Part shown: positions 1 through 64,000 of the stretch, piece by piece
Position numbering within the stretch: position 1 is the first letter of the stretch
Layout of the letters: the number at the start of each line of letters is the position of its first letter
Source of the DNA: Actinomycetota bacterium
Lineage (GTDB): Bacteria > Actinomycetota > CADDZG01 > JAHWKV01
Reading direction: 5' to 3'
Length of the DNA: 64,000 nt
Assembly: GCA_019347715.1 (NCBI GenBank)
Contig: JAHWKU010000010.1
Coordinates: 10,805 to 74,804 of the forward strand
Made by a program: the position numbers and the translations under genes
Notes under the pieces: model-generated
The model's database searches: none
What the model saw: only the letters and a program-made list of their open reading frames with translations
Told to the model about the DNA's origin: nothing

Positions 1-1111
1 GCAAATTCGCTTTTGTTTCCTCGAGTCGATCTGGTGCAGATAGGAGATCCTTCATTCGCTGAGCAAATCCTGAGCCATCCTGATACGGGACGGTGAATCC
101 CAACCCCTCGCTCTGGACGATGTCTGCCATCGCATCGCCCTCAGTGGCAACGATAGGAATCGTCGTCCAGATGTAATCGAGTATTCGGGTCCGAAATGAG
201 AATCTCGTCTCGAGATGATCAAGATGGGCTGAAACCCCGAGATCCGCTTGCAGCAGGTAGTTTTGCCGCTCTTCGTAAGGGACCCATCCCTGATTGAAGA
301 ACACCTGCTTGTCGTATAAGTCCAGCTCCTTGGCGAGGGAGATGGCTCGACCGGCCATGTCCATCGGCGTGAAGGCGGGAGCCGGGCGTTTTATACCCAT
401 GAAGACCAAGGCCGCCGTCATACCCGAACGCTTCAATTCAGCGATGGCCCGGATGGGAGTCAAGGGATCCAGCCAGTTCCATATTCCGCCGGCCCAGATT
501 GCCATCGGCCAATCAGGCTCAATGCGAAGCGTCTCTCTGAATCCAGGCCCTGTCTTGGAAGGATCTTGGGAGGGAAGGCCGAATGAGACCACGTCGATCC
601 TGTTCCTGAATGATTTGTCAGCGAAGTAATCCGACGGAGCAATGAGGTTGAGAGCCATCATCGAACCCAGCCAAAGATCCCTCTGTCTCTCGGTGGCGCA
701 GAGAATGGCGTCGGCGAAATGTAGCCAGAGCCGTAGCTTCAAGACCGAGGCCCTGCTCTTTTGGATCTGAATTCGCGGATCCTCATCCGCGTAAGCTTCG
801 AGTGTCTCGAGAGGAATGGGATCGTAAGCGTCTACTAGCAGTTTGACATGGTGGGACCTAGCGAGACGCGCAATTCCAGGCGTGATCGACTGGGCGATCA
901 AAACATCCTGACCACCAATGAGATTCGACAAACTGCGATTATTGAGAGAGACAACTTCAAAGTCGGGATGGTCGATGTCACAAGTTCCCTTAGTTGCAAG
1001 CGTCACCTCGTGATGTTTCGAGATGACCTTCGCGAACTCCCAATATCGGATTGCCGGACCCGCCATGCTCGAGCCGATTTCGTCTATGCAATAAATCAGG
1101 ACCTTGGGAAT
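1..1111 (-). CDS. GT4-family (GT-B) glycosyltransferase, C-terminus beyond window; no canonical start codon
   Basis: Open minus-strand frame from 1111 to the window start. It translates as ...KVLIYCIDEIGSSMAGPAIRYWEFAK...ATEGDAMADIVQSEGLGF..., a typical GT4 N-terminal beta-strand with Gly-rich loop and a C-terminal donor-binding region. It is absent from the ORF track because there is no ATG/GTG/TTG between the upstream in-frame TGA and the internal Met. Candidate ATT start at 1111-1109 lies 5 nt after AAGGAGGG. Confidence 0.7.
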   Translation of the reverse strand, partial: MPKVLIYCIDEIGSSMAGPAIRYWEFAKVISKHHEVTLATKGTCDIDHPDFEVVSLNNRSLSNLIGGQDVLIAQSITPGIARLARSHHVKLLVDAYDPIPLETLEAYADEDPRIQIQKSRASVLKLRLWLHFADAILCATERQRDLWLGSMMALNLIAPSDYFADKSFRNRIDVVSFGLPSQDPSKTGPGFRETLRIEPDWPMAIWAGGIWNWLDPLTPIRAIAELKRSGMTAALVFMGIKRPAPAFTPMDMAGRAISLAKELDLYDKQVFFNQGWVPYEERQNYLLQADLGVSAHLDHLETRFSFRTRILDYIWTTIPIVATEGDAMADIVQSEGLGFTVPYQDGSGFAQRMKDLLSAPDRLEETKANL

Positions 1112-1112
1112 G

Positions 1113-2120
1113 TCACCCTCCTTGGCGCCGTCTAAGATGAAATGACAAAAGTCTCAGGCCTTCCGCCAGCCGAATCGGCGCGACAACCTGTTCGTAGAAG
1201 ATCTGAGCGTCGGAGATCCTTCTCCCGGCTTGACTTCGCGCTCTGCGGTTCCTGGATTCCCCGAAATTGAGAAACAACCAGAAGATTGCCCTCCATATGG
1301 ACAGAAAGGATCTGGGGCGGCCGGATAAAGCCATTGCTATCGAAATTCCTGCAATCAGGACCAGGTGAACCGGCAAGACTCTCCAAAGTGTAAGAGTCGA
1401 TGCGTTGCTCGCGATGGATAGGAGACGGTTTCTGTAGGCGAGGTAATGAATCTCGTGAGTTTGGAAGACCCGCGTGGCGGTTGCAAATCCCACGTGTTCA
1501 ACAACTGCCGTTGGAAGTAGCTTTACCTCATAGCCTGCCATTCGAGCTCGCCAGCACAGGTCGCTCTCCTCGAAGTAGGCGAAGAACTCTTCTCGGAAAC
1601 CCTCCAACTCTAGGAAGACCTCTTGCCGGACCAGCATGCATGCACCCTTGACGGAGAAGACGGGAACGGCGCCCGGCCCCCCGGGTTCCCTTCGGTGCCA
1701 GAGAAAGCCGGTCCAGCTGAAAAGGTCACCAGCAGAGTCGATCTCATGCTCTACATCGAGGATGAGGGGCTGCCAGACTGCGGTTCCGGGATCTCTGTCG
1801 GCTGCCTCGATCAATGAAGAAAGACATCCCTCGGTGAGGATGGCATCCGAGTTCAAGAACACAACGTAGCGCCCCGTTCCGGCCGCGGCTCCCTCGTTGC
1901 ACGCTGGGGCGAAGCCGGTATTGGTCTCGTGTCTTATCACTTTCGATGAAGGAAATTGAGACGTTGCCATCTCGAGTGAGCCATCGCTGGAACCGTTGTC
2001 AACGAGGACGATTTCTATGGCATCTACCGACTGAATTTCGACTGACTTTAGGGCTCGGATCAACATGTCGCCGGAGTCCAGCGTCGGAATTACGATCGTC
2101 ACGATGGGCTGTCCGGTCAA
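1113..2120 (-). CDS. GT2-family glycosyltransferase
   Basis: 335 aa. N-terminus IVTIVIPTLDSGDMLIRALKSVEIQS...VLVDNGSSDGS is the classic GT-A/GT2 DxD-containing fold. Stop TGA at 1113-1115 directly abuts the downstream GT4. Confidence 0.85.
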   Translation of the reverse strand: MTGQPIVTIVIPTLDSGDMLIRALKSVEIQSVDAIEIVLVDNGSSDGSLEMATSQFPSSKVIRHETNTGFAPACNEGAAAGTGRYVVFLNSDAILTEGCLSSLIEAADRDPGTAVWQPLILDVEHEIDSAGDLFSWTGFLWHRREPGGPGAVPVFSVKGACMLVRQEVFLELEGFREEFFAYFEESDLCWRARMAGYEVKLLPTAVVEHVGFATATRVFQTHEIHYLAYRNRLLSIASNASTLTLWRVLPVHLVLIAGISIAMALSGRPRSFLSIWRAIFWLFLNFGESRNRRARSQAGRRISDAQIFYEQVVAPIRLAEGLRLLSFHLRRRQGG

Positions 2121-2166
2121 TTCAAGCTACCCGAAACGACATGTCGACACTGTACCCTCTCCTACT

Positions 2167-3276
2167 GTGAGAGTTCTTCATGTTTTTAAGGATTACTTTC
2201 CACCGACGAGGGGGGGAATCGAGCAGCACATCAATGATGTCGTCCACTCGAACATGGACGTTAAGTTCGCCGTCCTCACTTCCTGTCGATCCCGAAAACC
2301 CATGGTCGATGATGATGACGGAGTGACGGTGATCCGTACTCCTGAGATCGTGCGTTTGGCTTCCACCCCGGTGACTCCTTCATGGAGGAAGTTCCTCGCT
2401 AAATCGGGGGCCGACGTAATCCATTTTCACTCTCCCAATCCATTCGGGGAATTGGCGTTCCTTGCCTCGAGGACCAAGATCCCGATGGTTCTCACCTACC
2501 ATTCTGATATTGAGAGGAATCCCTTTTTGTACCGGTTCTTTGCCCCTTTCCAGCGGCGGTTTTTGACTAAAGCTGACCGCATCATCGTCTCCTCACCCAA
2601 CCTGCGGGACTCGTCCATTGCATTGAGAGGTCATCTCGAGAGGATCGCAGTCATTCCTTTTGGAGTGGATCCCGATCTCTGGGCCCCCCGGCCCCCGATG
2701 GTGGACGATATCCGGAGTCGATTCTCACCGCCCCTCATTGTCTTCCTTGGAAGGCTCGTCCCATACAAAGGAGTGGATGTCTTGATCCGCGCGATGAGAG
2801 GGATAGACGCAAGAGCCCTGATCGTCGGATCCGGCCCGATGAGGCAGAGCCTCGAATTCCTAGCTGCCGACCTCGGAGTGGACAAACGCGTGACTTTTAT
2901 CGGCGACGTACCCGACGAGCTGCGTCCAGCTTTTTACCACTCCGCCGACGTCTTTGTTCTGCCTGCTTACTCCAGGGCGGAGACATTCGGTATCGCAATG
3001 CTCGAGGCGATGGCTTGTGGCACGCCGGTGATTTCGACTGAGTTGGGAACCGGAACATCCTGGGTGAACCAGAATAAAAGAACGGGTCTCATCGTGGAAG
3101 CGGGCAGCGTCTCAGCCTTAGCCGGCGCCATACGTGTAATGCTTTCAAACGAAGAAATGAGGAAAAGAATGGGTGAGTTTGCGGCCCTCAGGGTGAGAGA
3201 TCACTTTACGAAACAGGAGATGATCAAGGCGTTGGAAGCTGTCTACTTGGATACCGGAGGGAGGGGAGGTCACTAA
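2167..3276 (+). CDS. GT4-family glycosyltransferase
   Basis: ORF 2065..3276. GTG at 2167 gives MRVLHVFKDYFPPTRGGIEQH, a typical GT4 N-terminus, and avoids overlap with the divergent GT2 start. C-terminal region GTPVISTELGTG..GLIVE matches GT4 donor-binding motifs. Confidence 0.85.
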   Translation: MRVLHVFKDYFPPTRGGIEQHINDVVHSNMDVKFAVLTSCRSRKPMVDDDDGVTVIRTPEIVRLASTPVTPSWRKFLAKSGADVIHFHSPNPFGELAFLASRTKIPMVLTYHSDIERNPFLYRFFAPFQRRFLTKADRIIVSSPNLRDSSIALRGHLERIAVIPFGVDPDLWAPRPPMVDDIRSRFSPPLIVFLGRLVPYKGVDVLIRAMRGIDARALIVGSGPMRQSLEFLAADLGVDKRVTFIGDVPDELRPAFYHSADVFVLPAYSRAETFGIAMLEAMACGTPVISTELGTGTSWVNQNKRTGLIVEAGSVSALAGAIRVMLSNEEMRKRMGEFAALRVRDHFTKQEMIKALEAVYLDTGGRGGH

Positions 3277-3284
3277 CCGGAACA

Positions 3285-4064
3285 ATGGACGATCCCAGAG
3301 ATTACATAGGCGGCCTCTACGACCGCCATTATTACGAATCGTACACAGAAGACGCCGAGAAGTACGGATACATAGAGCCATGGCTGTCGTTCTTTGGAAG
3401 TATCGCCGATTACATCGCGGAGGACATCAAGCCCGCAACCGTCATGGATGTTGGGTGCGGTTTTGGAATTCTGGTAAAGGCTCTACGGGAGCGAGACATC
3501 CAAGCCTTCGGGATCGACATCTCGGAGTATGCGATGAGCCAAGTCGATGCAGAAATCCGCGAGTACTGCCAACTTGGCTCGATAACTGATTCCCTTCCTC
3601 AGGCATACGACCTCATCGTGTGCATCGAAGTCGTTGAACATCTTCCTCCCAAGGAAGCCCTGAGCGCAGTAACGAACATTTGTAGACATACCGAAGACGT
3701 GATTTTCTCCTCTACTTCAGACGGTTTCCGAGAACCCACCCATCTGAACGTCCGGCCCATGGAGTATTGGGCAGAGCTGTTTGCGCGCAACGGGTTTTAT
3801 CGGGATCTAGACTTCGACGAGATGGTGATTGGGCCCCACGCGATGAGATTTCAAAAGATTGACCTTCCCAAGCACAAGCTGGTGGCCGCATATGAGCGAA
3901 GATTGTCCCGGCGCGAGACCGAGTCCAGGGAAGTCCGGAAGGCGTTGCTGGACATGAGGGCCCGGAATCACGCACTTCAGGAGATGCTCACCCCGCTGGA
4001 CCTTCGTGTACTCGCGCGCAGAGCCATCAGAGCAACCTGGCGGTCGATTTTTCGGCGACGCTGA
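3285..4064 (+). CDS. class I SAM-dependent methyltransferase
   Basis: 259 aa. Motif I VMDVGCGFGILVKAL and acidic motif GIDISEYAM. Sits inside the glycan gene cluster. Confidence 0.75.
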   Translation: MDDPRDYIGGLYDRHYYESYTEDAEKYGYIEPWLSFFGSIADYIAEDIKPATVMDVGCGFGILVKALRERDIQAFGIDISEYAMSQVDAEIREYCQLGSITDSLPQAYDLIVCIEVVEHLPPKEALSAVTNICRHTEDVIFSSTSDGFREPTHLNVRPMEYWAELFARNGFYRDLDFDEMVIGPHAMRFQKIDLPKHKLVAAYERRLSRRETESREVRKALLDMRARNHALQEMLTPLDLRVLARRAIRATWRSIFRRR

Positions 4065-4114
4065 ATCGTCGGTCGCACCGGTAAAGTAGCGGACCCCCCA
4101 GCTATCATGGCGGG

Positions 4115-5077
4115 ATGCGAGCGCTTGTAACAGGAGGGGCAGGATTCATCGGCTCCCACCTTATCGACGCGTTGTTGGAACGCGATGATCAGGTAATCGC
4201 GCTCGACAACCTCGCCACCGGCAGTCACGACAACATTCGTGACCACATCGGCGATCATCGCTTCGAGTTCGTCCTCGGCTCGATCATGAACGCCGATCTG
4301 GTCGACGACATGGTTTCGAGAGCAGATGTTGTCTTCCATCTAGCCGCCGCCGTCGGTGTGAAACGCATCATCGAGCGCCCTCTGGAATCCTTGCTTACCA
4401 ACATACGCGGCTCCGAGATCGTTCTCGAGAAGGCTCACAAGCACGGCCGTAAAGTCTTGATCACCTCCACATCCGAGATCTATGGCAAGAACACCAATGT
4501 TCCACTCCAGGAGGACGGTGACCGCCTGCTGGGTTCCCCTCTGGTGGATCGCTGGAGCTATTCCACCTCCAAGGCAGTGGATGAAATCTTGGCCGCTGCA
4601 TATCACCGCACCAAGGGACTTCCCACCATCATCGTCCGTCTCTTCAACACCGTGGGCCCGCGCCAATCACCCGACTACGGGATGGTCATTCCTCGGTTCG
4701 TCGAGGCGGCACTTTCCGGCAAGGATCTCATCGTCCACGGCGATGGAAGTCAAACCCGATGCTTCGGTTACGTGGGCGACATCGTTCCGGCCCTCCTCGC
4801 GCTTGCCGAGAACCGGGAGGCGGAGGGAATCGCGATCAACCTCGGATCCACCGAAGAGGTTTCCATCAATCAGTTGGCCGAGTTGGTCATCGAGATGACG
4901 AATTCCAACTCGACGATCAGATACGTGCCTTACGAGGAAGCTTACGAATCAGGTTTCGAAGATATGCCTAGAAGAGTCCCGGACATCTCCAGGGCTCGTA
5001 AGCTGATCGGCTTCGAGCCGAAGACCTCTTTGCGCGAGATCGTCGACATGATGATCATCGACTCGCAGAGGACTTGA
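4115..5077 (+). CDS. NAD-dependent epimerase/dehydratase (extended SDR; UDP-sugar decarboxylase or epimerase-like)
   Basis: 320 aa. N-terminus MRALVTGGAGFIGSHLIDALLERDDQVIALDNLATGS with the GxxGxxG Rossmann motif. YxxxK present (YSTSK). Confidence 0.85.
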   Translation: MRALVTGGAGFIGSHLIDALLERDDQVIALDNLATGSHDNIRDHIGDHRFEFVLGSIMNADLVDDMVSRADVVFHLAAAVGVKRIIERPLESLLTNIRGSEIVLEKAHKHGRKVLITSTSEIYGKNTNVPLQEDGDRLLGSPLVDRWSYSTSKAVDEILAAAYHRTKGLPTIIVRLFNTVGPRQSPDYGMVIPRFVEAALSGKDLIVHGDGSQTRCFGYVGDIVPALLALAENREAEGIAINLGSTEEVSINQLAELVIEMTNSNSTIRYVPYEEAYESGFEDMPRRVPDISRARKLIGFEPKTSLREIVDMMIIDSQRT

Positions 5078-6078
5078 CCACCTATCTCCTGGCATTTGCC
5101 GTCGCTCTGATATCGGCGCTGGCGGCAACTCCCGTGGCGAGGAGACTCGCCCTTCGCTTCGGAATCATGGATTCACCGTCCGACCGTAAGGTTCATCGAG
5201 ACCCGGTTCCCTATCTTGGGGGCTTGGCGATTGTCCTTGCATTTGCCGTTGCGATGGTCGGAGGCGCTCTATTACGGAACGTCTTGGCCGAATCCGTTCT
5301 GCAGATTGCAGTACTCCTCGGAGGCGGTCTCCTTCTTGCATTTATGGGTCTTTGGGATGACTTGAGAGTGGTTCCTGGTTGGATAAAGGTTCCGGTCGAG
5401 CTGGGCCTGGGTGCCCTTCTTTATCTCGCAGGAGTGAGAGCGGAGTTATTCGGGGTAATGCCCCTCGACCTTCTGATCACTATGGCCTGGGTGATCGGAG
5501 TCACCAACGCCGTGAACTACATGGACAACATGGATGGATTGACCGCTGGTGTTGTGTCGATCGCCTCGACTTACTTTGCGGTACTTGCCGCTCTATCCGG
5601 CCAACTCCTTGTCGGCAGTCTTTCCGCCGCCCTGGCAGGATGCGCTATCGGCTTCCTGTGGCATAACCGTCCGCCGGCTCGAATATTTATGGGGGATGCA
5701 GGGAGCCTCTTTCTGGGCTTCCTGCTGGCCGGCCTCGGTTTGCATCTGCGATTTGCGAACATAGCTCGGGTAACCTTTTTTGTACCCGTGGCCATCCTCG
5801 CTGTTCCGATACTCGACGCACTCATGGTGTCGGTCTCTCGAGCCATGAGGGGTCTCTCTCCCATCCGACCGGGTAAAGACCACATCTCCCACCGTCTCGT
5901 AGCCATCGGGATTCCTCCCAAGGGTGCCGTGGGTTTGATTTATTTTGCGGCCGCCGCCTGCGGGTGGATCGGAGTGGTGATTGCCTATGCCCAGCCATTG
6001 ACCGCCTACATGTTGATGGGCTGGTTGGTTATCTTGGGCGCGTTCGTTGGTCTGCTGCTGTTGAGGGTGAAGGTATGA
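5074..6078 (+). CDS. polyprenyl-phosphate N-acetylhexosamine-1-phosphate transferase (WecA/MraY family)
   Basis: 334 aa polytopic membrane protein. Signature NAVNYMDNMDGLTAGV and DAGSLFLGF. TTG start overlaps the upstream TGA (TTGA), and its own TGA overlaps the downstream ATG (ATGA). Confidence 0.9.
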   Translation: MTTYLLAFAVALISALAATPVARRLALRFGIMDSPSDRKVHRDPVPYLGGLAIVLAFAVAMVGGALLRNVLAESVLQIAVLLGGGLLLAFMGLWDDLRVVPGWIKVPVELGLGALLYLAGVRAELFGVMPLDLLITMAWVIGVTNAVNYMDNMDGLTAGVVSIASTYFAVLAALSGQLLVGSLSAALAGCAIGFLWHNRPPARIFMGDAGSLFLGFLLAGLGLHLRFANIARVTFFVPVAILAVPILDALMVSVSRAMRGLSPIRPGKDHISHRLVAIGIPPKGAVGLIYFAAAACGWIGVVIAYAQPLTAYMLMGWLVILGAFVGLLLLRVKV

Positions 6079-8177
6079 AGCAGTGGATCCTCGACCGATG
6101 GCTGGCTTACGCGCGCACCTGCCTGATCCTCGCGATCTTTCTTGCTCCGGTCATCTTCTGGCGAGGAACGGTCGACGTCTTCAATCTCGTCAAGATGACG
6201 GTCATCCTGGTGGCCGGATCGGCTGCTCTTCTGTTTTGGGCTTCGTGGTCTGCCGAGACCGGGATCTGGATGCCGCGCTTCAACATCCTCTATCCAGCTC
6301 TTGCTTTCATCCTTGCCGGAATAATCGCAACGATCTTCTCGGAAAATCCCGCACTTTCGGTTACGGGTCTCTATCACCGATACGGGGGCCTGATTCCTTT
6401 CATTCTGTACGTGGGTTTGATGGTGCTGATCGTCGGGATGTATTGGGAGCGCCCGCTCGCGCTGCGGGATATCGCCAAAGCGTCGGCCGGAGCCTCCATC
6501 GTGCTGGCAGGCTACGTGCTGATCCAAGCCGCGGGTTTGGACTGGATACCTTGGAGGGACTCCTCGGGAAATCCTCCGGAGTTTCCAGTTGGGACGATGG
6601 GGAATTCGAACTTCGCCGGGGGTTATCTCGGGATCGCTATTCCCTTCCTCATCTATATGGCGGCGAGCGCTAGGCGAGAGATCCTTCGCTATTTCCTCTT
6701 CTTTGCGGTGGCTGCGGATCTTCTGGCGCTGTGGTTCACACAAACTCGGGGAGGAATGATCGCGGCTGGGGTTGGGATCGTGACGATGGTCTTTCTGTAC
6801 CGGGACCGCCTTCCTGCATGGGTGAGAATCAGTACCGCAGTCGCATCGGCCCTGGCAATAGTTGTCGCTCTCGTGGTTCTTGCAGATATTGGGTCCGCTC
6901 GGACATCAGGACCGTTCGGTCGCATTGAAGTCTTCAGAACCGGAACCTTCAACGTCAGAACTTACTACTGGGGTACTGCCCTTCGCATTTTCACCGACAA
7001 TCCGCTGGTCGGAACCGGTCTCGATACCTACTACGCGAATTATCCGCTGTACCGCCTTCCGGAGGACGGGGCTCAGTTAGGCCTCACGATTACCGACAAG
7101 CCCCACAACATCTATCTGGAATATGCAGCGAACGCTGGTGTCTTGGGGGCAGGGGCCTATCTGGTTACCGTCGGTCTTGGAATCTGGTACGGCATTAGAA
7201 GGGCCCGGCGCGTCGAGGGGCCCGAGAAGTTCCTTCTCACGAGTTTCACCGCGGTTCTCACCGGCTATCTCGCTCAAGGCATGTTCTCGATCGATGTTCC
7301 TCCGCTTGCGGTGATGGGATGGATCGCGCTCGGGGGCATCGCCGTCATCGCCGACCCCAGGGTGGTAGTTGCCAGAGAAACGCTCATGGCCGAGATGGCT
7401 CAGCAGCGAAAACGTATGAAGCGCCAGGGCAAGGCCGCCAGAAAACGTGAGCGGCAAGTCGCCCACGGTCCTCTTCGGTGGCCGATCCATGTCGCCGGGG
7501 TCGTAATAGTAGGGCTCTTGTTGTTCTTCGGATCTCGGCCCCTGATGGCCGACGCCCGCGCCAAAACTGGCGAGGCGAATCAAAGAGTGAATGGCGATGT
7601 CCAGGCTGCCCTCGGCAACTTTGAGGAGGCGATCAAGCTTCACCCCCTAGAACCTTCTTACCGCGTCCAAGCGGGCGTTATCGCCGAAACTCAAGCACAG
7701 CAAGTCCAGGATCCTGAGGAGAAAGAGCGCCACATCAGAGCCGCCGTTCGCCGCTATCAGGAAGCTTTCCGGCTCCAGCCAGGGAACATCTTCTACATGA
7801 TGAACCTCGCAAGGATCTATGCCCTCTGGGGTCAGATCGATAATTCCAAATTCGCAGAATCGGATCGTTGGTGGAAACGCGCCGCAGATCACGATCCCAC
7901 GGACTGGGAGGTTCACAATCGGTACGCTCTTATGCTGAACGAGTGGGCCAACAACGTTGACAATCCTGAGATAAGAAAGCGCTCGATCCAGCAGCTGAGA
8001 CAAGTCGTCAGGATCCGCCCGGGGGAGGTGACCGCTTGGATCAACCTCGGCAAGATTCACGCCTCATTGGGCGAAACCACCGACGCGATAGAGGCCCTCG
8101 AGAGGGTGCTCGAACTCGATCCGGCCAATCAGGAGGCGAAGGAACTTTTGACCACGCTCCGATCCTCTTCACTATGA
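6075..8177 (+). CDS. O-antigen ligase/polymerase-like (Wzy_C) membrane protein with C-terminal TPR domain
   Basis: ATG at 6075 (MKQWILDRW...) is coupled to the WecA stop. Multiple TM helices and the loop motif WFTQTRGGMIAAGVG are typical of O-antigen ligase family. The last roughly 230 aa show TPR-like repeats (AIKLHPLEPSYRVQAG..., YQEAFRLQPGNIFYMMNLARIYALWG..., ALERVLELDPANQEA). Confidence 0.8.
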   Translation: MKQWILDRWLAYARTCLILAIFLAPVIFWRGTVDVFNLVKMTVILVAGSAALLFWASWSAETGIWMPRFNILYPALAFILAGIIATIFSENPALSVTGLYHRYGGLIPFILYVGLMVLIVGMYWERPLALRDIAKASAGASIVLAGYVLIQAAGLDWIPWRDSSGNPPEFPVGTMGNSNFAGGYLGIAIPFLIYMAASARREILRYFLFFAVAADLLALWFTQTRGGMIAAGVGIVTMVFLYRDRLPAWVRISTAVASALAIVVALVVLADIGSARTSGPFGRIEVFRTGTFNVRTYYWGTALRIFTDNPLVGTGLDTYYANYPLYRLPEDGAQLGLTITDKPHNIYLEYAANAGVLGAGAYLVTVGLGIWYGIRRARRVEGPEKFLLTSFTAVLTGYLAQGMFSIDVPPLAVMGWIALGGIAVIADPRVVVARETLMAEMAQQRKRMKRQGKAARKRERQVAHGPLRWPIHVAGVVIVGLLLFFGSRPLMADARAKTGEANQRVNGDVQAALGNFEEAIKLHPLEPSYRVQAGVIAETQAQQVQDPEEKERHIRAAVRRYQEAFRLQPGNIFYMMNLARIYALWGQIDNSKFAESDRWWKRAADHDPTDWEVHNRYALMLNEWANNVDNPEIRKRSIQQLRQVVRIRPGEVTAWINLGKIHASLGETTDAIEALERVLELDPANQEAKELLTTLRSSSL

Positions 8178-8229
8178 TGGGGCCGCTTTGGCGACGATTC
8201 CGCAACCCCCTTCCAGAGGAAAATTGAGC

Positions 8230-8619
8230 ATGCTCAGGACGGCGAGTCTTGCGATCCTCGGGGTGATGGTCGCAACTGGTGGACAGCTGTTGCTCCGCGC
8301 CGGCATGGAAAGGGTTGGCTACATTGGAGCCAGGCAAGTGGCCAAGCCTATGAAGCTTGCAATCCAGGTGGCAAGCGAGCCCCGCGTATTGATCGGCCTA
8401 GTTCTGTTCGTGATCTCTGCAGGTGTGTGGCTCATCGTCTTATCTCGGATCCCGTTGAGCCTGGCTTATCCGTTTGCGGGGCTGACCTATGTCTTCGTCA
8501 CGGTCTTCAGCAAGTTCGTCTTGAATGAGGAGGTGCCGGGGATCAGATGGCTGGGATTAGCGTTGATCGTAGGTGGCATCTTTCTCGTCGGGCGAAGCGC
8601 ACCGCCCGGACTGGAGTAA
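8230..8619 (+). CDS. ArnE/ArnF-like small EamA/SMR-family transporter (putative undecaprenyl-phosphate-sugar flippase subunit)
   Basis: ORF 8188..8619. ATG at 8230 is preceded by GAGGAAAA. Four predicted TM helices. SLAYPFAGLTYVFVTVFSKFVLNEEVPGIRWLGLALIVGGIFLV parallels the ArnE C-terminal half. Confidence 0.6.
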   Translation: MLRTASLAILGVMVATGGQLLLRAGMERVGYIGARQVAKPMKLAIQVASEPRVLIGLVLFVISAGVWLIVLSRIPLSLAYPFAGLTYVFVTVFSKFVLNEEVPGIRWLGLALIVGGIFLVGRSAPPGLE

Positions 8620-8625
8620 GCGCAG

Positions 8626-9552
8626 GTGCGCGTCCTGGTAACCGGGGCCGGAGGCTTCGTCGGCAGATACATGGTCGCAAGCCTCCTCGAGCTCGGGCAT
8701 GACGTCATCGCGGTCTCGAGGCGACAGGTCGATCTCGACTGCAAAGTGATCTCCTTCGACATGCGACAGGAATTGCATGTGAAAGAGGCTCTTGCCGAGC
8801 ATCGGCCCGAGGGCATCGTGCATCTCGCCGCCCAAGCCTCGGTGCCGGAATCGTGGAAGGATCCGAACCTCACTTACCGGATAAACATCCTCGGCGCGAG
8901 CAACGTCCTGGAGGCCCTTAGAGATCACCCGGAAACTCGCGTACTTTTGATTGGATCGGCCCAGCAGTACGGAAGACGTGATCTCGATCGTCCGATTACA
9001 GAAGATCATCCGATGGAACCTACCTCGCCGTATGCGCTGAGCAAGGTGGCGCAGGAACTAATCGGGCGATTTTATTTCTCGGAATTCGGCCGGCCGGTGG
9101 TGATGGCGAGGGCGTTCAATCATACGGGGCCGGGACAGACCGAAGAGTACGTCGTCGGATCTTTCGCCCGCCAGCTGGCCGACATCAAACTGGGGAAGGC
9201 AGAACCGGTGATAAAGGTCGGCAATCTCGATTCAGTCAGGGACTTTCTCGATGTAAGGGATGTGGTGGATGCCTATCGGCTTTTGCTCGAAAAAGGTGAT
9301 GCAGGGGAGGTCTACAACGTGTGCTCGGGCGAGGGCCGGCAAATGGGAGAGATCCTGAAGGGTTTGATCGCAGTCTCCGGCCTCGACGGCCAGGTGGAGA
9401 TCGATCAGGACGATACGACCCGCCCCGGAGACTCACCGGTGCTCGTGGGGGATAATTCCAAGGTCCGATCCGCCGTGGGATGGTCACCTCAGGTACCGTT
9501 CGAGCGATCTCTGGCGGATACCTTCCAATGGTGTTTCGAGAGTCCAGCCTAA
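8626..9552 (+). CDS. NAD(P)-dependent GDP-sugar reductase/epimerase (Rmd-like, GDP-4-keto-6-deoxy-D-mannose reductase candidate)
   Basis: 308 aa extended SDR. GTG start, [17 protein letters not shown]. Immediately upstream of gmd, the usual context for rmd. Substrate assignment is inferred from context only. Confidence 0.6.
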
Positions 9553-9568
9553 GAGCAAAGGAATAGCC

Positions 9569-10585
9569 ATGACTAAGAAAGCTTTGATCACTGGGATCAC
9601 GGGCCAGGATGGTTCCTACCTTGCCGAGTTCCTTTTGGAAAAGGGTTACGAGGTCCACGGGATCATCCGCCGGTCCTCATCGTTCAACACCGAACGCCTG
9701 GAAGATATCTATCGGGATCCTCATGAATCGGGGGTGCGGCTCTTCAATCACTTCGGGGACCTCGGCGATTCCACTTCGCTCGTGAACCTCATCCGAGACC
9801 TGAAGCCAGACGAGGTCTACAACCTTGCCGCGCAGAGCCATGTGAAGGTTTCCTTCGAGATCCCCGAGTACACCGGCGATGTCACGGGAGTCGGGGTGAT
9901 GAGGATCCTCGAGGCGCTGCGCTTGTCGGGAGTGGAGGCTCGCTTTTATCAGGCCTCTTCATCGGAAATGTTCGGGGCGGCTCAGCCCCCGCAGAACGAG
10001 GACACTCCGTTTCACCCGCGCAGCCCTTATGGGGTTGCGAAGGTGATGGGGTATTGGGCGACGGTCAACTACCGAGAGGCCTACGACATGTTCGCCACGA
10101 ACGGGATACTTTTCAACCACGAAAGCGTTCGGCGCGGTGAGACGTTCGTCTCGCGCAAGATCACGCGTGCCGTAGCTCGCATCAAGGCCGGGACGCAGGA
10201 CAAGCTCTACCTTGGAAATCTCGAAGCCAAGCGGGACTGGGGCCTGGCTCCGGAGTTCGTGGAAGCTATGTGGATGATGCTTCAGCACGACGAGCCCGAC
10301 GACTTCGTCATCGCCACCGGTGAGGCCCACAGCGTGAAGGAGTTCGTCGAGATCGCTTTCGGCCACGCGGGTTTGGATTGGGAGAAGTACGTCGAGATCG
10401 ATCCCAGGTATTTCCGTCCGTCCGAGGTGGATCACTTGCGCGGCGATGCGTCCAAGGCGAAGAAGGTGCTCGGGTGGGAGCCAAAGACCTCGTTCGAGGA
10501 TCTGGCGAGGCTGATGGTCGACGACGACATCAAACTGCTCGACGACGAGCTATCCGGCCGCCGGGCGGGCCGCGACCGCGAATGA
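9569..10585 (+). CDS. gmd: GDP-mannose 4,6-dehydratase
   Basis: 338 aa. [44 protein letters not shown] and the remainder align well with the Gmd family. Confidence 0.95.
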
Positions 10586-10595
10586 CCGCGGATTC

Positions 10596-10626
10596 GGGGG
10601 GCGCGACTCACAGAATTTTCCAGGGA
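10596..10626 (+). repeat. interspersed repeat family A copy (core GGCGCGACTCACAGAATTTTCCAGG)
   Basis: Sits in the 46-bp gmd-epimerase intergenic spacer. Confidence 0.85.
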
Positions 10627-10631
10627 TTCTG

Positions 10632-11540
10632 ATGCGAGCCGTTGTCACCGGCGGGGGCGGCTTCATAGGCAGCCACCTGACCGAACGTCTTCACGCGGAG
10701 GGCCATGAGATCCTTGTGATCGACGACCTGAGCTCGGGAGAGTCGCGGGTCAGCATCATCGAGGATCTTGGGATCGAGATAATCCGGGCCGACATCCGGT
10801 CCGATCAAGCCTCGGCAGCGATCGCTTCCTTTCGGCCCGAGGCGCTGTTCCACCTGGCGGCACAGATGGACGTGAGACGTTCGGTGGACGATCCTGCATT
10901 CGACGCCGACGTGAACGTTCTCGGGACTCTTCGGATGCTATCGGCCGCGGCCGACGTGGGGGCCCGCTTCATCAACACCTCTTCCGGGGGTGCGATGTAC
11001 GGCGAGCTGCCCCCCGATAGCGACGGCTTCGACGAGGAATCGCGTCCAGCGCCGATGTCTCCATACGGCATCAGCAAGCTCGCGGGGGAGCATTACTGTC
11101 GGTTCTTCGGTGAGTTCCGGGGAATTGAGTTTGTGAGTCTCGCCCTTGCCAATGTCTACGGCCCCCGGCAGGACCCTCACGGGGAGGCAGGCGTTGTCGC
11201 GATCTTCGGACGGAAGCTCCTTGATAGTGAGCCGTGTGTGATCTACGGAGACGGCAAGCAGACTCGTGATTACGTTTTCGTCGGCGACGTCGTTGACGCG
11301 TATCTTGCCGCGCTCGACCGGGGGACAGGGGAGACGGTAAACATTGGGACCGGCGTCGAGACGAGCGTCGTCGACCTATACGCGCAGATGGCAAGCCTCA
11401 TCGGCACCGACGCCGAGCCGGTCTTCGAGCCCGAGCGGGCCGGAGAGCTTCGACGCGTCGCCCTTGACGTCTCCAGGGCCGAGCGAGTCCTCGGCTGGAC
11501 ACCGAAGACGCCCCTCGCGGAAGGGCTCCGGGCCCTGTAG
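10632..11540 (+). CDS. NAD-dependent epimerase/dehydratase (GalE-like)
   Basis: 302 aa. MRAVVTGGGGFIGSHLTERL..., YGISK (YxxxK). Extended SDR fold. Confidence 0.8.
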   Translation: MRAVVTGGGGFIGSHLTERLHAEGHEILVIDDLSSGESRVSIIEDLGIEIIRADIRSDQASAAIASFRPEALFHLAAQMDVRRSVDDPAFDADVNVLGTLRMLSAAADVGARFINTSSGGAMYGELPPDSDGFDEESRPAPMSPYGISKLAGEHYCRFFGEFRGIEFVSLALANVYGPRQDPHGEAGVVAIFGRKLLDSEPCVIYGDGKQTRDYVFVGDVVDAYLAALDRGTGETVNIGTGVETSVVDLYAQMASLIGTDAEPVFEPERAGELRRVALDVSRAERVLGWTPKTPLAEGLRAL

Positions 11541-11547
11541 ATAGCCC

Positions 11548-12513
11548 CTAGGCGGGGCGGTATTCGGCGATCATTTCTTCGACGCCGTCTTTGAGCGGCG
11601 TTGAAGGGACCCAGCCGGTGACTTCCTTGAGCCTAGTCACGTCGGCCGAGCGACGCGGGTAACCATCCGGCTTGGAGGTGTCGAACTCCAGCGCCGCCGT
11701 CGAACCCGTGAGCTGCAGGATCAACGACGCAAGTTCCTTCATCGAGATCTCATCGTCGTGACCGATGTTGATCGGCTCCGCATCGGTCGCTTTCTCTGCG
11801 ATCAGCTTCATCCCGAGGGCCCCGTCCCGCGCATGCAGAAACGCCCGGGTCTGTGTTCCCGTTCCCCAAACCACGACCGGATCTTCACCGTCGAGGACCC
11901 GCTTGATGATTGCCGGGATCACGTGGCTCGTTTTTACGTCCCAGTGGTCACGGGGGCCGTACATGTTGAAGGGACGGCAGATCGCCACGTCCATGTCGGT
12001 CTCATCATGGAAGTACTTGCCGAGGTTCTCCGCCATCCGCTTGGCCCACCCGTAGCCTTCGTTGGTCGGCTCTGGGGAGCCGCGGTCGGCCTCGGTCTCA
12101 GGAGTCGGGACCTTGGCGTCGTGAGGGTAGATGCACGCGGTGGAGACCACGAGGAAACGTCCGACGCCTTTTCTCGCCGCCGACTGCAGGACCTGCTGGC
12201 CGAGGGCCATGTTCGTCGAGAACATGTCGGCGTGATGGAACCGGTTATATTCGATGCCGGTCACCTTGGCCGCAAGGTTCAGCACGACCTCTTGTCCCTT
12301 AGTAGCCGCGTCGGCCCCTTCTGGCGTGGCGAGGTCGGAGCGCACGAGGCGGACCGAGTCCTTCACCGAGTCGATGCGTTCCATCGATCCTCTTTCGAGA
12401 TTGTCTGCGACGGTCACCTCTGCCCCATCTTCGACCAGCATCTCGGTGAGATATGAGCCGACGAAGCCGGCTCCTCCGGTCACACAAACCTTTCTTCCTT
12501 GCCAGAAACTCAT
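11548..12513 (-). CDS. fcl: GDP-L-fucose synthase (GDP-4-keto-6-deoxy-D-mannose 3,5-epimerase/4-reductase)
   Basis: 321 aa. Blocks STACIYP, EPTNEGYGWAK, FNMYGPRDHW, SHVIPAI, VVWGTGTQTRAFLHARD and KPDGYPRRSADVTRL match conserved Fcl/WcaG blocks. Confidence 0.85.
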   Translation of the reverse strand: MSFWQGRKVCVTGGAGFVGSYLTEMLVEDGAEVTVADNLERGSMERIDSVKDSVRLVRSDLATPEGADAATKGQEVVLNLAAKVTGIEYNRFHHADMFSTNMALGQQVLQSAARKGVGRFLVVSTACIYPHDAKVPTPETEADRGSPEPTNEGYGWAKRMAENLGKYFHDETDMDVAICRPFNMYGPRDHWDVKTSHVIPAIIKRVLDGEDPVVVWGTGTQTRAFLHARDGALGMKLIAEKATDAEPINIGHDDEISMKELASLILQLTGSTAALEFDTSKPDGYPRRSADVTRLKEVTGWVPSTPLKDGVEEMIAEYRPA

Positions 12514-12536
12514 TGAGGGGTCCTTTCCGGCTTCAA

Positions 12537-12567
12537 GTTTTCCAATTTCTGTGAGTCGCGCCCCCCG
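12537..12567 (-). repeat. interspersed repeat family A copy (reverse orientation)
   Basis: ttttccaatttctgtgagtcgcgcccccc, between the DUF3105 gene and fcl. Confidence 0.85.
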
Positions 12568-12570
12568 GGC

Positions 12571-13230
12571 TTAGCAGCCGAGGGGGAATTTCTCCGGCCC
12601 ATGTTCGCAGTATTCCTTGATGAATGCCCGCACAACTTTTTCGTTGTATTTCTCGCACGTCTGCATGCGGGCCCACGCAGTCATGACGAGAGGACTCTCG
12701 ATGTCGGGGTTGGCCATGAGGATCACGCCCGAGCCTTGGCCGATTGCGGGATAGGAGTCCACCAGATCTTCGAGATCCTCGAGTTCGTCGTCAGGGAGAT
12801 CGTTATGGTGGATCATGATGCCCCCGTGTTCCAAGTTGTGAACATAGAGCTCCGGTTCGATCGGTTCGTCGTGGATTCCCCATGGGGCGGTGCCGCCGCC
12901 GCGATGCTGTCCCGATGTCGGAGGATCGGAGTTGTATGGAACCCGCTCGGGCGGGGGCTGGCCATCGATGTGCACGCCCCTTTGCTCTTCGAATTCCTCA
13001 ACCTCGTCGCATCCCGCCGCCTGCAGTTCGTCGGGGCTCACTTTTCCTGCCTGACTGCGCATGAAGCCGAAGACCCCTCCGCCGACGAGGACGACGAGAA
13101 TTATTCCGATAACGATCGCTTGCCGCTTTTTCTTGGCGCGCTGGCGGCGCTTTTGCTCTTCGAGGCGCGCCTTGCGGGCCGCCTCTCGCCGTTGTGCCTT
13201 CGAAGCCTTCTTGTCAGCCAAATCGGCCAT
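12571..13230 (-). CDS. DUF3105-like membrane-anchored hypothetical protein
   Basis: 219 aa. Highly basic N-terminus (KKASKAQRREAARKARLEEQKRRQRAKKKRQ), one TM helix (IVIGIILVVLVGGGVF), then a His-rich globular domain. Confidence 0.5.
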   Translation of the reverse strand: MADLADKKASKAQRREAARKARLEEQKRRQRAKKKRQAIVIGIILVVLVGGGVFGFMRSQAGKVSPDELQAAGCDEVEEFEEQRGVHIDGQPPPERVPYNSDPPTSGQHRGGGTAPWGIHDEPIEPELYVHNLEHGGIMIHHNDLPDDELEDLEDLVDSYPAIGQGSGVILMANPDIESPLVMTAWARMQTCEKYNEKVVRAFIKEYCEHGPEKFPLGC

Positions 13231-13280
13231 AGCCTAGCGGAACGACCGCGGTAAGGGATGCCCATCGACAATGGAAAGCT

Positions 13281-13997
13281 TCAGCGAAACAGATCGGATT
13301 GCGGATCTCGCACGAGCGAGCGCGCTCTTCCTTTGCCCTCGGGATACTGCAGGCCTCTGATCAAGGCTACGGGGATCCGCTCCGATTTACCCATAACCAG
13401 CTCGGCGGCCGAAGCGATCTCATCGGCGATTGCGATCGACGTCACACTCATGATCCTGCCAAAGTGATCCGGCTTGCCCCGGTGATCATTGAGGGCGAGC
13501 ATCCCAGCCACGCCGATGGCGAAGTTCGTCTGGCCGATCCGCCAGGCACGGCCCCAGGTGTCGGTGATGACCACCGCCACGCTCGCGCCGGTCAGTCGTT
13601 TGATTTGCTTTCGCAGCCCCCGGGCGGACCTGTCCGGATCGACCGGAAGAAGGGTGACGGTTCCCTCTTCGACGTTCGAGGAATCGACACCCGCATTGGC
13701 GCAGACGAATCCATGTTTCGTTTCTGCGATCAGAAGGCCCCCGCGCTGACGGACCACTCTGGCGGTCTCGCCCATGACGATCTGCAGTTTGGCATCGTCG
13801 TCGCCGGGAGGGATTTTTGCGATCCTGCCCTCGGCCTTGGAGACGATCTTGTGGGTGACGACGAGGACGTCGCCGTCCTGCACCTCGAGCCCTGCGGCCT
13901 CGACGGCACCGGCAATGAGCTTCGCAAGGTCGTCTCCGGGCCGAACCTCGGGAATTCCCTCGACGGGGTAGATCGTCACTGCTTCCACGGCCGCCAT
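13281..13997 (-). CDS. cofE: coenzyme F420-0:L-glutamate ligase
   Basis: 238 aa. VVTHKIVSKAEGR...FVCANAGVDSSNV...VVITDTWGRAWRIGQTNFAIGVAG is typical of the CofE/FbiB N-terminal domain. Confidence 0.85.
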   Translation of the reverse strand: MAAVEAVTIYPVEGIPEVRPGDDLAKLIAGAVEAAGLEVQDGDVLVVTHKIVSKAEGRIAKIPPGDDDAKLQIVMGETARVVRQRGGLLIAETKHGFVCANAGVDSSNVEEGTVTLLPVDPDRSARGLRKQIKRLTGASVAVVITDTWGRAWRIGQTNFAIGVAGMLALNDHRGKPDHFGRIMSVTSIAIADEIASAAELVMGKSERIPVALIRGLQYPEGKGRARSLVRDPQSDLFR

Positions 13998-14055
13998 CCT
14001 ACGGCCCCCACCGGGGGCCCACCCGAGTCACCCAGCGCGCCACCGGCGACAGCGT

Positions 14056-14108
14056 CTTTTTTGTTCGCGAATGCGAACACTTTTGCACTCGGCGGCGCGA
14101 ACAAAAAA
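14056..14108 (+). repeat. hairpin repeat family B copy 1 (13-bp perfect stem TTTTTTGTTCGCG / CGCGAACAAAAAA, 26-nt loop)
   Basis: Between cofE and the DUF559 gene. The loop contains GAATGCGAAC, which can alternatively pair with GTTCGC. Confidence 0.8.
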
Positions 14109-14141
14109 ATGCGAGGGGCCATCCCCCTCAATTCGCAGATC

Positions 14142-15077
14142 TCAACGCCTCGTCCCCGTCTTACCCTTAGTCCTCGACTCGATGGCCACGCGGATCGCTT
14201 CGGCCACCGCCTTGGATTGCCGAGTCACCATGTACCACGTGAACCTCAGGACCAGCCACCCGTTCAAGATCAATACGTTCTGGCGATCGGTGTCCCTCTC
14301 GTGGGCCCGCCGGCCGAGATGGAATTCGTTGCCGTCGGCCTCGATGGCGATCCCGAGGTCTGGATACGCGAAGTCTGAAACAAAGCATTGATCGCCGATG
14401 TTGATCTTGTACTGAGGGATCGCCGGTGGGAGCCTCTCCTCTTCGAAAATCCGGTTCATCCTGCGCTCCAATTCGGTGCGGATCTTTTCTGGCAGCGACA
14501 TTCGCTGGTCGAGCAAGTTCCGGAAGGTCGTAAGCCCACGGAGGCCCTGCCGGCTTTCTCTCAGCAGCACATCCAGAAGAATTGAAGGCTTCGTCTTGCC
14601 CTTGATTAGAGCCTCATCGAGAAGCCGTTCAACCAAGCTGGGGGGCACTACGGCCCCCAGGGTCAGCAGCGTCCGTGGGATCGAGGTAACGGGGATCCCC
14701 TCGATCCGTCTCACATCGATGGGATCGATTTTCCCGTAGTGCACTTTCATCCCCTTGGGGGCCCGAACTCTCTTCCGCAAGGTGATCTCGACCACATCGG
14801 ATTTGATTGAGAGCTCGTGAACTCGGGCAGCGCATCGATGCGAAGCCACCGCCTCGTCTCCTCCCCAAGTGACCGCCCCGGCCACACGGGTGGGCCACTC
14901 CAGCCGATCTCCGTTGAAACGAAAGACGGCTGGATAGAGACCGGCCAGGTGTCCCGAATTCACCAATCGTCTGATCGTGTAGTTGGGGATTCCCAGTCGG
15001 TTCATCTGATCAGCTGAAATGACCCCGCGCCGGCGTTCTGCAAGGAGAATGGCTCTTTCGATTCGGTTCGAGTCCAT
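14142..15077 (-). CDS. DUF559 (Vsr-like endonuclease fold) protein with AbiEi-like N-terminal domain
   Basis: 311 aa. N-terminal wHTH-like region (GVISADQMNRLGIPNYTIRRLVNSGHL). C-terminal DFAYPDLGIAIEADGNEFH...DTDRQNVLILNGWLVLRF is typical of DUF559. Confidence 0.65.
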   Translation of the reverse strand: MDSNRIERAILLAERRRGVISADQMNRLGIPNYTIRRLVNSGHLAGLYPAVFRFNGDRLEWPTRVAGAVTWGGDEAVASHRCAARVHELSIKSDVVEITLRKRVRAPKGMKVHYGKIDPIDVRRIEGIPVTSIPRTLLTLGAVVPPSLVERLLDEALIKGKTKPSILLDVLLRESRQGLRGLTTFRNLLDQRMSLPEKIRTELERRMNRIFEEERLPPAIPQYKINIGDQCFVSDFAYPDLGIAIEADGNEFHLGRRAHERDTDRQNVLILNGWLVLRFTWYMVTRQSKAVAEAIRVAIESRTKGKTGTRR

Positions 15078-15144
15078 GCCTCATATCAAAGCGGGACCCT
15101 GTGACAAAAGTCGACGTTTTCGCGACCCGGGGAGGCCTTGGCAT

Positions 15145-15193
15145 TTCTGTTCGCGAATCCGAACACTTTTACGCCTGCGCTCGCCAACAAAAA
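15145..15193 (+). repeat. hairpin repeat family B copy 2 (direct orientation relative to copy 1)
   Basis: TTTCTGTTCGCGAATCCGAACACTTTTACGCCTGCGCTCGCCAACAAAAA. 27 of 28 positions are identical to copy 1 over GTTCGCGAATNCGAACACTTTT. Between the DUF559 gene and cofD. Confidence 0.8.
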
Positions 15194-15213
15194 CCTGGCG
15201 GTGCCCGGTCCGG

Positions 15214-16149
15214 CTAGGGGGCAGCGAGGATTTCTTTTGCTAGTTGGCGCGAGATGCCGGGGGTCTCCATGACGGTCTCGAGCACCATCACCCTCATCCC
15301 CAGGTCCTCGATCTTGCCGGCCTCGGGGGCGTCGCGGTAATCGACGATGAACGTCCCGCAGAAATCCTGGTACAGCCCGGCCACCGCAGACGCGCTCGCC
15401 TCGGCCCCCACGACCGGGAGGAGTTTCTCGGCCGGCCCCTTTAGTGCCGCGCCCTGGACGATGGGGGATATCGCGAACACGGCGTCGCGGCGTTCCCGCA
15501 ACGCTTCCCTTATCCCGGGGACGGCAAGGATCGGGCCTATCGAAATAACTGGGTTCGACGGACAGATGATGATCCTTTGCGCCGCCGAGATCGCGTCGAT
15601 GACTCCGGGGGCCGGAGTCGCGGTCTCCGCCCCCTCGAAGTGCACCTCTGCAACTTCTTCCGAATGACGGTAGCGAACGAAGTACTCCTGAAACTCTCTG
15701 GTTAGGCCCTCGCTCGTGACGATCCTCGTCCGGACCGGGTCGTCGGTCATTGGGATGATGCGCGCCGCCACGTCGAGGCCTCGGCGAATGCGATCGGTCA
15801 CCTCCGACAGCGGAACTCCGTCGGCCAGCCAAGTGGTGCGCGCCATGTGGGTTCCGATATCGCGGTCCTTCAGCGTGAACCATGTCTCGAGGCCGAGACC
15901 CGCCATCTGGTCGAGCGCGTGCGTCGTGTCCTGCTTTATTCCCCATCCGAGAGTGTCGTCCACGAGCCCGGCCAGCGTGTAGGTGACTATGTCGAGGTCG
16001 GGGGAGACGTGAAGGTTGTGGAAGACCGCGTCGTCGCCGGTGTTGCCGATGATCGTCACGTTCTCGGGTTCGGTGGCGCGCACCAGACCTCTAAGGAATT
16101 TGGCTGCCCCGACGCCGCCTGCCAAAGCAGTGACTCGCATGGGGGCCAT
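15214..16149 (-). CDS. cofD: 2-phospho-L-lactate transferase (LPPG:FO transferase)
   Basis: 311 aa. MRVTALAGGVGAAKFLRGL...VTIIGNTGDDAVFHNLHVSPDLDIVTYTLAG is highly characteristic of CofD/FbiA. Confidence 0.9.
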   Translation of the reverse strand: MAPMRVTALAGGVGAAKFLRGLVRATEPENVTIIGNTGDDAVFHNLHVSPDLDIVTYTLAGLVDDTLGWGIKQDTTHALDQMAGLGLETWFTLKDRDIGTHMARTTWLADGVPLSEVTDRIRRGLDVAARIIPMTDDPVRTRIVTSEGLTREFQEYFVRYRHSEEVAEVHFEGAETATPAPGVIDAISAAQRIIICPSNPVISIGPILAVPGIREALRERRDAVFAISPIVQGAALKGPAEKLLPVVGAEASASAVAGLYQDFCGTFIVDYRDAPEAGKIEDLGMRVMVLETVMETPGISRQLAKEILAAP

Positions 16150-16217
16150 GTTAGGCGAACGGTCGGCGCCGGGCTCACCTGAGGGAAATCCTGCTCGGGG
16201 CGTGTTAGCGTCGGCCC

Positions 16218-18656
16218 GTGCCGCTCACGGAGACCGAGGCAATCGCGCTCGCTGATGAAATCGCCGCGCACGGCCTGCCCGATCACGCAAGAACCCAAAG
16301 CGCCGAACTGAGAGACAGCGCCTTCGGCAACCGCATCACCTACTCACCGAAAGTCTTCATCCCGCTGACGATGCTTTGCCGCGACATCTGTCACTACTGC
16401 ACTTTTGCCAAGCCGCCTTCCAAGGGGCAGCGGGCGTACATGTCGATCGACGAAATGATCGAGATCGCACGCGCCGGTGCGGCGGCCGGTTGCAAGGAAG
16501 CGCTTTTCACTTTGGGGGACAAGCCCGAGCTTCGATACCGGGCCGCCCGCGAAGAGCTCGACCGGTTGGGATTCGAATCAACGATCGCGTATCTCGCCCA
16601 CGCGGCCAAGGCGGTGTTGGATGAGACCGGGCTGCTCCCGCATCTCAATCCGGGGATCCTGTCTCCCGACGACTTCGAGCTTCTGCGCGACGTCGCTCCT
16701 TCGATGGGGATCATGATCGAATCAACCTCGGACCGGCTGCTGCAAAAGGGAATGGCCCACCACGGAAGTCCTGACAAGGTTCCGGCGCTTCGGCTTGCAA
16801 CACTCGAGCTGGCCGGGCGTTTCCAGGTCCCATTCACGACTGGGATCCTGATCGGCATCGGAGAGAACTGGCGCGAACGTGCGGAGACCTTGCTGGCGAT
16901 TGCGGAGTCGCATCGTCGCAACGGTCATGTCCAAGAGGTGATCGTGCAGAACTTCCGGGCAAAGCACGACACCTTGATGAGCGATCATCCCGAGCCGGAC
17001 GACGACGAGATGCTGGCTTCGATCGCGCTGGCGCGCCTCATCCTCCCAGAGGACATCAGCGTTCAGGCCCCGCCGAACCTGGCCTCATCGGACGAGAATC
17101 TCGTTTCCTACATCGAGCACGGAATAAACGATTGGGGCGGCGTCTCTCCGGTAACGATCGATCACGTAAACCCGGAGGCCCCCTGGCCCGACCTCGACCG
17201 GCTCGAAGCGGTGACTGCGAGGGCCGGCGGCGTGTTGGTGCCGCGCCTTACCGTCTATCCGCGCTACGCCTTCGACGATGAGTGGGTTTCGAAGAAAGTG
17301 CTTCCGGCGGTCCTAGCCGCAGCCGACGGCGAGGGCCTCGCATTCGAAGGCCCCTGGTACTCCGGCGCCCCCGCCCCCTCGCGGGGGCGCGACTCACAGA
17401 ATTTTCCAGGAAACCCCCCCGGGGGGCGCGACTCACAGGATTTTCCAGGGGCCCGCACGCGCGGCCCCGGCGTCGCGCGCGCCCCCTCGCGGCCCCGGCC
17501 CCGTGCCGATTTCGAAACCGCCATCGCTAAGGCTGGCGGCAGTGAACTTAACGAAGACGAAATCACCGTCCTTCTGACCGCGCGGGGCCCCGAGTACGAG
17601 CGTCTCATCGAAGCCGCCGACGCGCTCAGACAAAAAGTCAGCGGCGATACGGTCACCTTCGTCGTCAATCGCAATATCAACTACACCAACATGTGCTACT
17701 TCCGATGCGGATTCTGCGCGTTCAGCAAGGGCCCGAAGTCCTTGAACCTGCGCGGCGATCCATATCTGATCTCTTTCGACGAGATCGCGGAGCGCACCAT
17801 CGAGGCCCGCGAGCGCGGCGCTACAGAAGTTTGCCTTCAGGGTGGTATCCATCCGTCGTTCACCGGCGACTACTACGTGAAGGTCGTCCGTTCGATCAAG
17901 CAGGCGGTCCCCGACATCCACGTTCACGCCTTTAGTCCCCTGGAGATCTGGCAAGGCGCCGAGACGAAGGGCGTTACGATCCGCGATTTGCTTTGGGAGC
18001 TGAAGGATGAGGGGCTCGGCACGCTTCCCGGGACAGCCGCAGAGATTCTCGACGACGAGGTGCGGGCGATCATCTGTCCCGACAAGATCAATACGGCTCA
18101 GTGGAGCGAGGTTGCCCGTACTGCGCACTCACTCGGTCTGAAGATGTCCACGACGATGATGTTCGGACATGCCGACACATACCGGTCGTGGGCCCGTCAC
18201 CTGATCGTTCTTCGAGATATTCAGAAGGACAGCGGCGGATTCACAGAGTTCGTGCCGCTTCCATTCGTCCACATGGCTGCGCCGATCTTTCTGAAAGGGA
18301 AAGCAAGGCGGGGGCCCACGTTTGCCGAGACGATCAAGGTGCACGCGGTGGCGCGCCTTGCGCTGGATCCGTGGATCACGAACATACAGGCCTCGTGGGT
18401 GAAGCTCGGGGTCGAGGGTTCGCAGGTCGCACTGAATGCCGGCGCCAACGACCTCGGCGGGACACTCATGAACGAGACGATCTCGCGCGCCGCTGGGGCC
18501 TCGCACGGCCAGGAGATCACGGCGGACGAGATGAAGCGCATCATCTCCGACGCCGGCCGCCCCTGGGCCCAGCGCTCCACCACCTACGTACCCTTGGAGG
18601 CGCGACTCACAGAATCTTCCAGGCCCCCGACTGCGTCGGGGGCCTGTCGCGCGTAA
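16218..18656 (+). CDS. fbiC: FO synthase, bifunctional CofG/CofH (radical SAM)
   Basis: 812 aa. Two radical-SAM cysteine triads, CRDICHYCTF and CYFRCGFCAF. The linker and C-terminal tail contain copies of interspersed repeat family A. Stop TAA at 18654-18656 lies inside the repeat. Confidence 0.92.
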   Translation: MPLTETEAIALADEIAAHGLPDHARTQSAELRDSAFGNRITYSPKVFIPLTMLCRDICHYCTFAKPPSKGQRAYMSIDEMIEIARAGAAAGCKEALFTLGDKPELRYRAAREELDRLGFESTIAYLAHAAKAVLDETGLLPHLNPGILSPDDFELLRDVAPSMGIMIESTSDRLLQKGMAHHGSPDKVPALRLATLELAGRFQVPFTTGILIGIGENWRERAETLLAIAESHRRNGHVQEVIVQNFRAKHDTLMSDHPEPDDDEMLASIALARLILPEDISVQAPPNLASSDENLVSYIEHGINDWGGVSPVTIDHVNPEAPWPDLDRLEAVTARAGGVLVPRLTVYPRYAFDDEWVSKKVLPAVLAAADGEGLAFEGPWYSGAPAPSRGRDSQNFPGNPPGGRDSQDFPGARTRGPGVARAPSRPRPRADFETAIAKAGGSELNEDEITVLLTARGPEYERLIEAADALRQKVSGDTVTFVVNRNINYTNMCYFRCGFCAFSKGPKSLNLRGDPYLISFDEIAERTIEARERGATEVCLQGGIHPSFTGDYYVKVVRSIKQAVPDIHVHAFSPLEIWQGAETKGVTIRDLLWELKDEGLGTLPGTAAEILDDEVRAIICPDKINTAQWSEVARTAHSLGLKMSTTMMFGHADTYRSWARHLIVLRDIQKDSGGFTEFVPLPFVHMAAPIFLKGKARRGPTFAETIKVHAVARLALDPWITNIQASWVKLGVEGSQVALNAGANDLGGTLMNETISRAAGASHGQEITADEMKRIISDAGRPWAQRSTTYVPLEARLTESSRPPTASGACRA
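17384..17411 (+). repeat. interspersed repeat family A copy, in-frame inside fbiC linker
   Basis: gggggcgcgactcacagaattttccagg encodes GRDSQNFPG. Confidence 0.85.
17422..17451 (+). repeat. interspersed repeat family A copy, in-frame inside fbiC linker (tandem to previous)
   Basis: ggggggcgcgactcacaggattttccaggg encodes GGRDSQDFPG. Confidence 0.85.
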
Positions 18657-18687
18657 TCATCTGGAAAAATCTGTGAGTCGCGCCTCC
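18597..18687. repeat. complete palindromic element of repeat family A (about 91 bp; 27-bp terminal inverted repeats plus internal hairpin)
   Basis: GGAGGCGCGACTCACAGAATCTTCCAG-gcccccgactgcgtcgggggc-ctgtcgcgcgtaatcat-CTGGAAAAATCTGTGAGTCGCGCCTCC. Contains the fbiC stop codon. Confidence 0.85.
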
Positions 18688-18782
18688 TAATCGCGCTTAG
18701 CCCTACCGACAGTGGGTAGACACGTTTAGTAGGCGAGGGCACAGTTAGGCCGGGGGACAAAGAAAGGCGAAATACGGATTCA

Positions 18783-26324: not shown

Positions 26325-28277
26325 TTGGGCCCAGTGAACGAAAAGATCTTCGATGGCCTAAACGACGAGCAGCGCTCCGCGGTCGAGGCCACCCGCGGCC
26401 CCCTGTGCATCCTCGCGGGGGCCGGCTCGGGTAAGACGACGACTATCACCCGTCGCATCGCCAACCAGGTCGCGTCGGGAGCGTTCGGGGCCCGTCAGAT
26501 CCTTGCCGTCACCTTCACCGAGAAGGCCGCCGGCGAGATGGCCCGCCGTCTCGAGAACCTCGGAATCCCAGGGGTGCGAGCGCGCACCTTCCACGCCGAG
26601 GCCCTCGCGCAGTACCGGCGTTTCTCCAGGGACGAGAGCGAGATCGTCGCCGCCAAGGCGCCGTTGCTGACATCGCTAGTGCGGTCGCTGCCGCCGCCGC
26701 ATCGCTTCACGGCGCTTCGCGACGTCGCCACCGAGATCGAGTGGGCCAAGAACCGCAGGATCACACCGCAGGATTACGAAGAGAACGTCGGCGACCGAAA
26801 GCCGCCGGTCCCGGCGGAGATGATGGCGAGCATCTACTCGTCTTACGAGCGACGAAAGTCGCGGGCGAAGCTGATCGACTTCGAGGATCTGCTCGGCCAC
26901 ACGATAGAGGTGCTTGCAGCCAGCGATGACGCGCTGCAGCAAGTGCACGACAACTATCAGGCTTTTACCGTTGACGAATACCAGGACGTGAACCTCCTTC
27001 AGGAGACGCTTCTTCGCACATGGCTCGGCGATCGAAACGAGGTCTGCGTTGTCGGCGACGACTATCAATCCATCTTCGGCTTCACTGGTGCGACGCCGGA
27101 ATATCTCCTGCAATTCCCGGATCGATTCGCCGGTTGCAATGTCGTCCGCCTGACTGCCAATTACCGATCGACTCCGCCGATCCTCGATGTCGCCAACCGA
27201 CTGGCGCCTCGATTGGGTGGATCAAAAAAGATGCTTACGCCGGTGGCCAAGCAGGGCCCACCTCCAGACTTTCGATCGTTCACAACCGGCGATGATGAAG
27301 TCGCGTGGATCGTCTCGGAAGCAAACCGGATCCATGCCGAGGGAACCGCATGGGAAGAGATGGCCGTGCTCTATCGCATCAACGCAAGGTCGGAGCCGTT
27401 CGAAGAAGCGTTTTCGGTCAACCAGATTCCGTTTCAGGTGCGTGACTCGATCTTTCTGCGCCGGCCCGCGGCCCGCTCGGTGTTGTCGAAATTAAGAAGA
27501 GCATCCGGGCCGCCGGCGGAAGTGGTGGCGAAGATCGCGGACGATCTCGGCTATCGCGAGGACTCGGAGGAGACCGACGGCGAGGAGGCCACGCGTCAGG
27601 CGGATCTCGGGCGGCTCGTTCGGCTCGCGCAGGAGTATCCGGGTGACGACGGGACAGCCGGCTTCGTCGCCGACCTCGAAGCGCGCTTTCGTCCCGATGC
27701 CGAGGGCCGCGGGATCAATCTCCTCACTTATCACCGGGCGAAGGGCCTCGAATTCGAAGCGGTATTTCTTCCGAGACTCGAGGACCGGGAGCTTCCATTC
27801 GCGATGGCAACGGACGAGCGGCTTACAGAGGAACGGCGTCTCTTCTACGTCGGGATCACTAGAGCCAAGAAGCGGCTGATGATCTCATGGGCTTTGTTCC
27901 GACCGGATGAGCGGGCCAAGAACCGTCGCCCGTCGCCATTTCTGGAAGAGATCCTGCCGGCGTCCTCGAAGGCCGCGTCGAAAGCAGCGCCGGCCCAGCC
28001 GGCTCCCAGCCGCGAACGCAGCCGCCGTGAGGTCGCGCCCGAACATCGTGATCTCTTCGAAGCCCTCAAAGAATGGAGATCGCGCCACGCGCGCGAGGCC
28101 GGCGTCCCGGCATACATCGTTTTCAACGACGAGACCCTCGCCCGAATATCCGAGATGAGGCCGACGTCGTCCATCGCGCTGCTGAAAGTCCCAGGCATCG
28201 GCCCGTCGAAAAGCTCCAGCTACGGCGAACACGTCCTAGCCCTAGTGGCCGCCCACAGCCGTATGAACCGAGCGTAA
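26325..28277 (+). CDS. UvrD/PcrA/Rep-family ATP-dependent DNA helicase with C-terminal HRDC-like domain
   Basis: 650 aa. Walker A AGAGSGKTTTITRRIA. Helicase motifs DEYQDVN, TYHRAKGLEF, FYVGITRAK. C-terminal RDLFEALKEWRSRHAREAGVPAYIVFNDETLARISEMRPTS..LLKVPGIGP resembles an HRDC/RQC-type tail. Confidence 0.85.
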   Translation: MGPVNEKIFDGLNDEQRSAVEATRGPLCILAGAGSGKTTTITRRIANQVASGAFGARQILAVTFTEKAAGEMARRLENLGIPGVRARTFHAEALAQYRRFSRDESEIVAAKAPLLTSLVRSLPPPHRFTALRDVATEIEWAKNRRITPQDYEENVGDRKPPVPAEMMASIYSSYERRKSRAKLIDFEDLLGHTIEVLAASDDALQQVHDNYQAFTVDEYQDVNLLQETLLRTWLGDRNEVCVVGDDYQSIFGFTGATPEYLLQFPDRFAGCNVVRLTANYRSTPPILDVANRLAPRLGGSKKMLTPVAKQGPPPDFRSFTTGDDEVAWIVSEANRIHAEGTAWEEMAVLYRINARSEPFEEAFSVNQIPFQVRDSIFLRRPAARSVLSKLRRASGPPAEVVAKIADDLGYREDSEETDGEEATRQADLGRLVRLAQEYPGDDGTAGFVADLEARFRPDAEGRGINLLTYHRAKGLEFEAVFLPRLEDRELPFAMATDERLTEERRLFYVGITRAKKRLMISWALFRPDERAKNRRPSPFLEEILPASSKAASKAAPAQPAPSRERSRREVAPEHRDLFEALKEWRSRHAREAGVPAYIVFNDETLARISEMRPTSSIALLKVPGIGPSKSSSYGEHVLALVAAHSRMNRA

Positions 28278-28289
28278 GATGCCACTTGA

Positions 28290-28543
28290 TGAAGACTTCT
28301 GGCTGGGCCGATGTCGCCACAAAAAGCGACCTGCATCGCCTGGCTGAACGGGTGGACGCGCGCTTCGAGTTGCTCGATGCTCGCTTCGATGCCGTCGATG
28401 CTCGATTTGAGACTACCAAGCAAGAGCTCATCGCCATTTTCCGGGGCGAGCTAATCTCGCAGACTCGAACCATCATCTTTGCCCTCGTGGGAACCGTAAT
28501 CAGTCTGGGCGCCCTGGCGCTCGGAGTAAGTGGCACTTTTTAA
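28290..28543 (+). CDS. small coiled-coil protein with C-terminal TM anchor (paralog 2)
   Basis: ATG at 28290 ([15 protein letters not shown]...[50 protein letters not shown]) is paralogous to 25860..26270. The track ORF 28073..28543 uses an upstream start that overlaps the helicase. Confidence 0.55.
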
Positions 28544-28690
28544 CAACCCCGATTGTTCGGTACGAGAATTCGCTTAACTACGCGAGCGGTCACACTCAGC
28601 CACCGTATGGGTAGTTAGGCGCGACCGCCTGTGCCAAACGGCCCACGCGCCCGCCCGTGCCAACCAAAACGGGGCCCCCTAGGGCCCCGT

Positions 28691-28717
28691 CTGGAAAATC
28701 CTGTGAGTCGCGCCTCC
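28691..28717 (-). repeat. interspersed repeat family A copy (reverse orientation) at left edge of AT-richer island
   Basis: ctggaaaatcctgtgagtcgcgcctcc, preceded by the hairpin ggggccccctagggcccc. Confidence 0.85.
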
Positions 28718-28724
28718 TAGTGGG

Positions 28725-29336
28725 TTAGCACGGCCCCTGGCCTAGTTGGAACTTGCCGTTCCATTTCTCGTAGATGAATGCCGTCGCCTCGGTGATCTTG
28801 GCGTCGAGATTCGAAGTCGTCACGTAGCGAGCCGTCTTGCCCGAAGCGTTGCTGAGAGGAACATCCTCCTCGGCCCCGTTGTCCCAAGTGACGTGGATCC
28901 TCGATGGAGCGGCCGACGGACCGCCGTCTATCTTGTTGATGATGAATTGCCACTGGGTGCTGTCGCAGTCGTATCCGACGAGCTTGGCCCGGATCGTCTT
29001 GCCTCCGATGACCTCGAAGTCGACCGCGTCGGTCGCAAGGACCTGTCCGTGTCGCAACAGACGAGCCTCGACCTTGTAACCGCCGCTCTTCGCGGTCTCG
29101 GGTGACCAGTCAAGGCTCCAATTCCCCGACTCGCCTTCTGCGGGAGCCGCTACCTCGGTCCAGCCGAAGACGCGTCCGTCCGGCCCCGTCAGCTGCACCT
29201 CGACCAGCCATGGCGCCGCCGTCAAGGTGACTTCCTGCTGGGTCGTGTCCGAGTTGCCGTCGCTGTCGATGACAGTGAGAGCAATGGTGAACGTCCTGTA
29301 GAACGCTCGGATAATCTCGAAGTTCCAACCGTCCAC
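28725..29336 (-). CDS. hypothetical protein (beta-rich, no recognised family)
   Basis: 203-aa ORF only. Composition AT-richer than flanking genes. No motif recognised. Confidence 0.35.
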   Translation of the reverse strand: MDGWNFEIIRAFYRTFTIALTVIDSDGNSDTTQQEVTLTAAPWLVEVQLTGPDGRVFGWTEVAAPAEGESGNWSLDWSPETAKSGGYKVEARLLRHGQVLATDAVDFEVIGGKTIRAKLVGYDCDSTQWQFIINKIDGGPSAAPSRIHVTWDNGAEEDVPLSNASGKTARYVTTSNLDAKITEATAFIYEKWNGKFQLGQGPC

Positions 29337-29889
29337 CTTTTAGAGTTATCGTCACCGGCTTCACGGCACTCGATAGTGCAGCCAACTGTTTTGGGAGGAT
29401 GGTGCAGACACCGAGGGGACCTTCACTTTCTTCATGGGCAGAAGAGTGGCCGCCATTGCCCTTTCTGCGTGGAACAGAAGAATCGGCATACGCTCTTCCG
29501 ATGCTTGAAACGAGGCAAGCATCAGAAGGAAAGAGACGACCGATGAATAAGACAAGCATCAATCCATCCCTTGATGGCCACAAGATTTCGGCTCGAATCG
29601 CGGTCAGCAATCAGATTTGCCAGCGCATTGGTGGTGTCCGAGCGAGAACTCGTAGCGATTTTCCGATTCCCAAGAGAGCTTGATTGATAGGTTGCATGAC
29701 AGACATGCAGGGCGTTCGCGGACAAGCCTGCATAATGGGATCCGCCAATAAGCGCCCCTCGCCGAAGACGATTCTCACGACATCAGGCGAGAATGTGAAC
29801 ATGCACCAAATTGCGGAAAGGAAATGAACGAAAGGATGAAGGGACGGCGATTCACAACATTCGGCTATATCTCTCAACTGCATCCATAA

Positions 29890-30606
29890 ATGGGACAGGC
29901 ACGATGTGTGTGCATCATTCCTGCCAGGGGAGGTTCCAAAGGAATCCGGCGAAAGAATCTCGTACCACTACTCGGCGTTCCACTGATTAGTCGGATCGTA
30001 AGAGTGGCTCAAGCCGCTCATTCAATTGAGCAAGTCGTAGTGTCGACAGATGACACCGAGATAGCCTCAGAAGCTGAGAGGTCAGGTGCCCATGTTTTAT
30101 TGCGTCCTTTAGAACTGAGTACTGACGAAGCGAGTTCTGAATCCGTGGTTCTGCACGCGCTCGACCAATTAGAGCGTGAAAATGAATACCTACCAGAATT
30201 GACTGCTTTCGTGCAATGTACGACTCCTCTAACTAAGTCTGAGGACATTGACGGAACCATAAAGATCCTTCTGGATGAGCAGGCGGACTCAGCTTTTACG
30301 GTAAGTCCCTTTTCTGGATTCGTTTGGCGCCAGTCCGAAATGGGCCGATGGATAGGTATGAACCATAGGGTGACAGTCCGTCAACGAAGACAGGACCGCG
30401 AGCCGGAATTCTTAGAAACAGGCGGAGTGTATGTATTCAAGACTAAGGGCTTCCGGCAGCATAAGCATCGCTTCTTCGGAACTATCGCGGCCTATGTCGT
30501 TGAACCCTCTCAAGCCTTAGAGATAGACGACTCCTGGCAACTTGTCCCAGCAGAGGCACTACTTAGATGGCGTGAGCGCGAAGAAGGGCAGCCTAGAGAC
30601 GGTTAA
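29890..30606 (+). CDS. acylneuraminate cytidylyltransferase family (CMP-nonulosonic acid synthetase, NeuA/PseF/LegF-like)
   Basis: 238 aa. CVCIIPARGGSKGIRRKNLVPLLGVPLI is the hallmark CTP_transf_3 N-terminus. Confidence 0.85.
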   Translation: MGQARCVCIIPARGGSKGIRRKNLVPLLGVPLISRIVRVAQAAHSIEQVVVSTDDTEIASEAERSGAHVLLRPLELSTDEASSESVVLHALDQLERENEYLPELTAFVQCTTPLTKSEDIDGTIKILLDEQADSAFTVSPFSGFVWRQSEMGRWIGMNHRVTVRQRRQDREPEFLETGGVYVFKTKGFRQHKHRFFGTIAAYVVEPSQALEIDDSWQLVPAEALLRWREREEGQPRDG

Positions 30607-30850
30607 CATGATCTCAAGTTGCAACGTGGAGTTGATAGGAGACTCTCGAATTGCCAACAAAACCGAAAACATGCAATGGATTTCGGCGGCCTCAGCCCGG
30701 CTGCGGGGAATTCAGCAGTCAATTAGGGGAGCTATGAGGCCTAACAGCTAAGCGCTGGGACGAAGCCTGATACTAGAGAATGGATCCGACACGTTTCAAG
30801 TGGGCCCCTCGAGGTCGCCACAAGATGACTAGAGACATCGCAAGAACCAT

Positions 30851-33097
30851 ATGATCATCGAGTCGAATATCTCCAAGTACATCGTCTTCGCCGAGGACGG
30901 TATTGCTCATGCCCTCCGCAAGATGACTCTCAACAGATCTCGCACCGTCTTTTGCGTAGGAGAACATGGAACTCTAGAAGGTGTCCTTACGGACGGAGAT
31001 TTCAGGCGATGGATCGTCGAGGAACCTGAAATTGATCTGGATCAACCCGTGTCTCGGATTGTGAATCGAGAGTTTCGCTCAGCATCAGTGCGAGCCTCCC
31101 CGGACGAGATAAGGGATCTCTTCGATGACGGGGTCACTCTCATACCTCTTACAGATGATCGTAATCGGATAGTCAGCATTGCTTTACGCGCGGCGCGAGC
31201 CATTGAGCTCGGAGACTTTACAATCGGTTCTGACGCTCCCGCATTTGTTATTGCGGAGATTGGAATCAATCACAACGGAAGCATCGAACTCGCTAGGCGA
31301 CTAGTTGACGAGGCGGTCCTCGCCGGAGCCGATTGTGTCAAATTCCAGATGCGTTATTTGCCATCCCTTTATCGCAATTCGGGAGACCCCAATGATCTTC
31401 GAGAGGATCTCGGATCGCAGTACATTCTCGATATTCTCAGCAGATTCTCTCTAAGCAATGATGAGCTTTTTGAAACTTTTGATTACGCGCGTGCCCAAGG
31501 CGTACTGCCGCTCTGCACGCCATGGGACGAACAGAGCGTCTTGGCTTTGGAAAACTATGGTATCGATGGGTACAAGATAGCGTCTGCCGATCTCACTAAT
31601 CACGATCTTCTTCGATTCGTTGCGGCTACCAGGAAACCCATGCTGGTCTCCACTGGAATGTCCACCGAGAACGAGATCAAACAAAGCGTCTCGTTGCTGA
31701 GGGATAATGGAGTAGCCTTCGTTTTACTTCATTGCAACTCCACATATCCCGCTCCTCTGAGAGATATTCATCTGAGCTTCCTGGACGGCCTTGCCGAAAT
31801 CGGGGACTGTCCAGTGGGGTACTCAGGCCATGAGCGAGGAATCGCTGTTCCGGTGGCCGCGGTGGCGCTGGGTGCCCGAGTGATCGAAAAGCATTTCACC
31901 CTCGATAAGACTATGGAAGGTAACGACCATAAGGTCAGTCTTTTGCCCCACGAATTTCGAACGATGGTTGACTCCATTCGGCAAGTCGAAGCCGCGCTAT
32001 CAAAGCAAGGCGAAAGACGGCCCAGTCAGGGCGAGTTCATTAACCGCGAGAATCTTGCCAAAAGTCTTATGGCTACCCGGCAGATAGAAGCAGGAGAGAC
32101 GATTACTGACGAAATGCTCATCTCAAGGAGTCCTGGCCGTGGACTTCAGCCGAACTATCGAAAAGCTCTAGTTGGACGCCCTGCACGTCGCTCGATTAAG
32201 CCGGGAGACTTTTTTTACGGCAGTGACCTCGACGATGTTGGAGTGAAGCCCAGAGCCTATAGATTCAGACGTCCTTGGGGACTGCCCGTTCGGTATCACG
32301 ACTTTCAAAATCTCTTGGGTCAGTCAAACATGGATTTTCTAGAATTCCACCTTAGCTACAAAGACATGGAGCAAGAACCTTCGCGCTTTTTCGATCGGCC
32401 TCTAGACCTGGGTATCACCGTCCACAGCCCTGACCTTTTCTCCGGAGACCACCTCATTGACCTGGCAGCGCGCGATGAAGGCTACCGTCTTCGTTCAGTT
32501 CGAGAACTCCAACGGGTCGTGAACACCACGCGTGAACTGTCCGCCTTTTTCTCCAGGTCGTCCAAGCCACTGATCATTGCGAGTTTGGGCGGATTTACGA
32601 AGGAACATCCCCTCGCCGAAGAGGAGCGTCCCGAGCTTTACGAAATGGTGGCTACAAGTCTGGATGCGCTGGACAAGGACGGGGTCGAAATAGTGCCCCA
32701 GACGGTTCCTCCGTTTCCTTGGTACCTAGGTGGGCAACTCCATTGCAACATCTTCGTTGACCCAGTCGATACGGCGACCTTTTGTGAAACGTACGGTTAC
32801 CGAATTTGCCTCGATCTCTCACACTCGAAACTTGCGACCAACTGCCGGAATGCCTCGTTCAAAGAGTTCGTGGAAGCAGTAGGTCCGTACGTAGCCCATA
32901 TCCATGTTTCCGATGCAGAAGGACTTGATGGCGAGGGCCTCCAGATCGGTATGGGCGAAATCGATTTTGCAGTGGTAGCTGAACAACTCGATGTCCTTGC
33001 TCCGAGTGCAGGGTTCATTCCGGAGGTTTGGCAAGGACATAAGAATGACGGCGAGGGATTCTGGGTTGCGCTCGATCGATTGGAGCGTTGGTTCTAG
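30851..33097 (+). CDS. tri-domain fusion: CBS pair + NeuB-family nonulosonic acid synthase (with SAF domain) + sugar-phosphate isomerase/epimerase-like TIM barrel
   Basis: 748 aa. Residues 1-115 form a CBS-pair-like region (IVFAEDGIAHALRKMTLNRSRTVFCVGEHGTLEGVLTDGDFRRWIV). Residues about 120-470 are NeuB-like (AFVIAEIGINHNGSIELARRLVDEAVLAGADCVKFQ...; SAF-like ITDEMLISRSPGRGLQP). Residues about 480-748 resemble xylose-isomerase-like TIM barrels (HSPDLFSGDHL..., AHIHVSDAEGLDGEG). Confidence 0.75.
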   Translation: MIIESNISKYIVFAEDGIAHALRKMTLNRSRTVFCVGEHGTLEGVLTDGDFRRWIVEEPEIDLDQPVSRIVNREFRSASVRASPDEIRDLFDDGVTLIPLTDDRNRIVSIALRAARAIELGDFTIGSDAPAFVIAEIGINHNGSIELARRLVDEAVLAGADCVKFQMRYLPSLYRNSGDPNDLREDLGSQYILDILSRFSLSNDELFETFDYARAQGVLPLCTPWDEQSVLALENYGIDGYKIASADLTNHDLLRFVAATRKPMLVSTGMSTENEIKQSVSLLRDNGVAFVLLHCNSTYPAPLRDIHLSFLDGLAEIGDCPVGYSGHERGIAVPVAAVALGARVIEKHFTLDKTMEGNDHKVSLLPHEFRTMVDSIRQVEAALSKQGERRPSQGEFINRENLAKSLMATRQIEAGETITDEMLISRSPGRGLQPNYRKALVGRPARRSIKPGDFFYGSDLDDVGVKPRAYRFRRPWGLPVRYHDFQNLLGQSNMDFLEFHLSYKDMEQEPSRFFDRPLDLGITVHSPDLFSGDHLIDLAARDEGYRLRSVRELQRVVNTTRELSAFFSRSSKPLIIASLGGFTKEHPLAEEERPELYEMVATSLDALDKDGVEIVPQTVPPFPWYLGGQLHCNIFVDPVDTATFCETYGYRICLDLSHSKLATNCRNASFKEFVEAVGPYVAHIHVSDAEGLDGEGLQIGMGEIDFAVVAEQLDVLAPSAGFIPEVWQGHKNDGEGFWVALDRLERWF

Positions 33098-33643
33098 GTC
33101 TGACCCTGGGGACCCTCCATCACACTCGAAGGGGGCGGGCCGAGCAACATACAAAATCCGGTGAGTCCCTCTCCTGGTGGTGCCCTCCCGATTCCGCTTG
33201 GCGGGAAAAAGTGCACCAGAGTTTTTACAAGAGTTCCCTGTACAGAACTGGAAGAGTTGCTTGGGTCTCTGTAGGGATGTCCAGGAGGGACCCTCTCAGC
33301 AGGGGGTCTGCTCTCCACATCGCTTGGGCGACTGTATTGCGGCAAATGAATGAAAATGATTCCGCGTGTCTATTGTCGGATGGCGTCGCAATTGTTCCGG
33401 CCGACGCCCCTCAGGAGTAAAGGCCAAGCCAGATGACGTACTTGAGCACTCGGGGGGAAAGGGCGCGTCCGAGAGGTCGCTGAACTGATATTGCCTTAGT
33501 AAGTTGGGCCGGCGAACTGAACGTGATTGATCACTTAGTCTTAAAGCCTGAGAAAAGACCTCCCTTCGCAACAGAGCTATGCCTTCCGATGACAATAACT
33601 ACCGAGGTCGGTCGATATGCATAGGCCAAGCTGACTAGCGGGT

Positions 33644-34777
33644 CTAGATCCGTCTGTGGAACTCGATGAACTCGCCGTTTCCACTATCTGTAGTGAAGCC
33701 ATTCGTCTCAAAGCAACGTCGGGAAGGAAGATTATCGCGGTGAACCTCGGCCTCGAAAAGAGTCACCTGATGATCCTCTTTAAGTTCAGCGACTAGGGCA
33801 GAAATTATTTGTGTCCCATAACCCTTACTTCTCTCCACTTTTTCGACAGAGAATGAGATACGTCCGACCCCAGCTACTACATCGATCCTCACCTGACCTA
33901 TGGGCAAGTCACCAACCATGCCGATCCATATTCTGGTGGCTGGATTCTCCAGTGCTCGCCCGAACCACTCGTGGTGATCTGCAGGATTCACAGCCCGGCC
34001 GGATCGGCTGGTCCTTACGGTCGTGGGGTCATTCCTCATGGCTAGAAGAAATTCTTCGTCAGTAAGTATCGCTGGTCTGAGCCTCAAAGTGTCTTTGGGT
34101 TGATGCCTGATTCCTACTCGTTGGAGGATTTCCAACCAAGTCATTTCAGGGCTGCAACCGAGTCCTTCAACATATTTGCGGATGCGAGCTAAGTCTTCGG
34201 GTGTGTCGATAACCCATCGTTCCTTTCCCAAGAGGTGGCTCGTTCGGAGGTTACGAAGAGTGAAGACTTCAGGGTGACGATATATGTAGGGAGTAACATG
34301 CTCACGTTCCGCAGCCTCTTTAGCCTGGCGATCTGCTTCTCGGAGAGTTGACGCTCTCAGAACTTCAACGTCGAGACCCTTGGGATAAGTTCGAACAAGT
34401 GAGTTGGAGAGATAATCGGCTCCGGATGAGTCAAATCGCTCCACCGCCTCATTTATCAAGCCAGGATCGATGAAGGGACAGTCCCCTGTAACGCGCACTA
34501 CGGTTTCCGCAGGAAAAGCATCCAATACTTCGAGAAATCGATGAAGGACATCCATGCTGTCCCCTCTGACCGCGGGTACGCCGAGACGCTCTGCTTCTTG
34601 CTCGATGGGATCGTCTTCCTTCTCGGAGGAAGTAGCGACCATCACCTTAGCCTTCACTCGCTGAAGGCGCTTCAGGATGAAGGTGAGAACGGTTTCGTCG
34701 CCCAGAGGCATCAGGGTCTTGCCAGGCAGACGTCTGGAACCCATTCGGGCCTGGAGAATGCATATGGTTGCTTTCAA
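33644..34777 (-). CDS. fusion: SpsF/PseF-like cytidylyltransferase-family domain + GNAT N-acetyltransferase (PseH-like)
   Basis: 377 aa. N-terminus ICILQARMGSRRLPGKTLMPLGDETVL is CTP_transf_3/SpsF-like. The C-terminal roughly 150 aa form a GNAT fold (IWIGMVGDLPIGQVRIDVVAGVGRISFSVEKVERSKGYGTQIISALV). Last gene of the pse operon, ATGA-coupled to pseG. Confidence 0.75.
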   Translation of the reverse strand: MKATICILQARMGSRRLPGKTLMPLGDETVLTFILKRLQRVKAKVMVATSSEKEDDPIEQEAERLGVPAVRGDSMDVLHRFLEVLDAFPAETVVRVTGDCPFIDPGLINEAVERFDSSGADYLSNSLVRTYPKGLDVEVLRASTLREADRQAKEAAEREHVTPYIYRHPEVFTLRNLRTSHLLGKERWVIDTPEDLARIRKYVEGLGCSPEMTWLEILQRVGIRHQPKDTLRLRPAILTDEEFLLAMRNDPTTVRTSRSGRAVNPADHHEWFGRALENPATRIWIGMVGDLPIGQVRIDVVAGVGRISFSVEKVERSKGYGTQIISALVAELKEDHQVTLFEAEVHRDNLPSRRCFETNGFTTDSGNGEFIEFHRRI

Positions 34778-35631
34778 CCCGCTTGCGAGAGTAAAAAATC
34801 CGCCACCCTCCTAGGCCCCTTCCCATCAAAAAGACGAATCGCACGATCGCCCAATCGCCTACGAGCATCCTCGTCATCCAGGAGGGCTAGCGTATGATCG
34901 ATCGTCGCTGAAGGGGAGCTTCTGACAATGCATCCTAATCGTGCACAGTGGTCGACAGCTCGCGCCTGATTCTTATGTAGATCGAAAGCGACGGTAGGCC
35001 GGCCTAGAGTGAGCGCCTCGATCATGGTTACCCCTCCGGCGGTGATAACTAGGTCCGAGTGAGAGAGCCATTTCGCTAGACCTTGATCTGTATTGACGAT
35101 TTCCAATTTTGGGAGCAAGAAGCTTGATTCATCCCTGGTGGCTAAGAGCACCCTCAGTTCTGGGGCGCATTCGACTAACTGTCCCGCAATTGCCATACCC
35201 AAGCCGTTATCGGGACCGCCTCCGGTTGCCACCAGAACATTCTTTACATGACTTCCGATGGAGCGTCGCTTCATCAAGGCTAGTTGGGGATCGACAAGGC
35301 TAAACCCCGATCCCCGCAGGATTGAGGGGGATCCCCGAGAGACAATGGTGAGCCCTTCATCAGTTGGTGTCGGATCGACAACGACTTCCACATCAAGACT
35401 GCGTTCCAGATCATCGATCACGCAAGTAATCCTGCTAGCGGGATAGTCGCCGCGTGAGACTGGTCCATAGGTATCGAGCACGATAATCTCTGCCGCAGTT
35501 TGTGTTCCGACCTCGGCGAGATCTATCTCGACTTCCAATGAGGTGAACCCTGCACCCAAGGCCTTCATTCGACTCTGATGACCAAGTCCGGTGGTGGGTC
35601 CGGAGTCGAAGCGAAGGGAAACCCGAGTCAT
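34774..35631 (-). CDS. pseG: UDP-2,4-diacetamido-2,4,6-trideoxy-beta-L-altropyranose hydrolase-like (PseG family, GT28-like)
   Basis: 285 aa. RFDSGPTTGLGHQSRMKALGAGF is the PseG N-terminal Gly-loop. C-terminal GGVTMIEALTLGRPTVAF is typical of GT28 C-domains. ATGA overlaps on both sides. Confidence 0.7.
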   Translation of the reverse strand: MTRVSLRFDSGPTTGLGHQSRMKALGAGFTSLEVEIDLAEVGTQTAAEIIVLDTYGPVSRGDYPASRITCVIDDLERSLDVEVVVDPTPTDEGLTIVSRGSPSILRGSGFSLVDPQLALMKRRSIGSHVKNVLVATGGGPDNGLGMAIAGQLVECAPELRVLLATRDESSFLLPKLEIVNTDQGLAKWLSHSDLVITAGGVTMIEALTLGRPTVAFDLHKNQARAVDHCARLGCIVRSSPSATIDHTLALLDDEDARRRLGDRAIRLFDGKGPRRVADFLLSQAG

Positions 35632-36674
35632 ACCATCTCCCAGGTGATCACTTCGTCCTCTTCGATGTCTCGCTTTGCCCGTCGTCCAACGATGGCGTCG
35701 ATGAAGCGAGGTTTGATCCCGAAGCCTGGCCGCTTGACCGTCAACATGGTCCGGGTTATCGGTGTTCCGGCAGCGATGGTCGCTGCCGCGACGACCGAGC
35801 GCCGCGCCTTCGTATACATCTCCTTCGCCTCTTCCGTGGTAGGACCTGACTTAAGTCCGTCTCCGATGGCCGCCTCAACGTCGTGTATTTGCTGAACGAG
35901 TTCCTTCAGCTGGTGAGGCTCAATGGCGAAGGGATGATCGGGGCCAGGATGGCTTCGGTCGAGCGTGAAGTGCTTCTCGATTATGTGCGCGCCCCTCGCC
36001 GCAGCGGCTACGGGGATATGGGTTCCCAGGCTGTGATCGGAGAGACCCACCGGAACTTTGAATGCAGTCTTCAATGTGTCCATGGCGGCAAGGTTCATGA
36101 TGGAAGCTGGGGCAGGATAGAGGGAGGCACATTGGAGAAGACAAATTTCAGTTGCACCACCTTGTCTGGCTGCATCCATCGCTTCCTCGATCTCGGCGAG
36201 AGTCGCCATCCCGGTCGACAGGATTACCGGCCGAGCCTTCGAGCCAACGTATTCGATGAAAGGCAGGTCCACGATTTCGAAAGAAGCGATCTTAAAGACC
36301 GCAACGCCGAGGGCATCCAGCTCATCAACGGCTTGAAGATCGAACGGACTAGAAAGGAACTCGATGCCAGCTTGGCGTGAGTGATCGGCGAGGAGACTCT
36401 GCCACTCGCGGGGGAGCGAGATATCCTCGAGAAGTTCGTGAGGTTTCTTGGATGAGATGCCCGAAAGGTAGTCGAACTGCGGCGCCTTCGTCGAGTAAAG
36501 GGTCCTACCTGAATAAGTTTGAAACTTGATGGCATCAGCCCCGGCGTCTGCTGCCTCATCGATCAGGCGTTTACTGGTATCCAGGTCCCGGTTGTGGTTG
36601 GATCCCGCCTCCGCAATCACGTAACACGGGTGCCCCTGACCGACCGTCTTCTTCCCGAGCCGGACCGTTGTCAT
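35628..36674 (-). CDS. pseI: pseudaminic acid synthase (NeuB family)
   Basis: 348 aa. CYVIAEAGSNHNRDLDTSKRLIDEAADAGADAIKFQTY, plus the C-terminal SAF/antifreeze-like domain. Sits in a pseB-pseC context. Confidence 0.85.
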   Translation of the reverse strand: MTTVRLGKKTVGQGHPCYVIAEAGSNHNRDLDTSKRLIDEAADAGADAIKFQTYSGRTLYSTKAPQFDYLSGISSKKPHELLEDISLPREWQSLLADHSRQAGIEFLSSPFDLQAVDELDALGVAVFKIASFEIVDLPFIEYVGSKARPVILSTGMATLAEIEEAMDAARQGGATEICLLQCASLYPAPASIMNLAAMDTLKTAFKVPVGLSDHSLGTHIPVAAAARGAHIIEKHFTLDRSHPGPDHPFAIEPHQLKELVQQIHDVEAAIGDGLKSGPTTEEAKEMYTKARRSVVAAATIAAGTPITRTMLTVKRPGFGIKPRFIDAIVGRRAKRDIEEDEVITWEMV

Positions 36675-37747
36675 TTCAGGAGCGATATTAGAGCGTCCCC
36701 GACGTAACGCTGTTGTTCGTCGGTCATGTCGGGGAAAAGAGGCAGAGAAAGCAGTCGAGCGTAGGCAGCCTCCGTGTGAGGGAATCGCGAGGGATCGTTG
36801 CCCTCTCTATATAAAGGATGTCGATAGATCGGGATGTAGTGAACCTGGGCACCGATTCCCTTATTGCGGAGACCGTCGTACACCTCCCTGCGATGCGGAG
36901 CCTGTACCGGGTAAAGATGGCGTGCATGAACCCACCCCGCCTGTGCGCCCGGTGGGAGAACAAGTCCAGTTCCGGAAAGGAGATCGCGGTACTTTTCAGC
37001 TAGGTGGTTTCGTCTCGCTACGAACGAGTCCGCTCTCTTAAGCTGATTTGTCCCGAGGGCGGCCTGCAAGTCGGTGATCCGCATGTTGAACCCAGCGGTT
37101 GCCACTTCGTAAAACCAGCCGCCTTCCTCGGGTTTGCGAACGATCCCGTGGTTTCTGAATCGTCGGAGACCCTCGGCGAACTCTTCGGAGTTGGTCGTTA
37201 CCGCGCCGCCTTCACCAGTTGTAATGGTCTTTACAGGATGGAATGAGAAGACGCACATGTGTGAGTGAGCACAGTTTCCTACTGGGCCGTCGGGAGTAAT
37301 GGCACCAAGGGCATGCGCGGCATCCTCAATTATCACTCTGGGCTGGAACTGTAAACGGCTAAGGTCGAGCGGCAGGCCGGCAAAGTGGACGGCAATGAGG
37401 CCGTCGCATTCGGGCAGTGTGCCCGGGTCGAGATTAAGGGTCTTCGGATCGATGTCGGCGAAATTGACAGAGGCGCCAACGTAGCGGCCGCAGTTGGCAG
37501 AGGCTACGAAACTGAGGGGCGAGGTGATGACTGTGTCTCCGGGCCCCAGGCCCGCCACGGCCGCCGCGGCATGCAGCGCAGCGGTGCCATTTGCAAAGGC
37601 GACGGCAAACTTCGCTTGAGTATATGACGCCAGAGAGTTTTCGAATTCCTCGATGTGAGGGCCCTGAGTGAGCCACTCTCCCCGTAGAACGTTTGTTACT
37701 GCCTCGAGATCCGTCTCATCGATCGATTGATGGCTGTAAGGGATCAC
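36671..37747 (-). CDS. pseC: UDP-4-amino-4,6-dideoxy-N-acetyl-beta-L-altrosamine transaminase (DegT/DnrJ/EryC1 family)
   Basis: Track ORF 36671..37783. GTG at 37747 (VIPYSHQSIDETDLEAV..., a typical PseC N-terminus) forms a GTGA overlap with the pseB stop. PLP-aminotransferase fold. Confidence 0.85.
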   Translation of the reverse strand: MIPYSHQSIDETDLEAVTNVLRGEWLTQGPHIEEFENSLASYTQAKFAVAFANGTAALHAAAAVAGLGPGDTVITSPLSFVASANCGRYVGASVNFADIDPKTLNLDPGTLPECDGLIAVHFAGLPLDLSRLQFQPRVIIEDAAHALGAITPDGPVGNCAHSHMCVFSFHPVKTITTGEGGAVTTNSEEFAEGLRRFRNHGIVRKPEEGGWFYEVATAGFNMRITDLQAALGTNQLKRADSFVARRNHLAEKYRDLLSGTGLVLPPGAQAGWVHARHLYPVQAPHRREVYDGLRNKGIGAQVHYIPIYRHPLYREGNDPSRFPHTEAAYARLLSLPLFPDMTDEQQRYVGDALISLLK

Positions 37748-38718
37748 GGAAGAAGTTCTCGTAGCTCCTCTACGCCGAGCCACTGATCGTTATTATCGCT
37801 CGTATACGAGAACGTGTCCTCGAGAGGGCGGCTATCTGGCCACTTCTTGCCCCGTGCCCACCAAGGATGTTGTGGAAGTATCACGAACTTGTCTCCGATA
37901 TCGAGGGTATGACGAGACTCATCCGGAGTAAGAAGCATTTCATGGAGCTTCTCCCCGGGCCGTATCCCCGTGACCTTACGGGGCACTCCTGGGGCTATGG
38001 CCTCGGCGAGGTCTGTGACTCTGATGGATGGAATCTTTGGGACGAATATTTCTCCGCCATGCATTTCCTTGAACGCCTCAATGACGAGTTCCACGCCTTG
38101 TTTGAGGGTGATCCAAAACCGGGTCATTCGCTCGTCCGTTAGAGTGAGCAGACCTTCCCGTGACTGTCTCAAGAACAGGGGCACCACACTTCCTCGCGAA
38201 CCCACTACGTTTCCGTACCTTACGCAACTCATTCGGGTCTCAGAAGTTGACGCGTAGGCGTTTCCCTGGACCAAGATCTTTTCAGCGCAGAGCTTAGTGG
38301 CTCCGTATAGATTGACGGGGTTTACAGCCTTGTCGGTGGAGATGGCGACCACTCTTGGCACCCCCACATCGATTGCAGCTTCCGCGACGTGTTGTGCCCC
38401 CATGACGTTGGTCTGAATGGCCTCGAAAGGGTTGTACTCGCAGGCTGGAACTTGCTTCATCGCTGCCGCATGAACGATCAGGTCTACACCCTCTGCCGCC
38501 CTTTTGAGACGATACCTGTCCCGTACATCCCCCACTAGATAACGTACTCGTTGATCTCCATAGACTTCGCGTACCTCGGATTGCTTGAACTCATCACGAC
38601 TAAAAATCCGAATTACGGAATCTTCCGAGTGACTTAAACCGTAATCAATGAAGGCGCGTCCGAATGACCCGGTACCTCCGGTGAGAAGGATTGTCTTTTG
38701 ATCTAGGACACTAGCCAT
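37744..38718 (-). CDS. pseB: UDP-N-acetylglucosamine 4,6-dehydratase (inverting), FlaA1/CapD family
   Basis: 324 aa. KTILLTGGTGSFGRAF...VRYLVGDVRD...YGATKLCAEK, typical of PseB. Confidence 0.85.
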   Translation of the reverse strand: MASVLDQKTILLTGGTGSFGRAFIDYGLSHSEDSVIRIFSRDEFKQSEVREVYGDQRVRYLVGDVRDRYRLKRAAEGVDLIVHAAAMKQVPACEYNPFEAIQTNVMGAQHVAEAAIDVGVPRVVAISTDKAVNPVNLYGATKLCAEKILVQGNAYASTSETRMSCVRYGNVVGSRGSVVPLFLRQSREGLLTLTDERMTRFWITLKQGVELVIEAFKEMHGGEIFVPKIPSIRVTDLAEAIAPGVPRKVTGIRPGEKLHEMLLTPDESRHTLDIGDKFVILPQHPWWARGKKWPDSRPLEDTFSYTSDNNDQWLGVEELRELLP

Positions 38719-38831
38719 ATCGAACGCAGATTATTCCAGGTGGATTCAGCTGAGAAAACTGTTGCGTCTGCAGGGCCACGATAGCATTCTCCTTTTTGAA
38801 ACACGTTTGTCTCCGAGAGAAGGGGCAGTGA

Positions 38832-39551
38832 ATGAGGGCTTTTCGTGAGGTAGCAAAACGAGCGTTGGCTAAAGTCGTCTCCAAGGCCAGGGATGTTGCT
38901 AACGAGCAGAGCCCTGTTGCTCCTCAGCTCGCACTTCCTCCCTTAGATCTAACCAACGCTAGTCGACTGCTATACCACAAGCGGCTCTTTGACCTCATCA
39001 CCAATGTCGAGGGAGACATTGTCGAGTGTGGCGTCGGAATCGGCACGACACTACTCATGTGGGCCTCATTGATTCTCGACGAAGGAGGTAGCCGCCGACT
39101 TTGGGGATTTGATTCGTTCCAGGGCTTTCCGGAACCGGCTCCTGAGGACGAAAGCCCGCGTCAGTGGAAGAAGGGAGAGTGGGCCTACGCCACCGCGAAG
39201 GATATTCAAGACCTATTGATTGCTGCCAGATGCAGTGCGGAGTGGGTACGGGCCAAAGTGACTCTAGTCCCCGGATACCTCGAAGAGACACTCCCGGGAT
39301 ATACGGGCGACCGCATTGCCTTGCTGCATTTAGATGTGGACCTCTACGAATCTTATGCCGTATGTCTAAAAACGCTTTATCAATCGGTTATGCCCCGAGG
39401 CATCATTTGTTTCGACGAGTACAGAGGCACTTTTGAGGCCCTCAGTGCTCCTGGAGCTTCCCAGGCAATCGATGAATTCCTTCGTGACCAGGGTCTGTCC
39501 ATTCAACGGGACCCATCCTTCGGCAAGTATTACGTTGTAAAGCCCGCCTGA
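38832..39551 (+). CDS. TylF/MycF-family SAM-dependent O-methyltransferase
   Basis: 239 aa. IVECGVGIGTT (SAM site), WGFDSFQGFPE and LLHLDVDLYESY (metal-binding Asp cluster) are characteristic of macrocin-O-methyltransferase-like sugar O-MTs. Confidence 0.8.
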   Translation: MRAFREVAKRALAKVVSKARDVANEQSPVAPQLALPPLDLTNASRLLYHKRLFDLITNVEGDIVECGVGIGTTLLMWASLILDEGGSRRLWGFDSFQGFPEPAPEDESPRQWKKGEWAYATAKDIQDLLIAARCSAEWVRAKVTLVPGYLEETLPGYTGDRIALLHLDVDLYESYAVCLKTLYQSVMPRGIICFDEYRGTFEALSAPGASQAIDEFLRDQGLSIQRDPSFGKYYVVKPA

Positions 39552-39779
39552 TCTTTCAGATCCTCCCCACCGCTTTCTCAGGCATCCATCCATGATCGGC
39601 ACGGTGGAAAGATAGAACAAGCCGCGTTCCCCTGATGCGAACGGAGAGCATTTCCTAGCTCGGGAGTGAGTTGCCTGTCGACAGGGTGCGACCTTGATCT
39701 CGTCGAGACGAAGCTCTTAAGCGGTGGTTCCTCCTTCGAGGCGGAATCGGTTGGTGAGTCGATTGTAAAGTAGCCGGGC

Positions 39780-41237
39780 ATGCCGAAGAGAGTGGCACTA
39801 GTCGTGGACAATCCTAACCGGGATCTGCCCGGCCTTGTCTTGCTGGGACGGTATCTATGCTCTCAGGACTTGACTTGTTACCTGGTTCCAATGAATCTCC
39901 AAAATCTCGAACTGTTGGCCTTGGCCCCTGATTTCGTGGTATTCAATTATCTGCGTAGCAATAATGAGGATCATGTAAGGCGCTTACACCGCGCGAATAT
40001 CTCCTATGGATGCCTTGACACAGAGGGGGGGGTAGTCTCAAAGGAGATATTCCAAGCAGTTGCTCCCAAGAGCCGCGATGTGTTGGCTGATGCATCCTTC
40101 TATGCCGCTTGGGGCCCAGCCAGTGCAGATATGGTGCAGAAGGCGGGGCTGTACTCCTCGGACCAAGTGGCCATAACTGGAAACCCTCGTTTTGACTTTT
40201 ACGTAGACCCTTGGAAGAAACCAGCGCTGGAAACATCCGATTATGCGGAATTCTTCCAAGGGAAGTCCATCCTCTTTAATGGAACGTTCCCTCTTGCAAA
40301 TCCTGGCTTCAGTACGCCTACTCGAGAAGTCGAGATGTACGTTCGGCAATTCGGGATGGATCGAGAATTGATCGAATCAACTCAGCAGCAGCAGGCTGCC
40401 GTGCTGGGGAAGTTTTCCTCACTGGCTCAAGAAGTAGCTACCCACATCCCAGAAGCGAAGGTTGTATATCGGCCCCATCCGTTCGAGCGACTTGAGACTT
40501 ACACGGATAAATTCAGGGCTCCAAATTTGAGAGCCGCGCTGCAAGGAACAGTCGATGGGTGGATATTGAGAGCTGATGCGCTCGTCCACTTCAATTGCTC
40601 TACCGCGATCGAGGCCGGGATGGCGGGAGTCCCCGCTTTCATTCCTACGTGGCTGACGGATCTGGTTCAATCGTCGTTACTGCGACCCATCCCGGAAATT
40701 GAAAATGTAAGCGTTGGTTGCGATTCACCAAGAGACTTGAAGGCAGTACTGCGGGAGGCATTAGAGCAAGACTTTGAAATTCCAGCGAGGGTAGGTGCTG
40801 CTATGGAGAGGATTGTGGCTGACTGGTACTTCGCTCTCGACGGATCCTCTCACGAGCGCGTCGGAAGTCTCATCCTTGAACACGCCGAGTCGACCAAAGG
40901 AGCTGACCGAGCTCAATGCTCTCGGCTGATTAGGAGTATTGGCAATGCAAGAGGGATCAAGGGCAGAACTGCGCGTTTCGCTCGAACGGTCCTGGGGGCG
41001 GAGCTCTACTCAACTCTTCGGAAGCGGTTACCAGGAGGATCTATTGGCGCCTGGGAACTCTCCGGCAAACACTTTTCCGTCCAAGACGTGCGAAAGATAT
41101 TGACGGCGATTGACCCGTCTCAAGGTGTCTCTGCGGAAAGCGCACAGGTTCGGGGGGAGTATAGCGAACCCTTGATCTCTGGCTCTTCGATTACCCTTTT
41201 TCCTTCGCACGATCGAGCAACATTAGGTCGAACGTGA
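39780..41237 (+). CDS. GT-B superfamily transferase, TagF/KpsS-like (paralog A); candidate polyol-phosphate or nonulosonic-acid transferase
   Basis: 485 aa. Motif ITGNPRFDFYVD and C-terminal ...HFNCSTAIEAGMAGVPAFI resemble the GYPRxD and SS..FD.....KPII blocks of CDP-glycerol glycerophosphotransferase/capsule-synthesis families. Paralogous to 43676..45178. Confidence 0.5.
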   Translation: MPKRVALVVDNPNRDLPGLVLLGRYLCSQDLTCYLVPMNLQNLELLALAPDFVVFNYLRSNNEDHVRRLHRANISYGCLDTEGGVVSKEIFQAVAPKSRDVLADASFYAAWGPASADMVQKAGLYSSDQVAITGNPRFDFYVDPWKKPALETSDYAEFFQGKSILFNGTFPLANPGFSTPTREVEMYVRQFGMDRELIESTQQQQAAVLGKFSSLAQEVATHIPEAKVVYRPHPFERLETYTDKFRAPNLRAALQGTVDGWILRADALVHFNCSTAIEAGMAGVPAFIPTWLTDLVQSSLLRPIPEIENVSVGCDSPRDLKAVLREALEQDFEIPARVGAAMERIVADWYFALDGSSHERVGSLILEHAESTKGADRAQCSRLIRSIGNARGIKGRTARFARTVLGAELYSTLRKRLPGGSIGAWELSGKHFSVQDVRKILTAIDPSQGVSAESAQVRGEYSEPLISGSSITLFPSHDRATLGRT

Positions 41238-41282
41238 TGATTGCTGAGGAGCCATGGCTTTTGGAGGTTGGAAGGTAGTTCG

Positions 41283-42137
41283 ATGAAACAGTCTTCCCCA
41301 GAGGGCGTGATCTATACGCCGGAGTCACAACTGCGGTCGCCAGGCCGATTGATCGGAACGATGGGCCGGGATCTCATTGCTTCGCGGGAGTTGGCGTGGC
41401 GGCTAGTTGTCCGCGATTTGCGGGCCAGATATCGCCAGACGGCATTTGGATTTCTCTGGGCATTCCTGCCTGTCCTTACCGCGCTTGTATTCCAGTTGCT
41501 GAACCAATCTCAAGTCTTTGAGGTACGAGACACGCGAATTCCGTATCCGCTGTTTGTGATGTTTGGAACCATTCTCTGGCAGACCTTCGTTGACAGCCTC
41601 AACGCACCGATCCGAGCGTTGACAAAAAACAAGTCCATGCTCGCGAAGGTCAACTTTCCCCGCGAAGCTCTGATTCTTGGGGCCGTGGGGGAGGTTCTAT
41701 TTGATCTTGGGATTCGAGCAGTGCTGCTGGTGGGTTTCACGGTCTGGTATGGCGTGGAACCCCAGCTCGGGATGGTTCTTGCACCATTCGCCGCTCTGCT
41801 TCTTGTTCTGCTTGGAATGATGATCGGTCTTTTCCTTGCCCCATTCGCGCTTCTCTATGAAGATGTCACCCTGGCTCTTCCGCCAATCATGACGGTGTGG
41901 ATGTTCTTAACGCCCGTCGTCTTTCCTGTTCCTGCCAGTGGACTACTCAGTCGAGTCATGCATTTGAACCCCGCCACGTCGATTCTTGCAGGCGTCCGAG
42001 ATCTTGCTACCACCGGTGGCATGCCTGGCCTCTCATCTTTCCTTGTGGTGTCTGGGACGACATTTGTAGCTTTGATGGGGGTCTGGGTGATCTACAGACT
42101 TTCCATTCCTATTCTCATTGAACGGATAACCGCATGA
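41283..42137 (+). CDS. wzm: ABC-2 type polysaccharide exporter permease (Wzm/KpsM/TagG family)
   Basis: Track ORF 41241..42137. ATG at 41283 with GGAGG/GGAAGG upstream. 6 TM helices. RARYRQTAFGFLWAFLPVLTAL matches the ABC-2 signature region. Confidence 0.85.
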   Translation: MKQSSPEGVIYTPESQLRSPGRLIGTMGRDLIASRELAWRLVVRDLRARYRQTAFGFLWAFLPVLTALVFQLLNQSQVFEVRDTRIPYPLFVMFGTILWQTFVDSLNAPIRALTKNKSMLAKVNFPREALILGAVGEVLFDLGIRAVLLVGFTVWYGVEPQLGMVLAPFAALLLVLLGMMIGLFLAPFALLYEDVTLALPPIMTVWMFLTPVVFPVPASGLLSRVMHLNPATSILAGVRDLATTGGMPGLSSFLVVSGTTFVALMGVWVIYRLSIPILIERITA

Positions 42138-43462
42138 GCGACCCTGTTATCCGAGTAGAGGGCTTGTCCAAGAAGTTCTGCAATCGTCTCCGCCGCGCCC
42201 TATGGTACGGCGTCAAGGACCTAGGCTCCGAGCTCTTGCTTCGCCGAAGGCCCCGGGACCAACTGAGGCGTGACGAGTTTTGGGCCTTGAAAGATGTTTC
42301 GTTCGAAGTATCTCCTCAGGAAACCTTTGGGCTTATTGGACACAACGGAGCAGGGAAGAGCACCCTTCTTAAACTCATGAATGGATTAATTCGGCCCGAT
42401 ACGGGTTCAATCATGGTTCGAGGGCGGGTGGGGGCGTTAATTGAGTTGGGATTGGGGTTCAACCCGGTTCTGACAGGGCGCGAGAACATTCAAGTGAATG
42501 CGGCAGTCCTCGGCTTCAAGAAATCAGATATAAAACGGAAAATGCAACAAATCATCGACTTCGCTGAGATTGGGGACTTCATCGATGCCCCAGTTCAAAG
42601 CTTTAGCTCGGGGATGAAGGTCCGACTGGGGTTCGCGATTGCCGCTCATCTAGACCCTGATGTCCTTCTCGTTGACGAAATACTAAGTGTGGGGGATTCA
42701 TCTTTTCGGGATCGCTGCGTCAGCCGGCTGAACAACTTTAAGGAAGAGGGTGGCACGATAGTTTTCGTCTCCCATAATTCGCTCGCTGTTGAAGCTATCT
42801 GTGATCGAGTACTCCTGCTGGATCACGGACAGGTAGTTGAGGTTGGAGACCCGAGTGCCGTGGTTGAGAGATATGAGACGGATTCCAGGCAGAAGTCTTT
42901 CATCGCCGGGCAGTCGCTTCGATTAAGTCCCCAGCCTTCCAGTGATGAAAGTGTGATTGAAATCGTTTCGTGCGAACTGCAAGACAGCGAAGCCCAACTA
43001 CGAAATGAGTTCAACATCGGCGAGACCATCGAGATTCGGCTGTCCTATCATGCAAGAGAGGAAATTAAGCGCCCCTATTTCGATGTAGCGTTATACCGCG
43101 ACAATTGGCCTGCAGATCCCATCAGTTACATGAGCACTCTGGAGGAAGGATTTGAGATCGAATCCGTCTTGGGATCTGGTTCCTTCAGCTGCCTGATCCA
43201 TAAACCAAACCTTGCTCCCGGCCCTTACCACTTGTCGGCAGGCGTAAGGAGGACCACCACCACCCAACTGGGGTCAAAGTGGTATGCCCCTCTGCGTCCG
43301 GTCGCGAAATTCAACGTCTCATCTTCCGATCTGCGTAACCGGATGAAGGGCCGAAGAGCAGCTAGTCTGACTAGGGCAGCACCTCTTCTTCTGGATCATC
43401 GTTGGTCATGGAATGATCGGGTCATGGCTGTTGGCGACTATGTGCCTGAGCACGACCATTAG
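42134..43462 (+). CDS. wzt: ABC polysaccharide exporter ATP-binding protein (Wzt/TagH/KpsT family) with C-terminal carbohydrate-binding domain
   Basis: 442 aa. Walker A GHNGAGKST, signature LSSGMKVRLGFA, Walker B LLVDE. About 190-aa beta-rich C-terminal extension as in O-antigen-terminus-binding Wzt proteins. ATGA coupling with wzm. Confidence 0.85.
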   Translation: MSDPVIRVEGLSKKFCNRLRRALWYGVKDLGSELLLRRRPRDQLRRDEFWALKDVSFEVSPQETFGLIGHNGAGKSTLLKLMNGLIRPDTGSIMVRGRVGALIELGLGFNPVLTGRENIQVNAAVLGFKKSDIKRKMQQIIDFAEIGDFIDAPVQSFSSGMKVRLGFAIAAHLDPDVLLVDEILSVGDSSFRDRCVSRLNNFKEEGGTIVFVSHNSLAVEAICDRVLLLDHGQVVEVGDPSAVVERYETDSRQKSFIAGQSLRLSPQPSSDESVIEIVSCELQDSEAQLRNEFNIGETIEIRLSYHAREEIKRPYFDVALYRDNWPADPISYMSTLEEGFEIESVLGSGSFSCLIHKPNLAPGPYHLSAGVRRTTTTQLGSKWYAPLRPVAKFNVSSSDLRNRMKGRRAASLTRAAPLLLDHRWSWNDRVMAVGDYVPEHDH

Positions 43463-43675
43463 ACCATCGAGCCATAGGCTGACTACTACAAGATTCGAAG
43501 AGTGTGCAGGCTGCTGAAGTCATATTCATTTACTGGGTATAGCCGGCGTCTGGGATCCCGCAAAGGCGCGATCAGCACTCGGCATCTGACGACGGCCCTT
43601 AAGTTAGAGCGCCATTAACCCACCGCTTATTAACCTTGGACCGATGGGAGTAAAGAGCGTGACCAAAGATGCTCG

Positions 43676-45178
43676 ATGGGACATTTTCACGAGGTTAGGG
43701 TTCATTATCCTCATCTACGAATGAGCTACCGACCAGATCCGCACATAGAAAGTAAAAAAGCCCTCCACAGCCTAACGGGACGAAGGCCTCGACTGGGTGT
43801 GATGTTGACTTCGACATTCGGTGTGCGAAACTTTCTCTATTCAGGTTTGCTTCACGAGCTTGCGCAACAAGCCGACCCAGTCATTCTGACTCCAGCAAAC
43901 TCGCCATTGTGGCGCGAGGAACGACTTGAGGGTATCGAGGTCGTAAGCTTCGCAGGAGATATCGCTTCGCCGCCATCCCAGTTGAGGGTGTGGACGAATG
44001 CCGCGTTCGCTAATCACTACAAGATCTCAAGCTGGAAACTCCACGAATCGTGGGTGCGTCGAAGAAAATTAAGCTCAGGCGAAAGAGTCAAATTCACACT
44101 TCATGATCTGATGTCGTTCGTACTTTCGGACGAGCGTATCTTACGGCGGGTAGACAAATTCGAACGAGCGAGATCAGCAAGATCTGCGGGAGCCCAGCGA
44201 GCGAATCGACATTTGCTCGAGCTAAGTCTGGATGGATTAGTTTCCGGCCTTTATATGCATCCAATCGAAAGACAGTATTTGTTGGGTGCGGCCACCGCAG
44301 GCCTCCCAACGACCTGCGTAGTTCCGTCCTTCGACAACCTTTGGGTTTGGATAACGCTTCCTACGGAATTTCGGCAGTACTTACTATGGAGTCATCGCAT
44401 GCTACGCGAACTGAACCTTCTATATCCAAACGTCGCTCCCGATCTGTGCCAAGTAACAGGGACACCTCAGTTCGACTTTCACGTTCGGCCTGAATTTGTC
44501 TGGTCGAGAGAGAAGACGGCAGAGCACTGGTCACTTCCCCCTCATCAGCGATGGATTTTGTATACGGGGAATACGTTTACGCATACGCCGACAGAACCGG
44601 AGCTTGTCGGAGAGATCGCGGCGGCGCTCAAAGGAAAGGCCTGGTTGGATGACGCCTCTCTCGTAGTCAGACCTCATCCGCTGGATAGATTCGACCGGTG
44701 GAGTGCCATAGCTGGAACTCATTCAAACATCCTTTTTCGTCCCCCCTGGCAGGCAGATGTTGAATGGCTGACTCCGACATTCGAGGAAGATCACATAGCT
44801 TGGGTAAATCTTGTCCGTCATTCGTCGGTTTGCATGAATATCGGGAGCAGCACAACGTTAGACGCTGCCGTGGTTGATACCCCAATTGTACTGATCAACT
44901 TCGCGGCAATGGGCCAACGGGAAGAGGCTATTTATTACAGACAGTTCAATCTGCAGAGAGAACACTATGCGTCGATAGCTCAAAGCCCGGGCGTTCGGGT
45001 CGCAAACTCCATGGAGGAAATGACAAAGCATCTCAGGGCCTACCTAAGAGACCCTGCACAGGATCAAAGAGCGCGGCGCGAACTCGCGGAGGAGATTTGT
45101 GGGCCGCTCGACGGCTTTTCTGCAGTGCGTGTCGCGAACGCATTAGCTCTGGGGCAATCCGTTGAGGGAAGACAATAG
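43676..45178 (+). CDS. GT-B superfamily transferase, TagF/KpsS-like (paralog B)
   Basis: 500 aa (start uncertain). VTGTPQFDFHVRPE and ...CMNIGSSTTLDAAVVDTPIVLINF parallel paralog A. Confidence 0.5.
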   Translation: MGHFHEVRVHYPHLRMSYRPDPHIESKKALHSLTGRRPRLGVMLTSTFGVRNFLYSGLLHELAQQADPVILTPANSPLWREERLEGIEVVSFAGDIASPPSQLRVWTNAAFANHYKISSWKLHESWVRRRKLSSGERVKFTLHDLMSFVLSDERILRRVDKFERARSARSAGAQRANRHLLELSLDGLVSGLYMHPIERQYLLGAATAGLPTTCVVPSFDNLWVWITLPTEFRQYLLWSHRMLRELNLLYPNVAPDLCQVTGTPQFDFHVRPEFVWSREKTAEHWSLPPHQRWILYTGNTFTHTPTEPELVGEIAAALKGKAWLDDASLVVRPHPLDRFDRWSAIAGTHSNILFRPPWQADVEWLTPTFEEDHIAWVNLVRHSSVCMNIGSSTTLDAAVVDTPIVLINFAAMGQREEAIYYRQFNLQREHYASIAQSPGVRVANSMEEMTKHLRAYLRDPAQDQRARRELAEEICGPLDGFSAVRVANALALGQSVEGRQ

Positions 45179-46212
45179 TGGGAGGAAACGGCACTGTGCA
45201 CGCAACGGTCATCATTCCTACGCGAAATCGGCTCAAGTTTCTTCAGGAAGCTATCCATTCCATCGAAAGTCAGACTTTTGGATCTTGGAGTCTGATTGTG
45301 GTTGATGACCACTCCAATGATGGAACCCAGGAGTGGCTGAGGACATTGGATCATTCCTGGCTGGAAACTGTTCACCTGACCTCCCACCGAGAACGCTCTG
45401 CGGCTAGGAATGAGGGACTTGCCCGGGCCCGAGGCGACTTCGTACTGTTTCTCGATGATGATGATCGATTGACGAGGACGGCATTAGCGGTTCTAGTGAG
45501 TGCCTTGAGGAGACATGGGAATGCAGTGGCTGCGGTAGGGGGACGTCGAATCTTTGATGAATTCGGCCACACGAGACGAACTAGGCACCCTCGATTCGAG
45601 AGGGTCTTCGATCCCTGGGAAGAGGTTCTCCTGGGGACCTTCCTGGGCCTTCAAGGGCAAACACTTTTTCGTAGGGAGACCCTGATAGAGGTAGGCGGCT
45701 GGAATGAAGGATTAGCGCCGACTGAAGATTTGGATCTGTGGTTACGAGTCAGTAGGAAGGGCCCAGTGGTCACAGTCGGACGTATAGTCCTGGAACAGAG
45801 AGCGCATCGGGGTCAGTTACACCCACAGGATGTCAGCAAGATAGAAGATGAGATCAGTCAAGCCTTTGTGGAGACGCTGCAGCCACCAGCTCGAAATCGA
45901 GGCCGACATCTCCTGGAGGCGAGATCAGCCTACCAAGCGTGGAGGAATACATTTTGGGAAGGCCGTTGCAGGAAAGCACTCCAGCCCATGTGGGCCACGA
46001 TCACAAAGGCCCCGGAAGTTTTCCGCTCCGGAGTAAATCGATGGTATCTATGGAAAACGGTAGCGAAAACACTCATCTTTGCGGCCTTTGGTCATAGAGG
46101 AACCGTAACGATTCGAAGAGTTATGACTAAGGTCCGCCAATTTCTCAAGCGAGATCCTCGCTTGAAGCCAGAAGTGACAACCGGTAGCGCCCGACTGCCC
46201 CGAGGAAAATGA
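45178..46212 (+). CDS. GT2-family glycosyltransferase
   Basis: 344 aa. ATVIIPTRNRLKFLQEAIHSIESQTF...IVVDDHSNDGT. Confidence 0.85.
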   Translation: MGGNGTVHATVIIPTRNRLKFLQEAIHSIESQTFGSWSLIVVDDHSNDGTQEWLRTLDHSWLETVHLTSHRERSAARNEGLARARGDFVLFLDDDDRLTRTALAVLVSALRRHGNAVAAVGGRRIFDEFGHTRRTRHPRFERVFDPWEEVLLGTFLGLQGQTLFRRETLIEVGGWNEGLAPTEDLDLWLRVSRKGPVVTVGRIVLEQRAHRGQLHPQDVSKIEDEISQAFVETLQPPARNRGRHLLEARSAYQAWRNTFWEGRCRKALQPMWATITKAPEVFRSGVNRWYLWKTVAKTLIFAAFGHRGTVTIRRVMTKVRQFLKRDPRLKPEVTTGSARLPRGK

Positions 46213-46345
46213 CGAAGCAAGCAGGCAATCTTCTTCCTGCGAACGTATCCGGAATGTCGCACCGGTGATCAGAAAGTTTAGTTTTTGGGCTACCTCCTGG
46301 TTCTTTCCATCGATTCTGGTTGGCATTGCCCACGGTTAGGTAGAT

Positions 46346-47584
46346 ATGAAGGTTCTCATAGTGACGAACATGTATCCGCCCTCAGTTTCAGGTGGATACG
46401 AGCTAGCATGTCGCGACGTTGCAGTCGGTCTGCACGAGCACGGGTTTCAGATTCTGGTGCTCACCACGCTTTCAGAACAAGCGGAAGAGCCAGGGCCGGA
46501 ATTGGCCCGTATCCTGCCATTGGCCTCTGAGGGACGGGCCGCTAGCGTAATGCGGATATTTAGTTCCGGGACAAGAAGTCTTCGGCACGTTCAAAAAATT
46601 ACTGGCCAGTTTCAACCGGATGTTGTGTACTTCTGGAACCTCGTCGGGTTGCCGTTGGATGTGATCGCTTGGTTATCCAGGTCCTTTCCCTCGGTCGTGT
46701 ATGTTGCGGAATTCTGGTTTAGGGACTGGATGACTGGGCGGCGTGCCCCGGACCGCGGAGTGAACCTGATTCTTCAACTGCAAAGGATGAAAGCTGAGAG
46801 CAATAGCCGGGCAAGATTTCTGGCCTATTCATTTGGTAGATGGACAGCCCGGCGAAACTGGGATAGTTGGATAAGTTCATTCCCTTCGATGGTCCAGTTT
46901 GTCTCAGCTTTCATGCAAAAGGATGCTGAGAATCACGGTATATATCCACTGATTTCCAGAGTGATCCCGCTGGGAATTGATCACCACCTCTTCCCTTTCG
47001 AAATCCAGAGACCTGCTCGCGCTACGAAGCTGTTGTATGTAGGCAGGCTCGTCCCGTCAAAAGGAGTGGAAACTGCTATTAGGGCGATCGGTTTCGTTCG
47101 AAAGACCCTTCCGGATGCCGTCTTGACGCTGGTCGGCACGGGTCCGGCCGCCTTCTTGCGTAAACTCGAAAGGCTCATAAAGGATGAGCAGATTCCGCCA
47201 TCATCTATCCACTTCGAAGGCATGGTATCCCGCGAGAATCTTTCCGCTTTCTATAACTCACATGACATGCTGATTTTCCCTTCCGAATGGGACGAGCCTT
47301 TCCCCCTTGTCTTATTGGAAGCGATGAGTTCTGGTATTCCAATCCTGTCGAGCGGTACCGGCGGTTCAATGGAGGCGGCTGGGGACTCCGAAGTCGTCGT
47401 CTTTGAGCCTGGGAACGCGCGAATTCTTGCTGACAAAGTCATCGAACTTTCATCTGATTGGAAAAGGCGCGAACAACTGGCTCGGAATGGGCTAGTGAAA
47501 GCGAAAGACTATTCGAAGGAACGGATGATTCTTTCTATCCTGGAGGATTTTGAGCTCATTTCGCGGTCGAATGAGATGTTGTGA
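46346..47584 (+). CDS. GT4-family glycosyltransferase
   Basis: 412 aa. MKVLIVTNMYPPSVSGGYE; C-terminal EPFPLVLLEAMSSGIPILSS. Confidence 0.85.
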   Translation: MKVLIVTNMYPPSVSGGYELACRDVAVGLHEHGFQILVLTTLSEQAEEPGPELARILPLASEGRAASVMRIFSSGTRSLRHVQKITGQFQPDVVYFWNLVGLPLDVIAWLSRSFPSVVYVAEFWFRDWMTGRRAPDRGVNLILQLQRMKAESNSRARFLAYSFGRWTARRNWDSWISSFPSMVQFVSAFMQKDAENHGIYPLISRVIPLGIDHHLFPFEIQRPARATKLLYVGRLVPSKGVETAIRAIGFVRKTLPDAVLTLVGTGPAAFLRKLERLIKDEQIPPSSIHFEGMVSRENLSAFYNSHDMLIFPSEWDEPFPLVLLEAMSSGIPILSSGTGGSMEAAGDSEVVVFEPGNARILADKVIELSSDWKRREQLARNGLVKAKDYSKERMILSILEDFELISRSNEML

Positions 47585-48726
47585 GAGTACTTCTTGTTGA
47601 AAGGTGGGTTAGCGGAGGCACTGCCAAATACGCCGCCGAATTGGCGAAGTCTCTCGCCGAAGGGCTATCGCGAGCCCAGCAAGTTCATCTTCTTGCCGCA
47701 GAGTCATTTCCATACTCTCCTCCTAACGTTCATATCCACCGGTCTCTGTCCAGCTTGTACGGCGGTCAAGGGACATTGCTGAGAAGAGCTTTGACTTTGA
47801 GAGCAGGGCGGGAGCAGCAATCCAATCAAATAAGGCTATTGGTTCAGAAGTTGAGGCCCGACATTGTCCATGTACTAGGGACGAGCGCGTTGTCGTCCTC
47901 ACTACTGAAGCAGGTGAAATCGTATGGCGGGAGTGTAGTTCTCACAGTTCATGATCTTCCTTCTTCTAAAAGAGGTTTGATGCAAGTGCTGTTCAAATAT
48001 TGGAGTCGCAAGTTATTTGAGGCAGATGCAATCGTCGCGCACGGCGAGTGGACAAGGAACCAGATCCTTAGGACATCATTGTTTCCGTCCGAGAGAATCC
48101 GAGTTATTCCTTTTGGACCTCTTTATTTTGGTGAGCCTACAGAAACACCTTCGGCCCTGAGGGGTGTATTTGGACTGAACGCCGAATCGCTCACTGGCCT
48201 GTTTTTCGGATCACTGCGGTGGGAAAAGGGGCTGGATATTCTCATTCAGGCTGTAGCGAGGTCATCGAATGAGAGTTTGCAATTCTTGGTTGCAGTGAAT
48301 TCACCATCGCGAGGGGAGAAGCCCCTAGAGTGGTATGTGCATTTAGCAGAGGAGATGAAAGTAGCCAGTCGCTTCCGTTGGTTCGAGGGGTATGTTCCTG
48401 ACCGACAGGTAGCGAACTATATGGCCAGTGCAAACTTTTGCGTCTGTCCCTATCGTCGAACATTCTCCGCCCAAAGCGCAGTCTTGATGACAGCCGCGGC
48501 CTACAAAGTTCCGATGGTCGTTAGTGACGTCGGGGAGATTGGAGCGACAGTTCGGGACTGGGGCATCGGTTGGTCCGTGGAACCTGAAGATCCGAGTTCT
48601 CTGGCATCAGCGCTTGACTACCTTGATGGCTCGGTCCTTAAGAACACGTCCTGGGAGATTCCGGACTGGCCGACTGCGGCCGGTAAAACGTGGGATCTAT
48701 ACGAAAAGGTGCTATCAACCTATTGA
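47581..48726 (+). CDS. GT4-family glycosyltransferase
   Basis: 381 aa. GTG start overlaps the upstream TGA. C-terminal donor-binding block (FCVCPY...SAQSAVLMTAAAYKVPMVVSDVGEI). Confidence 0.75.
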   Translation: MRVLLVERWVSGGTAKYAAELAKSLAEGLSRAQQVHLLAAESFPYSPPNVHIHRSLSSLYGGQGTLLRRALTLRAGREQQSNQIRLLVQKLRPDIVHVLGTSALSSSLLKQVKSYGGSVVLTVHDLPSSKRGLMQVLFKYWSRKLFEADAIVAHGEWTRNQILRTSLFPSERIRVIPFGPLYFGEPTETPSALRGVFGLNAESLTGLFFGSLRWEKGLDILIQAVARSSNESLQFLVAVNSPSRGEKPLEWYVHLAEEMKVASRFRWFEGYVPDRQVANYMASANFCVCPYRRTFSAQSAVLMTAAAYKVPMVVSDVGEIGATVRDWGIGWSVEPEDPSSLASALDYLDGSVLKNTSWEIPDWPTAAGKTWDLYEKVLSTY

Positions 48727-48757
48727 TCTCTGATGCCTCAGGATCTGGCGGGGCTGC

Positions 48758-49954
48758 TTGATGGAGCTCCGAAGGCCAAAGAGCCTTAAAATTGTATTCG
48801 TCCTCAATATCCCAACTCCTTACCGCGATCCCCTGTTGGACTTGATCGGAAAGCTGGAAGGGATCGACCTGACCGTTTTGTATTGCAGTGAATCGGATCC
48901 CATGCGGACGTGGCAACTTAGGAAGGGGGGACATGAGGCGCTTTACTTGTCAGGAGCTAGCGTAGGAGGCAAACGTGGAGGGCTCAGATGGCGATTAAAT
49001 CCCAAAGTGGGTGCGACGCTATCGCGCTTGCGACCATCCCTAGTGGTTGTGGGGGGCTACATCAACCCAACAATGCAATTAGCGATGACGTGGTGCCATC
49101 GCGAGAACGTGCCATTTCTTCTGCTTAGTGAGTCTCATGACTGCAGGACACACACCTCCGAACTGAGGGAGAAGATCAAGGGTGTTGTGATTCGAAGGGC
49201 GGTAAAAAGGGCTCGCGGATTCTTGGCAGCGAGTCCGTTGGCCACAAACTATCTCATTCGATGGGGGGCCCCGCCGGATAGGGTTTTTTTGTTCCCTAAT
49301 GCTCCTGACCGAGAGGGTTTGCGGAGTAAGGCTCTGGAAGCAAGAAGTCAGGCGAAGAAATTTCGTTCACTGGGGTCGCCGCTCCTGCTATTCGTAGGTA
49401 GGTTGATTCCCATAAAGAATGTCCAGACGCTATTAAGGGCCTTTAGGACGGTTAAGCTAGCTCGCCCGAACGCTCGGTTGCTCATTGCTGGCAGCGGACC
49501 TGAGGAAAGGAAGTTGAAACGTCTAGGCCACGCGTCGCTTGATGGTGTTACCTTCTTGGGATTCGTTAGCCAACATGACTTGCCCGTTCTGTATTCAGCC
49601 GCCGATCTCTTGCTATTGCCGAGCCTCTATGAGACTTTTGGTGTCGTCGTGCTCGAATCTCTAGTCCTGGGCACCCCTGTGATCATCTCCGAAAATGTAG
49701 GCGCTAAGGACTTGATTAAAGAGGGTATTAATGGATTTGTCCTGCCTTCTCTGGATCCCGATATATGGGCTCAGACCATCATGGAGGCTACCGATCCACC
49801 GAACTTGCAGCATTTGAATCAGGGTTTGGAGATGATCGGTAACCCTTGGGACTATGACCTTTGCCTTGATAACTTCCGATCGGCCATTGAAAGCGCAATG
49901 CAAAATGGAACTTCCTCCCCGCAAAATGGCTCGGACACTTCGGCCTGGGAGTAG
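48758..49954 (+). CDS. GT4-family glycosyltransferase
   Basis: 398 aa. LLLPSLYETFGVVVLESLVLGTPVIISENVGAKDLIKEGINGFVL is the EX7E-type GT4 motif region. Confidence 0.85.
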   Translation: MMELRRPKSLKIVFVLNIPTPYRDPLLDLIGKLEGIDLTVLYCSESDPMRTWQLRKGGHEALYLSGASVGGKRGGLRWRLNPKVGATLSRLRPSLVVVGGYINPTMQLAMTWCHRENVPFLLLSESHDCRTHTSELREKIKGVVIRRAVKRARGFLAASPLATNYLIRWGAPPDRVFLFPNAPDREGLRSKALEARSQAKKFRSLGSPLLLFVGRLIPIKNVQTLLRAFRTVKLARPNARLLIAGSGPEERKLKRLGHASLDGVTFLGFVSQHDLPVLYSAADLLLLPSLYETFGVVVLESLVLGTPVIISENVGAKDLIKEGINGFVLPSLDPDIWAQTIMEATDPPNLQHLNQGLEMIGNPWDYDLCLDNFRSAIESAMQNGTSSPQNGSDTSAWE

Positions 49955-49959
49955 TCCTG

Positions 49960-51330
49960 ATGGCGAAGACGATTCAAGGCGGACGAGCAATTCTTGTAGA
50001 GGGGACGCGTCCTTCAACAATTGTGTTCCTGACGGCATCTTCTGTTATTGCAGGATGGGTTGTTGTCATGCGGCCAGCGAGTGCCCTTATCATCCTTAGT
50101 GGGCTCGTTGTAATGTTCCTGGTCCTCTCGCAGCAGGTTCTCTTTTTGGTTCCCATGACAACCTTGGCCTTGGCCGTCGGTAGCTCCAGCCTTGTCTCCT
50201 CCGATTCATCAATCTCAAACTTCAAGTTCCTTATGGTGGCGGCTGTGGCTGTCAGTGGCTTGCTAGTTCTTGCCCGGACACGCCGGGTCGCCACTGGCTC
50301 TGGCATTATTGCTGCAGCGTTTGGGTTGGTGTTTTTTGCCTTTGTTTCGAGCCTTTACTCAACTAACCCTCGTCTGACGTTTGAACACTCGGTCGCACTC
50401 TCCCTTTTGTTTCTAAGCGCTCTCGTGGCAGTCCCCCTCCTCGTTTCAGATACGGCTAATTTGATACAGCTCGTCGGCGCGGTCGCCTTGACCGCCACGG
50501 CTTTGATCGTTGGGGGAATGGTGCTGGATGCGGCCGGCTTGATAGAGGGCTTTCAGGTTGGGAGATTCCAGGGACTCTTCCAAAATCCGAACATGATAGG
50601 TGCTTTCCTCGCTCCGGTACTTCCCGTTGTGGTTATTCTCGGCGTGGGGCAGAGGCAGAGACGTAAGGTTTTTATCGTGGCTGGGTTAGTCCTTTTCTTA
50701 GCTTTACTCCTGTCAGGCTCGCGCGGCGGACTTCTATCGTCGACTTTTGGAATGGCCGTGGGTTTCGCCGTCGCACGCAACGCGAAAAGGGCGCTGCTAT
50801 GGATTCTGATGGCTGCAATTGCGGCAGGAGCCGTTATCTCGTATCTGGACATTCGCATCCGTCCAGAGGGAGAGGGACTCTTTGAGGCTGGTACGGGGAG
50901 CAATCGCCTGATGGCTTGGGAAGACGGCATGCGGGTCATTTCCGAACGACCCTTGATTGGACACGGATTTGGAGTAACGCTTGAGTACTTTCCCGAGGTG
51001 AGGACCGAAAGTCTCTACCGAGGCAGTTCTAAATTTTTTCGCTTGCATAGCAGCTTCCTGGAAACCGCACTGGAACTGGGATGGCTCGGCGCGGGCTATC
51101 TAGTCCTGCTAGCCACGTCAGGGGTATGGAGGGGATGGAGGTTAGCCAGAGCAAGACCGCATGTGAAATGGCTGGTCGCGGCCCTTGCGGGAGGAATCGC
51201 CGGGGGCGCAATGGAGGGAGTATTCGAGGCGGGTCTTCTTGCGGCAGGGGGACTGCTCGCGTTTCACTTCTGGATCTTGGTTGGGGCGGTCCATTCGTTG
51301 AGCGGTGCTCGTCACAAATTGGTGCAGTGA
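49960..51330 (+). CDS. O-antigen ligase/polymerase-like (Wzy_C) membrane protein
   Basis: 456 aa, about 11 TM helices. FQNPNMIGAFL and LLLSGSRGGLLS periplasmic-loop motifs are typical of the O-antigen ligase family. Confidence 0.8.
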   Translation: MAKTIQGGRAILVEGTRPSTIVFLTASSVIAGWVVVMRPASALIILSGLVVMFLVLSQQVLFLVPMTTLALAVGSSSLVSSDSSISNFKFLMVAAVAVSGLLVLARTRRVATGSGIIAAAFGLVFFAFVSSLYSTNPRLTFEHSVALSLLFLSALVAVPLLVSDTANLIQLVGAVALTATALIVGGMVLDAAGLIEGFQVGRFQGLFQNPNMIGAFLAPVLPVVVILGVGQRQRRKVFIVAGLVLFLALLLSGSRGGLLSSTFGMAVGFAVARNAKRALLWILMAAIAAGAVISYLDIRIRPEGEGLFEAGTGSNRLMAWEDGMRVISERPLIGHGFGVTLEYFPEVRTESLYRGSSKFFRLHSSFLETALELGWLGAGYLVLLATSGVWRGWRLARARPHVKWLVAALAGGIAGGAMEGVFEAGLLAAGGLLAFHFWILVGAVHSLSGARHKLVQ

Positions 51331-51342
51331 GTTGATCCATAT

Positions 51343-52458
51343 TTGAGGGTTCTACTCACCGTACCTTCGACGCGAATCGACTTCGGAGGACCCTTTGGTA
51401 AGGCTCTCGCTCTGTCGTCCTCGCTCCAGGCATTGGGAGTAGAAGTGATGGTGATGGGAGGCGGACTCGGAGTCGACGGGACGGTAGTTGTGGGGCTGGG
51501 ATCCCTAACCAATTTTCATGGCACACCGATTCCTAGGCAATATCGGCCTTTGCTCCGTGAGATCGAGAGAGCCCAAGTGCTGCATGTGTTGGGCTTCAGG
51601 GACCCTGTGGGTACTCTAGCCATGATCAAGGCTTCCATGAGTTCGGTTCCTCGGATACTGGAACCTTGTGGAATGCATCGTCGAAGGTTGCGTAGTGAGA
51701 CACTCAAAACCATTTTTGATCGGAGTTTGGGGAATCATCTTGTCTCCCGAAGCGCCCGACTGATTGCCACGTCTTCCCTTGAGAGCAAGGAGCTCCAGGC
51801 CGATGGAGTTGAAGAGGAAATGATTACTGTTCGTCCGAACGGGATTGATGCTGATTCATCTACCCCAGTGCACCGAAAGGAAGAGTTTCGTGAGCAGATG
51901 GACATCTTCTCCAAGCTCCCGCTCGTTCTTTCCTTAGGGCGGATTACGCGCAAGAAATCCCTCGAACATTTGCTCCTGGCCCTCACAAGAGCCCCGGACC
52001 TGGGGGCCCTGATCGTCGGGCCGGACAGCCATGATGGGACGCTGGCAAGGCTACAGGAGATGCGTACGAACCTGGGGCTTGAAGATCGGGTTTTTATTCG
52101 CGCGAGAGGCGTTTGGGGAGACGAGAAAGCACTAGCCTTGGCCTCCTCCGACCTCTTTTGCCTCCCTTCAGAGACAGAGAACTTCGGGACGGCAGCAGCT
52201 GAAGCGGCAGGAGCGGGCCTTCCGGTTATTGTCTCAGACCGGTGTGGCGTCGCTGAATATTTACCGAGGGACTCGACGAGAGTAATTCGATTCGGGGACA
52301 TTGATGGTTTGGCAATTGCTTTAAGTGATATGAGTGGCCCACGAGCCAAGATGCTGGCTGAAGCTGGAAGCAAGCAGGTGCAAGAGGATTTGGATTGGGA
52401 TGTTCTCGCTAAAGCGCAGTTGGAGATTTATCAGGATGTCCTCCGAAAAACCTTCTGA
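51343..52458 (+). CDS. GT4-family glycosyltransferase
   Basis: 371 aa. CLPSETENFGTAAAEAAGAGLPVIVSDRCG. Confidence 0.8.
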   Translation: MRVLLTVPSTRIDFGGPFGKALALSSSLQALGVEVMVMGGGLGVDGTVVVGLGSLTNFHGTPIPRQYRPLLREIERAQVLHVLGFRDPVGTLAMIKASMSSVPRILEPCGMHRRRLRSETLKTIFDRSLGNHLVSRSARLIATSSLESKELQADGVEEEMITVRPNGIDADSSTPVHRKEEFREQMDIFSKLPLVLSLGRITRKKSLEHLLLALTRAPDLGALIVGPDSHDGTLARLQEMRTNLGLEDRVFIRARGVWGDEKALALASSDLFCLPSETENFGTAAAEAAGAGLPVIVSDRCGVAEYLPRDSTRVIRFGDIDGLAIALSDMSGPRAKMLAEAGSKQVQEDLDWDVLAKAQLEIYQDVLRKTF

Positions 52459-53644
52459 TGAGAGAAGAGGGAACCCTGAGGTTCTGATTGTCAATCAATA
52501 TTTTCCCCCGGACAGCTCAGCCACGGCTGGTGTTTTTGGGGAGATCGCTGGCTTTCTGTCGAGGGCAGGCTATTCGGTTACAACTTTGAGCGGGCATCCC
52601 TCTTACTCCCCGCAAGAAAAGATTCGTTGGAAGCCGTTTAGCAGAAGAGTTACGTCGCTCGGCATAGTTGAGCGTGTTGGGTCGTTTGCGAGTTCTCGCA
52701 ATTCCAATTTCGGGAGAGCAACTAACTATATTTCCTATCTTGTCCTGGCGAGCCTGCGGGGTGCGCTCCGGCGTCGAGCTGACGTCGTTATCGTTGGGAG
52801 TGATCCTCCGATGGCCATAGGAGCGGCTCTCATTGCTGCGAAGGGACGACCAGTCATTTACACAATCCAGGATCTTCATCCTGACCTGGGCCTAGCATCG
52901 GGCTGGATCCGCGATGGATTCTTGAGTCGAGCCTGGCAAAGTCTGCACACGATGGCTATGAGAAAGGCAACAACAGTGGTGTGCTTGGGTGAAGCGATGG
53001 CTCAACGAATATTGGATAAGGGAGTCGACCCGAGGAAAGTAATAGTGATTCCTCATGGTTCTCCGTCAAAGGTTGGCGCACCCGAGAGGGCGATAGTGGA
53101 GGAGTTGAGGCAGGGTGCCGGTTTCGTGGTTGCGCATGCCGGAAATATCGGATGGGGCGGAGCGTGGGAAACGATCATCGATGCCGCCAAGATGCTGAAT
53201 GGAGAGGCATCGTTCTTATTTATTGGTGAAGGAGTGAAAGCCGACCAGGTGGTTAACTCCGGCCAGCGAGTTCTTCCGTTCCGACCCCCATCGGAAATCG
53301 GATCCGTGATGCATGCCGGCGATCTCCAGCTAGTCACTATCCGTCCAGGTGCCGAAGGCCTGGTAGTTCCCAGCAAGATGTATTCGATCCTGGCTCATGG
53401 TCGCCCCATCCTTGCCGTGGCACCTCCCACCAGCGAGGTAGCGCTGCTGGCTCAGAAAGGTGTGGGTATCGTCGCGGATCCATTTGATCCCCATGACATC
53501 GTGGACAAGATACGGTGGGCCAAGGCCCATCCGGAGAAGCTTGCAGAGATGGGCAAAAGAGCCAGAATTTTGGCATCTGAGGTTAAAAGAGACGATCAGT
53601 TGAAGAAACTGGTCTCGTTGGTAGAGGGGTTCGCCGCCAATTGA
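52435..53644 (+). CDS. GT4-family glycosyltransferase (WcaI-like)
   Basis: Track ORF 52334..53644. ATG at 52435 gives MSSEKPSDERRGNPEVLIVNQYFPPDSSATAGV, typical of WcaI-like GT4, with a 24-nt overlap on the upstream gene. Confidence 0.8.
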
Positions 53645-55377
53645 TCTTAGGTATCAACGCTTACCACGGTGATTCCTCGGCTGCTCTTTTCTCCGATGGC
53701 CGATGTATCGCCGCGGTTGAACAAGAGCGCTTTTCTCGGCTGAAGCACCATGCTGGTTTCCCGGATCTTGCGATCCAAGAGTGCCTCGAGATGGTTGTTG
53801 CCGGGCCTGAAGCTATAGAGCACATCGCCATAGGGCGCGATCCGTCAGCTCATTTTCACAACAAAGTCCTATTTGGACTGAAGCGAGTCTCCTCCATGAA
53901 GGAGATGCTCGGGGCCCGTCTGGCCAATGCTGCCAAAGTTCTGGATAACAAGGATTCAGTGGCGACAGCTCTAGGAGTCAATGCCAAAGATCTTCAGGCC
54001 AAGAACCATCGTGTGGAACATCACCGCGCTCACCTAGCGAGTGCTCTTTTTTGCTCACCCTTCGAAGATGCAGTTTGCCTCTCGGTTGACGGGATGGGGG
54101 ATTTTGCCTCGACCATGTGGGGCAGGGGAGCTGGTTCCAAGATCGATGTCGACGGCCAAGTGCTGTATCCGCACTCTCTCGGCATTTTCTATACGGCTCT
54201 CACGCAGTTCGTTGGGCTTCCGAGCTATGGCGATGAATACAAGTTGATGGGACTCTCGGCGTACGGGGAGCCGCGCTTCCTGACCCAGATGCGAGATGTC
54301 GTGCGGTTGGGAGAAGGCCTGAATGTTGAGCTGAACCTCGATTACTTCGTCCACGACAAAGAGGGCGTCGAGATGACTTGGGAACAGGGGACTCCCGAAA
54401 TCGCTCCTCTTTGGTCAAAGAAGATGGAAGAGGTTTTCGGTGCAGCACGTGCTTACCGGGGGGACGTTACGGAGAGGGATAAGGATCTGGCCGCAAGCGT
54501 TCAGGCACGACTGGAGGAGATCGTTCTCGAGATGCTGCGGCGTCTATATAAAAGGACGGGGACCCCTCGCCTCGTGATGGCCGGAGGAGTGGCGCTCAAT
54601 TGTGTGGTGAATGGCATGATTCGAAGCGAGACGCCGTTCGAGGAAGTGTGGATTCAGCCCGCCGCTAACGATGCCGGGATCTCCATCGGAGCAGGTCTTT
54701 GGGTTCAGCACCAGATCTTGGGCCAAGAGCGTTCGTGGGTGATGGATCACGCCTTGCTCGGCCCCGAGTTCTCGGACACCGACTACGAGATGGCTCTGGA
54801 AGGGCTTGATGTTCCCTATCTCTCGCTTGATGACGAGAAGCTGGTGGATGAGGCAGCCAAGCGGATCGCCGACGGAAAGATCGTCGGGTGGTTCCAGGGG
54901 AAGATGGAATTTGGTCCCCGTGCTCTTGGGAATCGCTCGATCGTTTGCGATCCCAGACGTCACGACATGAAGGACATCTTGAACTCCCGCATCAAATATC
55001 GGGAGCCGTTCCGGCCGTTCGCGCCTTCGATTCTCCAGGAGAAGACCGGCGAGTGGTTTACCCAAGACTACCCATCGCCGTTCATGCTGATGGCTTACGA
55101 GGTGAGACCCGAGAAGAAAGACGAGATCCCTGCCGTCACCCACGAGGATGGAACTGGGCGACTTCAAACCGTCGATTCGTCTACCAACCCGAGATACCAT
55201 GGGTTGATCTCCGCCTTCGAGAGACTTACGGGAGTGCCCGTGGTTCTGAACACTTCGTTCAACGAGAACGAACCGATCTGCTGTACGCCCGCGGAAGCCA
55301 TCGACTGCTTTCAGAGGACGCAGATGGATACTCTTGTGCTCGGCAACTTCATCGTCGATAAGAGGATCTCCCGATGA
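53641..55377 (+). CDS. carbamoyltransferase (NodU/CmcH family)
   Basis: 578 aa. MILGINAYHGDSSAALFSDGRCIAAVEQERFSRLKHHAGFP and HHRAHLASA (YrdC/Kae1-like fold) are characteristic. Confidence 0.9.
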   Translation: MILGINAYHGDSSAALFSDGRCIAAVEQERFSRLKHHAGFPDLAIQECLEMVVAGPEAIEHIAIGRDPSAHFHNKVLFGLKRVSSMKEMLGARLANAAKVLDNKDSVATALGVNAKDLQAKNHRVEHHRAHLASALFCSPFEDAVCLSVDGMGDFASTMWGRGAGSKIDVDGQVLYPHSLGIFYTALTQFVGLPSYGDEYKLMGLSAYGEPRFLTQMRDVVRLGEGLNVELNLDYFVHDKEGVEMTWEQGTPEIAPLWSKKMEEVFGAARAYRGDVTERDKDLAASVQARLEEIVLEMLRRLYKRTGTPRLVMAGGVALNCVVNGMIRSETPFEEVWIQPAANDAGISIGAGLWVQHQILGQERSWVMDHALLGPEFSDTDYEMALEGLDVPYLSLDDEKLVDEAAKRIADGKIVGWFQGKMEFGPRALGNRSIVCDPRRHDMKDILNSRIKYREPFRPFAPSILQEKTGEWFTQDYPSPFMLMAYEVRPEKKDEIPAVTHEDGTGRLQTVDSSTNPRYHGLISAFERLTGVPVVLNTSFNENEPICCTPAEAIDCFQRTQMDTLVLGNFIVDKRISR

Positions 55378-55416
55378 GCTTTCCCACTGCCTGGCAGTCT
55401 GGCTTCCAGATGGTTC

Positions 55417-56547
55417 ATGCAGTCTGGCAAAAAGGGCCACCGGCGCTGGACCTGGTGGAGATGCAACATCCTCAATATGAATGCCGCGGGCCTAGAGTTG
55501 CGGCTTTCCTCCCAACAGCTCTGTGGCTGGCGCAGTAAAGATTCGGTAGTGATGCAATCATGGGTTGAGGACACCCTGGCATGCCCCCGTGATGGCGTAT
55601 CTCTAAGTCTGAAGGGAGATGTGCTCAAATGCCCCGAGGGTCATGAATACCCCCTCATCCTGGGCGTTCCGGTGATGCTGATCGATGAGGCGCCTCCTAC
55701 GCATGGGGCCATTAGGGAAACCTTGAATCAGGTGACGGGCGAGCTTGGCTATCCCGAGATTGGGGACCCCCAAGAAACACGGCAGTTTGTACAAGACATG
55801 TTGGGCGCAACCTGTGGACACATGTATCAGCATGTCAAGTCCTTACAGGACTATCCGATCCCTCGGTTCCCCCTTTCTCCTGAGTTCGCGGGAGCCACGC
55901 TCATAGACATCGGCTCAAATTGGGGAAGGTGGTCGTTCTCAGCCGCTCGGAAGGGATTCAGAGTTGTGGCGGTAGATCCTTCCTTAAGGAGTGCCCTGGC
56001 GGGCAAGGAGATAGCGCGCCAGATAGGTCTTCCGGTTTCGTTTATCGTTGGAGATGCCCGATTCTTGCCCTTCAAATCTCGAACTTTTGATGTTGCATTC
56101 TCATATTCCGTTCTTCAGCACTTCAGTAAGAGTGATGCTCAGCTGGCGATAGACGAGGCCTCTAGAGTTCTGAGGCCGGACCGGACCATCTTGGTTCAGA
56201 TGGCGAACGGACGGGGACTCAGGCAACTCTTTAACCGGTTGAGACAGCAGGTAAAGGCGGATACCAATCCCTTCCGAGTTCGGTACTGGACCATCCGCGA
56301 GCTAAACGCTGTATTCGAACAAATAGGGAAGACTTCGATTTCAGCAGATGGTTACCTATCATTGAATGCTCAAATCTCGGATATTGACATCTTGCCTAGA
56401 AGATATGGATTCCTAATCCGGTTTTCTGAAGCTCTGAAAGGAGTTGCCGCGAGGAGGCCGATCCTAACGGAATTCGCCGATAGCCTATGGGTAATGTCCA
56501 GGAAGAGAGCGCAGGATGGCACCCCGGGCAGCCCGCCTGAGACCTAA
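55417..56547 (+). CDS. class I SAM-dependent methyltransferase with N-terminal Trm112-like zinc-ribbon domain
   Basis: Start uncertain (an alternative Met is near 55547). LACPRDGVSLSLKGDVLKCPEGHEYPLILGVPVML is Trm112/DUF343-like. The MT fold is TLIDIGSNWGRWSFSAARKGFRVVAVDPS. Confidence 0.75.
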   Translation: MQSGKKGHRRWTWWRCNILNMNAAGLELRLSSQQLCGWRSKDSVVMQSWVEDTLACPRDGVSLSLKGDVLKCPEGHEYPLILGVPVMLIDEAPPTHGAIRETLNQVTGELGYPEIGDPQETRQFVQDMLGATCGHMYQHVKSLQDYPIPRFPLSPEFAGATLIDIGSNWGRWSFSAARKGFRVVAVDPSLRSALAGKEIARQIGLPVSFIVGDARFLPFKSRTFDVAFSYSVLQHFSKSDAQLAIDEASRVLRPDRTILVQMANGRGLRQLFNRLRQQVKADTNPFRVRYWTIRELNAVFEQIGKTSISADGYLSLNAQISDIDILPRRYGFLIRFSEALKGVAARRPILTEFADSLWVMSRKRAQDGTPGSPPET

Positions 56548-56589
56548 ATTAACTGGGAGTCTGGATGAGGTCGCTGCGGTAGGAGCCTC

Positions 56590-56794
56590 GGGGGGGTGTC
56601 ATCGGCTCTTGCCGGGATACCATGGGTTCTTTCACATTCGAGAGACTAACGGGAGTGCCCGTGGTACTGAACACTTCGTTCAATGAGAATGAGCCCATCT
56701 GGTGCACGCCTGCGGAAGCCATCGACTGCTTTCAAAGGACGCAGATGGATTCTTTGGTGCTCGGGAACTTCATCGTCGACAAGACGAACTCCTG
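56590..56794 (+). pseudogene. 3' fragment of a carbamoyltransferase gene (duplicate of 55175-55377 region)
   Basis: About 87 percent nucleotide identity to the 3' end of 53641..55377 by my manual alignment. The frame is intact over the last 55 codons (FERLTGVPVVLNTSFNENEPIWCTPAEAIDCFQRTQMDSLVLGNFIVDKTNS*). Upstream of that it is degenerate and shifted. It ends in the same TGATGAGCTTT stop/start junction. Confidence 0.7.
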
Positions 56795-59695
56795 ATGAGC
56801 TTTGCTCCCGAGTGGTATCCCTTCGCGGGGTTTCTCATCGCCCTCGGAGCGGGTCTCCTTCTCATGCCGATCACGATCGCGTTGGCAAGGAAGTTCGGTT
56901 TTGTTGTTCGGCCTCGTCTGTTCAAGAGGGGGCGAAGGAGGTCCATCTCATATCTCGGCGGGATCGCAGTGGCCGCCTCGACACTGCTCGGCTTCGGCGT
57001 CCTCGGGGAGGCCAGCGAGATCTTCTACTTTCTTCTGGCGGGGCTGTTGCTCATGGTTATCGGGTTTGTCGATGACCGCTCGGGCGGCAAGGTGCCGGCG
57101 TGGGTGAGGCTCGTTGCGCAAATTCTCGTAGCCACGCTGGTTGCGGTCTATCTCTACGAAGGAAGCCTGGCCAAGGCGCTCTTCGAGATCTTTTTGATCG
57201 TGGCGGTGACCAATGCCTTCAATCTCCTCGACAACATGGACGGCGTGGCCGGCACGACCGCCTTCGCGACGGCCTCGAGCATTTCGTTTCTCGCCATGGT
57301 CGGAGGAAGGCCGAACATAGCTCTCACCGCGGCCTGTCTGGCCGGCGCATCGATCGCATTTCTCCGTCACAACTTTCGATCCGCTACGAGCTATCTCGGA
57401 AACGGCGGTTCTCTTTTCATCGGGTTTCTGATTGCTGCCCTTGCGGTCAACACCGGGCTCCCCCTTGGTACCGGGTGGGAGCTGGTGGGGGCCGTGTTGT
57501 TACTGGCCGTTCCCACCACCGACATGTTCGTCGTGACGATCGCTCGATTCATTCATCGAAAGAGACTGTCCCACGGCGGAGTCGATCACGTCTCTCATCG
57601 ACTGGTGAGGATGGGACTCAGCAGCAGGATGGCAGCACTGCTTCACGGGCTGGCTGCGCTGGTTGCAGGGGCCATGGCGTACCTGGCGAGCAACTTCGCG
57701 CAGCCGGAGATTCTCGTCGGCGCCGTGGCGGCGTTCGCGCTAGCCGGCATCGTATTACTGAGCGTGCGGGTGTATGCGGAACCAAAGTCGTGGCTTAGGA
57801 CCGCCGCTTTGGCTGTCTCGGTTACGTTGCTGGGCTTTGTTCTGATGGCCGTTGCCCCGACGCTCTCGGCCGCGTCCGACCTTCATTCCTCGCGCGCTCA
57901 TTTCGAAAAGGGCCTGGACGCGTTCATGGCCTTTCAGTCCCAAAAAGCGGCGGCGGAGTTCAAGTCCGCGGGGGAGTCTGCTCGCAGAGCTGAGGAGACT
58001 CTGGGATCGTTCTTCACGGTTCCCGCCAGAGCGCTTCCGATCGCAGGACCGAACCTTCGGCTCGCTCGAGATCTCGCCGAAGCTGCAGACCTCCTGACGC
58101 CTGCGGCACTGGCAGGTGTTGAAGCCTTATCGGCCTTCCCTCGCGACGCACAGAATCGACCGGTCATCGGGCTCGTGGAGGGCCGCATCCAGTACGCGGG
58201 ATGGGTGCATGCCAAGGACTATTTCGATCAGGCGGCATCGGCTGTGCGACTCGCCCTGGTGAAGGCCAATGCAGAAAGAGGATTCGTTCTTCCTCCTTTG
58301 TCCAGTGCCAGAGCCGACTTCGTGACCAAAGGAAACGAGCTGCTGCGAACGCTCGAAGGGGCTTCGGGGCTGGCTGAGATCTTGCCTCTCATCTCGGGAG
58401 CGGATGGGCCCAAGACCTGGTTTCTCGCCATCCAGAATCCGGTCGAACTCCGTGCAACCGGAGGATTTCTTGGGGCGTTCGGATTGCTCTCGGCAGATGC
58501 CGGAAAGATCAGTCTTCTGCGCCTCGACTCCAACCTCTCTCTTCCGCCTCTTCCTCAGGACGTCGGGCCTGAGGCCGTGCATGCTCGCTACGACCGGTTC
58601 GCCTCCAACCGGATGTGGCAAAACGTGAACATGACGCCGGACTTCCCGACCGCGGCCCAGCAGATGATGGCGATGTGGGAAGCGCAGTCGGGACAGAAGG
58701 TGGATGGAGTGGTCGCCATCGACGCGGTCGGCCTGAGCCATCTCTTAGAGGTCGTCGGGCCGGTGGCAACAGAGGACTTCGGGATGATCGATTCCGAGAA
58801 CTTCTCGCGGGTCACTCTGAACGAGGCCTACACCCGCTTTCCGGAAAAGGCTGAGAGGGCCGACGTGCTGCTGTCGGTTGGAGCCGCGGCATGGTCGAGG
58901 CTTCTGTCCGGAACCTTCGAAAACCCATTAGAGCTGAGGCCGCTCGCCAAGGCGGTTGCCGAGCGACACGTCTTCGCGTGGAGTCCCCTAAATCCTTCCG
59001 CCTTTTCAAAGGCGAAAGCTTCCGGTGCTCTAAGGGAGCCCCAAGACAACGAAGACTTCCTCATGGTCGTGGGGCAAAACGCTGCTGCCAACAAGATCGA
59101 TTACTACATGAAAAGAACCATTAATTATCAAGTGAAACTTTTGCCCGAGGGCCGTTCTGAATCCGATCTCCAGGTCGCCATCGCCAACACCGCTCCCAAG
59201 TCTGGATTGGTGAAATACATCGCCGGCCCTTACCTGCCGACCGATCCCGCCGGGCTGAATCGTTCCTACACCTCTGTTTATGTTCCTTTGAACCGTGGCG
59301 TGATATCCGCTCAGGTGAATGGTGAAGCAGCCGGCGTGGAGAGCCATCAGGAAAAAGGACTGGCGGTGTTCTCGAATCACCTGGAAGCTCTGCCGGGAGA
59401 GACTTCCGCTATGCATCTGTCATTGGCCGGCGGAGTTCATCGACCCGGCGAATACGTGCTTCACGTTCAAAAGCAGCCAACTCTTCGCGCAGACGACTTC
59501 ACGGTCGAGGTGACGATCCCATCGGGAATGGTTGTCACCGGGATGACCTCGGGGATGACTATTGAAGGAGACAATGTGCGCTGGAACGGCACGCTCGACA
59601 CCGACAAGAAGTTCGTCGTTCGTTATGGAAACTCTCTGGTGGACCGTATCAAGAGCTTCATCCAGTCGGATTCGGATCTCGCGATCTCGGCTTGA
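56795..59695 (+). CDS. fusion: WecA/MraY-family polyprenyl-phosphate HexNAc-1-P transferase + DUF4012 domain
   Basis: Track ORF 56702..59695. ATG at 56795 (MSFAPEWYPFAGFLIALGAG...). N-terminal about 330 aa are polytopic with NAFNLLDNMDGVAG. The C-terminal about 630 aa carry the DUF4012 signature LAIQNPVELRATGGFLGAFGLL. Confidence 0.8.
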   Translation: MSFAPEWYPFAGFLIALGAGLLLMPITIALARKFGFVVRPRLFKRGRRRSISYLGGIAVAASTLLGFGVLGEASEIFYFLLAGLLLMVIGFVDDRSGGKVPAWVRLVAQILVATLVAVYLYEGSLAKALFEIFLIVAVTNAFNLLDNMDGVAGTTAFATASSISFLAMVGGRPNIALTAACLAGASIAFLRHNFRSATSYLGNGGSLFIGFLIAALAVNTGLPLGTGWELVGAVLLLAVPTTDMFVVTIARFIHRKRLSHGGVDHVSHRLVRMGLSSRMAALLHGLAALVAGAMAYLASNFAQPEILVGAVAAFALAGIVLLSVRVYAEPKSWLRTAALAVSVTLLGFVLMAVAPTLSAASDLHSSRAHFEKGLDAFMAFQSQKAAAEFKSAGESARRAEETLGSFFTVPARALPIAGPNLRLARDLAEAADLLTPAALAGVEALSAFPRDAQNRPVIGLVEGRIQYAGWVHAKDYFDQAASAVRLALVKANAERGFVLPPLSSARADFVTKGNELLRTLEGASGLAEILPLISGADGPKTWFLAIQNPVELRATGGFLGAFGLLSADAGKISLLRLDSNLSLPPLPQDVGPEAVHARYDRFASNRMWQNVNMTPDFPTAAQQMMAMWEAQSGQKVDGVVAIDAVGLSHLLEVVGPVATEDFGMIDSENFSRVTLNEAYTRFPEKAERADVLLSVGAAAWSRLLSGTFENPLELRPLAKAVAERHVFAWSPLNPSAFSKAKASGALREPQDNEDFLMVVGQNAAANKIDYYMKRTINYQVKLLPEGRSESDLQVAIANTAPKSGLVKYIAGPYLPTDPAGLNRSYTSVYVPLNRGVISAQVNGEAAGVESHQEKGLAVFSNHLEALPGETSAMHLSLAGGVHRPGEYVLHVQKQPTLRADDFTVEVTIPSGMVVTGMTSGMTIEGDNVRWNGTLDTDKKFVVRYGNSLVDRIKSFIQSDSDLAISA

Positions 59696-61689
59696 AACGG
59701 AGAACCCTTCTCCTCGTTTCTTCGGCTCTTGCTTTTTTAATCCTGCCGACACTCGTTTCTGTAGCTCTCGCGCGGGGCCATCTGGTTAGCGCGGAGCAAT
59801 ATCTCCTGCGAGCGAAAGGAAATCTGAAGGCATTTGATTTGCCAGCAGCGGAAAGTGATCTCAAGGCCGCCGACGCTTCACTACGCAGGGGAGAGCGGCT
59901 TGTCGACTCTCCGATCAACTTCGGAGGACTGTTGGTTCCCATCGTGAGTGAGAACCTGACGGTACTTCGAGCGATTGCGGACTCGTCAGGTGAAGCAATT
60001 GCCGCCGGCCAATCTGCAATCGCGGTTCTGAATGCCTTCCCTCGTCAGGAAGGGCGATTGGTCGCACCGTGGAGAGAGGGGGCGGTGAACCTCGAGCCTT
60101 TCAGGCACCTCGAGGCCGAGACTTCATTCATGCGAAGCCGAGTGGAAGCCGCGGCCGCCAGGATGTCGAACACCTCGCCCGATCTCCTTTTGCCGGCCAT
60201 GTCCCGTGCCCGTAGTCGACTCACCAGCGAGCTGGTTGTCGCGCGTGCTCAGGCCAGAGCAGCTACGGGGGCAGCCTTTCTCATCCCGAGAATGCTGGGC
60301 GACGAAGGAGCGCGCAGATGGATCATCGGTGCCGAGAACATTGCGGAACTGAGAGGGCGAGGAGGCTACGTTGGTTCATTCGGCGTCCTCGAGACGACGA
60401 AAGGTCGCATGGCCCTCGGCGATTTTGTCCCGGTCGCAGATCTTCCTGCCTTGTCTTCCGAGTTGAGACGCAATCCCGACGTGCCGCCGGAATACCGGGA
60501 GCACTACGCCGAGATCGGAGGGCTGGACGCCTGGCCCAACCTTTTCATGAGTCCCAGCTTTCCTTCCGGAGCATCTTTGTTCGCAAGGCAATTGAAGAAT
60601 CAGGTGGGAATCTCATCGGATGGTGTGATCTCAATCGATCCTATTGGGCTCTCATACCTCATGGAAGTGACCGGACCCGTGACGGTCGAGGGATTCCCCG
60701 AACCCCTCACTTCAGAAAATGTCGTTGAGTGGTCGCTCAGCCGCCTGTATTCCGATCTCGAGCAAGATCAGGACGCACGCCGCGAGCAATCATCGAAGAT
60801 CGCGGAGGCGGTATGGCGTCAGCTGACGACGGCAAGGTCGCTGGACTCGCGCAAGCTCTCTGAAGCGTTCGGACGTGCCCTCGCCGAACGCAGAATGGTC
60901 TTGTGGTCAAAGGAATCTCGGGAGCAGAGCGAAATCGAGAAGCTGGGGATTGGTGGGACCATCTCACAATCGCCTGGGGATTATTTGATGCTTGTCAGTC
61001 AGAACTTCGGTGAGAACAAGCTCGATTACTACCTGGAACGCAGCATCGAACTGACCGGCCGGATCCGCTCCGATGGGAGCCTGCTCGCGGAGACGAAAGT
61101 GACGGTGACGAACACCGCCTCCACGGATGTTGATCTTCCGGGAGCGGTTGGAGGGGAGCGGCCCCGGCTCGACCTGGCCTCCGGCACCGCGCGCAGCTTC
61201 CTAAAGCTTTTCGTCCACCAGAATGCTGTGCTCACCGAAGTTCTGAAAGATGGAGAGCCGACCACCGACTTCGAAAACTCCCCCGAACTCGGAAAGAGGC
61301 GATTCGCGGTCTACGCCGAAGTTGCTCCTCGAGAAACCCAGGAGTTTCGGTTCCGCTATCTCGTTCCCGACATACTCGACGAAGAAGGCTACGACCTCAC
61401 GGTGCAGTCCCAGTCGACGGTGCGTCCCGATCGCCTAAGGGTGGATCTGGAATTGCCGGCGGGGGCGAGGCTCAGTCCCTCTGGTACTCAGCGGATCCAA
61501 TGGAGCGAGGCCCTTACTGCGGATAAGACGCTGCACGCCAGCATCGATCGAACCGTTCCCATGAGAATCGCCGGCATCGCGGCAGGATTGGGGTCCTCAC
61601 AGTTGTGGCTTGCTCTCGGCCTGGGCGTCGTGCTGACTTTGGTGGGGATCTCGTTGAGGTTTCGGTTATCGAACAGAGAAATTCCGTAG
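59692..61689 (+). CDS. DUF4012 domain protein (membrane-anchored, extracytoplasmic)
   Basis: 665 aa. N-terminal signal/TM, DUF4012 signature IGAENIAELRGRGGYVGSFGVL, C-terminal TM helix. Paralogous to the C-terminal part of the preceding fusion. Confidence 0.8.
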   Translation: MKRRTLLLVSSALAFLILPTLVSVALARGHLVSAEQYLLRAKGNLKAFDLPAAESDLKAADASLRRGERLVDSPINFGGLLVPIVSENLTVLRAIADSSGEAIAAGQSAIAVLNAFPRQEGRLVAPWREGAVNLEPFRHLEAETSFMRSRVEAAAARMSNTSPDLLLPAMSRARSRLTSELVVARAQARAATGAAFLIPRMLGDEGARRWIIGAENIAELRGRGGYVGSFGVLETTKGRMALGDFVPVADLPALSSELRRNPDVPPEYREHYAEIGGLDAWPNLFMSPSFPSGASLFARQLKNQVGISSDGVISIDPIGLSYLMEVTGPVTVEGFPEPLTSENVVEWSLSRLYSDLEQDQDARREQSSKIAEAVWRQLTTARSLDSRKLSEAFGRALAERRMVLWSKESREQSEIEKLGIGGTISQSPGDYLMLVSQNFGENKLDYYLERSIELTGRIRSDGSLLAETKVTVTNTASTDVDLPGAVGGERPRLDLASGTARSFLKLFVHQNAVLTEVLKDGEPTTDFENSPELGKRRFAVYAEVAPRETQEFRFRYLVPDILDEEGYDLTVQSQSTVRPDRLRVDLELPAGARLSPSGTQRIQWSEALTADKTLHASIDRTVPMRIAGIAAGLGSSQLWLALGLGVVLTLVGISLRFRLSNREIP

Positions 61690-61755
61690 AGCCGATTGAC
61701 ACTTGCTTGCTGCGAAGGATAGCTTTCGGAGCAGGCTGCTGGGAGGAGTTTAAAG

Positions 61756-62034
61756 TTGACGAGAATTGTCCGTTTTGCATGCCCAACACTGATACTCGTG
61801 GGTCTCATGCTGACCCTTCTTGCCGCGGCGGCGTTGGTCGCGATCGAGACCGCCCCCGTCGAAGCCACACTGCCCGGGCTCGACGACATGGATCCCAAGA
61901 TAGGAACGATCGTGCATCACGGTTCTCCCTACATGAGCCCGTGTGGAGCTTCACGGTCCGACCCGCCCCCGAGCCCACCAGAAGGAGGCAAGGGTGGAGC
62001 GTCTGAAGAGTGCCGACCTGCCCACAGCCGGTAG
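61756..62034 (+). CDS. putative small secreted protein (92 aa)
   Basis: TTG start 7 nt after GGGAGGAG. Signal-peptide-like MTRIVRFACPTLILVGLMLTLLAAAALVAIETAPVEA. Mature part has 2 Cys and a Pro-rich segment. Supported only by ORF, RBS and signal peptide. Confidence 0.35.
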   Translation: MTRIVRFACPTLILVGLMLTLLAAAALVAIETAPVEATLPGLDDMDPKIGTIVHHGSPYMSPCGASRSDPPPSPPEGGKGGASEECRPAHSR

Positions 62035-62113
62035 TCGAGAAGCAATACAGGCAAGTTACTTTCAGTAAATTCTCCGCTTCTAAAAGTGAGAAAAGGTGGA
62101 CTTAGAGTCATAA

Positions 62114-62665
62114 ATGGGTAATCATCTACCGATTATGAAGAGAGCCCTGCTGTTAACCATTGTTCTAGTTTTCCTTTTTCTTCTGCCCACTGCGGCAGTC
62201 GCGCAGTACCCGCCAACCGTCGGGGATTTGGTCATCGACAAAACCGTGGTGGAGCCCGGAGAGTCCGTCCGGGTATCCGGCGGCGGTTTCTGTCCAGGGA
62301 CTCAGGTGACCGTGACGCTAGTTCCAACCGGTTCGACGACCGGTGCGCCTCGGGCGCTCGGGACATTCACCACAGACGCCTCGGGCAATTTCGCGGGAAG
62401 CGTGATTATCCCTACCGATACTCCTCCCGGCACATACACGCTTCAAGCGACGGGTCAGAGCAGTGATTGCGTTGCGACTCGGGTCCTTAGTGCCAATCTC
62501 ACCGTGCGGGCCGCGCAGGCCGCGGTCGCTCGGGGCCCCCGTGGCTTTGGCGCAGTAACAGGGATCGAAGCGCTCCCCTGGGTGGTAGGCGGCTTGGCGG
62601 TAATCGGGCTTGGGACTGGGATGGTCGTGATCTCACGCCGCCGCTCCCGTGCTCCCCTGAGCTGA
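62114..62665 (+). CDS. secreted Ig-like/beta-sandwich protein with C-terminal TM anchor
   Basis: 183 aa. Signal peptide MKRALLLTIVLVFLFLLPTAAVA, Gly/Thr-rich beta region, C-terminal hydrophobic helix plus RRRSR. Preceded by an AT-rich promoter-like stretch. Confidence 0.5.
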   Translation: MGNHLPIMKRALLLTIVLVFLFLLPTAAVAQYPPTVGDLVIDKTVVEPGESVRVSGGGFCPGTQVTVTLVPTGSTTGAPRALGTFTTDASGNFAGSVIIPTDTPPGTYTLQATGQSSDCVATRVLSANLTVRAAQAAVARGPRGFGAVTGIEALPWVVGGLAVIGLGTGMVVISRRRSRAPLS

Positions 62666-62737
62666 TCGGCGCAGTTTCACAACTAGCTCCTCTGCCTATA
62701 ATTGAATTTCTAGTTGTCCTCTAGGCCGAAGGACTAA

Positions 62738-64000
62738 ATCCTGGAACTCCGTGACTATCTGAGGCTTCTCTGGCGGCGCAAGTTCCTTATAGCGCTTGCC
62801 GTTGTCGTTGCCACCGGTTCGGCTCTAGCTTTCTCGCTGCGACAGACGCCACTGTATGAAGCTTCGGCCAAGATCTTTATCGGTTACCGATCGGTCGGCG
62901 AGGGAGACGTTTCGTCCGCGCTGCAGGAACTGACCGCCGGCGATCGATTCATGACCTCCTACGCCGAGGTTCTCAAGAGTCAGCCGGTTGCAGCAAAACT
63001 GATTGACAGGGAGAACCTTCCTGCCGATTCTCAAGATGTCGCCGCCTCGGTTGAAGCTCGGGTCATTCCGGATACCCGCATCATCGAGGTGACCTACACC
63101 GATACCGATCCCCGGAGAGCACGACGAGCCGCCAATTCCTTGGTAGCAATCTTTGTTCAAGAAGAGGTAGAGAACCTCGGAGGGGCCGAAGCCGTATCGG
63201 CAAGACTCCTGGAGCCTGCTCAGCTTCCAACCGAACCGGTCAGTCCCAAGCCTCTTCGCGATGGCCTCCTCGGAGGAGTTCTCGGCCTGGCACTTGGAGT
63301 CGGAATGGCCTTTCTCCTCCAGCAGCTCGACACGACCCTTCGCACCAGAGAGGACGTCGAGGAGGCTCTGTCGCCCCTTCCGGTGCTGGCGGGAATTCCC
63401 AAATCCGACGCCGGAAAGGAACGAGCGCTCTTCTTCGAAAACGACACTCGGTCCCCGGCGTCGGAGGCCATCCGGAATCTTAGGACCAACATTCAGTTCT
63501 TCTCGGTTGATAACCCCATCCGTCTGCTCGTTGTGACGAGCCCTTATGCTGAGGACGGCAAGACCACCGTTGCCGCCAATTTAGCTGCGGCCATAGCAGC
63601 ATCGGGCGTGAGGGCACTGGTGATGGAGGCGGACCTGAGACGCCCAGCGCTCGGCGAGTACTTCAACTACTTCGATCCGCAAAAGCGCGGGGGCCTGACC
63701 GAGGTGCTGGCCGGCGTCGAGAGGCTCAAGGATGTCATCAGAAAGACTCACATCCCGAACCTTTCCTTCCTTCCCGCCGGCTCAATTCCGCCCAACCCAT
63801 CCGAGCTTTTGGGAAGCCATCGGATGGAGGAGGTGCTGGATGAAATGAGGACTCATGCCGACGTGGTCGTGATCGACACCCCTCCAGCCCTCGCAGTCAC
63901 TGACTCTCTCGTGCTAGGAGGGAAGGCAGATGGCGTGGTGCTGGTCGTGCGGGCCGGGGTGACTCATCGCGAGAGGGCGAGAGAAGCCAAGGATGTGTTC
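62738..64000 (+). CDS. Wzz/Wzc-like polysaccharide co-polymerase with BY-kinase domain (3'-truncated); non-canonical start
   Basis: Open frame from the TAA at 62735 to the window end. ILELRDYLRLLWRRKFLIALAVV is a Wzz N-terminus with TM. ...LLVVTSPYAEDGKTTVAANLA is the Walker A of a BY-kinase. ...VVVIDTPPAL is Walker B-like. No ATG/GTG/TTG near the N-terminus. ATC at 62738 lies 5 nt after GAAGGA. Confidence 0.7.
   Translation, partial: MLELRDYLRLLWRRKFLIALAVVVATGSALAFSLRQTPLYEASAKIFIGYRSVGEGDVSSALQELTAGDRFMTSYAEVLKSQPVAAKLIDRENLPADSQDVAASVEARVIPDTRIIEVTYTDTDPRRARRAANSLVAIFVQEEVENLGGAEAVSARLLEPAQLPTEPVSPKPLRDGLLGGVLGLALGVGMAFLLQQLDTTLRTREDVEEALSPLPVLAGIPKSDAGKERALFFENDTRSPASEAIRNLRTNIQFFSVDNPIRLLVVTSPYAEDGKTTVAANLAAAIAASGVRALVMEADLRRPALGEYFNYFDPQKRGGLTEVLAGVERLKDVIRKTHIPNLSFLPAGSIPPNPSELLGSHRMEEVLDEMRTHADVVVIDTPPALAVTDSLVLGGKADGVVLVVRAGVTHRERAREAKDVF

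What the first reader, a model, noticed from the sequence alone, without database searches (positions are those of the whole stretch)
30851..33097. Unusual tri-domain enzyme: CBS pair + NeuB-like nonulosonic acid synthase + xylose-isomerase-like TIM barrel
NeuB/PseI/LegI synthases are normally about 340 aa (TIM barrel + SAF domain). This 748-aa protein puts a CBS-pair-like sensor domain at the N-terminus. It also carries a C-terminal sugar-phosphate isomerase/epimerase-type TIM barrel of about 270 aa, with metal-ligand-like His/Asp/Glu patterns.

It co-occurs with a canonical pseI in the same island. This implies either a second, modified nonulosonic acid or a coupled synthase plus sugar rearrangement step that is not part of the textbook Pse or Leg pathways.
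Basis: partly seen in the sequence, partly recalled or inferred. Interest (0 to 1): 0.68.

Follow-up and report, generated by a model that had tools for sequence, protein, structure and literature searches.

The report
Fused Kdn-type sugar-acid synthase
This is a real 748-residue enzyme that joins a regulatory module, a sialic-acid-type synthase and a metal-dependent barrel; it is common in bacteria but unstudied, and probably makes a Kdn-like sugar acid for a cell-surface polysaccharide.

Summary
Positions 30851-33097 (+) hold one uninterrupted 748-aa ORF with a CBS pair, NeuB, SAF and a xylose-isomerase-like TIM barrel.

It is not rare. An identical protein is already deposited from an actinobacterial MAG. 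At least 585 species genomes from many phyla encode homologues at a uniform 54-64% identity. I found no paper or curated model that describes it.

The only tightly linked gene is a cytidylyltransferase, present in 48 of 75 loci and directly upstream in this window. It carries the arginine that makes CMP-sialate synthetases specific for Kdn. The NeuB domain keeps all catalytic residues. It has the S-G-H motif of synthases that use sugar 6-phosphates, where free-sugar enzymes have S-D-H, and it lacks their SAF arginine.

No Neu, Pse or Leg precursor genes and no HAD phosphatase travel with the gene.

Best reading: a self-contained, allosterically controlled Kdn-type synthase running PEP + mannose-6-P to Kdn-9-P to Kdn to CMP-Kdn. 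It is independent of the neighbouring Pse pathway and feeds a polysaccharide exported by an ABC transporter.

The barrel's role is inferred, not shown. Most likely it removes the 9-phosphate. The main rival is a sugar-phosphate isomerase. It lacks the first catalytic Glu of ketose 3-epimerases.

The parts
30851..33097 (+). Whole gene: the 748-aa CBS pair - NeuB - SAF - TIM barrel fusion protein
   Evidence: Single ORF. Four Pfam domains. 100% identical to a deposited MAG protein, with hundreds of full-length homologues.
30851..31195 (+). CBS pair (Bateman module), residues 1-115. Predicted nucleotide-sensing regulatory domain with one canonical ligand site (G44-V-L-T-D-G-D50...R53-W54).
   Evidence: Pfam CBS 24.6 bits. 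Weak similarity to the CBS pair of KpsF/GutQ arabinose-5-P isomerases. AF2 shows two beta-alpha-beta-beta-alpha units, pLDDT 80-93. The motif is invariant across homologues.
31202..32026 (+). NeuB-type PEP-condensing TIM barrel, residues about 118-392, with the S325-G326-H327 motif
   Evidence: Pfam NeuB 271.5 bits. All N. meningitidis NeuB catalytic, metal and PEP residues are conserved. S-G-H is shared with 9-phosphate synthases.
32057..32236 (+). SAF (antifreeze-like) domain, residues about 403-462. The Arg314 equivalent is Ser427.
   Evidence: Pfam SAF 35.2 bits. Alignments to 1xuu and 8h2c. The family motif is [KR]-S-P-G.
32246..33094 (+). Xylose-isomerase-fold TIM barrel, residues 466-748. 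Invariant core: R481, D484, E498, H500, D505, H525, Q/E617, D655, H658, H685, D688, E695, E725, H730.
   Evidence: Pfam AP_endonuc_2 58.9 bits. AF2 pLDDT 86.6. Foldseek best hit is MJ1311, 3wqo. Conservation measured over 101 representatives. This subfamily is almost always fused to NeuB.
29890..30606 (+). Partner cytidylyltransferase (238 aa), predicted CMP-Kdn-type synthetase
   Evidence: CTP_transf_3. PseF model scores 134 bits against a cut-off of 206. The same family is present in 48 of 75 loci and sits directly upstream in about 33. Arg lies at the PpNeuA Arg196 gate-keeper column here and in 38 of 48 family members.
38832..39551 (+). TylF-type O-methyltransferase; candidate modifier of the sugar or of the glycan terminus
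   Evidence: Pfam TylF. Homologues lie next to the fusion gene in 11 of 75 loci.
39780..41237 (+). TIGR04396 'surface carbohydrate biosynthesis protein' (BFO_1060-like); candidate transferase for the ulosonic acid
   Evidence: NCBIfam 245.8 bits against a cut-off of 125. Homologues (cluster C16) occur near the fusion in 5 other loci, at +1 or +2 in three of them.
41241..43462 (+). Wzm/Wzt ABC exporter. Wzt carries a C-terminal carbohydrate-binding domain.
   Evidence: ABC2_membrane; ABC_tran + Wzt_C. Wzt or Wzm is near the fusion gene in 34 of 75 loci.

Best explanation
The gene encodes the committed enzyme of a compact, horizontally mobile two-gene route to an activated deaminated nonulosonic acid of the Kdn type. 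The route runs beside the neighbouring pseudaminic-acid pathway and does not depend on it.

Proposed steps:
1. The NeuB/SAF core condenses PEP with a hexose 6-phosphate, most simply mannose-6-P, to give the 9-phosphate of the sugar acid. This is inferred from motifs.
2. The C-terminal metal-dependent TIM barrel carries out the adjacent step that the pathway otherwise lacks. Most likely it hydrolyses the 9-phosphate to release free Kdn. This is inference, and it is the weakest link.
3. The cytidylyltransferase encoded immediately upstream makes the CMP-sugar. This is inferred from its family and its gate-keeper arginine.
4. The N-terminal CBS pair binds a nucleotide, plausibly the CMP-sugar end product or an adenine or cytidine nucleotide, and tunes flux. 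This is inferred from the motif only.
5. A sialyltransferase-like or TIGR04396-type enzyme then adds the sugar, possibly O-methylated, to a glycan. The glycan leaves through the Wzm/Wzt ABC transporter, perhaps carrying the sugar as the terminal cap that the Wzt carbohydrate-binding domain reads. This is inferred from gene context.
For: The gene is real, intact and constrained:
- One ORF with four domains.
- 78% mean column identity among 30 homologues.
- Conserved as a unit across phyla.

The synthase is competent. E136, K164, Q166, K242, S245, S267, Y299, S325, H327, E346, H348 and D359 match the N. meningitidis NeuB catalytic, metal and PEP residues.

A sugar-phosphate substrate is indicated:
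- S-G-H next to the metal His occurs in 120/120 fusion proteins, 119/120 vertebrate Neu5Ac-9-P synthases and 119/120 relatives of the strictly Man-6-P-dependent P. parvum Kdn-9-P synthase.
- NmNeuB, CjPseI, BsSpsE, the window's own PseI and three other stand-alone paralogues all have S-D-H (enzymology from PMC6200933).
- The SAF arginine (Nm R314) kept by free-sugar enzymes is Ser here.

A Kdn-type product is indicated:
- The partner cytidylyltransferase has Arg at the PpNeuA Arg196 position in 38 of 48 loci, including this window.
- That Arg is the experimentally shown Kdn-versus-Neu5Ac gate-keeper. It is present in bacteria that make only Kdn, and it is Leu or Ile in Neu5Ac and Pse enzymes (PMC12934254).

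The route is self-contained:
- The only strongly linked gene is the cytidylyltransferase (48/75 loci).
- No NeuC, aminotransferase or dehydratase set is consistently present.
- No BT1713/KdsC-type HAD phosphatase occurs in any of about 85 loci.
- In Ensifer canadensis a mannose-6-P isomerase/GDP-Man pyrophosphorylase gene directly precedes the pair.

The barrel looks like a metal enzyme rather than a sugar isomerase:
- This TIM subfamily is almost always fused to NeuB (43 of 62 sampled representatives).
- It has a histidine-rich invariant core.
- Position 617 is Gln or Glu interchangeably, which is the behaviour of a metal ligand and not of a general base.
- Its nearest solved structure is MJ1311. 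From my memory of Uechi et al. 2014, that protein keeps the nine trinuclear-zinc residues of the phosphoesterase endonuclease IV.

Export context: Wzm/Wzt (with Wzt_C), methyltransferases, and MptE-like, polysialyltransferase-like or TIGR04396 genes sit around the pair.
Against: - Nothing here is biochemical. The S-G-H and Arg-gate arguments are correlations.
- By overall similarity the NeuB domain is no closer to 9-phosphate synthases (30-34% identity) than to PseI (36-37%).
- I know of no xylose-isomerase-fold protein shown to be a sugar-phosphate monoesterase.
- The match to the endonuclease IV metal site could be aligned confidently only for the D655/H658, H685 and E725 equivalents. hhalign probabilities were under 10%.
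- Foldseek ranks ketose 3-epimerases, not phosphoesterases, directly after MJ1311.
- Housekeeping phosphatases can finish such pathways (noted in PMC6200933). Absence of a linked phosphatase therefore does not force the barrel into that role.
- Ten of the 48 partner cytidylyltransferases lack the Arg.
- In some genomes (Rippkaea PCC 8801, Crocosphaera WH8501) the gene sits alone with no glycan genes nearby.
Confidence: 0.5

Rival explanations
1. The barrel is a sugar-phosphate isomerase or epimerase acting before the synthase. It would convert a central ketose or aldose phosphate (Fru-6-P or Glc-6-P to Man-6-P, or to an unusual hexose-6-P) into the aldose-6-P that the NeuB domain condenses. 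This would be a fused analogue of KdsD plus KdsA, and an unlinked general phosphatase would then remove the phosphate.
For: - Pfam family and Foldseek neighbours are sugar isomerases and epimerases: L-ribulose 3-epimerase, UlaE, D-allulose 3-epimerases.
- The CBS pair most resembles that of the KpsF/GutQ arabinose-5-P isomerases of the Kdo pathway.
- The Kdn pathway literature says phosphatases are functionally redundant.
Against: - The first catalytic Glu of the two-base epimerase mechanism is Gln in two thirds of the family and swaps freely with Glu.
- Hosts generally already make Man-6-P. In Ensifer a dedicated PMI gene sits right beside the pair, which would make a second Man-6-P-forming activity redundant there.
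- The invariant histidine-rich core exceeds the E-D-H-E set of the sugar epimerases.
Confidence: 0.2
2. The barrel acts on the finished sugar acid or its 9-phosphate as a dehydratase, hydratase or epimerase. The pathway would then yield a modified or stereochemically new ulosonic acid rather than Kdn itself.
For: - The fold family includes dehydratases and hydratases that act next to a keto group. AtHYD (8ro4) appears among the Foldseek hits; IolE and AsbF I recall from memory.
- The tight, exclusive fusion to NeuB fits a step specific to this sugar.
- O-methyltransferases nearby show that the sugar or the glycan is further decorated.
Against: - The partner cytidylyltransferase looks like an ordinary Kdn-type enzyme (Arg gate, and the conserved Tyr and Gln of the sialate pocket).
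- No reductase or other follow-up enzyme is consistently linked.
- A 3-deoxy-2-keto acid lacks the 3-OH that the ketose 3-epimerase chemistry uses (chemical reasoning).
Confidence: 0.12
3. One reading: the enzyme belongs to, or modifies, the adjacent Pse/Leg-type pathway and condenses a 2,4-diacetamido-2,4,6-trideoxyhexose or a related 6-deoxy-HexNAc.
For: - It lies 0.5 kb from a complete Pse cluster in this window.
- PseI is among its best PDB sequence matches, 8h2c at 36% identity.
Against: - The Pse cluster has its own synthase and its own cytidylyltransferase.
- In most genomes the fusion occurs without PseB- or PseC-type genes: DegT in 12 of 75 loci.
- It has S-G-H, not S-D-H, and lacks the SAF Arg that PseI keeps.
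- The partner has Arg where PseF has Ile.
Confidence: 0.05
4. The fusion is an artefact (frameshift, misassembly or read-through of two genes), or the extra domains are decaying remnants.
For: None found.
Against: - The same single ORF appears in 69 of 78 loci from independent assemblies, including finished genomes.
- Every domain is under strong constraint, with dozens of invariant residues.
Confidence: 0.01

Closest known systems
Bacterial NeuB/PseI/LegI nonulosonic acid synthases (N. meningitidis NeuB, PDB 1xuu; C. jejuni PseI, PDB 8h2c)
   Same: The NeuB TIM barrel plus SAF domain is shared. All metal, PEP and catalytic residues are conserved. Identity is 30-37%.
   Different: - About 340 aa with no CBS pair and no second barrel.
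- S-D-H instead of S-G-H.
- They keep the SAF Arg (R314), which is Ser427 here.
- They use free N-acylated sugars.
- The target scores below the NeuB_NnaB and PseI equivalog cut-offs: 312 against 400 bits and 242 against 340 bits.
Kdn-9-phosphate / Neu5Ac-9-phosphate synthases with a separate HAD phosphatase (P. parvum Kdn-9-P synthase; B. thetaiotaomicron BT1714 + BT1713; vertebrate NANS + NANP)
   Same: - The S-G-H motif.
- No Arg at the SAF position in vertebrate NANS.
- The same predicted pathway logic: hexose-6-P + PEP to 9-phosphate, then free sugar, then CMP-sugar (PMC6200933).
- The partner CMP-synthetase has the Kdn gate-keeper Arg.
   Different: - Only 30-34% identity.
- Those systems use a separate HAD-family phosphatase. 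None is linked here. A xylose-isomerase-fold barrel is fused instead.
- They have no CBS pair.
MJ1311 of Methanocaldococcus jannaschii (PDB 3wqo, 'D-tagatose 3-epimerase-like protein')
   Same: It is the best structural and sequence match of the C-terminal domain: Foldseek E 1e-10, TM about 0.65; profile E 1e-7 over beta6-beta7. The D-x-x-H and H-x-H-x-x-D motifs are shared.
   Different: - 18-19% identity, stand-alone, function unknown.
- From memory of the structure paper, it keeps all nine endonuclease IV zinc ligands. The target has Gln at the E145 position and D-G-E-G where MJ1311 has D-D-E-H.
Ketose 3-epimerases (D-tagatose, D-allulose and L-ribulose 3-epimerases; UlaE)
   Same: The fold is shared, as are the D, H and E ligands on strands beta6, beta7 and beta8.
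   Different: - 11-16% identity.
- The first catalytic and metal-binding Glu (UlaE E155) is Gln617 here.
- Additional invariant residues are present: H500, H525, H658, E695, H730 and R481.
KpsF/GutQ/KdsD arabinose-5-phosphate isomerases (SIS domain + CBS pair) of the Kdo pathway
   Same: A CBS pair is attached to an enzyme of ulosonic-acid biosynthesis. These are the nearest non-family matches of the target's N-terminal module.
   Different: The matches are weak (E 5e-4 to 9e-3). The catalytic domain there is SIS, not NeuB or a TIM barrel.

Membership tests
NeuB-family PEP-dependent ulosonic acid synthases (PF03102 + SAF) | NeuB domain and SAF domain detected above curated thresholds | tested here: met
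   NeuB 271.5 bits (cut-off 22.1); SAF 35.2 bits (cut-off 21).
NeuB-family PEP-dependent ulosonic acid synthases (PF03102 + SAF) | Two metal-binding His, the PEP-binding Lys and Ser residues, and the catalytic Glu and Asp (Nm E25, K53, Q55, K129, S132, S154, Y186, S213, H215, E234, H236, D247) | tested here: met
   All are conserved: E136, K164, Q166, K242, S245, S267, Y299, S325, H327, E346, H348, D359. They are invariant in the family.
Free-sugar NeuB/PseI/LegI equivalogs | Score above the NCBIfam equivalog cut-offs; the S-D-H motif; the SAF-domain Arg (Nm R314) | tested here: not met
   NeuB_NnaB 311.8 bits against 399.65; PseI 242.3 bits against 340.25. The motif is S-G-H, and Ser427 stands in place of the Arg.
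Hexose-6-phosphate-dependent (9-phosphate) sialate synthases | The S-G-H motif next to the metal His, used here as an empirical signature | tested here: met
   120/120 fusion proteins, 119/120 vertebrate Neu5Ac-9-P synthases and 119/120 algal Kdn-9-P synthase relatives have it. Seven free-sugar or stand-alone enzymes have S-D-H.
Hexose-6-phosphate-dependent (9-phosphate) sialate synthases | Catalytic use of Man-6-P or ManNAc-6-P and not of the free sugar | not testable with these tools
   This needs an enzyme assay.
Xylose-isomerase-like TIM barrels (PF01261) | Family HMM above threshold and the (beta/alpha)8 fold | tested here: met
   58.9 bits against 31.1. The AF2 model shows eight strand/helix units. 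There are 169 PDB matches with E <= 1e-3, and those listed are overwhelmingly of this fold.
Ketose 3-epimerases (DTE/DAE/UlaE) | An E-D-H-E metal tetrad in which the two Glu act as the opposing catalytic bases | tested here: not met
   The first Glu (UlaE E155) aligns with Gln617. The family has Q in 68 and E in 33 of 101 representatives. The D655, H685 and E725 equivalents are present.
Endonuclease IV-type trinuclear-zinc phosphoesterases | Nine zinc ligands (E. coli H69, H109, E145, D179, H182, H216, D229, H231, E261) | tested here: inconclusive
CBS pair (Bateman module) | Two tandem CBS motifs, with a G-h-h-T/S-x-x-D ribose-phosphate site | tested here: met
   Pfam finds one motif, just above threshold. 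AF2 shows two beta-alpha-beta-beta-alpha units. G44-V-L-T-D-G-D50 is invariant in CBS1 and absent from CBS2. Ligand identity cannot be tested here.
CMP-Kdn synthetases (for the upstream gene 29890-30606) | CTP_transf_3 fold with Arg at the PpNeuA Arg196 gate-keeper position | tested here: met
   CTP_transf_3 85.5 bits. Arg at the aligned column in the window protein and in 38 of 48 family members. The criterion comes from PMC12934254.
HAD-type Kdn-9-P / Kdo-8-P phosphatases (BT1713, KdsC) as pathway partner | A homologue encoded near the synthase | tested here: not met
   blastp and tblastn with BT1713 found no hit at E <= 1e-3 in any of about 85 loci (+-9 kb) or in the 22.5 kb of this window searched, positions 21001-43500.

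The most novel reading that the evidence does not exclude
The C-terminal barrel founds a new functional class within the xylose-isomerase/endonuclease IV fold: a small-molecule sugar-acid 9-phosphate phosphatase. It would have replaced the HAD phosphatase of the classical route. The protein would then be a one-polypeptide, CBS-regulated Kdn synthase that works in any host from Man-6-P and PEP. Alternatively the barrel changes the sugar, so that hundreds of bacterial species display a still undescribed ulosonic acid.
Probability: 0.45. Interest if true: 0.7.

Novelty: new variant of a known kind. Interest (0 to 1): 0.55.

Why it matters
Kdn and related sugar acids are found widely in environmental bacteria, cyanobacteria and actinobacterial cell walls. 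The genes behind them are mostly unassigned outside Bacteroides, algae and animals.

This fusion and its partner cytidylyltransferase form a compact module present in at least 585 species. It would account for much of that distribution and give a simple genomic marker for Kdn-type glycans.

If the barrel is the missing phosphatase, three things follow. It adds a new chemistry to a well-studied fold. It explains why no phosphatase gene is found in these loci. It also offers a single enzyme for making Kdn, and with the partner CMP-Kdn, from cheap central metabolites for glyco-engineering.

The CBS pair would be a rare case of direct allosteric control in bacterial sialic-acid-type biosynthesis.

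Tried and rejected
- Frame error or two genes: rejected.
- Rare or unique architecture: rejected.
- Literature. Searches covered NeuB with xylose isomerase-like and CBS; nonulosonic acid with cyanobacteria and NeuB; sialic acid synthase with CBS domain and TIM barrel; Wzt with terminal nonulosonic and O-methyl; MJ1311; and teichulosonic acid with Kdn and SCO4879-4881. None found a description of this fusion. The large NeuB phylogeny paper does not mention it.
- Profile alignments of the barrel to E. coli endonuclease IV and UlaE gave hhalign probabilities under 10% and only partial coverage. I used them only for the strands that agree between methods.
- My recalled human NANS sequence was not an exact database entry. 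I replaced it with genuine vertebrate entries.
- A search with the P. parvum Kdn-9-P synthase returned only algal relatives, so it gave no bacterial context.
- The Streptomyces 'plasmid' hit is a plain 355-aa NeuB/SAF gene. Its neighbours are an aminotransferase, an FMN dehydrogenase and a glyoxalase-type gene rather than glycan genes, so it is not informative.
- I could not determine whether S. coelicolor SCO4881, in the operon I recall from memory as linked to the Kdn-containing teichulosonic acid, is a fusion member.
- Promoter and terminator scans around the gene were at background level.
- The window has no Rfam or tRNA features.
- The full-length AF2 model has pTM 0.48, so I drew no conclusion about domain packing or substrate channelling.


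Full report
**1. The observation**

The window holds one uninterrupted ORF at 30851..33097 on the + strand. It is 748 aa long and starts with ATG.

Pfam finds four domains:
- CBS, residues 11-56, 24.6 bits, just above the cut-off of 24.
- NeuB, residues 151-385, 271.5 bits.
- SAF, residues 405-460, 35.2 bits.
- AP_endonuc_2, the xylose-isomerase-like TIM barrel, residues 496-730, 58.9 bits against a cut-off of 31.1.

NCBIfam places the middle part nearest to NeuB_NnaB (311.8 bits) and PseI (242.3 bits). Both scores are well below the equivalog cut-offs. The only other hits are weak ones from the N-terminus to KpsF/GutQ.

An AlphaFold2 model of the whole protein (pLDDT 80.1) shows residues 1-115 as two beta-alpha-beta-beta-alpha units. 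That is a complete CBS (Bateman) pair. The pTM of 0.48 means the mutual arrangement of the domains is undefined.

**2. It is not an artefact, and it is not rare**

A protein 100% identical to this one is already deposited as 'MAG: N-acetylneuraminate synthase family protein [Actinobacteria bacterium]'. The next 119 database clusters are all about 748 aa long and cover 100% of the query at 57-62% identity. The named entries are almost all cyanobacterial.

I searched 1.84 billion cluster representatives with the C-terminal domain alone. This returned 824 relatives. Their lengths cluster near 750 aa (CBS + NeuB + SAF + TIM), near 620 aa (no CBS) and near 280 aa (stand-alone). Of 62 sampled, all have AP_endonuc_2, 43 have NeuB and 15 have a Pfam-detectable CBS.

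In a collection with one genome per species, at least 585 genomes encode a relative. They include Cyanobacteria, Actinomycetota, Chloroflexota, Bacteroidota, Fibrobacteria, Leptospirales, Alpha-, Beta- and Gammaproteobacteria, Bacillota, Verrucomicrobiota and Peregrinibacteria. The best 80 loci all fall at 54-64% identity.

In 69 of 78 loci all three modules lie in one ORF. Most of the rest are cut by contig ends. The three modules are conserved in parallel. Mean column identity among 30 homologues is 78%.

None of my literature searches found a description of the fusion. No curated NCBIfam model covers it.

**3. Neighbourhood in the window**

- Directly upstream on the same strand lies a 238-aa CTP_transf_3 cytidylyltransferase (29890..30606).
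- Downstream, on the opposite strand, lies a Pse cluster. It comprises a PseF-like/PseH-like fusion, a weak PseG, a 348-aa NeuB/SAF gene, PseC and PseB. PseB passes its equivalog cut-off.
- Beyond that come a TylF O-methyltransferase, a TIGR04396 'surface carbohydrate biosynthesis protein', Wzm, Wzt with a Wzt_C domain, several glycosyltransferases and a Wzy_C protein.
- GC content falls from about 0.62 to 0.51-0.55 across this glycan region.

The Pse pathway is therefore complete on its own, with its own synthase and its own cytidylyltransferase.

**4. What travels with the gene elsewhere**

I clustered 896 neighbouring ORFs from 75 non-redundant loci (+-8 kb). One partner dominates: the cytidylyltransferase family, present in 48 of 75 loci. 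It sits directly upstream in about 33 of them and is almost always on the same strand (48 of 50 members).

Other neighbours, by number of loci out of 75:

| Neighbour | Loci |
|---|---|
| Wzt | 32 |
| GT2 glycosyltransferase | 25 |
| 326-aa SAM methyltransferase | 24 |
| NAD-dependent epimerase/dehydratase | 23 |
| GT4 glycosyltransferase | 21 |
| Wzm | 18 |
| DegT aminotransferase | 12 |
| TylF methyltransferase | 11 |

Three kinds of candidate transferase follow the gene: MptE-like (11 loci), alpha-2,8-polysialyltransferase-like (7 loci) or TIGR04396-type (5 loci).

No NeuC-type, kinase or phosphatase family emerged among the 22 most widespread neighbour clusters (each present in at least 5 of 75 loci). 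A direct search with the B. thetaiotaomicron Kdn-9-P phosphatase found nothing in any locus.

In cultured Ensifer canadensis the gene order is mannose-6-P isomerase/GDP-mannose pyrophosphorylase, then cytidylyltransferase, then the fusion, then glycosyltransferases. In Rippkaea PCC 8801 and Crocosphaera WH8501 the gene stands alone.

**5. The synthase domain**

I aligned it to N. meningitidis NeuB. Every residue I know from the NeuB structural literature (recalled from memory) to bind the metal or PEP, or to act in catalysis, is conserved. Two differences define the family:
- The motif beside the first metal histidine is S-G-H, where NeuB has S-D-H.
- The SAF-domain arginine (Nm R314) is serine, in the family motif [KR]-S-P-G.

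I then tested whether these differences track substrate type.
- The P. parvum Kdn-9-P synthase accepts only Man-6-P and none of Man, ManNAc, ManNAc-6-P or Ara-5-P (PMC6200933; sequence from its supplement; confirmed as a real P. parvum protein). It has S-G-H.
- S-G-H is present in 119 of 120 of its algal relatives, in 119 of 120 vertebrate Neu5Ac-9-phosphate synthases and in 120 of 120 fusion proteins.
- S-D-H and the Arg are present in NmNeuB, CjPseI, the window's own PseI and three further stand-alone NeuB paralogues in the loci I hold. BsSpsE also has S-D-H, but its solved chain aligned only as far as residue 297, short of the SAF motif.

This is a correlation, not a mechanism. It is clean, though, and it points to a hexose-6-phosphate substrate.

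**6. The partner cytidylyltransferase**

A 2026 structure-function study showed that Arg196 of the Kdn-specific P. parvum CMP-Kdn synthetase is the gate-keeper for Kdn. The R196L mutant switches preference to Neu5Ac. Bacteria that make only Kdn (Klebsiella ozaenae, Brevibacterium, Streptomyces albus) have Arg there. Neu5Ac-specific enzymes have Leu, and PseF has Ile (PMC12934254).

I aligned that enzyme with the 48 partner proteins. Arg occupies this column in 38 of them, including the window's protein (QHKH-R-FFG against KHKC-R-LGE). The pocket Tyr is conserved in 41 of 48 and the Gln in 39 of 48.

The activated sugar is therefore predicted to carry a 5-hydroxyl group. That makes it Kdn or a close stereoisomer, not a 5-acetamido sugar.

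**7. The C-terminal barrel**

Modelled alone it is confident (pLDDT 86.6, pTM 0.89). Foldseek against the PDB gives this order:
- MJ1311 (3wqo), E 1e-10, TM about 0.65, 18-19% identity.
- L-ribulose 3-epimerase, UlaE and the D-allulose and D-tagatose 3-epimerases, at 11-16% identity.
- MbnB, a hydratase and an endonuclease IV homologue further down.

By sequence profile only MJ1311 is significant.

Over 101 representatives, down to 28% identity, the invariant core is R481, D484, E498, H500, D505, H525, D655, H658, H685, D688, E695, E725 and H730. Position 617 is Gln in 68 and Glu in 33. This position aligns with UlaE Glu155, the first metal-binding catalytic base of ketose 3-epimerases, and lies at or next to endonuclease IV Glu145.

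A residue that swaps freely between Gln and Glu behaves as a metal ligand and not as a general base. The classical two-glutamate epimerase mechanism therefore does not define this family.

D655/H658, H685 and E725 match the endonuclease IV residues D179/H182, H216 and E261. H500 and H525 sit on strands 2 and 3, where endonuclease IV has H69 and H109. I could not align those strands reliably.

From memory (Uechi et al. 2014, not retrievable here), MJ1311 keeps all nine endonuclease IV zinc ligands.

The data therefore show a metal enzyme with a histidine-rich site that may hold more than one metal. Its reaction is not established.

**8. Synthesis**

*Shown:*
- A real, intact, widely conserved three-module protein.
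- A competent PEP-condensing core.
- An obligate genomic partnership with a cytidylyltransferase.
- Independence from Pse, Leg and Neu precursor genes.
- Frequent placement in ABC-transporter polysaccharide loci.

*Inferred with moderate support:*
- The substrate is a hexose 6-phosphate.
- The product is Kdn-type.

*Inferred with weak support:*
- The barrel is the missing 9-phosphate phosphatase.
- The CBS pair senses a nucleotide. It has one canonical G-h-h-T-D-G-D site, in CBS1 only. This could provide feedback control.
- The sugar serves as a chain-terminating cap read by the Wzt carbohydrate-binding domain. This is by analogy with the beta-Kdo terminator of Klebsiella O12, which I recall from memory.

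The phosphatase reading makes the two-gene module self-sufficient in any host, using only Man-6-P, PEP and CTP. That fits its spread across phyla at near-constant identity, and it fits the absence of any linked phosphatase.

The main rival is a sugar-phosphate isomerase or epimerase acting upstream, with a housekeeping phosphatase finishing the job. A third possibility is a modifying step that would make the product a new sugar.

**9. Comparison and novelty**

The protein works like a NeuB-family synthase and meets that family's defining features. It fails the equivalog tests for free-sugar NeuB and PseI, and it carries the signature of the 9-phosphate synthases.

The barrel belongs to the xylose-isomerase fold family. 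It fails the defining catalytic feature of ketose 3-epimerases. The test against endonuclease IV is inconclusive.

The architecture itself is already in public databases under generic names. What is new is the functional reading. I rate it a new, uncharacterised variant of a known kind, of moderate interest.

Actinobacterial cell walls are known to contain Kdn polymers that are often methylated (PMC11481543). This suits the window's actinobacterial origin and its TylF gene. I could not link the fusion to the Streptomyces SCO4879-4881 operon.

Noticed in passing
33644-34777 (-): One 377-aa ORF joins a CTP_transf_3 cytidylyltransferase to a GNAT acetyltransferase with weak PseH similarity. It looks like a PseF-PseH fusion within the Pse cluster.
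   Followed up: partly
34774-38718 (-): This is a Pse cluster. PseB passes its equivalog cut-off (467 bits against 408). PseC (417 against 423.5) and the 348-aa synthase fall just short. The synthase scores higher on the NeuB_NnaB model (372 bits) than on the PseI model (323 bits). PseG is very weak (48 bits) and short at 285 aa.
   Followed up: partly
39780-41237 (+) and 43676-45178 (+): Two paralogous TIGR04396/BFO_1060-like proteins are present, the first well above cut-off and the second weak. They may be the transferases for the two different ulosonic acids (Pse and the Kdn-type sugar). Homologues of the first occur near the fusion gene in five other loci, at +1 or +2 in three of them.
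   Followed up: partly
about 28000-50000: GC content drops from about 0.62 to 0.51-0.55 across the glycan locus. The nearest relatives of the fusion gene are cyanobacterial. Together these suggest horizontal acquisition of the island by the actinobacterial host.
   Followed up: no
22743-25211 (+) and 21202-22095 (-): An 822-aa protein with apolipoprotein-like amphipathic helical repeats (below the Pfam threshold) lies beside a DUF5667 protein. Neither has an obvious link to the glycan locus.
   Followed up: no
whole window 1-64000: No tRNA gene and no Rfam family reach threshold anywhere in the 64 kb.
   Followed up: yes
TIM-domain family (representatives P0121-P0270); window residue Gln617 at 32699-32701: The beta5 metal-ligand position is Gln-Thr in the CBS-containing clade. 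It is mostly Glu-Asn in stand-alone members and in some of the CBS-less ones (68 Q against 33 E). Glu is probably ancestral.
   Followed up: partly
L090 (Ensifer canadensis pT173e) 6756-15115: A cultured rhizobium carries the module on a 1.9-Mb replicon. The gene order is ManC/PMI, then cytidylyltransferase, then the fusion, then GT4, an unknown ORF and GT2. This strain is a practical one for experiments.
   Followed up: partly
L001 (Rippkaea PCC 8801) and L005 (Crocosphaera WH8501): In these two cyanobacteria the fusion gene is an orphan with no cytidylyltransferase or glycan genes within 10 kb. The partner must be encoded elsewhere, or the free sugar acid has another use.
   Followed up: no

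Follow-up and report, generated by a model that had tools for sequence, protein, structure and literature searches.

Why does the 3′ end of a carbamoyltransferase gene occur twice, on either side of a methyltransferase gene, within a surface-glycan cluster of an uncultured actinobacterium? The DNA that we analyzed, here called the window, is a 64-kb stretch of a metagenome-assembled Actinobacteria contig, a source indicated by the MAG names attached to the database proteins P0121 and P0241. The window contains an intact carbamoyltransferase gene (CT), a methyltransferase gene (MT) and a gene for a WecA-like protein fused to DUF4012 (wecA-DUF4012, or wecA for short), and the repeated sequence spans the junction between the first and the last of these; its upstream occurrence is referred to as copy A and its downstream occurrence as copy B. 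The features of the locus are collected in Table 1.

Table 1. Features of the carbamoyltransferase–WecA region and their positions in the window.
Feature	Positions	Strand	Description and basis
CT	53641..55377	+	Intact O-carbamoyltransferase gene of the NodU/CmcH/TobZ type, 578 aa; Pfam, structure alignments
Copy A	55189..55385	+	Last ~187 nt of CT, stop codon and first ~10 nt (ATGAGCTTT) of a wecA-type start
54-codon ORF	55374..55538	+	First three codons from the wecA start, rest in inserted DNA; no Pfam match
Inserted segment	55386..56611	+	~1227 nt (~1.23 kb), missing from all relatives that have the CT–wecA junction (blastn against L003, L004, L007 and L008)
12-nt direct match	55391..55402	+	CTGGCAGTCTGG against 56553-56564 (CTGGGAGTCTGG), 11/12 identical, near the other end of the insert
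MT	55552..56547	+	Class I SAM-dependent methyltransferase gene, 331 aa; Pfam Methyltransf_25/11/31/23/12
Copy B	56612..56806	+	CT 3′-end relic, 5′-truncated and frameshifted, followed by the real wecA-DUF4012 start
57-codon ORF	56622..56795	+	Predicted ORF within the relic; ATG put in frame by a 2-nt deletion
wecA-DUF4012	56795..59695	+	WecA-like (Glycos_transf_4) and DUF4012 fusion gene, 966 aa; Pfam; true start ATG at 56795

The genes of the locus

The low-GC stretch at ~29-57 kb of the window is a surface-glycan cluster that encodes nonulosonic-acid synthesis, Wzm, Wzt with a Wzt_C domain, a GT2, several GT4s and a Wzy-like protein. The CT product carries the Pfam domains Carbam_trans_N (8e-57) and Carbam_trans_C (8e-74), and its entire sequence aligns collinearly with the solved structures of TobZ, NovN and GdmN, residues 9-573 of TobZ aligning with residues 2-575 of CT (E = 1e-78). 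Against the NCBIfam equivalog for NodU it scores 173 bits, far under the cut-off of 1000 bits, and CT is therefore not NodU itself. Its closest homologue is P0001 from L003/L004, with 94% amino acid identity.

The product of wecA-DUF4012 is 100% identical to P0241, a 966-aa protein from an NCBI MAG; the WecA-like protein falls under the cut-off of NCBIfam ECA_wecA, and its N-terminus is collinear with those of the products from L003, L007 and L008. The 25 nt that precede the ATG of wecA contain no Shine-Dalgarno-like motif. Exact-protein look-ups of the CT, wecA-DUF4012 and MT products of the window returned no record. A scan of genome contigs with wecA-DUF4012 yielded relatives of 29-32% only, and two scans of metagenomes with DNA patterns for close CT 3′ ends yielded only the distant contig L010 (67.5%).

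The duplicated junction

A repeat search across the 64-kb window revealed one long direct repeat, 55216-55382 against 56637-56803 (167 nt, 89% identity, spacing 1421). Once a 2-nt indel is allowed, the aligned homology reaches in the 5′ direction to 55189/56612, and with a 3′ limit at ~55385/56806 it comes to ~196 nt in total. The ungapped part of the two copies is identical at 150 of 170 nt, the overall identity is 88-89%, and the longest identical run measures 23 nt. When the translated copy B was compared with a profile of 121 carbamoyltransferases, it matched with E = 6.7e-28, at profile positions 525-576 only. The repeat of the CT 3′ end that the preliminary description had reported is thus real, and the fragment does, as had been proposed, represent what is left of a carbamoyltransferase 3′ end; the limits of 56590-56794 that had been given for it lie ~20 nt too far to the left at the start and fall ~12 nt short at the end.

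The two copies have the 10-nt junction string GATGAGCTTT in common. The stop/start context is CGA-TGA in copy A and TGA-TGA in copy B, and the exact repetition of the stop/start junction described before consequently holds for the 10-nt string but not for the context around it. Likewise, the fragment had been said to be still in frame, which is the case from 56637 on, while the first 25 nt of copy B are thrown out of frame by a 2-nt deletion at ~56629. The signs of decay in copy B are confined to these 5′ 25 nt, with the deletion and clustered substitutions, and to one Cys-to-Trp change. Upstream of 56612, CT homology was supported neither by the carbamoyltransferase profile search nor by a shuffle test (p = 0.31), and an extension of the relic to ~56537-56562 (DE.xAV...RL...P.YHG), which had looked suggestive by eye, was rejected.

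Two short ORFs accompany the copies. The stop codon of the predicted 57-codon ORF (TGA, 56793-56795) shares one base with the wecA ATG. The 54-codon ORF behind CT resembles wecA only in its first three codons and in a Trp at codon 7, and no similarity was seen past ~55385-55394; a short ORF after CT had earlier been taken for the matching remnant of a wecA-like start, a reading that this comparison contradicts. Judged from its sequence, it probably arose by chance, extends into the inserted DNA and is not a gene.

The uninterrupted arrangement in relatives

In five independent relatives (L003/L004, L007, L008, L011 and L012), CT runs straight into wecA-DUF4012 with overlapping stop and start codons, and neither MT nor a second junction copy is present in any of the five. 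An empty site therefore exists, and because the same arrangement recurs in all of these relatives the overlapping CT–wecA junction is ancestral and deeply conserved. An intact CT directly upstream of wecA-DUF4012 is what the preliminary description had suggested looking for in relatives. Around the junction, L003/L004 show ~86-89% nucleotide identity to the window: positions 8759-11744 of L003 align to 52396-55384 of the window (86.4%) and positions 11549-12606 to 56612-57667 (88.7%), and one 196-nt stretch of L003 matches both junction copies, the alignment with copy A covering the single junction copy of L003 at 11549-11744. The same holds for L007 (~79% at the nucleotide level) and L008 (~71%), in which a single stretch likewise corresponds to copy A and to copy B, and CT is directly followed by wecA. 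In these empty-site alignments the relatives cover the window from 52396 or 53641 to 55384 and then continue directly from 56612 onward. The more distant L011 and L012 (CT 65-67%, wecA 34-44% amino acid identity) also have the two genes overlapping, and L009, with a wecA-DUF4012 of 63% identity, carries another gene upstream, not CT. Among the relatives found, the window is the only case of an interrupted CT–wecA junction. MT is inserted between CT and wecA, and it is flanked there by a complete CT end on one side and a truncated relic on the other. CT and wecA-DUF4012 make up an overlapping pair that is conserved throughout a broad clade of actinobacteria.

The reverse polarity was also considered, in which the two junction copies would have recombined in L003 with loss of MT; the 5′ part of the L003 sequence is A-like and much of the rest B-like. 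This scenario is less parsimonious, given that four more distant relatives lack MT as well and that the states common to copy B and L003 are synonymous in 6 of 7 cases.

The comparison with L003 also bears on the extent of the foreign DNA. The order of the genes upstream is the same in L003, the closest relative, and in the window (GT2, GT4s, Wzy, GT4, GT4, CT). Protein identity to L003 amounts to 86% for the GT4 at 52439, 94% for CT and 91% for wecA, and to only 38-60% for the genes farther upstream; synonymous divergence from L003 drops from 0.75 to ~0.3 over the first ~80 codons of the GT4 at 52439. The boundary of the divergent portion of the cluster is therefore located at ~52.4-52.7 kb and not at the repeat. 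This is at odds with the earlier proposal that the fragment marks the right boundary of an island, as is the finding that the window has only ~1227 nt more than its relatives. An island that comprises the entire low-GC cluster, ends on the right with CT and, on recombining in, truncated a resident CT to leave the relic as its right boundary would agree with the rise in GC content from ~0.55 to ~0.60 just to the right of the relic, with the resemblance of the relic to a once-functional allele, and with the adjacency of CT and wecA in relatives. We nevertheless regard such an island as improbable, since the cluster stands in the same order in L003 with its divergent block ending at ~52.5 kb, CT is no more foreign than wecA when compared with L003 (pS 0.41 vs 0.32) and has a GC3 like that of wecA, and just 1.23 kb are extra in comparison with the relatives. 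On these alignments, CT and wecA lie together in the block shared with L003, and what the scar encloses is the insertion of one gene; it does not mark the edge of a large island.

The inserted segment

MT is the sole gene of the insert. Its product is 100% identical to P0121, a 331-aa NCBI MAG annotation, and the next relatives (67% and 64% identity) are found in AsnB-MT-GT4 contexts on contigs L006 and L005. In L005 the gene is located between an asparagine-synthase-like gene and a GT4, and in L006 it is likewise located between two other genes. Nucleotide homology to these relatives is limited to 55549-56515 and does not go past the gene borders; no second occurrence of this element with these ends was found in other genomes or at other sites, the MT relatives of 64-67% lying in other contexts. 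The GC3 of MT is 0.575, similar to that of the low-GC genes, compared to 0.65 for CT and 0.69 for wecA.

The remainder of the insert offered few further features. Its left 174 nt gave no match to an Rfam family and no unusual RNA fold (z = 0.0), no promoter- or terminator-like sites were found on the + strand, and when the flanks of the insert (55378-55560 and 56500-56640) were compared with wecA, CT and the neighbors of MT in L005 and L006, no significant similarity emerged. Terminal inverted repeats were not detected at the ends of the insert, the best inverted match being 6 nt and no better than in shuffled sequences, and neither the ORFs nor the Pfam search revealed an integrase, recombinase or transposase in the insert. 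The 11/12 match between CTGGCAGTCTGG and CTGGGAGTCTGG is possibly due to chance; by our own estimate, ~0.02 such matches would be expected.

Direct repeats of target sequence around an inserted segment recall the target-site duplications of transposons and IS elements. An insertion of this type was rejected, as the repeats here are 196 nt long and 11% diverged instead of 2-15 nt and identical, and inverted repeats and a transposase are lacking. Integration of the prophage type was rejected as well, with no integrase or recombinase in the insert and the element not seen elsewhere, and so was a simple tandem duplication, with 1227 nt of unrelated DNA between the copies.

With a MAG contig as source, an assembly artefact has to be weighed, namely a chimera of two co-occurring strains in which the second junction copy comes from a molecule of the other strain. 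The two copies do differ by an amount typical of strains or species, and the arrangement was found on no other database contig. However, assembler chimeras switch within shared sequence, and here both joints abut DNA that has no homologue at the other copy, which makes a chimera unlikely. Real molecules would have to hold both the junction of the wecA start with the insert and that of the insert with CT codon 517, each with MT-flanking DNA, and the 2-nt deletion and additional changes at the 5′ edge of copy B are typical of a real decaying relic. We therefore give an artefact very little weight.

History of the relic

A codon walk through the last 54 codons shows that copies A and B differ by 12 synonymous and 5 non-synonymous changes. 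The Nei-Gojobori estimates over 52 codons are pS 0.34, pN 0.041, dS 0.46 and dN 0.042, corresponding to a dN/dS of ~0.09, and the neutral chance of at least 12 synonymous changes among 17 is 3e-5 to 3e-4 over a range of transition bias (~1e-4). The mostly synonymous differences noted in the preliminary description, and the signature of purifying selection read from them, are thereby confirmed. The changes found on copy B only are 4 synonymous to 1 non-synonymous (p ~0.01-0.02), and those on copy B or common to copy B and L003 are synonymous in 10 of 12 cases (p ~1e-5 to 1e-4). With a pS of 0.34, the two copies have diverged to a degree similar to that seen between the window and L003, for which pS is 0.41 in CT and 0.32 in wecA.

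Polarizing these differences with L007 and L008 as outgroups is noisy, as both are near synonymous saturation (pS 0.65-0.74) and ~156 in-frame sites are informative. With this limit, 7 apparently derived states are common to copy B and L003, 4 to copies A and B, and none to copy A and L003; when only sites at which both outgroups agree are taken, the counts are 4 for copy B and L003 vs 3 for copies A and B. At the 3′ end, ATGAGCTTT is exactly common to copies A and B, and L003 has ATGAGGCTT, which points to some common history or to gene conversion in this part. No clear step in the divergence from L003 was observed across the junction.

The simplest model is an in-place duplicative insertion in one step, in which template switching or the repair of staggered breaks, for example, brought in the MT segment and copied the 196-nt junction from the same chromosome, and the copies diverged afterwards. 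It would account for the identity of GATGAGCTTT in both copies together with 3-4 apparently derived sites that they share against L003, and for the fact that both flanks are about equally far from L003. A non-coding relic, however, should change at random, in contrast to the 4 to 1 ratio of synonymous to non-synonymous changes on copy B only and to the 12 of 17 between the copies (p ~1e-4). From the synonymous branch of copy B we estimate that ~14 non-synonymous changes would be expected, compared to the 1-2 seen, and more derived states are common to copy B and L003 than to copies A and B. In our assessment an in-place duplication is unlikely, though it keeps some weight.

With a dS of ~0.46, copies A and B are as far apart as orthologues of different species, and nearly all of their differences are synonymous, which suggests that for most of the time since the two separated the relic was part of an intact CT. 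On the pattern of substitutions, the relic probably derives from a second CT allele that was intact until fairly recently, and not from an in-place duplicate that drifted. Such an origin would mean that two versions of the locus, already diverged, recombined with each other and that the MT segment was joined without homology at either end. No donor, intermediate or second genome with this arrangement was found in the genome, protein and metagenome DNA-pattern searches.

Origin of the arrangement

We consider it fairly probable that the locus was assembled by recombination between two diverged versions of it, with the MT segment bracketed by the junction copies. The ancestral state is the CT–wecA pair with its overlapping stop and start codons. 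Homologous exchange would have taken place on the outside, and illegitimate joints would have formed at the two borders of the MT segment, ~55385 and ~56611. As reconstructed here, the process would resemble homology-facilitated illegitimate recombination, a term used in PMC6382021, and would probably have required two steps. In the window, the upstream copy completes a full-length CT, and the downstream relic preserves the native context before wecA, the stop/start overlap included.

In homology-facilitated illegitimate recombination, foreign DNA is joined via homology on one side and through a non-homologous joint on the other, and truncated genes are left behind. The present case differs in that at least two such joints would be needed; as the process at work here it is plausible.

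Gene remnants also occur at recombination junctions in O-antigen and capsule loci. The likeness lies in a truncated cluster gene beside a conserved flanking gene, with the uninterrupted arrangement in relatives, and in a low-GC locus whose order is kept in L003 while its upstream genes have diverged to 38-60% identity behind a clear similarity step. The differences are that the scar described here encloses one modifying gene inside the conserved right-hand block instead of lying at the boundary of the divergent region, and that its host is an uncultured actinobacterium. Of a gene-remnant scar we find both the truncated homologous copy, matching beyond chance, and the empty site in relatives. 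The arrangement is an ordinary recombination product: events of this kind are known, and the locus has clearly diverged between relatives.

A further parallel is provided by icd and icdC, which flank e14 in E. coli K-12 according to a passage in PMC13626634 that cites Hill, Gray and Brody 1989. In the same source, e14 is described as a 15-kb prophage that excises under SOS induction, and the differences between icd and icdC as synonymous icd changes plus two conservative substitutions (PMC13626634). In both systems an intact gene stands at one end of the insert and a pseudogene made of its C-terminal fragment at the other; the direct repeats are of the 3′ end of the target gene, one copy completing the gene and one being displaced, and if the insert were lost, the gene would be restored as a chimera that is probably functional. 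The insert of the window differs from e14 in its size of 1.2 kb, in consisting of one methyltransferase gene, and in having no recombinase and no recognizable att core.

In principle, recombination between copies A and B could delete MT and restore a chimeric CT, comparable to what happens with icd and icdC on excision of e14 (PMC13626634).

Possible roles of the relic

It is conceivable that the relic has been kept for a function, either because the 57-codon ORF feeds ribosomes to wecA or because the repeats permit RecA-mediated precise loss of MT. In line with this, the stop codon of CT and the start codon of wecA overlap in each of the five relatives, the region in front of the wecA ATG is devoid of a Shine-Dalgarno-like motif, the 2-nt deletion creates the in-frame ATG at 56622, the copies retain an identical run of 23 nt, and icd/icdC offer a precedent (PMC13626634). 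Coupling, however, requires translation and not a conserved amino acid sequence, a 57-aa piece of Carbam_trans_C would be unlikely to fold by itself, and at 89% identity with runs of no more than 23 nt a homologous deletion would be rare. Retention for function thus appears most improbable to us, slightly more so than an assembly artefact. That the relic acts as a leader ORF coupling wecA-DUF4012, or that the 196-nt repeats serve as a low-frequency switch deleting MT and restoring a chimeric CT, or both, is a speculative proposal that we hold to be improbable; if true, the switch would toggle surface-glycan methylation.

Implications for the glycan operon

Because CT and wecA overlap and the wecA start is preceded by no Shine-Dalgarno-like motif, a clean insertion between them would damage one gene or uncouple the other. 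With the junction duplicated, CT would stay complete and wecA would retain its native context. As read from the sequence, a glycan-modifying methyltransferase was likely added to the operon without destroying CT and without uncoupling wecA from upstream translation. The locus provides a dated, base-level example of the way in which a surface-glycan operon acquires a modifying enzyme, here by the insertion of one gene into a tightly coupled pair, and the CT/WecA-DUF4012 unit may help to annotate these poorly known loci.

Conservation of the carbamoyltransferase and WecA-like/DUF4012 gene pair

The carbamoyltransferase stop codon overlapped the start of the WecA-like/DUF4012 gene in all relatives' contigs examined (L003, L007, L008, L011, and L012), and this stop/start overlap was kept even where the downstream protein was only 34–44% identical. 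The two genes form a deeply conserved pair and are probably translationally coupled. In the window, a second DUF4012 protein of 665 amino acids is encoded at 59692–61689; since the start of its gene overlaps the stop of the WecA-like/DUF4012 fusion by 4 nt, the two constitute a tandem pair of DUF4012 genes.

Reading frame and ends of the inserted segment

The intact carbamoyltransferase gene is one codon longer in the window because copy A, the first of two copies of its 3' end, carries CGA at the position of the stop codon in copy B (the truncated relic), in L003, the closest relative, and in L007. A single TGA (55375–55377) and 58 sense codons separate this gene from the class I SAM-dependent methyltransferase gene, both lying in the same reading frame (55372–55552). 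It is plausible that the frame is shared by chance, with an estimated probability of a few per cent.

Near each of its ends, the inserted segment that carries the methyltransferase gene contains one half of a direct match of 11 out of 12 nucleotides (55391–55402, CTGGCAGTCTGG; 56553–56564, CTGGGAGTCTGG), for which we estimate a chance expectation of ∼0.02. Nucleotide homology of the methyltransferase gene to its nearest relatives ends ∼11 codons short of the stop codon (56511–56547), so the C-terminal tail (…RAQDGTPGSPPET) may have arisen as novel sequence at or near the right-hand joint of the segment.

Similarity step, dispersed repeats and nonulosonic acid genes

Similarity to L003 changes sharply within the 5' end of a GT4 gene (∼52396–52700), with protein identities of 38–60% upstream versus 86–94% downstream and a drop in pS from 0.75 to ∼0.3. 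Judged from this pattern, the region is likely a recombination breakpoint bordering the section of the surface-glycan gene cluster that has diverged from L003.

A family of ∼51-nt repeats with the common core GG(A/G)GGCGCGACTCACAG(A/G)AT is dispersed in the higher-GC part of the window. Two of the copies share 98% identity, and the family looks like a REP/MITE-like element.

The window contains two NeuB-family genes (30851–33097 and 35628–36674), one of which encodes a 748-amino acid fusion of NeuB, SAF, and xylose isomerase-like TIM-barrel domains, with a CBS match that falls below the Pfam threshold. Together with two cytidylyltransferases, these genes suggest two nonulosonic acid branches in the cluster.

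Positions of gene overlaps, repeats and cytidylyltransferase genes
Feature	Sequence	Position	Strand
Carbamoyltransferase stop/WecA-like-DUF4012 start overlap	L003	11731–11736	
Carbamoyltransferase stop/WecA-like-DUF4012 start overlap	L007	2211–2216	
Carbamoyltransferase stop/WecA-like-DUF4012 start overlap	L008	3076–3079	
Carbamoyltransferase stop/WecA-like-DUF4012 start overlap	L011	1934–1937	
Carbamoyltransferase stop/WecA-like-DUF4012 start overlap	L012	5293–5296	
∼51-nt repeat copies	Window	10597–10647, 17383–17433, 17422–17472, 18596–18646, 21006–21056, 24829–24879	+
∼51-nt repeat, inverted copy	Window	28670–28724	
Cytidylyltransferase	Window	29890–30606	
Cytidylyltransferase fused to GNAT domain	Window	33644–34777

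Follow-up and report, generated by a model that had tools for sequence, protein, structure and literature searches.

Fusion of a MraY/WecA-superfamily membrane module to DUF4012, a possible LCP-like domain at the outer face of the membrane

Background

At which step of surface-glycan assembly does DUF4012 act, and what does its covalent joining to a priming-type transferase say about that step? The question is raised by a locus in a 64,000 nt stretch of DNA from an Actinomycetota bacterium (the window), in which a WecA-like membrane domain and DUF4012 lie in one protein. The DUF4012 family comprises about 17,000 clusters at 50% identity. A sequence-only reading of the window held that DUF4012 has no assigned function and recurs in actinobacterial wall-polysaccharide loci, and both statements agree with our results. 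Mentions of the family in the searched literature are few and include no functional study or experiment, while recurrence in surface-polysaccharide loci is seen in several loci examined and in the EPS cluster of B. longum 105-A. In that cluster (PMC5412050) the DUF4012 gene BL105A_0406 lies between the priming transferase gene cpsD and wzz; a BLAST label is the source of its only description there, 'auxiliary protein'. It shares the Pfam family of the window proteins but is a stand-alone gene, unlike the fusion.

The fusion gene

An uninterrupted ORF, with no stop or frameshift inside, occupies 56702..59695 on the forward strand and contains the following gene.

56795..59695, + strand: PNPT-DUF4012 fusion gene, 966 aa plus stop, true start ATG 56795

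The protein had been given as 997 aa, a count made from the GTG at 56702 that does not hold; the start coordinate given with it, 56795, is the ATG and yields 966 aa. This is the length of the identical NCBI MAG protein model P0001 and agrees with the N-termini of homologs. The 31 surplus codons upstream of ATG 56795 come from a duplicated 3' fragment of a carbamoyltransferase gene that is here read out of frame. Pfam places both domains in the same protein, with PF00953 (Glycos_transf_4) at aa 77-219 (E 2.9e-22, 79.8 bits against a cutoff of 27) and PF13196 (DUF4012) at aa 537-679 (E 1.4e-39, 136.3 bits against a cutoff of 28).

In principle such a joint could come from a stop that was overlooked, from a frameshift or from a chimeric assembly, but no point in favour of an artefact was found. 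The same architecture is present in 19 independent protein clusters at 90% identity (P0001-P0019, 100-28% identity), drawn from NCBI, ENA, JGI and Logan, and in six GTDB genomes (Actinomycetota/Acidimicrobiia MAGs). Conserved in this way, the fusion cannot be put down to chance or to an error of assembly. The ORF is continuous, and the AlphaFold (AF2) model (pLDDT 92.3, pTM 0.81) is confident as a single chain, including the TM12 linker. The artefact explanation is thus refuted, its remaining probability being practically nil. The claim of a WecA-type/DUF4012 fusion stands on all these counts; the search for other such fusions that had been proposed returned the 19 clusters and six genomes, and HMM searches find the DUF4012 signature in this protein and in its neighbour.

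The PNPT module and its metal site

56795..57793, + strand: PNPT (MraY/WecA-superfamily) membrane module, aa 1-333, 11 TM helices, assigned by Pfam, NCBIfam, Foldseek and alignment
57401..57403, + strand: codon of N203, at the site of the Mg2+-binding Asp of MraY (AaMraY D265)
5074..6078, + strand: stand-alone PNPT, 334 aa, found with our own HMM (Pfam PF00953 E 3.2e-30; catalytic signature canonical throughout, FMGDAGS)

Like the PNPT initiating transferases (E. coli WecA, B. subtilis TagO, P. aeruginosa WbpL) and MraY, the module belongs to PF00953 and has the MraY fold (Foldseek TM(target) 0.74-0.78, E ~1e-8), and the model shares with MraY the broken TM9a/9b. It also has 11 TM helices, like the stand-alone PNPT of the window, and its DD, NxxNxxDxxDG and DHxxH motifs lie on loops predicted to be cytoplasmic. 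Motif positions, taken from alignment to MraY 4j72/5jnq, are D93 D94; N140-x2-N143-x2-D146-N-M-D149-G; L-G-N203-G-G-S; and D264-H265-x2-H268. The differences are an Asn at the Mg2+ site, TM12, a 600-aa ectodomain, and a score of 83.4 bits against TIGR02380, the NCBIfam WecA equivalog, whose cutoff is 326. The description 'WecA-like' is therefore correct at the level of the superfamily and fails at that of the equivalog.

The sequence-only reading had called the domain a complete HexNAc-1-P transferase, which is not fully supported. The 'lGNgGS' of the fusion aligns with the MraY 'mGDvGS', placing Asn203 at the Mg2+-site Asp; in MraY, D265 is described as an essential catalytic residue (PMC5039524). 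A motif census found Asp at this site in all 100 non-fused relatives and Asn in 7 of 41 fusions, the change having at least two separate origins, while in about 15 of the 41 PNPT-DUF4012 fusions the catalytic motifs have fully decayed. Elsewhere the window module is conventional: its DD, NxxNxxDxxDG and DHxxH residues are invariant in 16 fusion homologs, and these motifs match the signature of 93 of 100 non-fused relatives. Across the seven D-to-N fusions, the window protein among them, all PNPT motifs except the Mg2+-site Asp are unchanged, a sign that purifying selection acts on the module. Judged by fold and homology, membership of the PNPT superfamily stands, whereas catalytic competence is uncertain.

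The invariance of every other motif in these seven proteins, and the repeated origin of the D-to-N change, would be accommodated if the fusion were an active WecA/TagO-type initiating transferase that tolerates N203 and whose DUF4012 tail lies outside the chemistry of the pathway. Such a tail might serve localisation to wall-growth zones or peptidoglycan binding. Against this reading stand the uniform Asp of the non-fused relatives, the essential role of the residue in MraY, and the many fusion partners and stand-alone copies of DUF4012 in the same loci, which speak for a pathway role of its own. We regard it as improbable.

The first lipid-linked intermediate may be made by an enzyme other than the PNPT module of the fusion, or by such an enzyme as well. 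The stand-alone PNPT belongs to another glycan locus of the window, 50 kb upstream. By BLASTP it is 29% identical to the fusion module (E 1e-22), in a match that ends past TM11.

Topology and the ectodomain

57791..57874, + strand: TM12 linker helix, aa ~333-360 (hydropathy, loop charges, AF2 helix 333-378)
57875..58393, + strand: ectodomain helical bundle, aa ~361-533 (AF2 helices 353-378, 382-403, 417-446, 467-491 and 500-533)
58394..59029, + strand: DUF4012 alpha/beta core, aa ~534-745, containing the Pfam DUF4012 match
59030..59635, + strand: C-terminal beta-sandwich region, aa ~746-947 (AF2 strands 754-945)

The fusion protein has 12 hydrophobic helices, and the predicted cytoplasmic loops hold 20 Lys and Arg residues against 2 on the outer loops. 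This distribution places the catalytic loops inside and DUF4012 outside, and the topology check that had been suggested thereby agrees with the proposed outward orientation. TM11 ends on the cytoplasmic side, and from there TM12 is predicted to lead the chain across to the outer face; in stand-alone DUF4012 proteins the signal-anchor takes the corresponding place. The helix is an addition in the fusion, as the stand-alone PNPT at 5074..6078 stops right after TM11. The ectodomain had been described as a DUF4012 domain of 630 aa. The Pfam model spans only 144 aa, although a homologous ectodomain of about 580-600 aa does exist.

Fourteen polar or charged residues, spread over the core and the start of the sandwich, are conserved at 94-99% among 191 diverse sequences. 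In the same set the near-invariant positions are E551, R553, G556/G557, D643, N669, Y679 and R688 in the core and D754, N762, K767, D769, R774, N798, E853 and Q894 in the sandwich. Both window DUF4012 proteins keep all of the conserved polar residues (E, R, D, N, Y, R, D, N, K, D, R, N, E, Q). Such a pattern would fit a catalytic or ligand site for a phosphorylated ligand and a cation, and fits a passive scaffold poorly. In Foldseek searches the beta-sandwich resembles the N-domain of LTA4-hydrolase/M1 aminopeptidases and DUF4424 (M1 peptidase N-domains; 4g2a). Structure 4g2a is a DUF4424 beta-sandwich, and domains of this kind are proposed to build large complexes (PMC3848476).

The conserved acidic residues (E551, D643, D754, D769, E853), the extracytoplasmic position and the constant presence in EPS/CPS-type loci are also what might be expected of an outer-face enzyme whose target is the sugar chain and not its lipid-pyrophosphate end. 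This could be a hydrolase, a lyase, or a trimming or releasing enzyme that, for example, sets chain length or frees exopolysaccharide. However, neither Pfam nor the PDB sequence search nor Foldseek pointed to a glycoside hydrolase or a lyase by fold or by family. Conservation this strong across loci with very different glycans is unexpected for a sugar-specific enzyme, and so is repeated fusion to a lipid-handling primer in particular. We therefore hold this reading to be decidedly improbable.

The stand-alone paralog

59692..61689, + strand: stand-alone DUF4012 paralog, 665 aa, TTG start, 4-nt overlap with the TGA of the fusion

The next gene had been read as a second DUF4012 protein with its own signal and anchor, and this is borne out. 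The protein, identical to NCBI model P0121, matches DUF4012 in Pfam at aa 205-353 (E 1.2e-27, 97.6 bits against a cutoff of 28) and is membrane-anchored at both ends. It consists in order of an N-terminal signal-anchor preceded by KRR, a helical bundle, the alpha/beta core, the beta-sandwich and a C-terminal TM trailed by RFRLSNR. The fusion and the paralog align collinearly over 581 residues (29% identity, E 2e-53), the helical bundle of the fusion being collinear with paralog aa 30-201. The nearest relatives of the paralog are the DUF4012 domains of PF02397 fusions (40-47% identity). A recent tandem duplication was considered and rejected: identity to its neighbour is 29%, against 42-47% to the DUF4012 of other fusion proteins. 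The AF2 model of the paralog has a pLDDT of 92.1 and a pTM of 0.88.

Likeness to LCP ligases

Structure prediction and fold comparison, which had been recommended for DUF4012, gave a divided result. For the core of the paralog model (pLDDT 92), LCP (LytR-CpsA-Psr) proteins were the only alpha/beta family that Foldseek retrieved from the PDB, with 13 structures including Cps2A, TagT/YvhJ, TagV, S. aureus LcpA and LytR. These matches (E 1e-4 to 3e-3) cover about 240 columns at TM 0.43-0.51 normalised to the LCP chain, and are borderline as fold matches, with a TM of about 0.5 and an rmsd of 6-9 A. However, LCP is absent from the best 50 Foldseek matches (E<1.7e-3) of the fusion's own model. At the sequence level, hhalign of the DUF4012 core profile (191 sequences) with an LCP profile (84 sequences) gave E 0.22-0.26 at a probability below 1%, no Pfam match to LytR_cpsA_psr (PF03816) was obtained at E<=10, and no LCP protein was among the matches of the PDB sequence search. 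The LCP motifs RSD, PRD and GRxxRQ are not evidently kept in DUF4012. What it does conserve is R553, R688, R774 and K767 together with E551, D643, D754 and D769, which by residue type may be set beside the LCP site, where Arg residues for the pyrophosphate and a Mg2+-binding Asp line a polyprenyl tunnel. Of three suggested roles, length control, ligation and processing, ligation gains some support from the matches to LCP ligases.

The context is LCP-like. DUF4012 and the LCP ligases (Cps2A, TagT/U/V, S. aureus LcpA/LcpC) are both extracytoplasmic, by predicted topology in the case of DUF4012, and membrane-anchored. Each has an alpha/beta core some 220-250 residues long, and the genes of each neighbour a priming transferase gene and CpsBCD-type genes (Wzz/BY-kinase and phosphatase). 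DUF4012 differs in adding a helical bundle and a large beta-sandwich, and in having no detectable sequence or profile similarity. A 4-sequence LCP HMM found no LCP gene in the window or in 85 PNPT/DUF4012 loci; DUF4012 would therefore fill the slot that CpsA holds in Firmicutes.

The surrounding locus

41241..43462, + strand: Wzm/Wzt-type ABC-2 polysaccharide exporter (Pfam ABC2_membrane, ABC_tran, Wzt_C)
49960..51330, + strand: Wzy_C (O-antigen ligase/polymerase-like) membrane protein (Pfam PF04932, E 8.5e-16)
62114..62665, + strand: small secreted, anchored Ig-like (MG2-like) protein, 183 aa, weak Pfam MG2 match
62738..64000, + strand: Wzz/GNVR chain-length determinant joined in one protein to a BY-kinase-type P-loop ATPase, ORF continuing past the window end (Pfam Wzz 3.5e-12, AAA_31 2.3e-11, GNVR 8e-4)

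The exporter, a permease followed by an ATPase with a Wzt_C glycan-end-binding domain, belongs to the same gene array as the fusion. Upstream in this array are glycosyltransferases, methyl- and carbamoyl-transferases and nonulosonic-acid genes. The same Ig-like gene comes after the fusion in the locus of a 63%-identical ortholog (P0002, L001). The window locus follows the TagO / TagGH / LCP logic of wall-polymer assembly in combining a PNPT with an ABC-2 exporter and a module at the outer face. The Wzy_C protein of the array is a putative competing candidate for the ligation or polymerisation step.

The streptococcal and lactobacillal cpsA-B-C-D-E (epsA-E) module and S. aureus CapA1/CapB/LcpC bring together the same partners: beside the priming transferase stand a chain-length protein paired with a kinase, a phosphotyrosine phosphatase and a handler of the lipid-linked glycan at the outer face, the last being here a proposal. 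LcpC attaches the capsule precursor to lipid II, and CapA1 cleaves the lipid-linked precursor, freeing undecaprenyl phosphate (PMC6441080). The window locus departs from this module in that DUF4012, not a bona fide LCP protein, is covalently joined to the primer, and in having an ABC-2 exporter and no obvious Wzx flippase.

Fusion partners of DUF4012

About 22 of the best 150 DUF4012 family representatives are PNPT-DUF4012 fusions, and 91 of the best 150 sit on a different 4-6-TM anchor. DUF4012 is also fused to PF02397 monotopic priming transferases (P0123-P0136, P0139, P0154, P0161, P0263). These PglC/WbaP-type fusions from Actinomycetota metagenomes follow the same logic, with the primer inside, one TM and DUF4012 outside, although their transferase fold is unrelated to PNPT and their DE dyad and PRP motif are intact. 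Further fusions join DUF4012 to Wzz-GNVR-kinase (P0195) and to a low-molecular-weight phosphotyrosine phosphatase, LMW-PTP (P0186). In Streptosporangium a DUF4012 gene adjoins a separate priming transferase, and Wzz/kinase or LMWPc genes neighbour DUF4012 in the window and several other loci. The PF02397, Wzz/BY-kinase and LMW-PTP fusions lend strength to the claim that DUF4012 and the priming enzyme serve one pathway, and the link of DUF4012 to priming is independent of the transferase fold, occurring with PNPT and with the unrelated PF02397.

The regulatory partners could equally be read as marks of a non-catalytic, co-polymerase-like regulator or scaffold at the outer face, organising an assembly complex and signalling across the membrane, with PNPT mainly a membrane or lipid-binding anchor. 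The complex envisaged would contain the priming enzyme, Wzz/BY-kinase, phosphatase and exporter. The long helical bundle ahead of the core, the loss of catalytic motifs in about 15 of 41 PNPT fusions with Asn at the Mg2+ site of the window protein, the frequent use of another anchor, and the resemblance of the beta-sandwich to domains proposed for large complexes (PMC3848476) are in keeping with it. However, the fourteen residues conserved at 94-99% are more typical of an active or ligand site, and a Wzz/kinase protein is already encoded in the locus. We consider a scaffold unlikely.

A possible outer-face role

The reading we favour, tentatively and at somewhat less than an even chance, is that DUF4012 is an outer-face, LCP-like handler of polyprenyl-pyrophosphate-linked glycan that is coupled to priming. 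The 966-aa protein would then be a two-sided membrane machine of a surface-glycan pathway. Its PNPT module would bind polyprenyl phosphate and, if Asn203 still allows catalysis, charge it with a HexNAc-type sugar-1-phosphate. The upstream glycosyl-, methyl- and carbamoyl-transferases and nonulosonic-acid genes would build the glycan, and Wzm/Wzt would export it. At the outer face the DUF4012 core, possibly a distant structural relative of LCP phosphotransferases, would bind the polyprenyl-pyrophosphate end of the finished glycan and either pass the glycan to an acceptor (peptidoglycan or another wall component) or cleave it. Either route would free polyprenyl phosphate beside the priming module; the fusion would therefore couple the first and last steps of the carrier-lipid cycle, as an analogue of the TagO-TagTUV or CpsE-CpsA pair in one protein. 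Besides the negative sequence comparison with LCP and the borderline fold matches, two observations count against an LCP-like handler: the Wzy_C gene of the locus could do the transfer step, and N203 together with the roughly 15 of 41 decayed fusions shows that DUF4012 can have a partner module without priming activity.

A broader form of the LCP-like proposal, which we regard as doubtful though conceivable, takes DUF4012 as an unrecognised, highly divergent LCP-like branch that performs the wall-attachment or lipid-release step in glycan pathways of Actinomycetota (and CPR/Chloroflexi). Its fusions would close the carrier-lipid cycle, polyprenyl phosphate being released outside and re-primed inside by one protein. 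The PNPT half, often decayed, would in many lineages be a pseudo-enzyme kept as a module that binds or receives polyprenyl phosphate.

Significance

The attachment and release of capsular and exopolysaccharides in Actinomycetota are poorly understood. Fusions to two unrelated primers, to Wzz/kinase and to a phosphatase, the topology and a possible LCP fold point to the outer-face lipid-pyrophosphate end, and these convergent fusions, the outward topology and the possible LCP-like fold give DUF4012 a testable assignment. The series from intact PNPT through the D-to-N change to fully decayed modules offers a clean natural example of a membrane enzyme becoming a pseudo-enzyme. If the assignment is true, thousands of loci, among them those of probiotic bifidobacteria, would gain a name for their missing ligase or release factor, and the physical coupling of the first and last undecaprenyl-phosphate steps would bear on carrier-lipid economy and antibiotic targeting.

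The fusion gene and its paralog

Two overlapping genes are considered here:
56795-59695 (+), fusion, 966 aa: PNPT (PF00953, MraY/WecA-type) transferase module, TM12 and DUF4012 ectodomain
59692-61689 (+), paralog, 665 aa: stand-alone DUF4012 protein

The open reading frame 56702..59695 (+) runs without interruption. The length of 997 aa given in the sequence-only reading counts from a GTG at 56702 and was corrected to 966 aa from the ATG at 56795, since the 31 upstream codons read a duplicated 3' piece of the carbamoyltransferase gene in the wrong frame. The ATG agrees with the N-termini of all homologs, and the resulting length is identical to that of the deposited MAG protein (P0001). The duplication is a direct repeat of 167 nt (55216-55382 and 56637-56803, 89% identity) covering the carbamoyltransferase 3' end; the second copy can still be read as EPIWCTPAEAIDCFQRTQMDSLVLGNFIVDKTNS, with a TGA behind it that overlaps the ATG of the fusion. 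Between the two copies lies a SAM-methyltransferase gene (55417-56547), which resembles a cassette that has separated two genes once coupled. The paralog (NCBI model P0121) starts with a TTG in a 4-nt overlap with the TGA of the fusion and is probably translationally coupled to it.

Read from the ATG, the fusion matches Pfam models PF00953 (Glycos_transf_4) at aa 77-219 (E 2.9e-22) and PF13196 (DUF4012) at aa 537-679 (E 1.4e-39), and the paralog matches DUF4012 at aa 205-353 (E 1.2e-27), so the DUF4012 signature assigned by eye is present in both. A missed stop or assembly chimera is ruled out by the continuous ORF, by 19 homologous clusters and by GTDB MAGs with the same fusion; these are the other PNPT-DUF4012 fusions for which the sequence-only reading had proposed a search. 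The clusters, defined at 90% identity (P0001-P0019; NCBI, ENA, JGI and Logan), share the PF00953 plus PF13196 architecture at ~960-990 aa, with identities from 100% down to 28%. When GTDB species genomes were scanned, full-length matches were confined to MAGs of uncultured Actinomycetota, Acidimicrobiia and Acidimicrobiales (loci L006-L008, L010, L012 and L027), and Streptosporangiaceae gave stand-alone DUF4012 matches. A further homologue search with the DUF4012 alignment gained no new sequences. A stand-alone DUF4012 gene again follows the fusion in L012, and a second DUF4012 protein lies near it in L007; the 63%-identical ortholog locus L001 lacks the paralog, the fusion there leading into an MG2-like gene and a kinase-type ATPase. 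The fusion is thus real. Both proteins were already deposited as 'DUF4012 domain-containing protein', and in the literature searched DUF4012 is mentioned only in passing, with no fusion to priming transferases and no LCP-like (LytR-CpsA-Psr) fold.

Topology and predicted structure

Twelve hydrophobic helices are predicted in the fusion, with 20 Lys and Arg residues on the putative cytoplasmic loops vs 2 on the outer loops. This distribution predicts that the DD, NxxNxxDxxDG, LGNGGS and DHxxH motifs face inside and the ectodomain outside, in line with the extracytoplasmic DUF4012 domain first proposed. A stand-alone PNPT at 5074-6078 stops just past the helix equivalent to TM11, so TM12 of the fusion is an added linker, the counterpart of the signal-anchor in stand-alone DUF4012 proteins. 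The fusion is accordingly built, with topology as predicted, of an inside-facing PNPT module, TM12 and an outside-facing DUF4012.

AF2 modelled the full-length fusion confidently (pLDDT 92.3, pTM 0.81), and by Foldseek the N-terminal third of this model matches MraY (TM(target) 0.74-0.78, E ~1e-8) and also human DPAGT1. The paralog model (pLDDT 92.1, pTM 0.88) is ordered as follows:
N-terminal TM, then a helical bundle (to aa ~201)
alpha/beta core (aa ~205-425)
beta-sandwich region (aa ~430-616), then a C-terminal TM

Membrane anchoring of the paralog's own, as originally described, is therefore predicted at both ends. The ectodomains of the two proteins share 29% identity in an alignment of 581 residues (E 2e-53).

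The PNPT module

The fusion scores below the NCBIfam thresholds for WecA (83 bits vs a cutoff of 326) and for the MraY models, and its transferase is therefore a PNPT-superfamily member rather than a WecA equivalog; the label 'WecA-like' holds in the broader sense only. The transferase had also been called complete, which fits its other signature positions, all canonical, but not Asn203, which in the alignment stands where MraY ('mGDvGS' in 4j72) has its Mg2+-binding Asp. MraY D265 has been described as an essential catalytic residue (PMC5039524); no account of WecA D217 was found in the literature searched.

Residue at the MraY-D265 position in all PNPT-containing proteins gathered in this analysis, aligned to one HMM
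Non-fused relatives: Asp in 100/100, of which 93 have the full DDNNDNDDGSDDHH signature
PNPT-DUF4012 fusions: Asp in 19/41, full signature kept in 17 of those 19
Same 41 fusions: Asn in 7 (window protein, P0002, P0006, P0008, P0009, P0011, P0140)
Same 41 fusions: other residues in ~15, with DD, NxxNxxDxxD and His motifs largely lost

The seven Asn fusions match the canonical pattern at every other signature position and are spread over at least two separate clades. The motif-lost fusions (among them P0141, P0142, P0187, P0200, P0214, P0217, P0222, P0239, P0260, P0286 and P0288) keep a recognisable PNPT membrane domain and look like naturally occurring pseudo-enzymes derived from a polytopic transferase. 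Catalysis by the fused PNPT half is accordingly dispensable in many lineages; in the window protein it is uncertain. As a rival explanation, the fusion could be an ordinary primer with a localisation tail. The decayed fusions P0142 and P0138 adjoin methyltransferase genes, P0142 closing a glycosyltransferase/Wzy_C/methyltransferase cluster.

Among non-fused proteins, the module is closest to P0021-P0120, which are ~600 aa long and combine PF13727 (CoA_binding_3) with PF00953; their sources are Acidobacteriota, Planctomycetota, Omnitrophota and others. PF13727 is known mainly as a partner of PF02397 transferases.

Conserved residues and fold of DUF4012

Across 191 sequences, fourteen polar residues are conserved at 94-99%; neither the fusion nor the paralog lacks any of them.

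Conserved polar residues of DUF4012 (fusion/paralog)
E551/E219, R553/R221, D643/D316, N669/N343, Y679/Y353
R688/R363, D754/D430, N762/N438, K767/K443, D769/D445
R774/R450, N798/N474, E853/E532, Q894/Q574

Such conservation argues for a catalytic or ligand-binding site, and the combination of Arg and Lys with acidic residues would suit a phosphate/cation ligand. Rival explanations would make DUF4012 a non-catalytic scaffold or regulator, or a glycan-trimming enzyme.

Foldseek searches of the paralog model against the PDB gave 19 matches at E<=1e-3. One group consists of beta-sandwiches (M1-aminopeptidase/LTA4-hydrolase N-domain, 4g2a and ITIH), which in the model probably correspond to the C-terminal part of the ectodomain. 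A peptidase reading was rejected because only the non-catalytic N-terminal beta-sandwich of the M1 aminopeptidases is covered; 4g2a is a DUF4424 19-stranded sandwich (PMC3848476). The only alpha/beta family retrieved was LCP (3pe5, 8qty, 3nxh, 3owq, 2xxq, 3tep, 3tel, 4de8, 3tfl, 2xxp, 3qfi, 6uf3 and 6uex), at E 1e-4 to 3e-3 over ~240 columns with TM 0.43-0.51, normalised to the LCP chain. LCP enzymes move polyprenyl-PP-linked polymers onto peptidoglycan. For LcpC, transfer to lipid II has been reported (PMC6441080).

Other searches did not retrieve the family. LCP structures were absent from the best 50 Foldseek matches of the fusion's own model (E < 1.7e-3), a Pfam scan at E<=10 gave no LCP match, and the DUF4012 profile gave only noise against PDB sequences (E>=0.03). 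With hhalign, global and local, the 191-sequence DUF4012 core profile matched LCP profiles (sequences from PDB alignments plus 80 metagenomic TagU-like genes) at E 0.22-0.26, so homology at the sequence level is not significant. The best local alignment is collinear (DGVIxxDPxxLxxLLxxTGPV vs IDyYVxVNfxGFxxlVDalGGV) and was not counted as evidence. No LCP genes were found near DUF4012/PNPT genes in the window or in 85 loci with a 4-sequence Firmicute HMM, which is weak evidence since such an HMM may miss divergent actinobacterial LCPs. Because the fusion model (best 50 matches), Pfam and hhalign gave no LCP match of significance, we lean only modestly towards an LCP-like fold for DUF4012, and LCP-like chemistry is less likely than the fold. 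We regard the fusion as a PNPT primer that carries a probable LCP-like outer-face module.

Fusion and genomic partners of DUF4012

In a profile search of 1.84 billion representatives, 16,925 clusters matched DUF4012 at E<=1e-3, of which 10,074 remained at E<=1e-30.

N-termini among the best 150 DUF4012 representatives
PNPT-like: ~22
PF02397 (monotopic priming transferase): ~6
Wzz, GNVR and BY-kinase: 1 (P0195, 1245 aa)
LMW phosphotyrosine phosphatase (LMWPc): 1 (P0186, 824 aa)
Uncharacterised 4-6-TM anchor: ~91 (among P0149-P0291)

The anchor is an N-terminal domain of ~170 aa without a Pfam match. Its derivation from a truncated PNPT was not supported, hhalign matching only the last TM and juxtamembrane part (E 8e-4, probability 24%) and giving E 0.076 for the remainder. 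P0263 (1478 aa) carries a long N-terminal extension ahead of PF02397 and DUF4012.

Bar one ortholog, the nearest relatives of the paralog are PF02397-DUF4012 proteins of 810-904 aa (38-47% identity), whose PF02397 domain is a monotopic PglC/WbaP-type transferase and in which the DE dyad and PRP motif are intact; some PNPT fusions are as close. Being closer to PF02397 fusions than to the neighbouring fusion (29%), the paralog is not a recent tandem duplicate. By these architectures DUF4012 is tied to the priming step whatever the fold of the primer.

The gene neighbourhoods point the same way as the fusions:
Streptosporangium locus: DUF4012, LMWPc, Wzz/kinase, PNPT
P0012 contig: fusion adjoining Wzz/kinase
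L003 and L005: LMWPc close by
Window: fusion, paralog, MG2-like protein, Wzz/GNVR/kinase

In B. longum 105-A, cpsD (primer), DUF4012 and wzz follow in this order (PMC5412050). The recurrence of DUF4012 in surface-polysaccharide loci, noted initially, was thus seen directly, beside Wzz/kinase, LMWPc and priming genes. In the streptococcal cpsA-E module, CpsA is accompanied by priming transferase, Wzz/kinase and phosphatase, and the partner set of DUF4012 is the same; the association of DUF4012 with priming and CpsBCD-type proteins is conserved.

A small protein with a signal peptide, an Ig-like domain (weak MG2/FlgD_ig) and a C-terminal TM is encoded at 62114-62665 in the window and at 6085-6627 in L001, in both directly downstream of the fusion or paralog. 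It may be a further component of the outer-face module.

Glycan loci of the window

The glycan locus starts at 29.8 kb and continues as far as the end of the window at 64 kb. Up to ~54 kb its GC is 0.51-0.55 vs 0.60-0.64 in the preceding DNA, and GC skew is persistently positive over ~29800-54000, which would fit a surface-glycan locus that was acquired horizontally or evolves fast.

Contents of the glycan locus
Nonulosonic-acid genes: two NeuB, PseB/PseC-like genes, two CMP-transferases
TylF methyltransferase
Wzm/Wzt ABC-2 exporter with Wzt_C domain
One GT-A and five GT-B glycosyltransferases
Wzy_C protein
Carbamoyltransferase and SAM methyltransferase

One NeuB (nonulosonic acid synthase) belongs to an unusual 748-aa protein (30851-33097) with CBS, NeuB with SAF and a xylose-isomerase-like TIM barrel (AP_endonuc_2); the second, ordinary NeuB lies on the other strand (35628-36674). 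The exporter genes are flanked by ORFs 39780-41237 (485 aa) and 43676-45178 (500 aa), neither with a significant Pfam match, the latter faintly matching TagF-type glycerophosphotransferase (E 0.14).

A second glycan locus (1116-11540) holds GT2, GT-B, methyltransferase, epimerase and GDP-mannose-dehydratase-type genes, together with:
5074-6078, canonical stand-alone PNPT (FMGDAGS)
5964-8177, Wzy_C (O-antigen-ligase-like) fused to C-terminal TPR repeats, 737 aa

The protein encoded at 16218-18656 (812 aa) carries radical-SAM and CofH_C domains and resembles the fused FO synthase that serves F420 biosynthesis; this would fit a window of actinobacterial origin.

A proposed role in the carrier-lipid cycle

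PNPT, ABC-2 exporter and outer-face module here follow the same logic as the TagO/TagGH/TagTUV wall-teichoic-acid pathway. A rival candidate for the transfer step is the Wzy_C protein encoded in this locus. In the mechanism that we propose, DUF4012 would ligate or cleave the exported glycan at its polyprenyl-pyrophosphate end, and the polyprenyl phosphate would be released next to the priming module, such that the fusion would couple both ends of the carrier-lipid cycle.

Follow-up and report, generated by a model that had tools for sequence, protein, structure and literature searches.

A probable CUG start codon for a Wzc-like tyrosine autokinase gene of an uncultured actinobacterial lineage

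Introduction

Where does translation begin in a gene whose conserved N terminus is encoded ahead of its first ATG, GTG, or TTG codon? This question is raised by a gene for an envelope polysaccharide kinase that runs off the end of the window (the whole 64,000-nt stretch of actinobacterial DNA analyzed here). Translation table 11 includes near-cognate start codons, and AUU starts are known for infC and pcnB in Escherichia coli. A preliminary description of the window proposed that the kinase starts at an ATC codon behind a strong Shine-Dalgarno (SD) sequence, counted it as the second ATY start in the window, and suggested that such genes would be systematically mis-started or missed. We analyzed the open frame, the start codons of its orthologs, the ribosome-binding and promoter context, and the pattern of selection, which together point to an adjacent CTG as the probable start.

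Results and Discussion

Identity of the kinase and layout of its open frame

The coding region (62741 to 64000, plus strand) is recognized by several domain models. Pfam Wzz matches residues 3 to 90 against model positions 4 to 89 of 91 (46.9 bits; cutoff, 25.5), Pfam AAA_31 and similar P-loop models hit the C-terminal half, and TIGR01007 (polysaccharide biosynthesis tyrosine autokinase) is recovered with 153 bits against a cutoff of 108.05; a weak GNVR match lies at residues 151 to 193. The translation shows two transmembrane helices (TM1 and TM2) on either side of the N-terminal Wzz/PCP domain, and the P-loop kinase domain carries Walker A, A', and B motifs (EDGKTT, EADLRRP, and VVVIDTPP, respectively). 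The open reading frame (ORF) is intact over at least 420 codons, and its homologs are named polysaccharide biosynthesis tyrosine autokinase, the closest of them coming from uncultured Actinomycetota. The protein thus resembles the Wzc/Etk-type (PCP-2a) BY-kinases in combining an N-terminal Wzz domain and two TM helices with a P-loop kinase domain that has all three Walker motifs, and its gene likewise belongs to a polysaccharide cluster, alongside genes for a Wzy-like polymerase and for glycosyltransferases. The actinobacterial orthologs have a C-terminal Tyr cluster (e.g., DAQYYYRYYQRY in P0001 and DAYYYYRYYHGY in P0002), at a position about 30 residues past the end of the window, followed by a long acidic tail. 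Unlike the Wzc/Etk prototypes, the kinase scores far under the cutoffs of the full-length Wzc equivalog models. The gene is best explained as encoding a full-length Wzc-like polysaccharide co-polymerase/tyrosine autokinase, whose 3' end would lie past the window.

The kinase frame opens, as first described, directly after an in-frame TAA (62735 to 62737), which closes it upstream and is the last of five in-frame stops (62663, 62684, 62699, 62711, and 62735) between the upstream gene and the kinase ORF. Next come ATC (62738 to 62740), the near-cognate codon of the original proposal, and CTG (62741 to 62743), the best-supported candidate initiation codon by the alignment of ortholog starts (see below). 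Read from the ATC, the frame gives I-L-E-L-R-D-Y-L-R-L-L-W-R-R-K-FLIALAVVVATGSALAFSL, where the last segment is TM1 (62783 to 62839), conserved in the alignment and preceded by the positively charged RRK cluster. The first canonical in-frame start is an ATG (62951 to 62953) at codon 72 counted from the ATC, which bears out the earlier observation that the first ATG, GTG, or TTG lies more than 50 codons downstream and past TM1. TM1 is entirely 5' of this ATG, and a protein begun there would lack it. With its conserved N terminus and TM1 upstream of the first ATG, GTG, or TTG, the gene indeed lacks a canonical start. That the protein really begins in this region is further argued by the Wzz match, which at residue 3 has already reached model position 4. 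In this gene cluster, ATG, GTG, and TTG together make up 6.4% of in-frame codons; a 70-codon run free of all three has a P of ~0.01, and runs that long account for 5 of 511 observed. The start-free run of the kinase is therefore unusual but short of extraordinary, and it is its coverage of the conserved N terminus that counts.

Such a layout might also arise if translation started at ATG 62951, the codon that gene callers would pick, or if ribosomes were delivered from upstream by read-through, by a frameshift, or by re-initiation after a 7-codon TTG upstream ORF (uORF; 62714 to 62737), whose TAA stop adjoins the ATC and CTG codons. The kinase shares its frame with the upstream gene, but read-through from that gene would have to pass all five stops, and for a frameshift the stretch from 62659 to 62750 is free of canonical starts in both other frames. 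In frame, the gap contains just two canonical starts, TTG 62702 (3 codons, ending at TAG 62711) and TTG 62714 (7 codons, ending at TAA 62735); neither mini-ORF has an SD or is conserved, the uORF being unconserved even in the closest ortholog. Moreover, the gap between the two genes contains a conserved TATAAT (see below). Read-through, frameshift, and uORF re-initiation were thus rejected on the stops, the empty alternative frames, and the unconserved uORF, and we found no upstream frameshift or read-through that links the kinase frame to an ATG-initiated ORF. As for ATG 62951 itself, its product would be devoid of both the RRK cluster and TM1, which are present in every ortholog, and codons 2 to 71 are under purifying selection (see below). 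We consider this whole set of explanations very improbable.

Start codons of the orthologs

Among the 60 closest homologs, 37 have a called start exactly one codon before the E-L-R-D-Y-L motif (M, V, or L, followed by ELRDYLRILW...); the others comprise 8 with short N-terminal extensions or variant motifs and 15 truncated calls. The orthologous start codons were then read from the DNA of 15 loci. The codon 5' of the Glu is ATG in the next-closest relative only (L021; 58% identity), GTG in L003, L008, L013, and L014, TTG in seven (L002/L004, L005, L006, L007, L009, and L015), and CTG in the window and in L001, L017, L018, and L020. An in-frame stop is found 1 to 4 codons upstream of that codon in most loci, so that the position of the ortholog start is tightly fixed, and no canonical start occurs upstream within the open frame in any of the 15 ortholog loci. 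TTG also occupies the orthologous site of P0040 and P0028, two of the truncated public calls; their truncations are plain gene-caller errors. The ELRDYL motif, the RRK cluster, and TM1 are kept across the orthologs, which start at this N terminus, TM1 included, and not at an internal Met beyond it. In the protein alignment, Leu2 of the window (CTG) falls under Met1 of the orthologs, and Ile1 (ATC) is an unmatched overhang. Scans of genomic and metagenomic contig collections retrieved only orthologs of ~54% identity or less and no further members of the CTG clade.

Ribosome-binding site and the adjacent ATC

The SD-like sequence is GAAGGA (62728 to 62733), of which AAGGA pairs with the 16S rRNA 3' tail (which we take to be of the actinobacterial type) with a duplex energy of -6.2 kcal/mol. 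It lies 7 nt from the CTG (6 nt counted from the paired block) and 4 nt from the ATC, the intervening bases being CTAA; the latter spacing had been given as 5 nt. An energy of -6.2 kcal/mol corresponds to about the 15th to 20th percentile of random window positions, and an SD match of at least 5 nt occurs 4 to 9 nt upstream of an arbitrary position at 4.4% of positions. By duplex energy and background rate alike, this SD is moderate, with a probability of ~4 to 15% of arising by chance, and its description as strong was overstated. A purine-rich SD-like motif is present 3 to 6 nt from the NTG in all of the non-ATG orthologous loci, whereas the single ATG locus has none. The CTG loci do not have stronger SDs than the GTG and TTG loci (-6.2 to -10.7 versus -4.8 to -10.2 kcal/mol).

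Initiation at AUC 62738, alone or together with CUG, would yield a protein one residue longer (fMet-Leu-Glu-Leu-Arg...). The open frame begins with the AUC, which adjoins the CUG and belongs to the recognized near-cognates, with 1 to 2% of AUG activity in E. coli (bioRxiv 10.1101/063800); it outperformed CTG in Mycobacterium smegmatis (0.2% versus 0.03%; PMC4633059), and it starts dnaA in Deinococcus (PMC2830850). Furthermore, N-terminal extensions are tolerated among the homologs, and a second gene in the window appears to use the related ATT (see below). However, the ATG, GTG, and TTG starts of the orthologs align with the next codon, CTG 62741, and no ortholog start, nor indeed any residue, aligns with the ATC; the equivalent codon is CTT in both L001 and L021. 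SD spacing would also favor the CTG over the ATC, since the ortholog NTG codons lie 3 to 6 nt from the paired block and the ATC is 3 nt closer to it than the CTG. The 4 nt that separate ATC from AAGGA shrink to ~2 nt if the site is aligned to the full AAGGAGG, and on such an alignment to the full anti-SD the spacing is shorter than at any orthologous start. The spacing work of Ringquist and Chen in E. coli is said to indicate that AAGGA needs ~5 nt or more. Initiation at the AUC is hence a possible but unlikely account of this gene, and the CUG remains the preferred start.

Upstream of the SD, TATAAT (62697 to 62702) is a probable -10 box that implies a short 5' untranslated region of ~30 nt, and in 12 of the 15 orthologous loci a TATAAT or CATAAT is found 36 to 65 nt ahead of the start codon. 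A sigma-70 consensus scan of positions 61600 to 63000 recovered neither a full -35/-10 promoter nor a terminator; a TTCACA lies 15 nt from the TATAAT, outside the 16- to 18-nt rule. As there is no full -35/-10 pair, the -35 element would be weak or absent, and we rely on the conserved -10 box only. The kinase gene probably has its own promoter with a leader of ~30 nt. We also considered a small GTCCT/AGGAC hairpin over the SD as a regulatory element and dropped it, as folding of the leader region (62709 to 62790) was not significant (z = 0.15).

Conservation of the CTG and selection on the N terminus

The closest ortholog (L001; 76% identity), from a forest sample (ENA ERZ1758434), begins TGA GAG GCC CTT CTG GAA CTC CGT GAT. 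It thus has CTG at the same position, lacks an ATC or ATT, and carries GAGAGG 5 nt upstream. Its start region can be matched base for base to that of the ATG locus L021 ('ctgagaggcccttCTG' versus 'ctgagtaacgcttATG'). Synonymous divergence of the window from L001 is near saturation (pS, 0.71). Over codons 2 to 71, pN is 0.26 and the dN/dS ratio is ~0.15, with 0.07 over the remainder of the gene. This purifying selection on codons 2 to 71 indicates that the stretch before the first canonical start has been translated through a long divergence, throughout which, by this comparison, the conserved position has evidently offered no canonical start in either lineage.

These data bear on the explanation that the start is simply broken, i.e., that the kinase is a pseudogene or an unexpressed gene, or that position 62741, read as C, is in truth a T, A, or G that was miscalled in sequencing or assembly. 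A single base change separates CTG from ATG, GTG, or TTG, and the source is a metagenome-assembled genome. The protein collection searched contains no 100% match for the kinase, although it does contain its neighbors (MBW3589282.1 and MBW3589284.1), so that NCBI may have marked the gene as pseudo or missed it. In addition, evolutionary replacement of a canonical start by CUG is very rare, at ~10^-4 (2 of 61,358 AUG, 1 of 5,080 GUG, and 1 of 2,468 UUG starts; PMC5622118). However, the ORF is intact over its 420 or more codons at dN/dS values of 0.07 to 0.15, and L001, an independent assembly from another sample, retains the same CTG despite near-saturated synonymous divergence, suggesting that the CTG state is old and maintained. 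The shared CTG, combined with selection across this divergence, argues against both a recent start-loss pseudogene and an assembly error. L017, L018/L019, and L020, which come from other runs, have CTG at this site as well. A broken start is accordingly improbable.

The CTG shared with L001 is not significant on its own, since CTG is the commonest Leu codon (27%) and Leu is frequent at this position in N-terminally extended homologs. The remaining CTG loci differ in what they contribute. L017, a homolog of 45% identity from an unrelated run, reads TAG GAG GGA ACG CTG, i.e., AGGAGG, 5 nt, and CTG, with an SD duplex energy of -10.7 kcal/mol. L018 and L020 likewise have CTG at the site and no canonical upstream start, but their close relatives (P0050 and P0055) use ATG codons 14 and 5 codons upstream, and we downgraded both from independent CTG cases to ambiguous ones. 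In L001, L017, and L020, a canonical start occurs 9 to 15 codons downstream, and from it most of TM1 would still be kept.

Proposed initiation at the CUG

Translation of the kinase probably starts at a near-cognate codon, the CUG at 62741 to 62743 being favored over the adjacent AUC. This reading draws on the lack of a canonical start, the positional orthology of the CTG with ATG, GTG, and TTG starts, the presence of CTG in a diverged ortholog, and the selection on the N-terminal 70 codons. In the scheme that we envisage, the mRNA would begin a few bases past the conserved TATAAT, and the 30S subunit would be placed by AAGGA (62729 to 62733), 7 nt 5' of the CUG. The initiator tRNA would read the CUG with a first-position mismatch, giving a protein that begins fMet-Glu-Leu-Arg-Asp-Tyr-Leu. 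By analogy with E. coli and mycobacteria, initiation would be discriminated by IF3 and reach at most a percent or so of AUG efficiency; the predicted outcome is a low, possibly tunable, kinase level.

The main evidence against the CTG comes from mycobacteria, the only experimentally tested actinobacteria, in which it is used very poorly (PMC4633059, PMC9094748). In the M. smegmatis selection with an SD, the selected starts were ATG (20.5%), GTG (22.2%), TTG (28.7%), and, among near-cognates, a robust ATT (9.8%), with ATC at 0.2% and CTG below it at 0.03% (PMC4633059). Similarly, CTG, ATT, and ATC are not enriched at start sites in Ribo-RET data for M. tuberculosis (PMC9094748). In E. coli, on the other hand, AUA, AUC, AUU, and CUG each support 1 to 2% of AUG initiation (bioRxiv 10.1101/063800).

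The closest known counterparts of the kinase start are the conserved CTG start of rpsL in Deinococcus-Thermus and the CTG start of RepA of an E. coli plasmid (Baudet et al. 2010, PMC2830850). As in those cases, the CUG stands at the site of a canonical start in relatives, is shared by related genomes, is overlooked by annotation restricted to ATG, GTG, and TTG, and was recognized from a conserved N terminus combined with nucleic acid alignment. The Deinococcus case differs in having peptide support, the kinase start being predicted from sequence comparison, and the kinase also differs from rpsL and RepA in its host, an uncultured Actinomycetota lineage, and in its function in envelope polysaccharide synthesis. 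The AUU/AUC starts of infC and pcnB, Deinococcus dnaA, and the ATT of M. smegmatis fall into the same class of IF3-discriminated near-cognates that need a good SD. The glycosyltransferase described below fits this AUU/AUC type. In the kinase, the ATY codon is positionally nonorthologous and appears too close to the SD; nor is an autoregulatory logic like that of infC evident for it. The kinase CTG is an instance of rare, weak near-cognate initiation, a documented phenomenon, and calls for no new mechanism. It is mildly unusual in its recurrence within one protein family, in the presence of an ATT start in the same window, and in its contrast with the mycobacterial data.

A second near-cognate start in the window

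The other ATY case of the preliminary description most likely corresponds to a glycosyltransferase of the GT4 family, whose gene is on the minus strand and is cut by the left end of the window. Its ATT (1111 to 1109, minus strand) is separated by 1 nt from the stop codon that ends the upstream GT2 gene (TGAcATT) and follows AAGGAGG (1123 to 1117) by 5 nt. None of 39 canonical starts of the window pairs as strongly (-11.7 kcal/mol), and this energy surpasses the 1% quantile of the background. Orthologs read M-A-K-V-L-I-Y where the window reads I-P-K-V-L-I-Y, placing the ATT under the ortholog Met; they include one of 88% identity (P0122), and a further relative (P0170) is cut by the end of its contig. 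From these sequence features, the ATT is well supported as the start of the glycosyltransferase. The proposal of two ATY starts in one window therefore stands for this gene but is not supported for the kinase, for which CTG is the probable start. A scan of the window for further near-cognate codons with an SD before the first canonical start of real genes recovered none. The SD energies of the canonical genes in the window are near background (median, -3.7 versus -3.0 kcal/mol).

It is conceivable, though doubtful, that start codon discrimination is relaxed in this lineage and perhaps in its relatives (e.g., through an altered IF3 or initiator tRNA), with CUG and AUU initiation being routine at the percent level. 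Two genes among ~55 in the window need noncanonical starts, and at least 3 to 5 of the 60 closest kinase homologs lack a canonical one. Set against CUG switches at ~10^-4 and the near-inactive CUG of mycobacteria, these frequencies offer hints of such relaxation. A tRNA scan of the window detected no tRNA genes. If near-cognate starts were common in the lineage, its proteomes would need systematic re-annotation, and it would offer a natural case of relaxed initiation fidelity.

Consequences for annotation

The main value of the kinase CTG is for annotation, and it could plausibly illustrate, in addition, how a weak start tunes expression; conservation of such a start on a co-polymerase/kinase suggests deliberately low or IF3-sensitive expression. 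Gene callers restricted to ATG, GTG, and TTG shorten such genes or leave them out, and in a membrane protein a misplaced start strips away topology signals, with misleading consequences for predictions of function and structure. The start of the N terminus is absent from the public record of the closest kinase ortholog (P0001). The expectation that such genes are mis-started or missed is supported for the two genes considered here: the kinase has no match at 100% identity in the protein collection searched, and for the glycosyltransferase the NCBI protein (MBW3589233.1), with 100% identity, has its start 15 residues downstream, at MAGPAIRY.

Genomic context of the Wzz/BY-kinase gene

The Wzc-like kinase gene (window 62741..64000, plus strand; probable CTG start at 62741-62743) lies in the 3' part of a large polysaccharide gene cluster that occupies positions 38832-64000 on the plus strand. 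This cluster encodes a Wzy_C polymerase-like protein, GT4 glycosyltransferases, a carbamoyltransferase, a methyltransferase, a 997-aa fusion of Glycos_transf_4 and DUF4012 domains, and a 665-aa DUF4012 protein. Next in the series come a small MG2-like anchored protein and, after it, the kinase. The order DUF4012/small protein/kinase is common to the window and the homologous loci L015, L017, and L021. The 183-aa open reading frame 5' of the kinase (62114-62665) opens at ATG 62114, and its NCBI version (MBW3589284.1; KY429_07685) is begun at ATG 62135, giving 176 aa.

Probable promoter and leader of the kinase gene

Of 15 orthologous loci, 12 share a TATAAT or CATAAT box located 36 to 65 nt 5' of the start codon of the kinase, the copy in the window being at 62697-62702. 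The retention of this box implies that the kinase gene would be transcribed from its own promoter with a short leader; a consensus promoter scan of the window recovered no -35 element to match the TATAAT at 62697-62702. In the clade of orthologs with a TTG at the codon aligned to the window CTG (L002, L005, L006, L007, and L009), we observed a GCTTCG-N8-CGAAGC stem-loop about 40 to 60 nt 5' of the TTG and directly 3' of the TATAAT box, which places it where the mRNA is predicted to begin. The stems are identical among these loci, and hence covariation offers no test of the structure, which was not found in the start regions of the window or of L001, the closest ortholog. In L001 (811-849), an out-of-frame upstream reading frame of 12 codons begins with a GTG 5 nt past the TATAAT box. 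This frame overlaps the CTG start and could be a leaderless uORF; the window has no counterpart of it.

Start assignments and Shine-Dalgarno usage

The public calls for the L002 (P0040) and L015 (P0028) kinases begin at internal codons, and a TTG with a Shine-Dalgarno (SD)-like motif is present at the orthologous start in both loci. These are ordinary gene-caller mis-starts that involve no non-canonical start. L018/L019 (1-2985) carries a tandem pair of Wzz/BY-kinase genes, in the second of which a GGGGG run puts the ATG used by the relative P0050 out of frame, leaving a CTG with GGAG as the sole start-like signal; the sequence is identical in two sequencing runs.

At the left end of the window, a GT4-family glycosyltransferase gene (1-1123, minus strand) appears to start at ATT 1111-1109. 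This codon aligns with the Met of the MAKVLIY... orthologs and is preceded at 5 nt by AAGGAGG (1123-1117; pairing energy, -11.7 kcal/mol). The preceding GT2 gene ends in TGA 1115-1113, making the junction TGAcATT, and the annotated start of the NCBI protein (MBW3589233.1) is 15 residues downstream of the ATT. Across 39 window genes, anti-SD pairing energy at canonical starts, which are assumed starts and may in some cases be wrong, is near background (median, -3.7 versus -3.0 kcal/mol), suggesting that overall SD usage is weak.

C-terminal tails of the kinase orthologs

The orthologs P0001, P0002, and P0014 have a C-terminal Tyr cluster (e.g., DAQYYYRYYQRY) and, beyond it, a tail of 100 to 300 residues that is acidic and low complexity in appearance. 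A long acidic-looking extension past the Tyr cluster is unusual for Wzc-type kinases.
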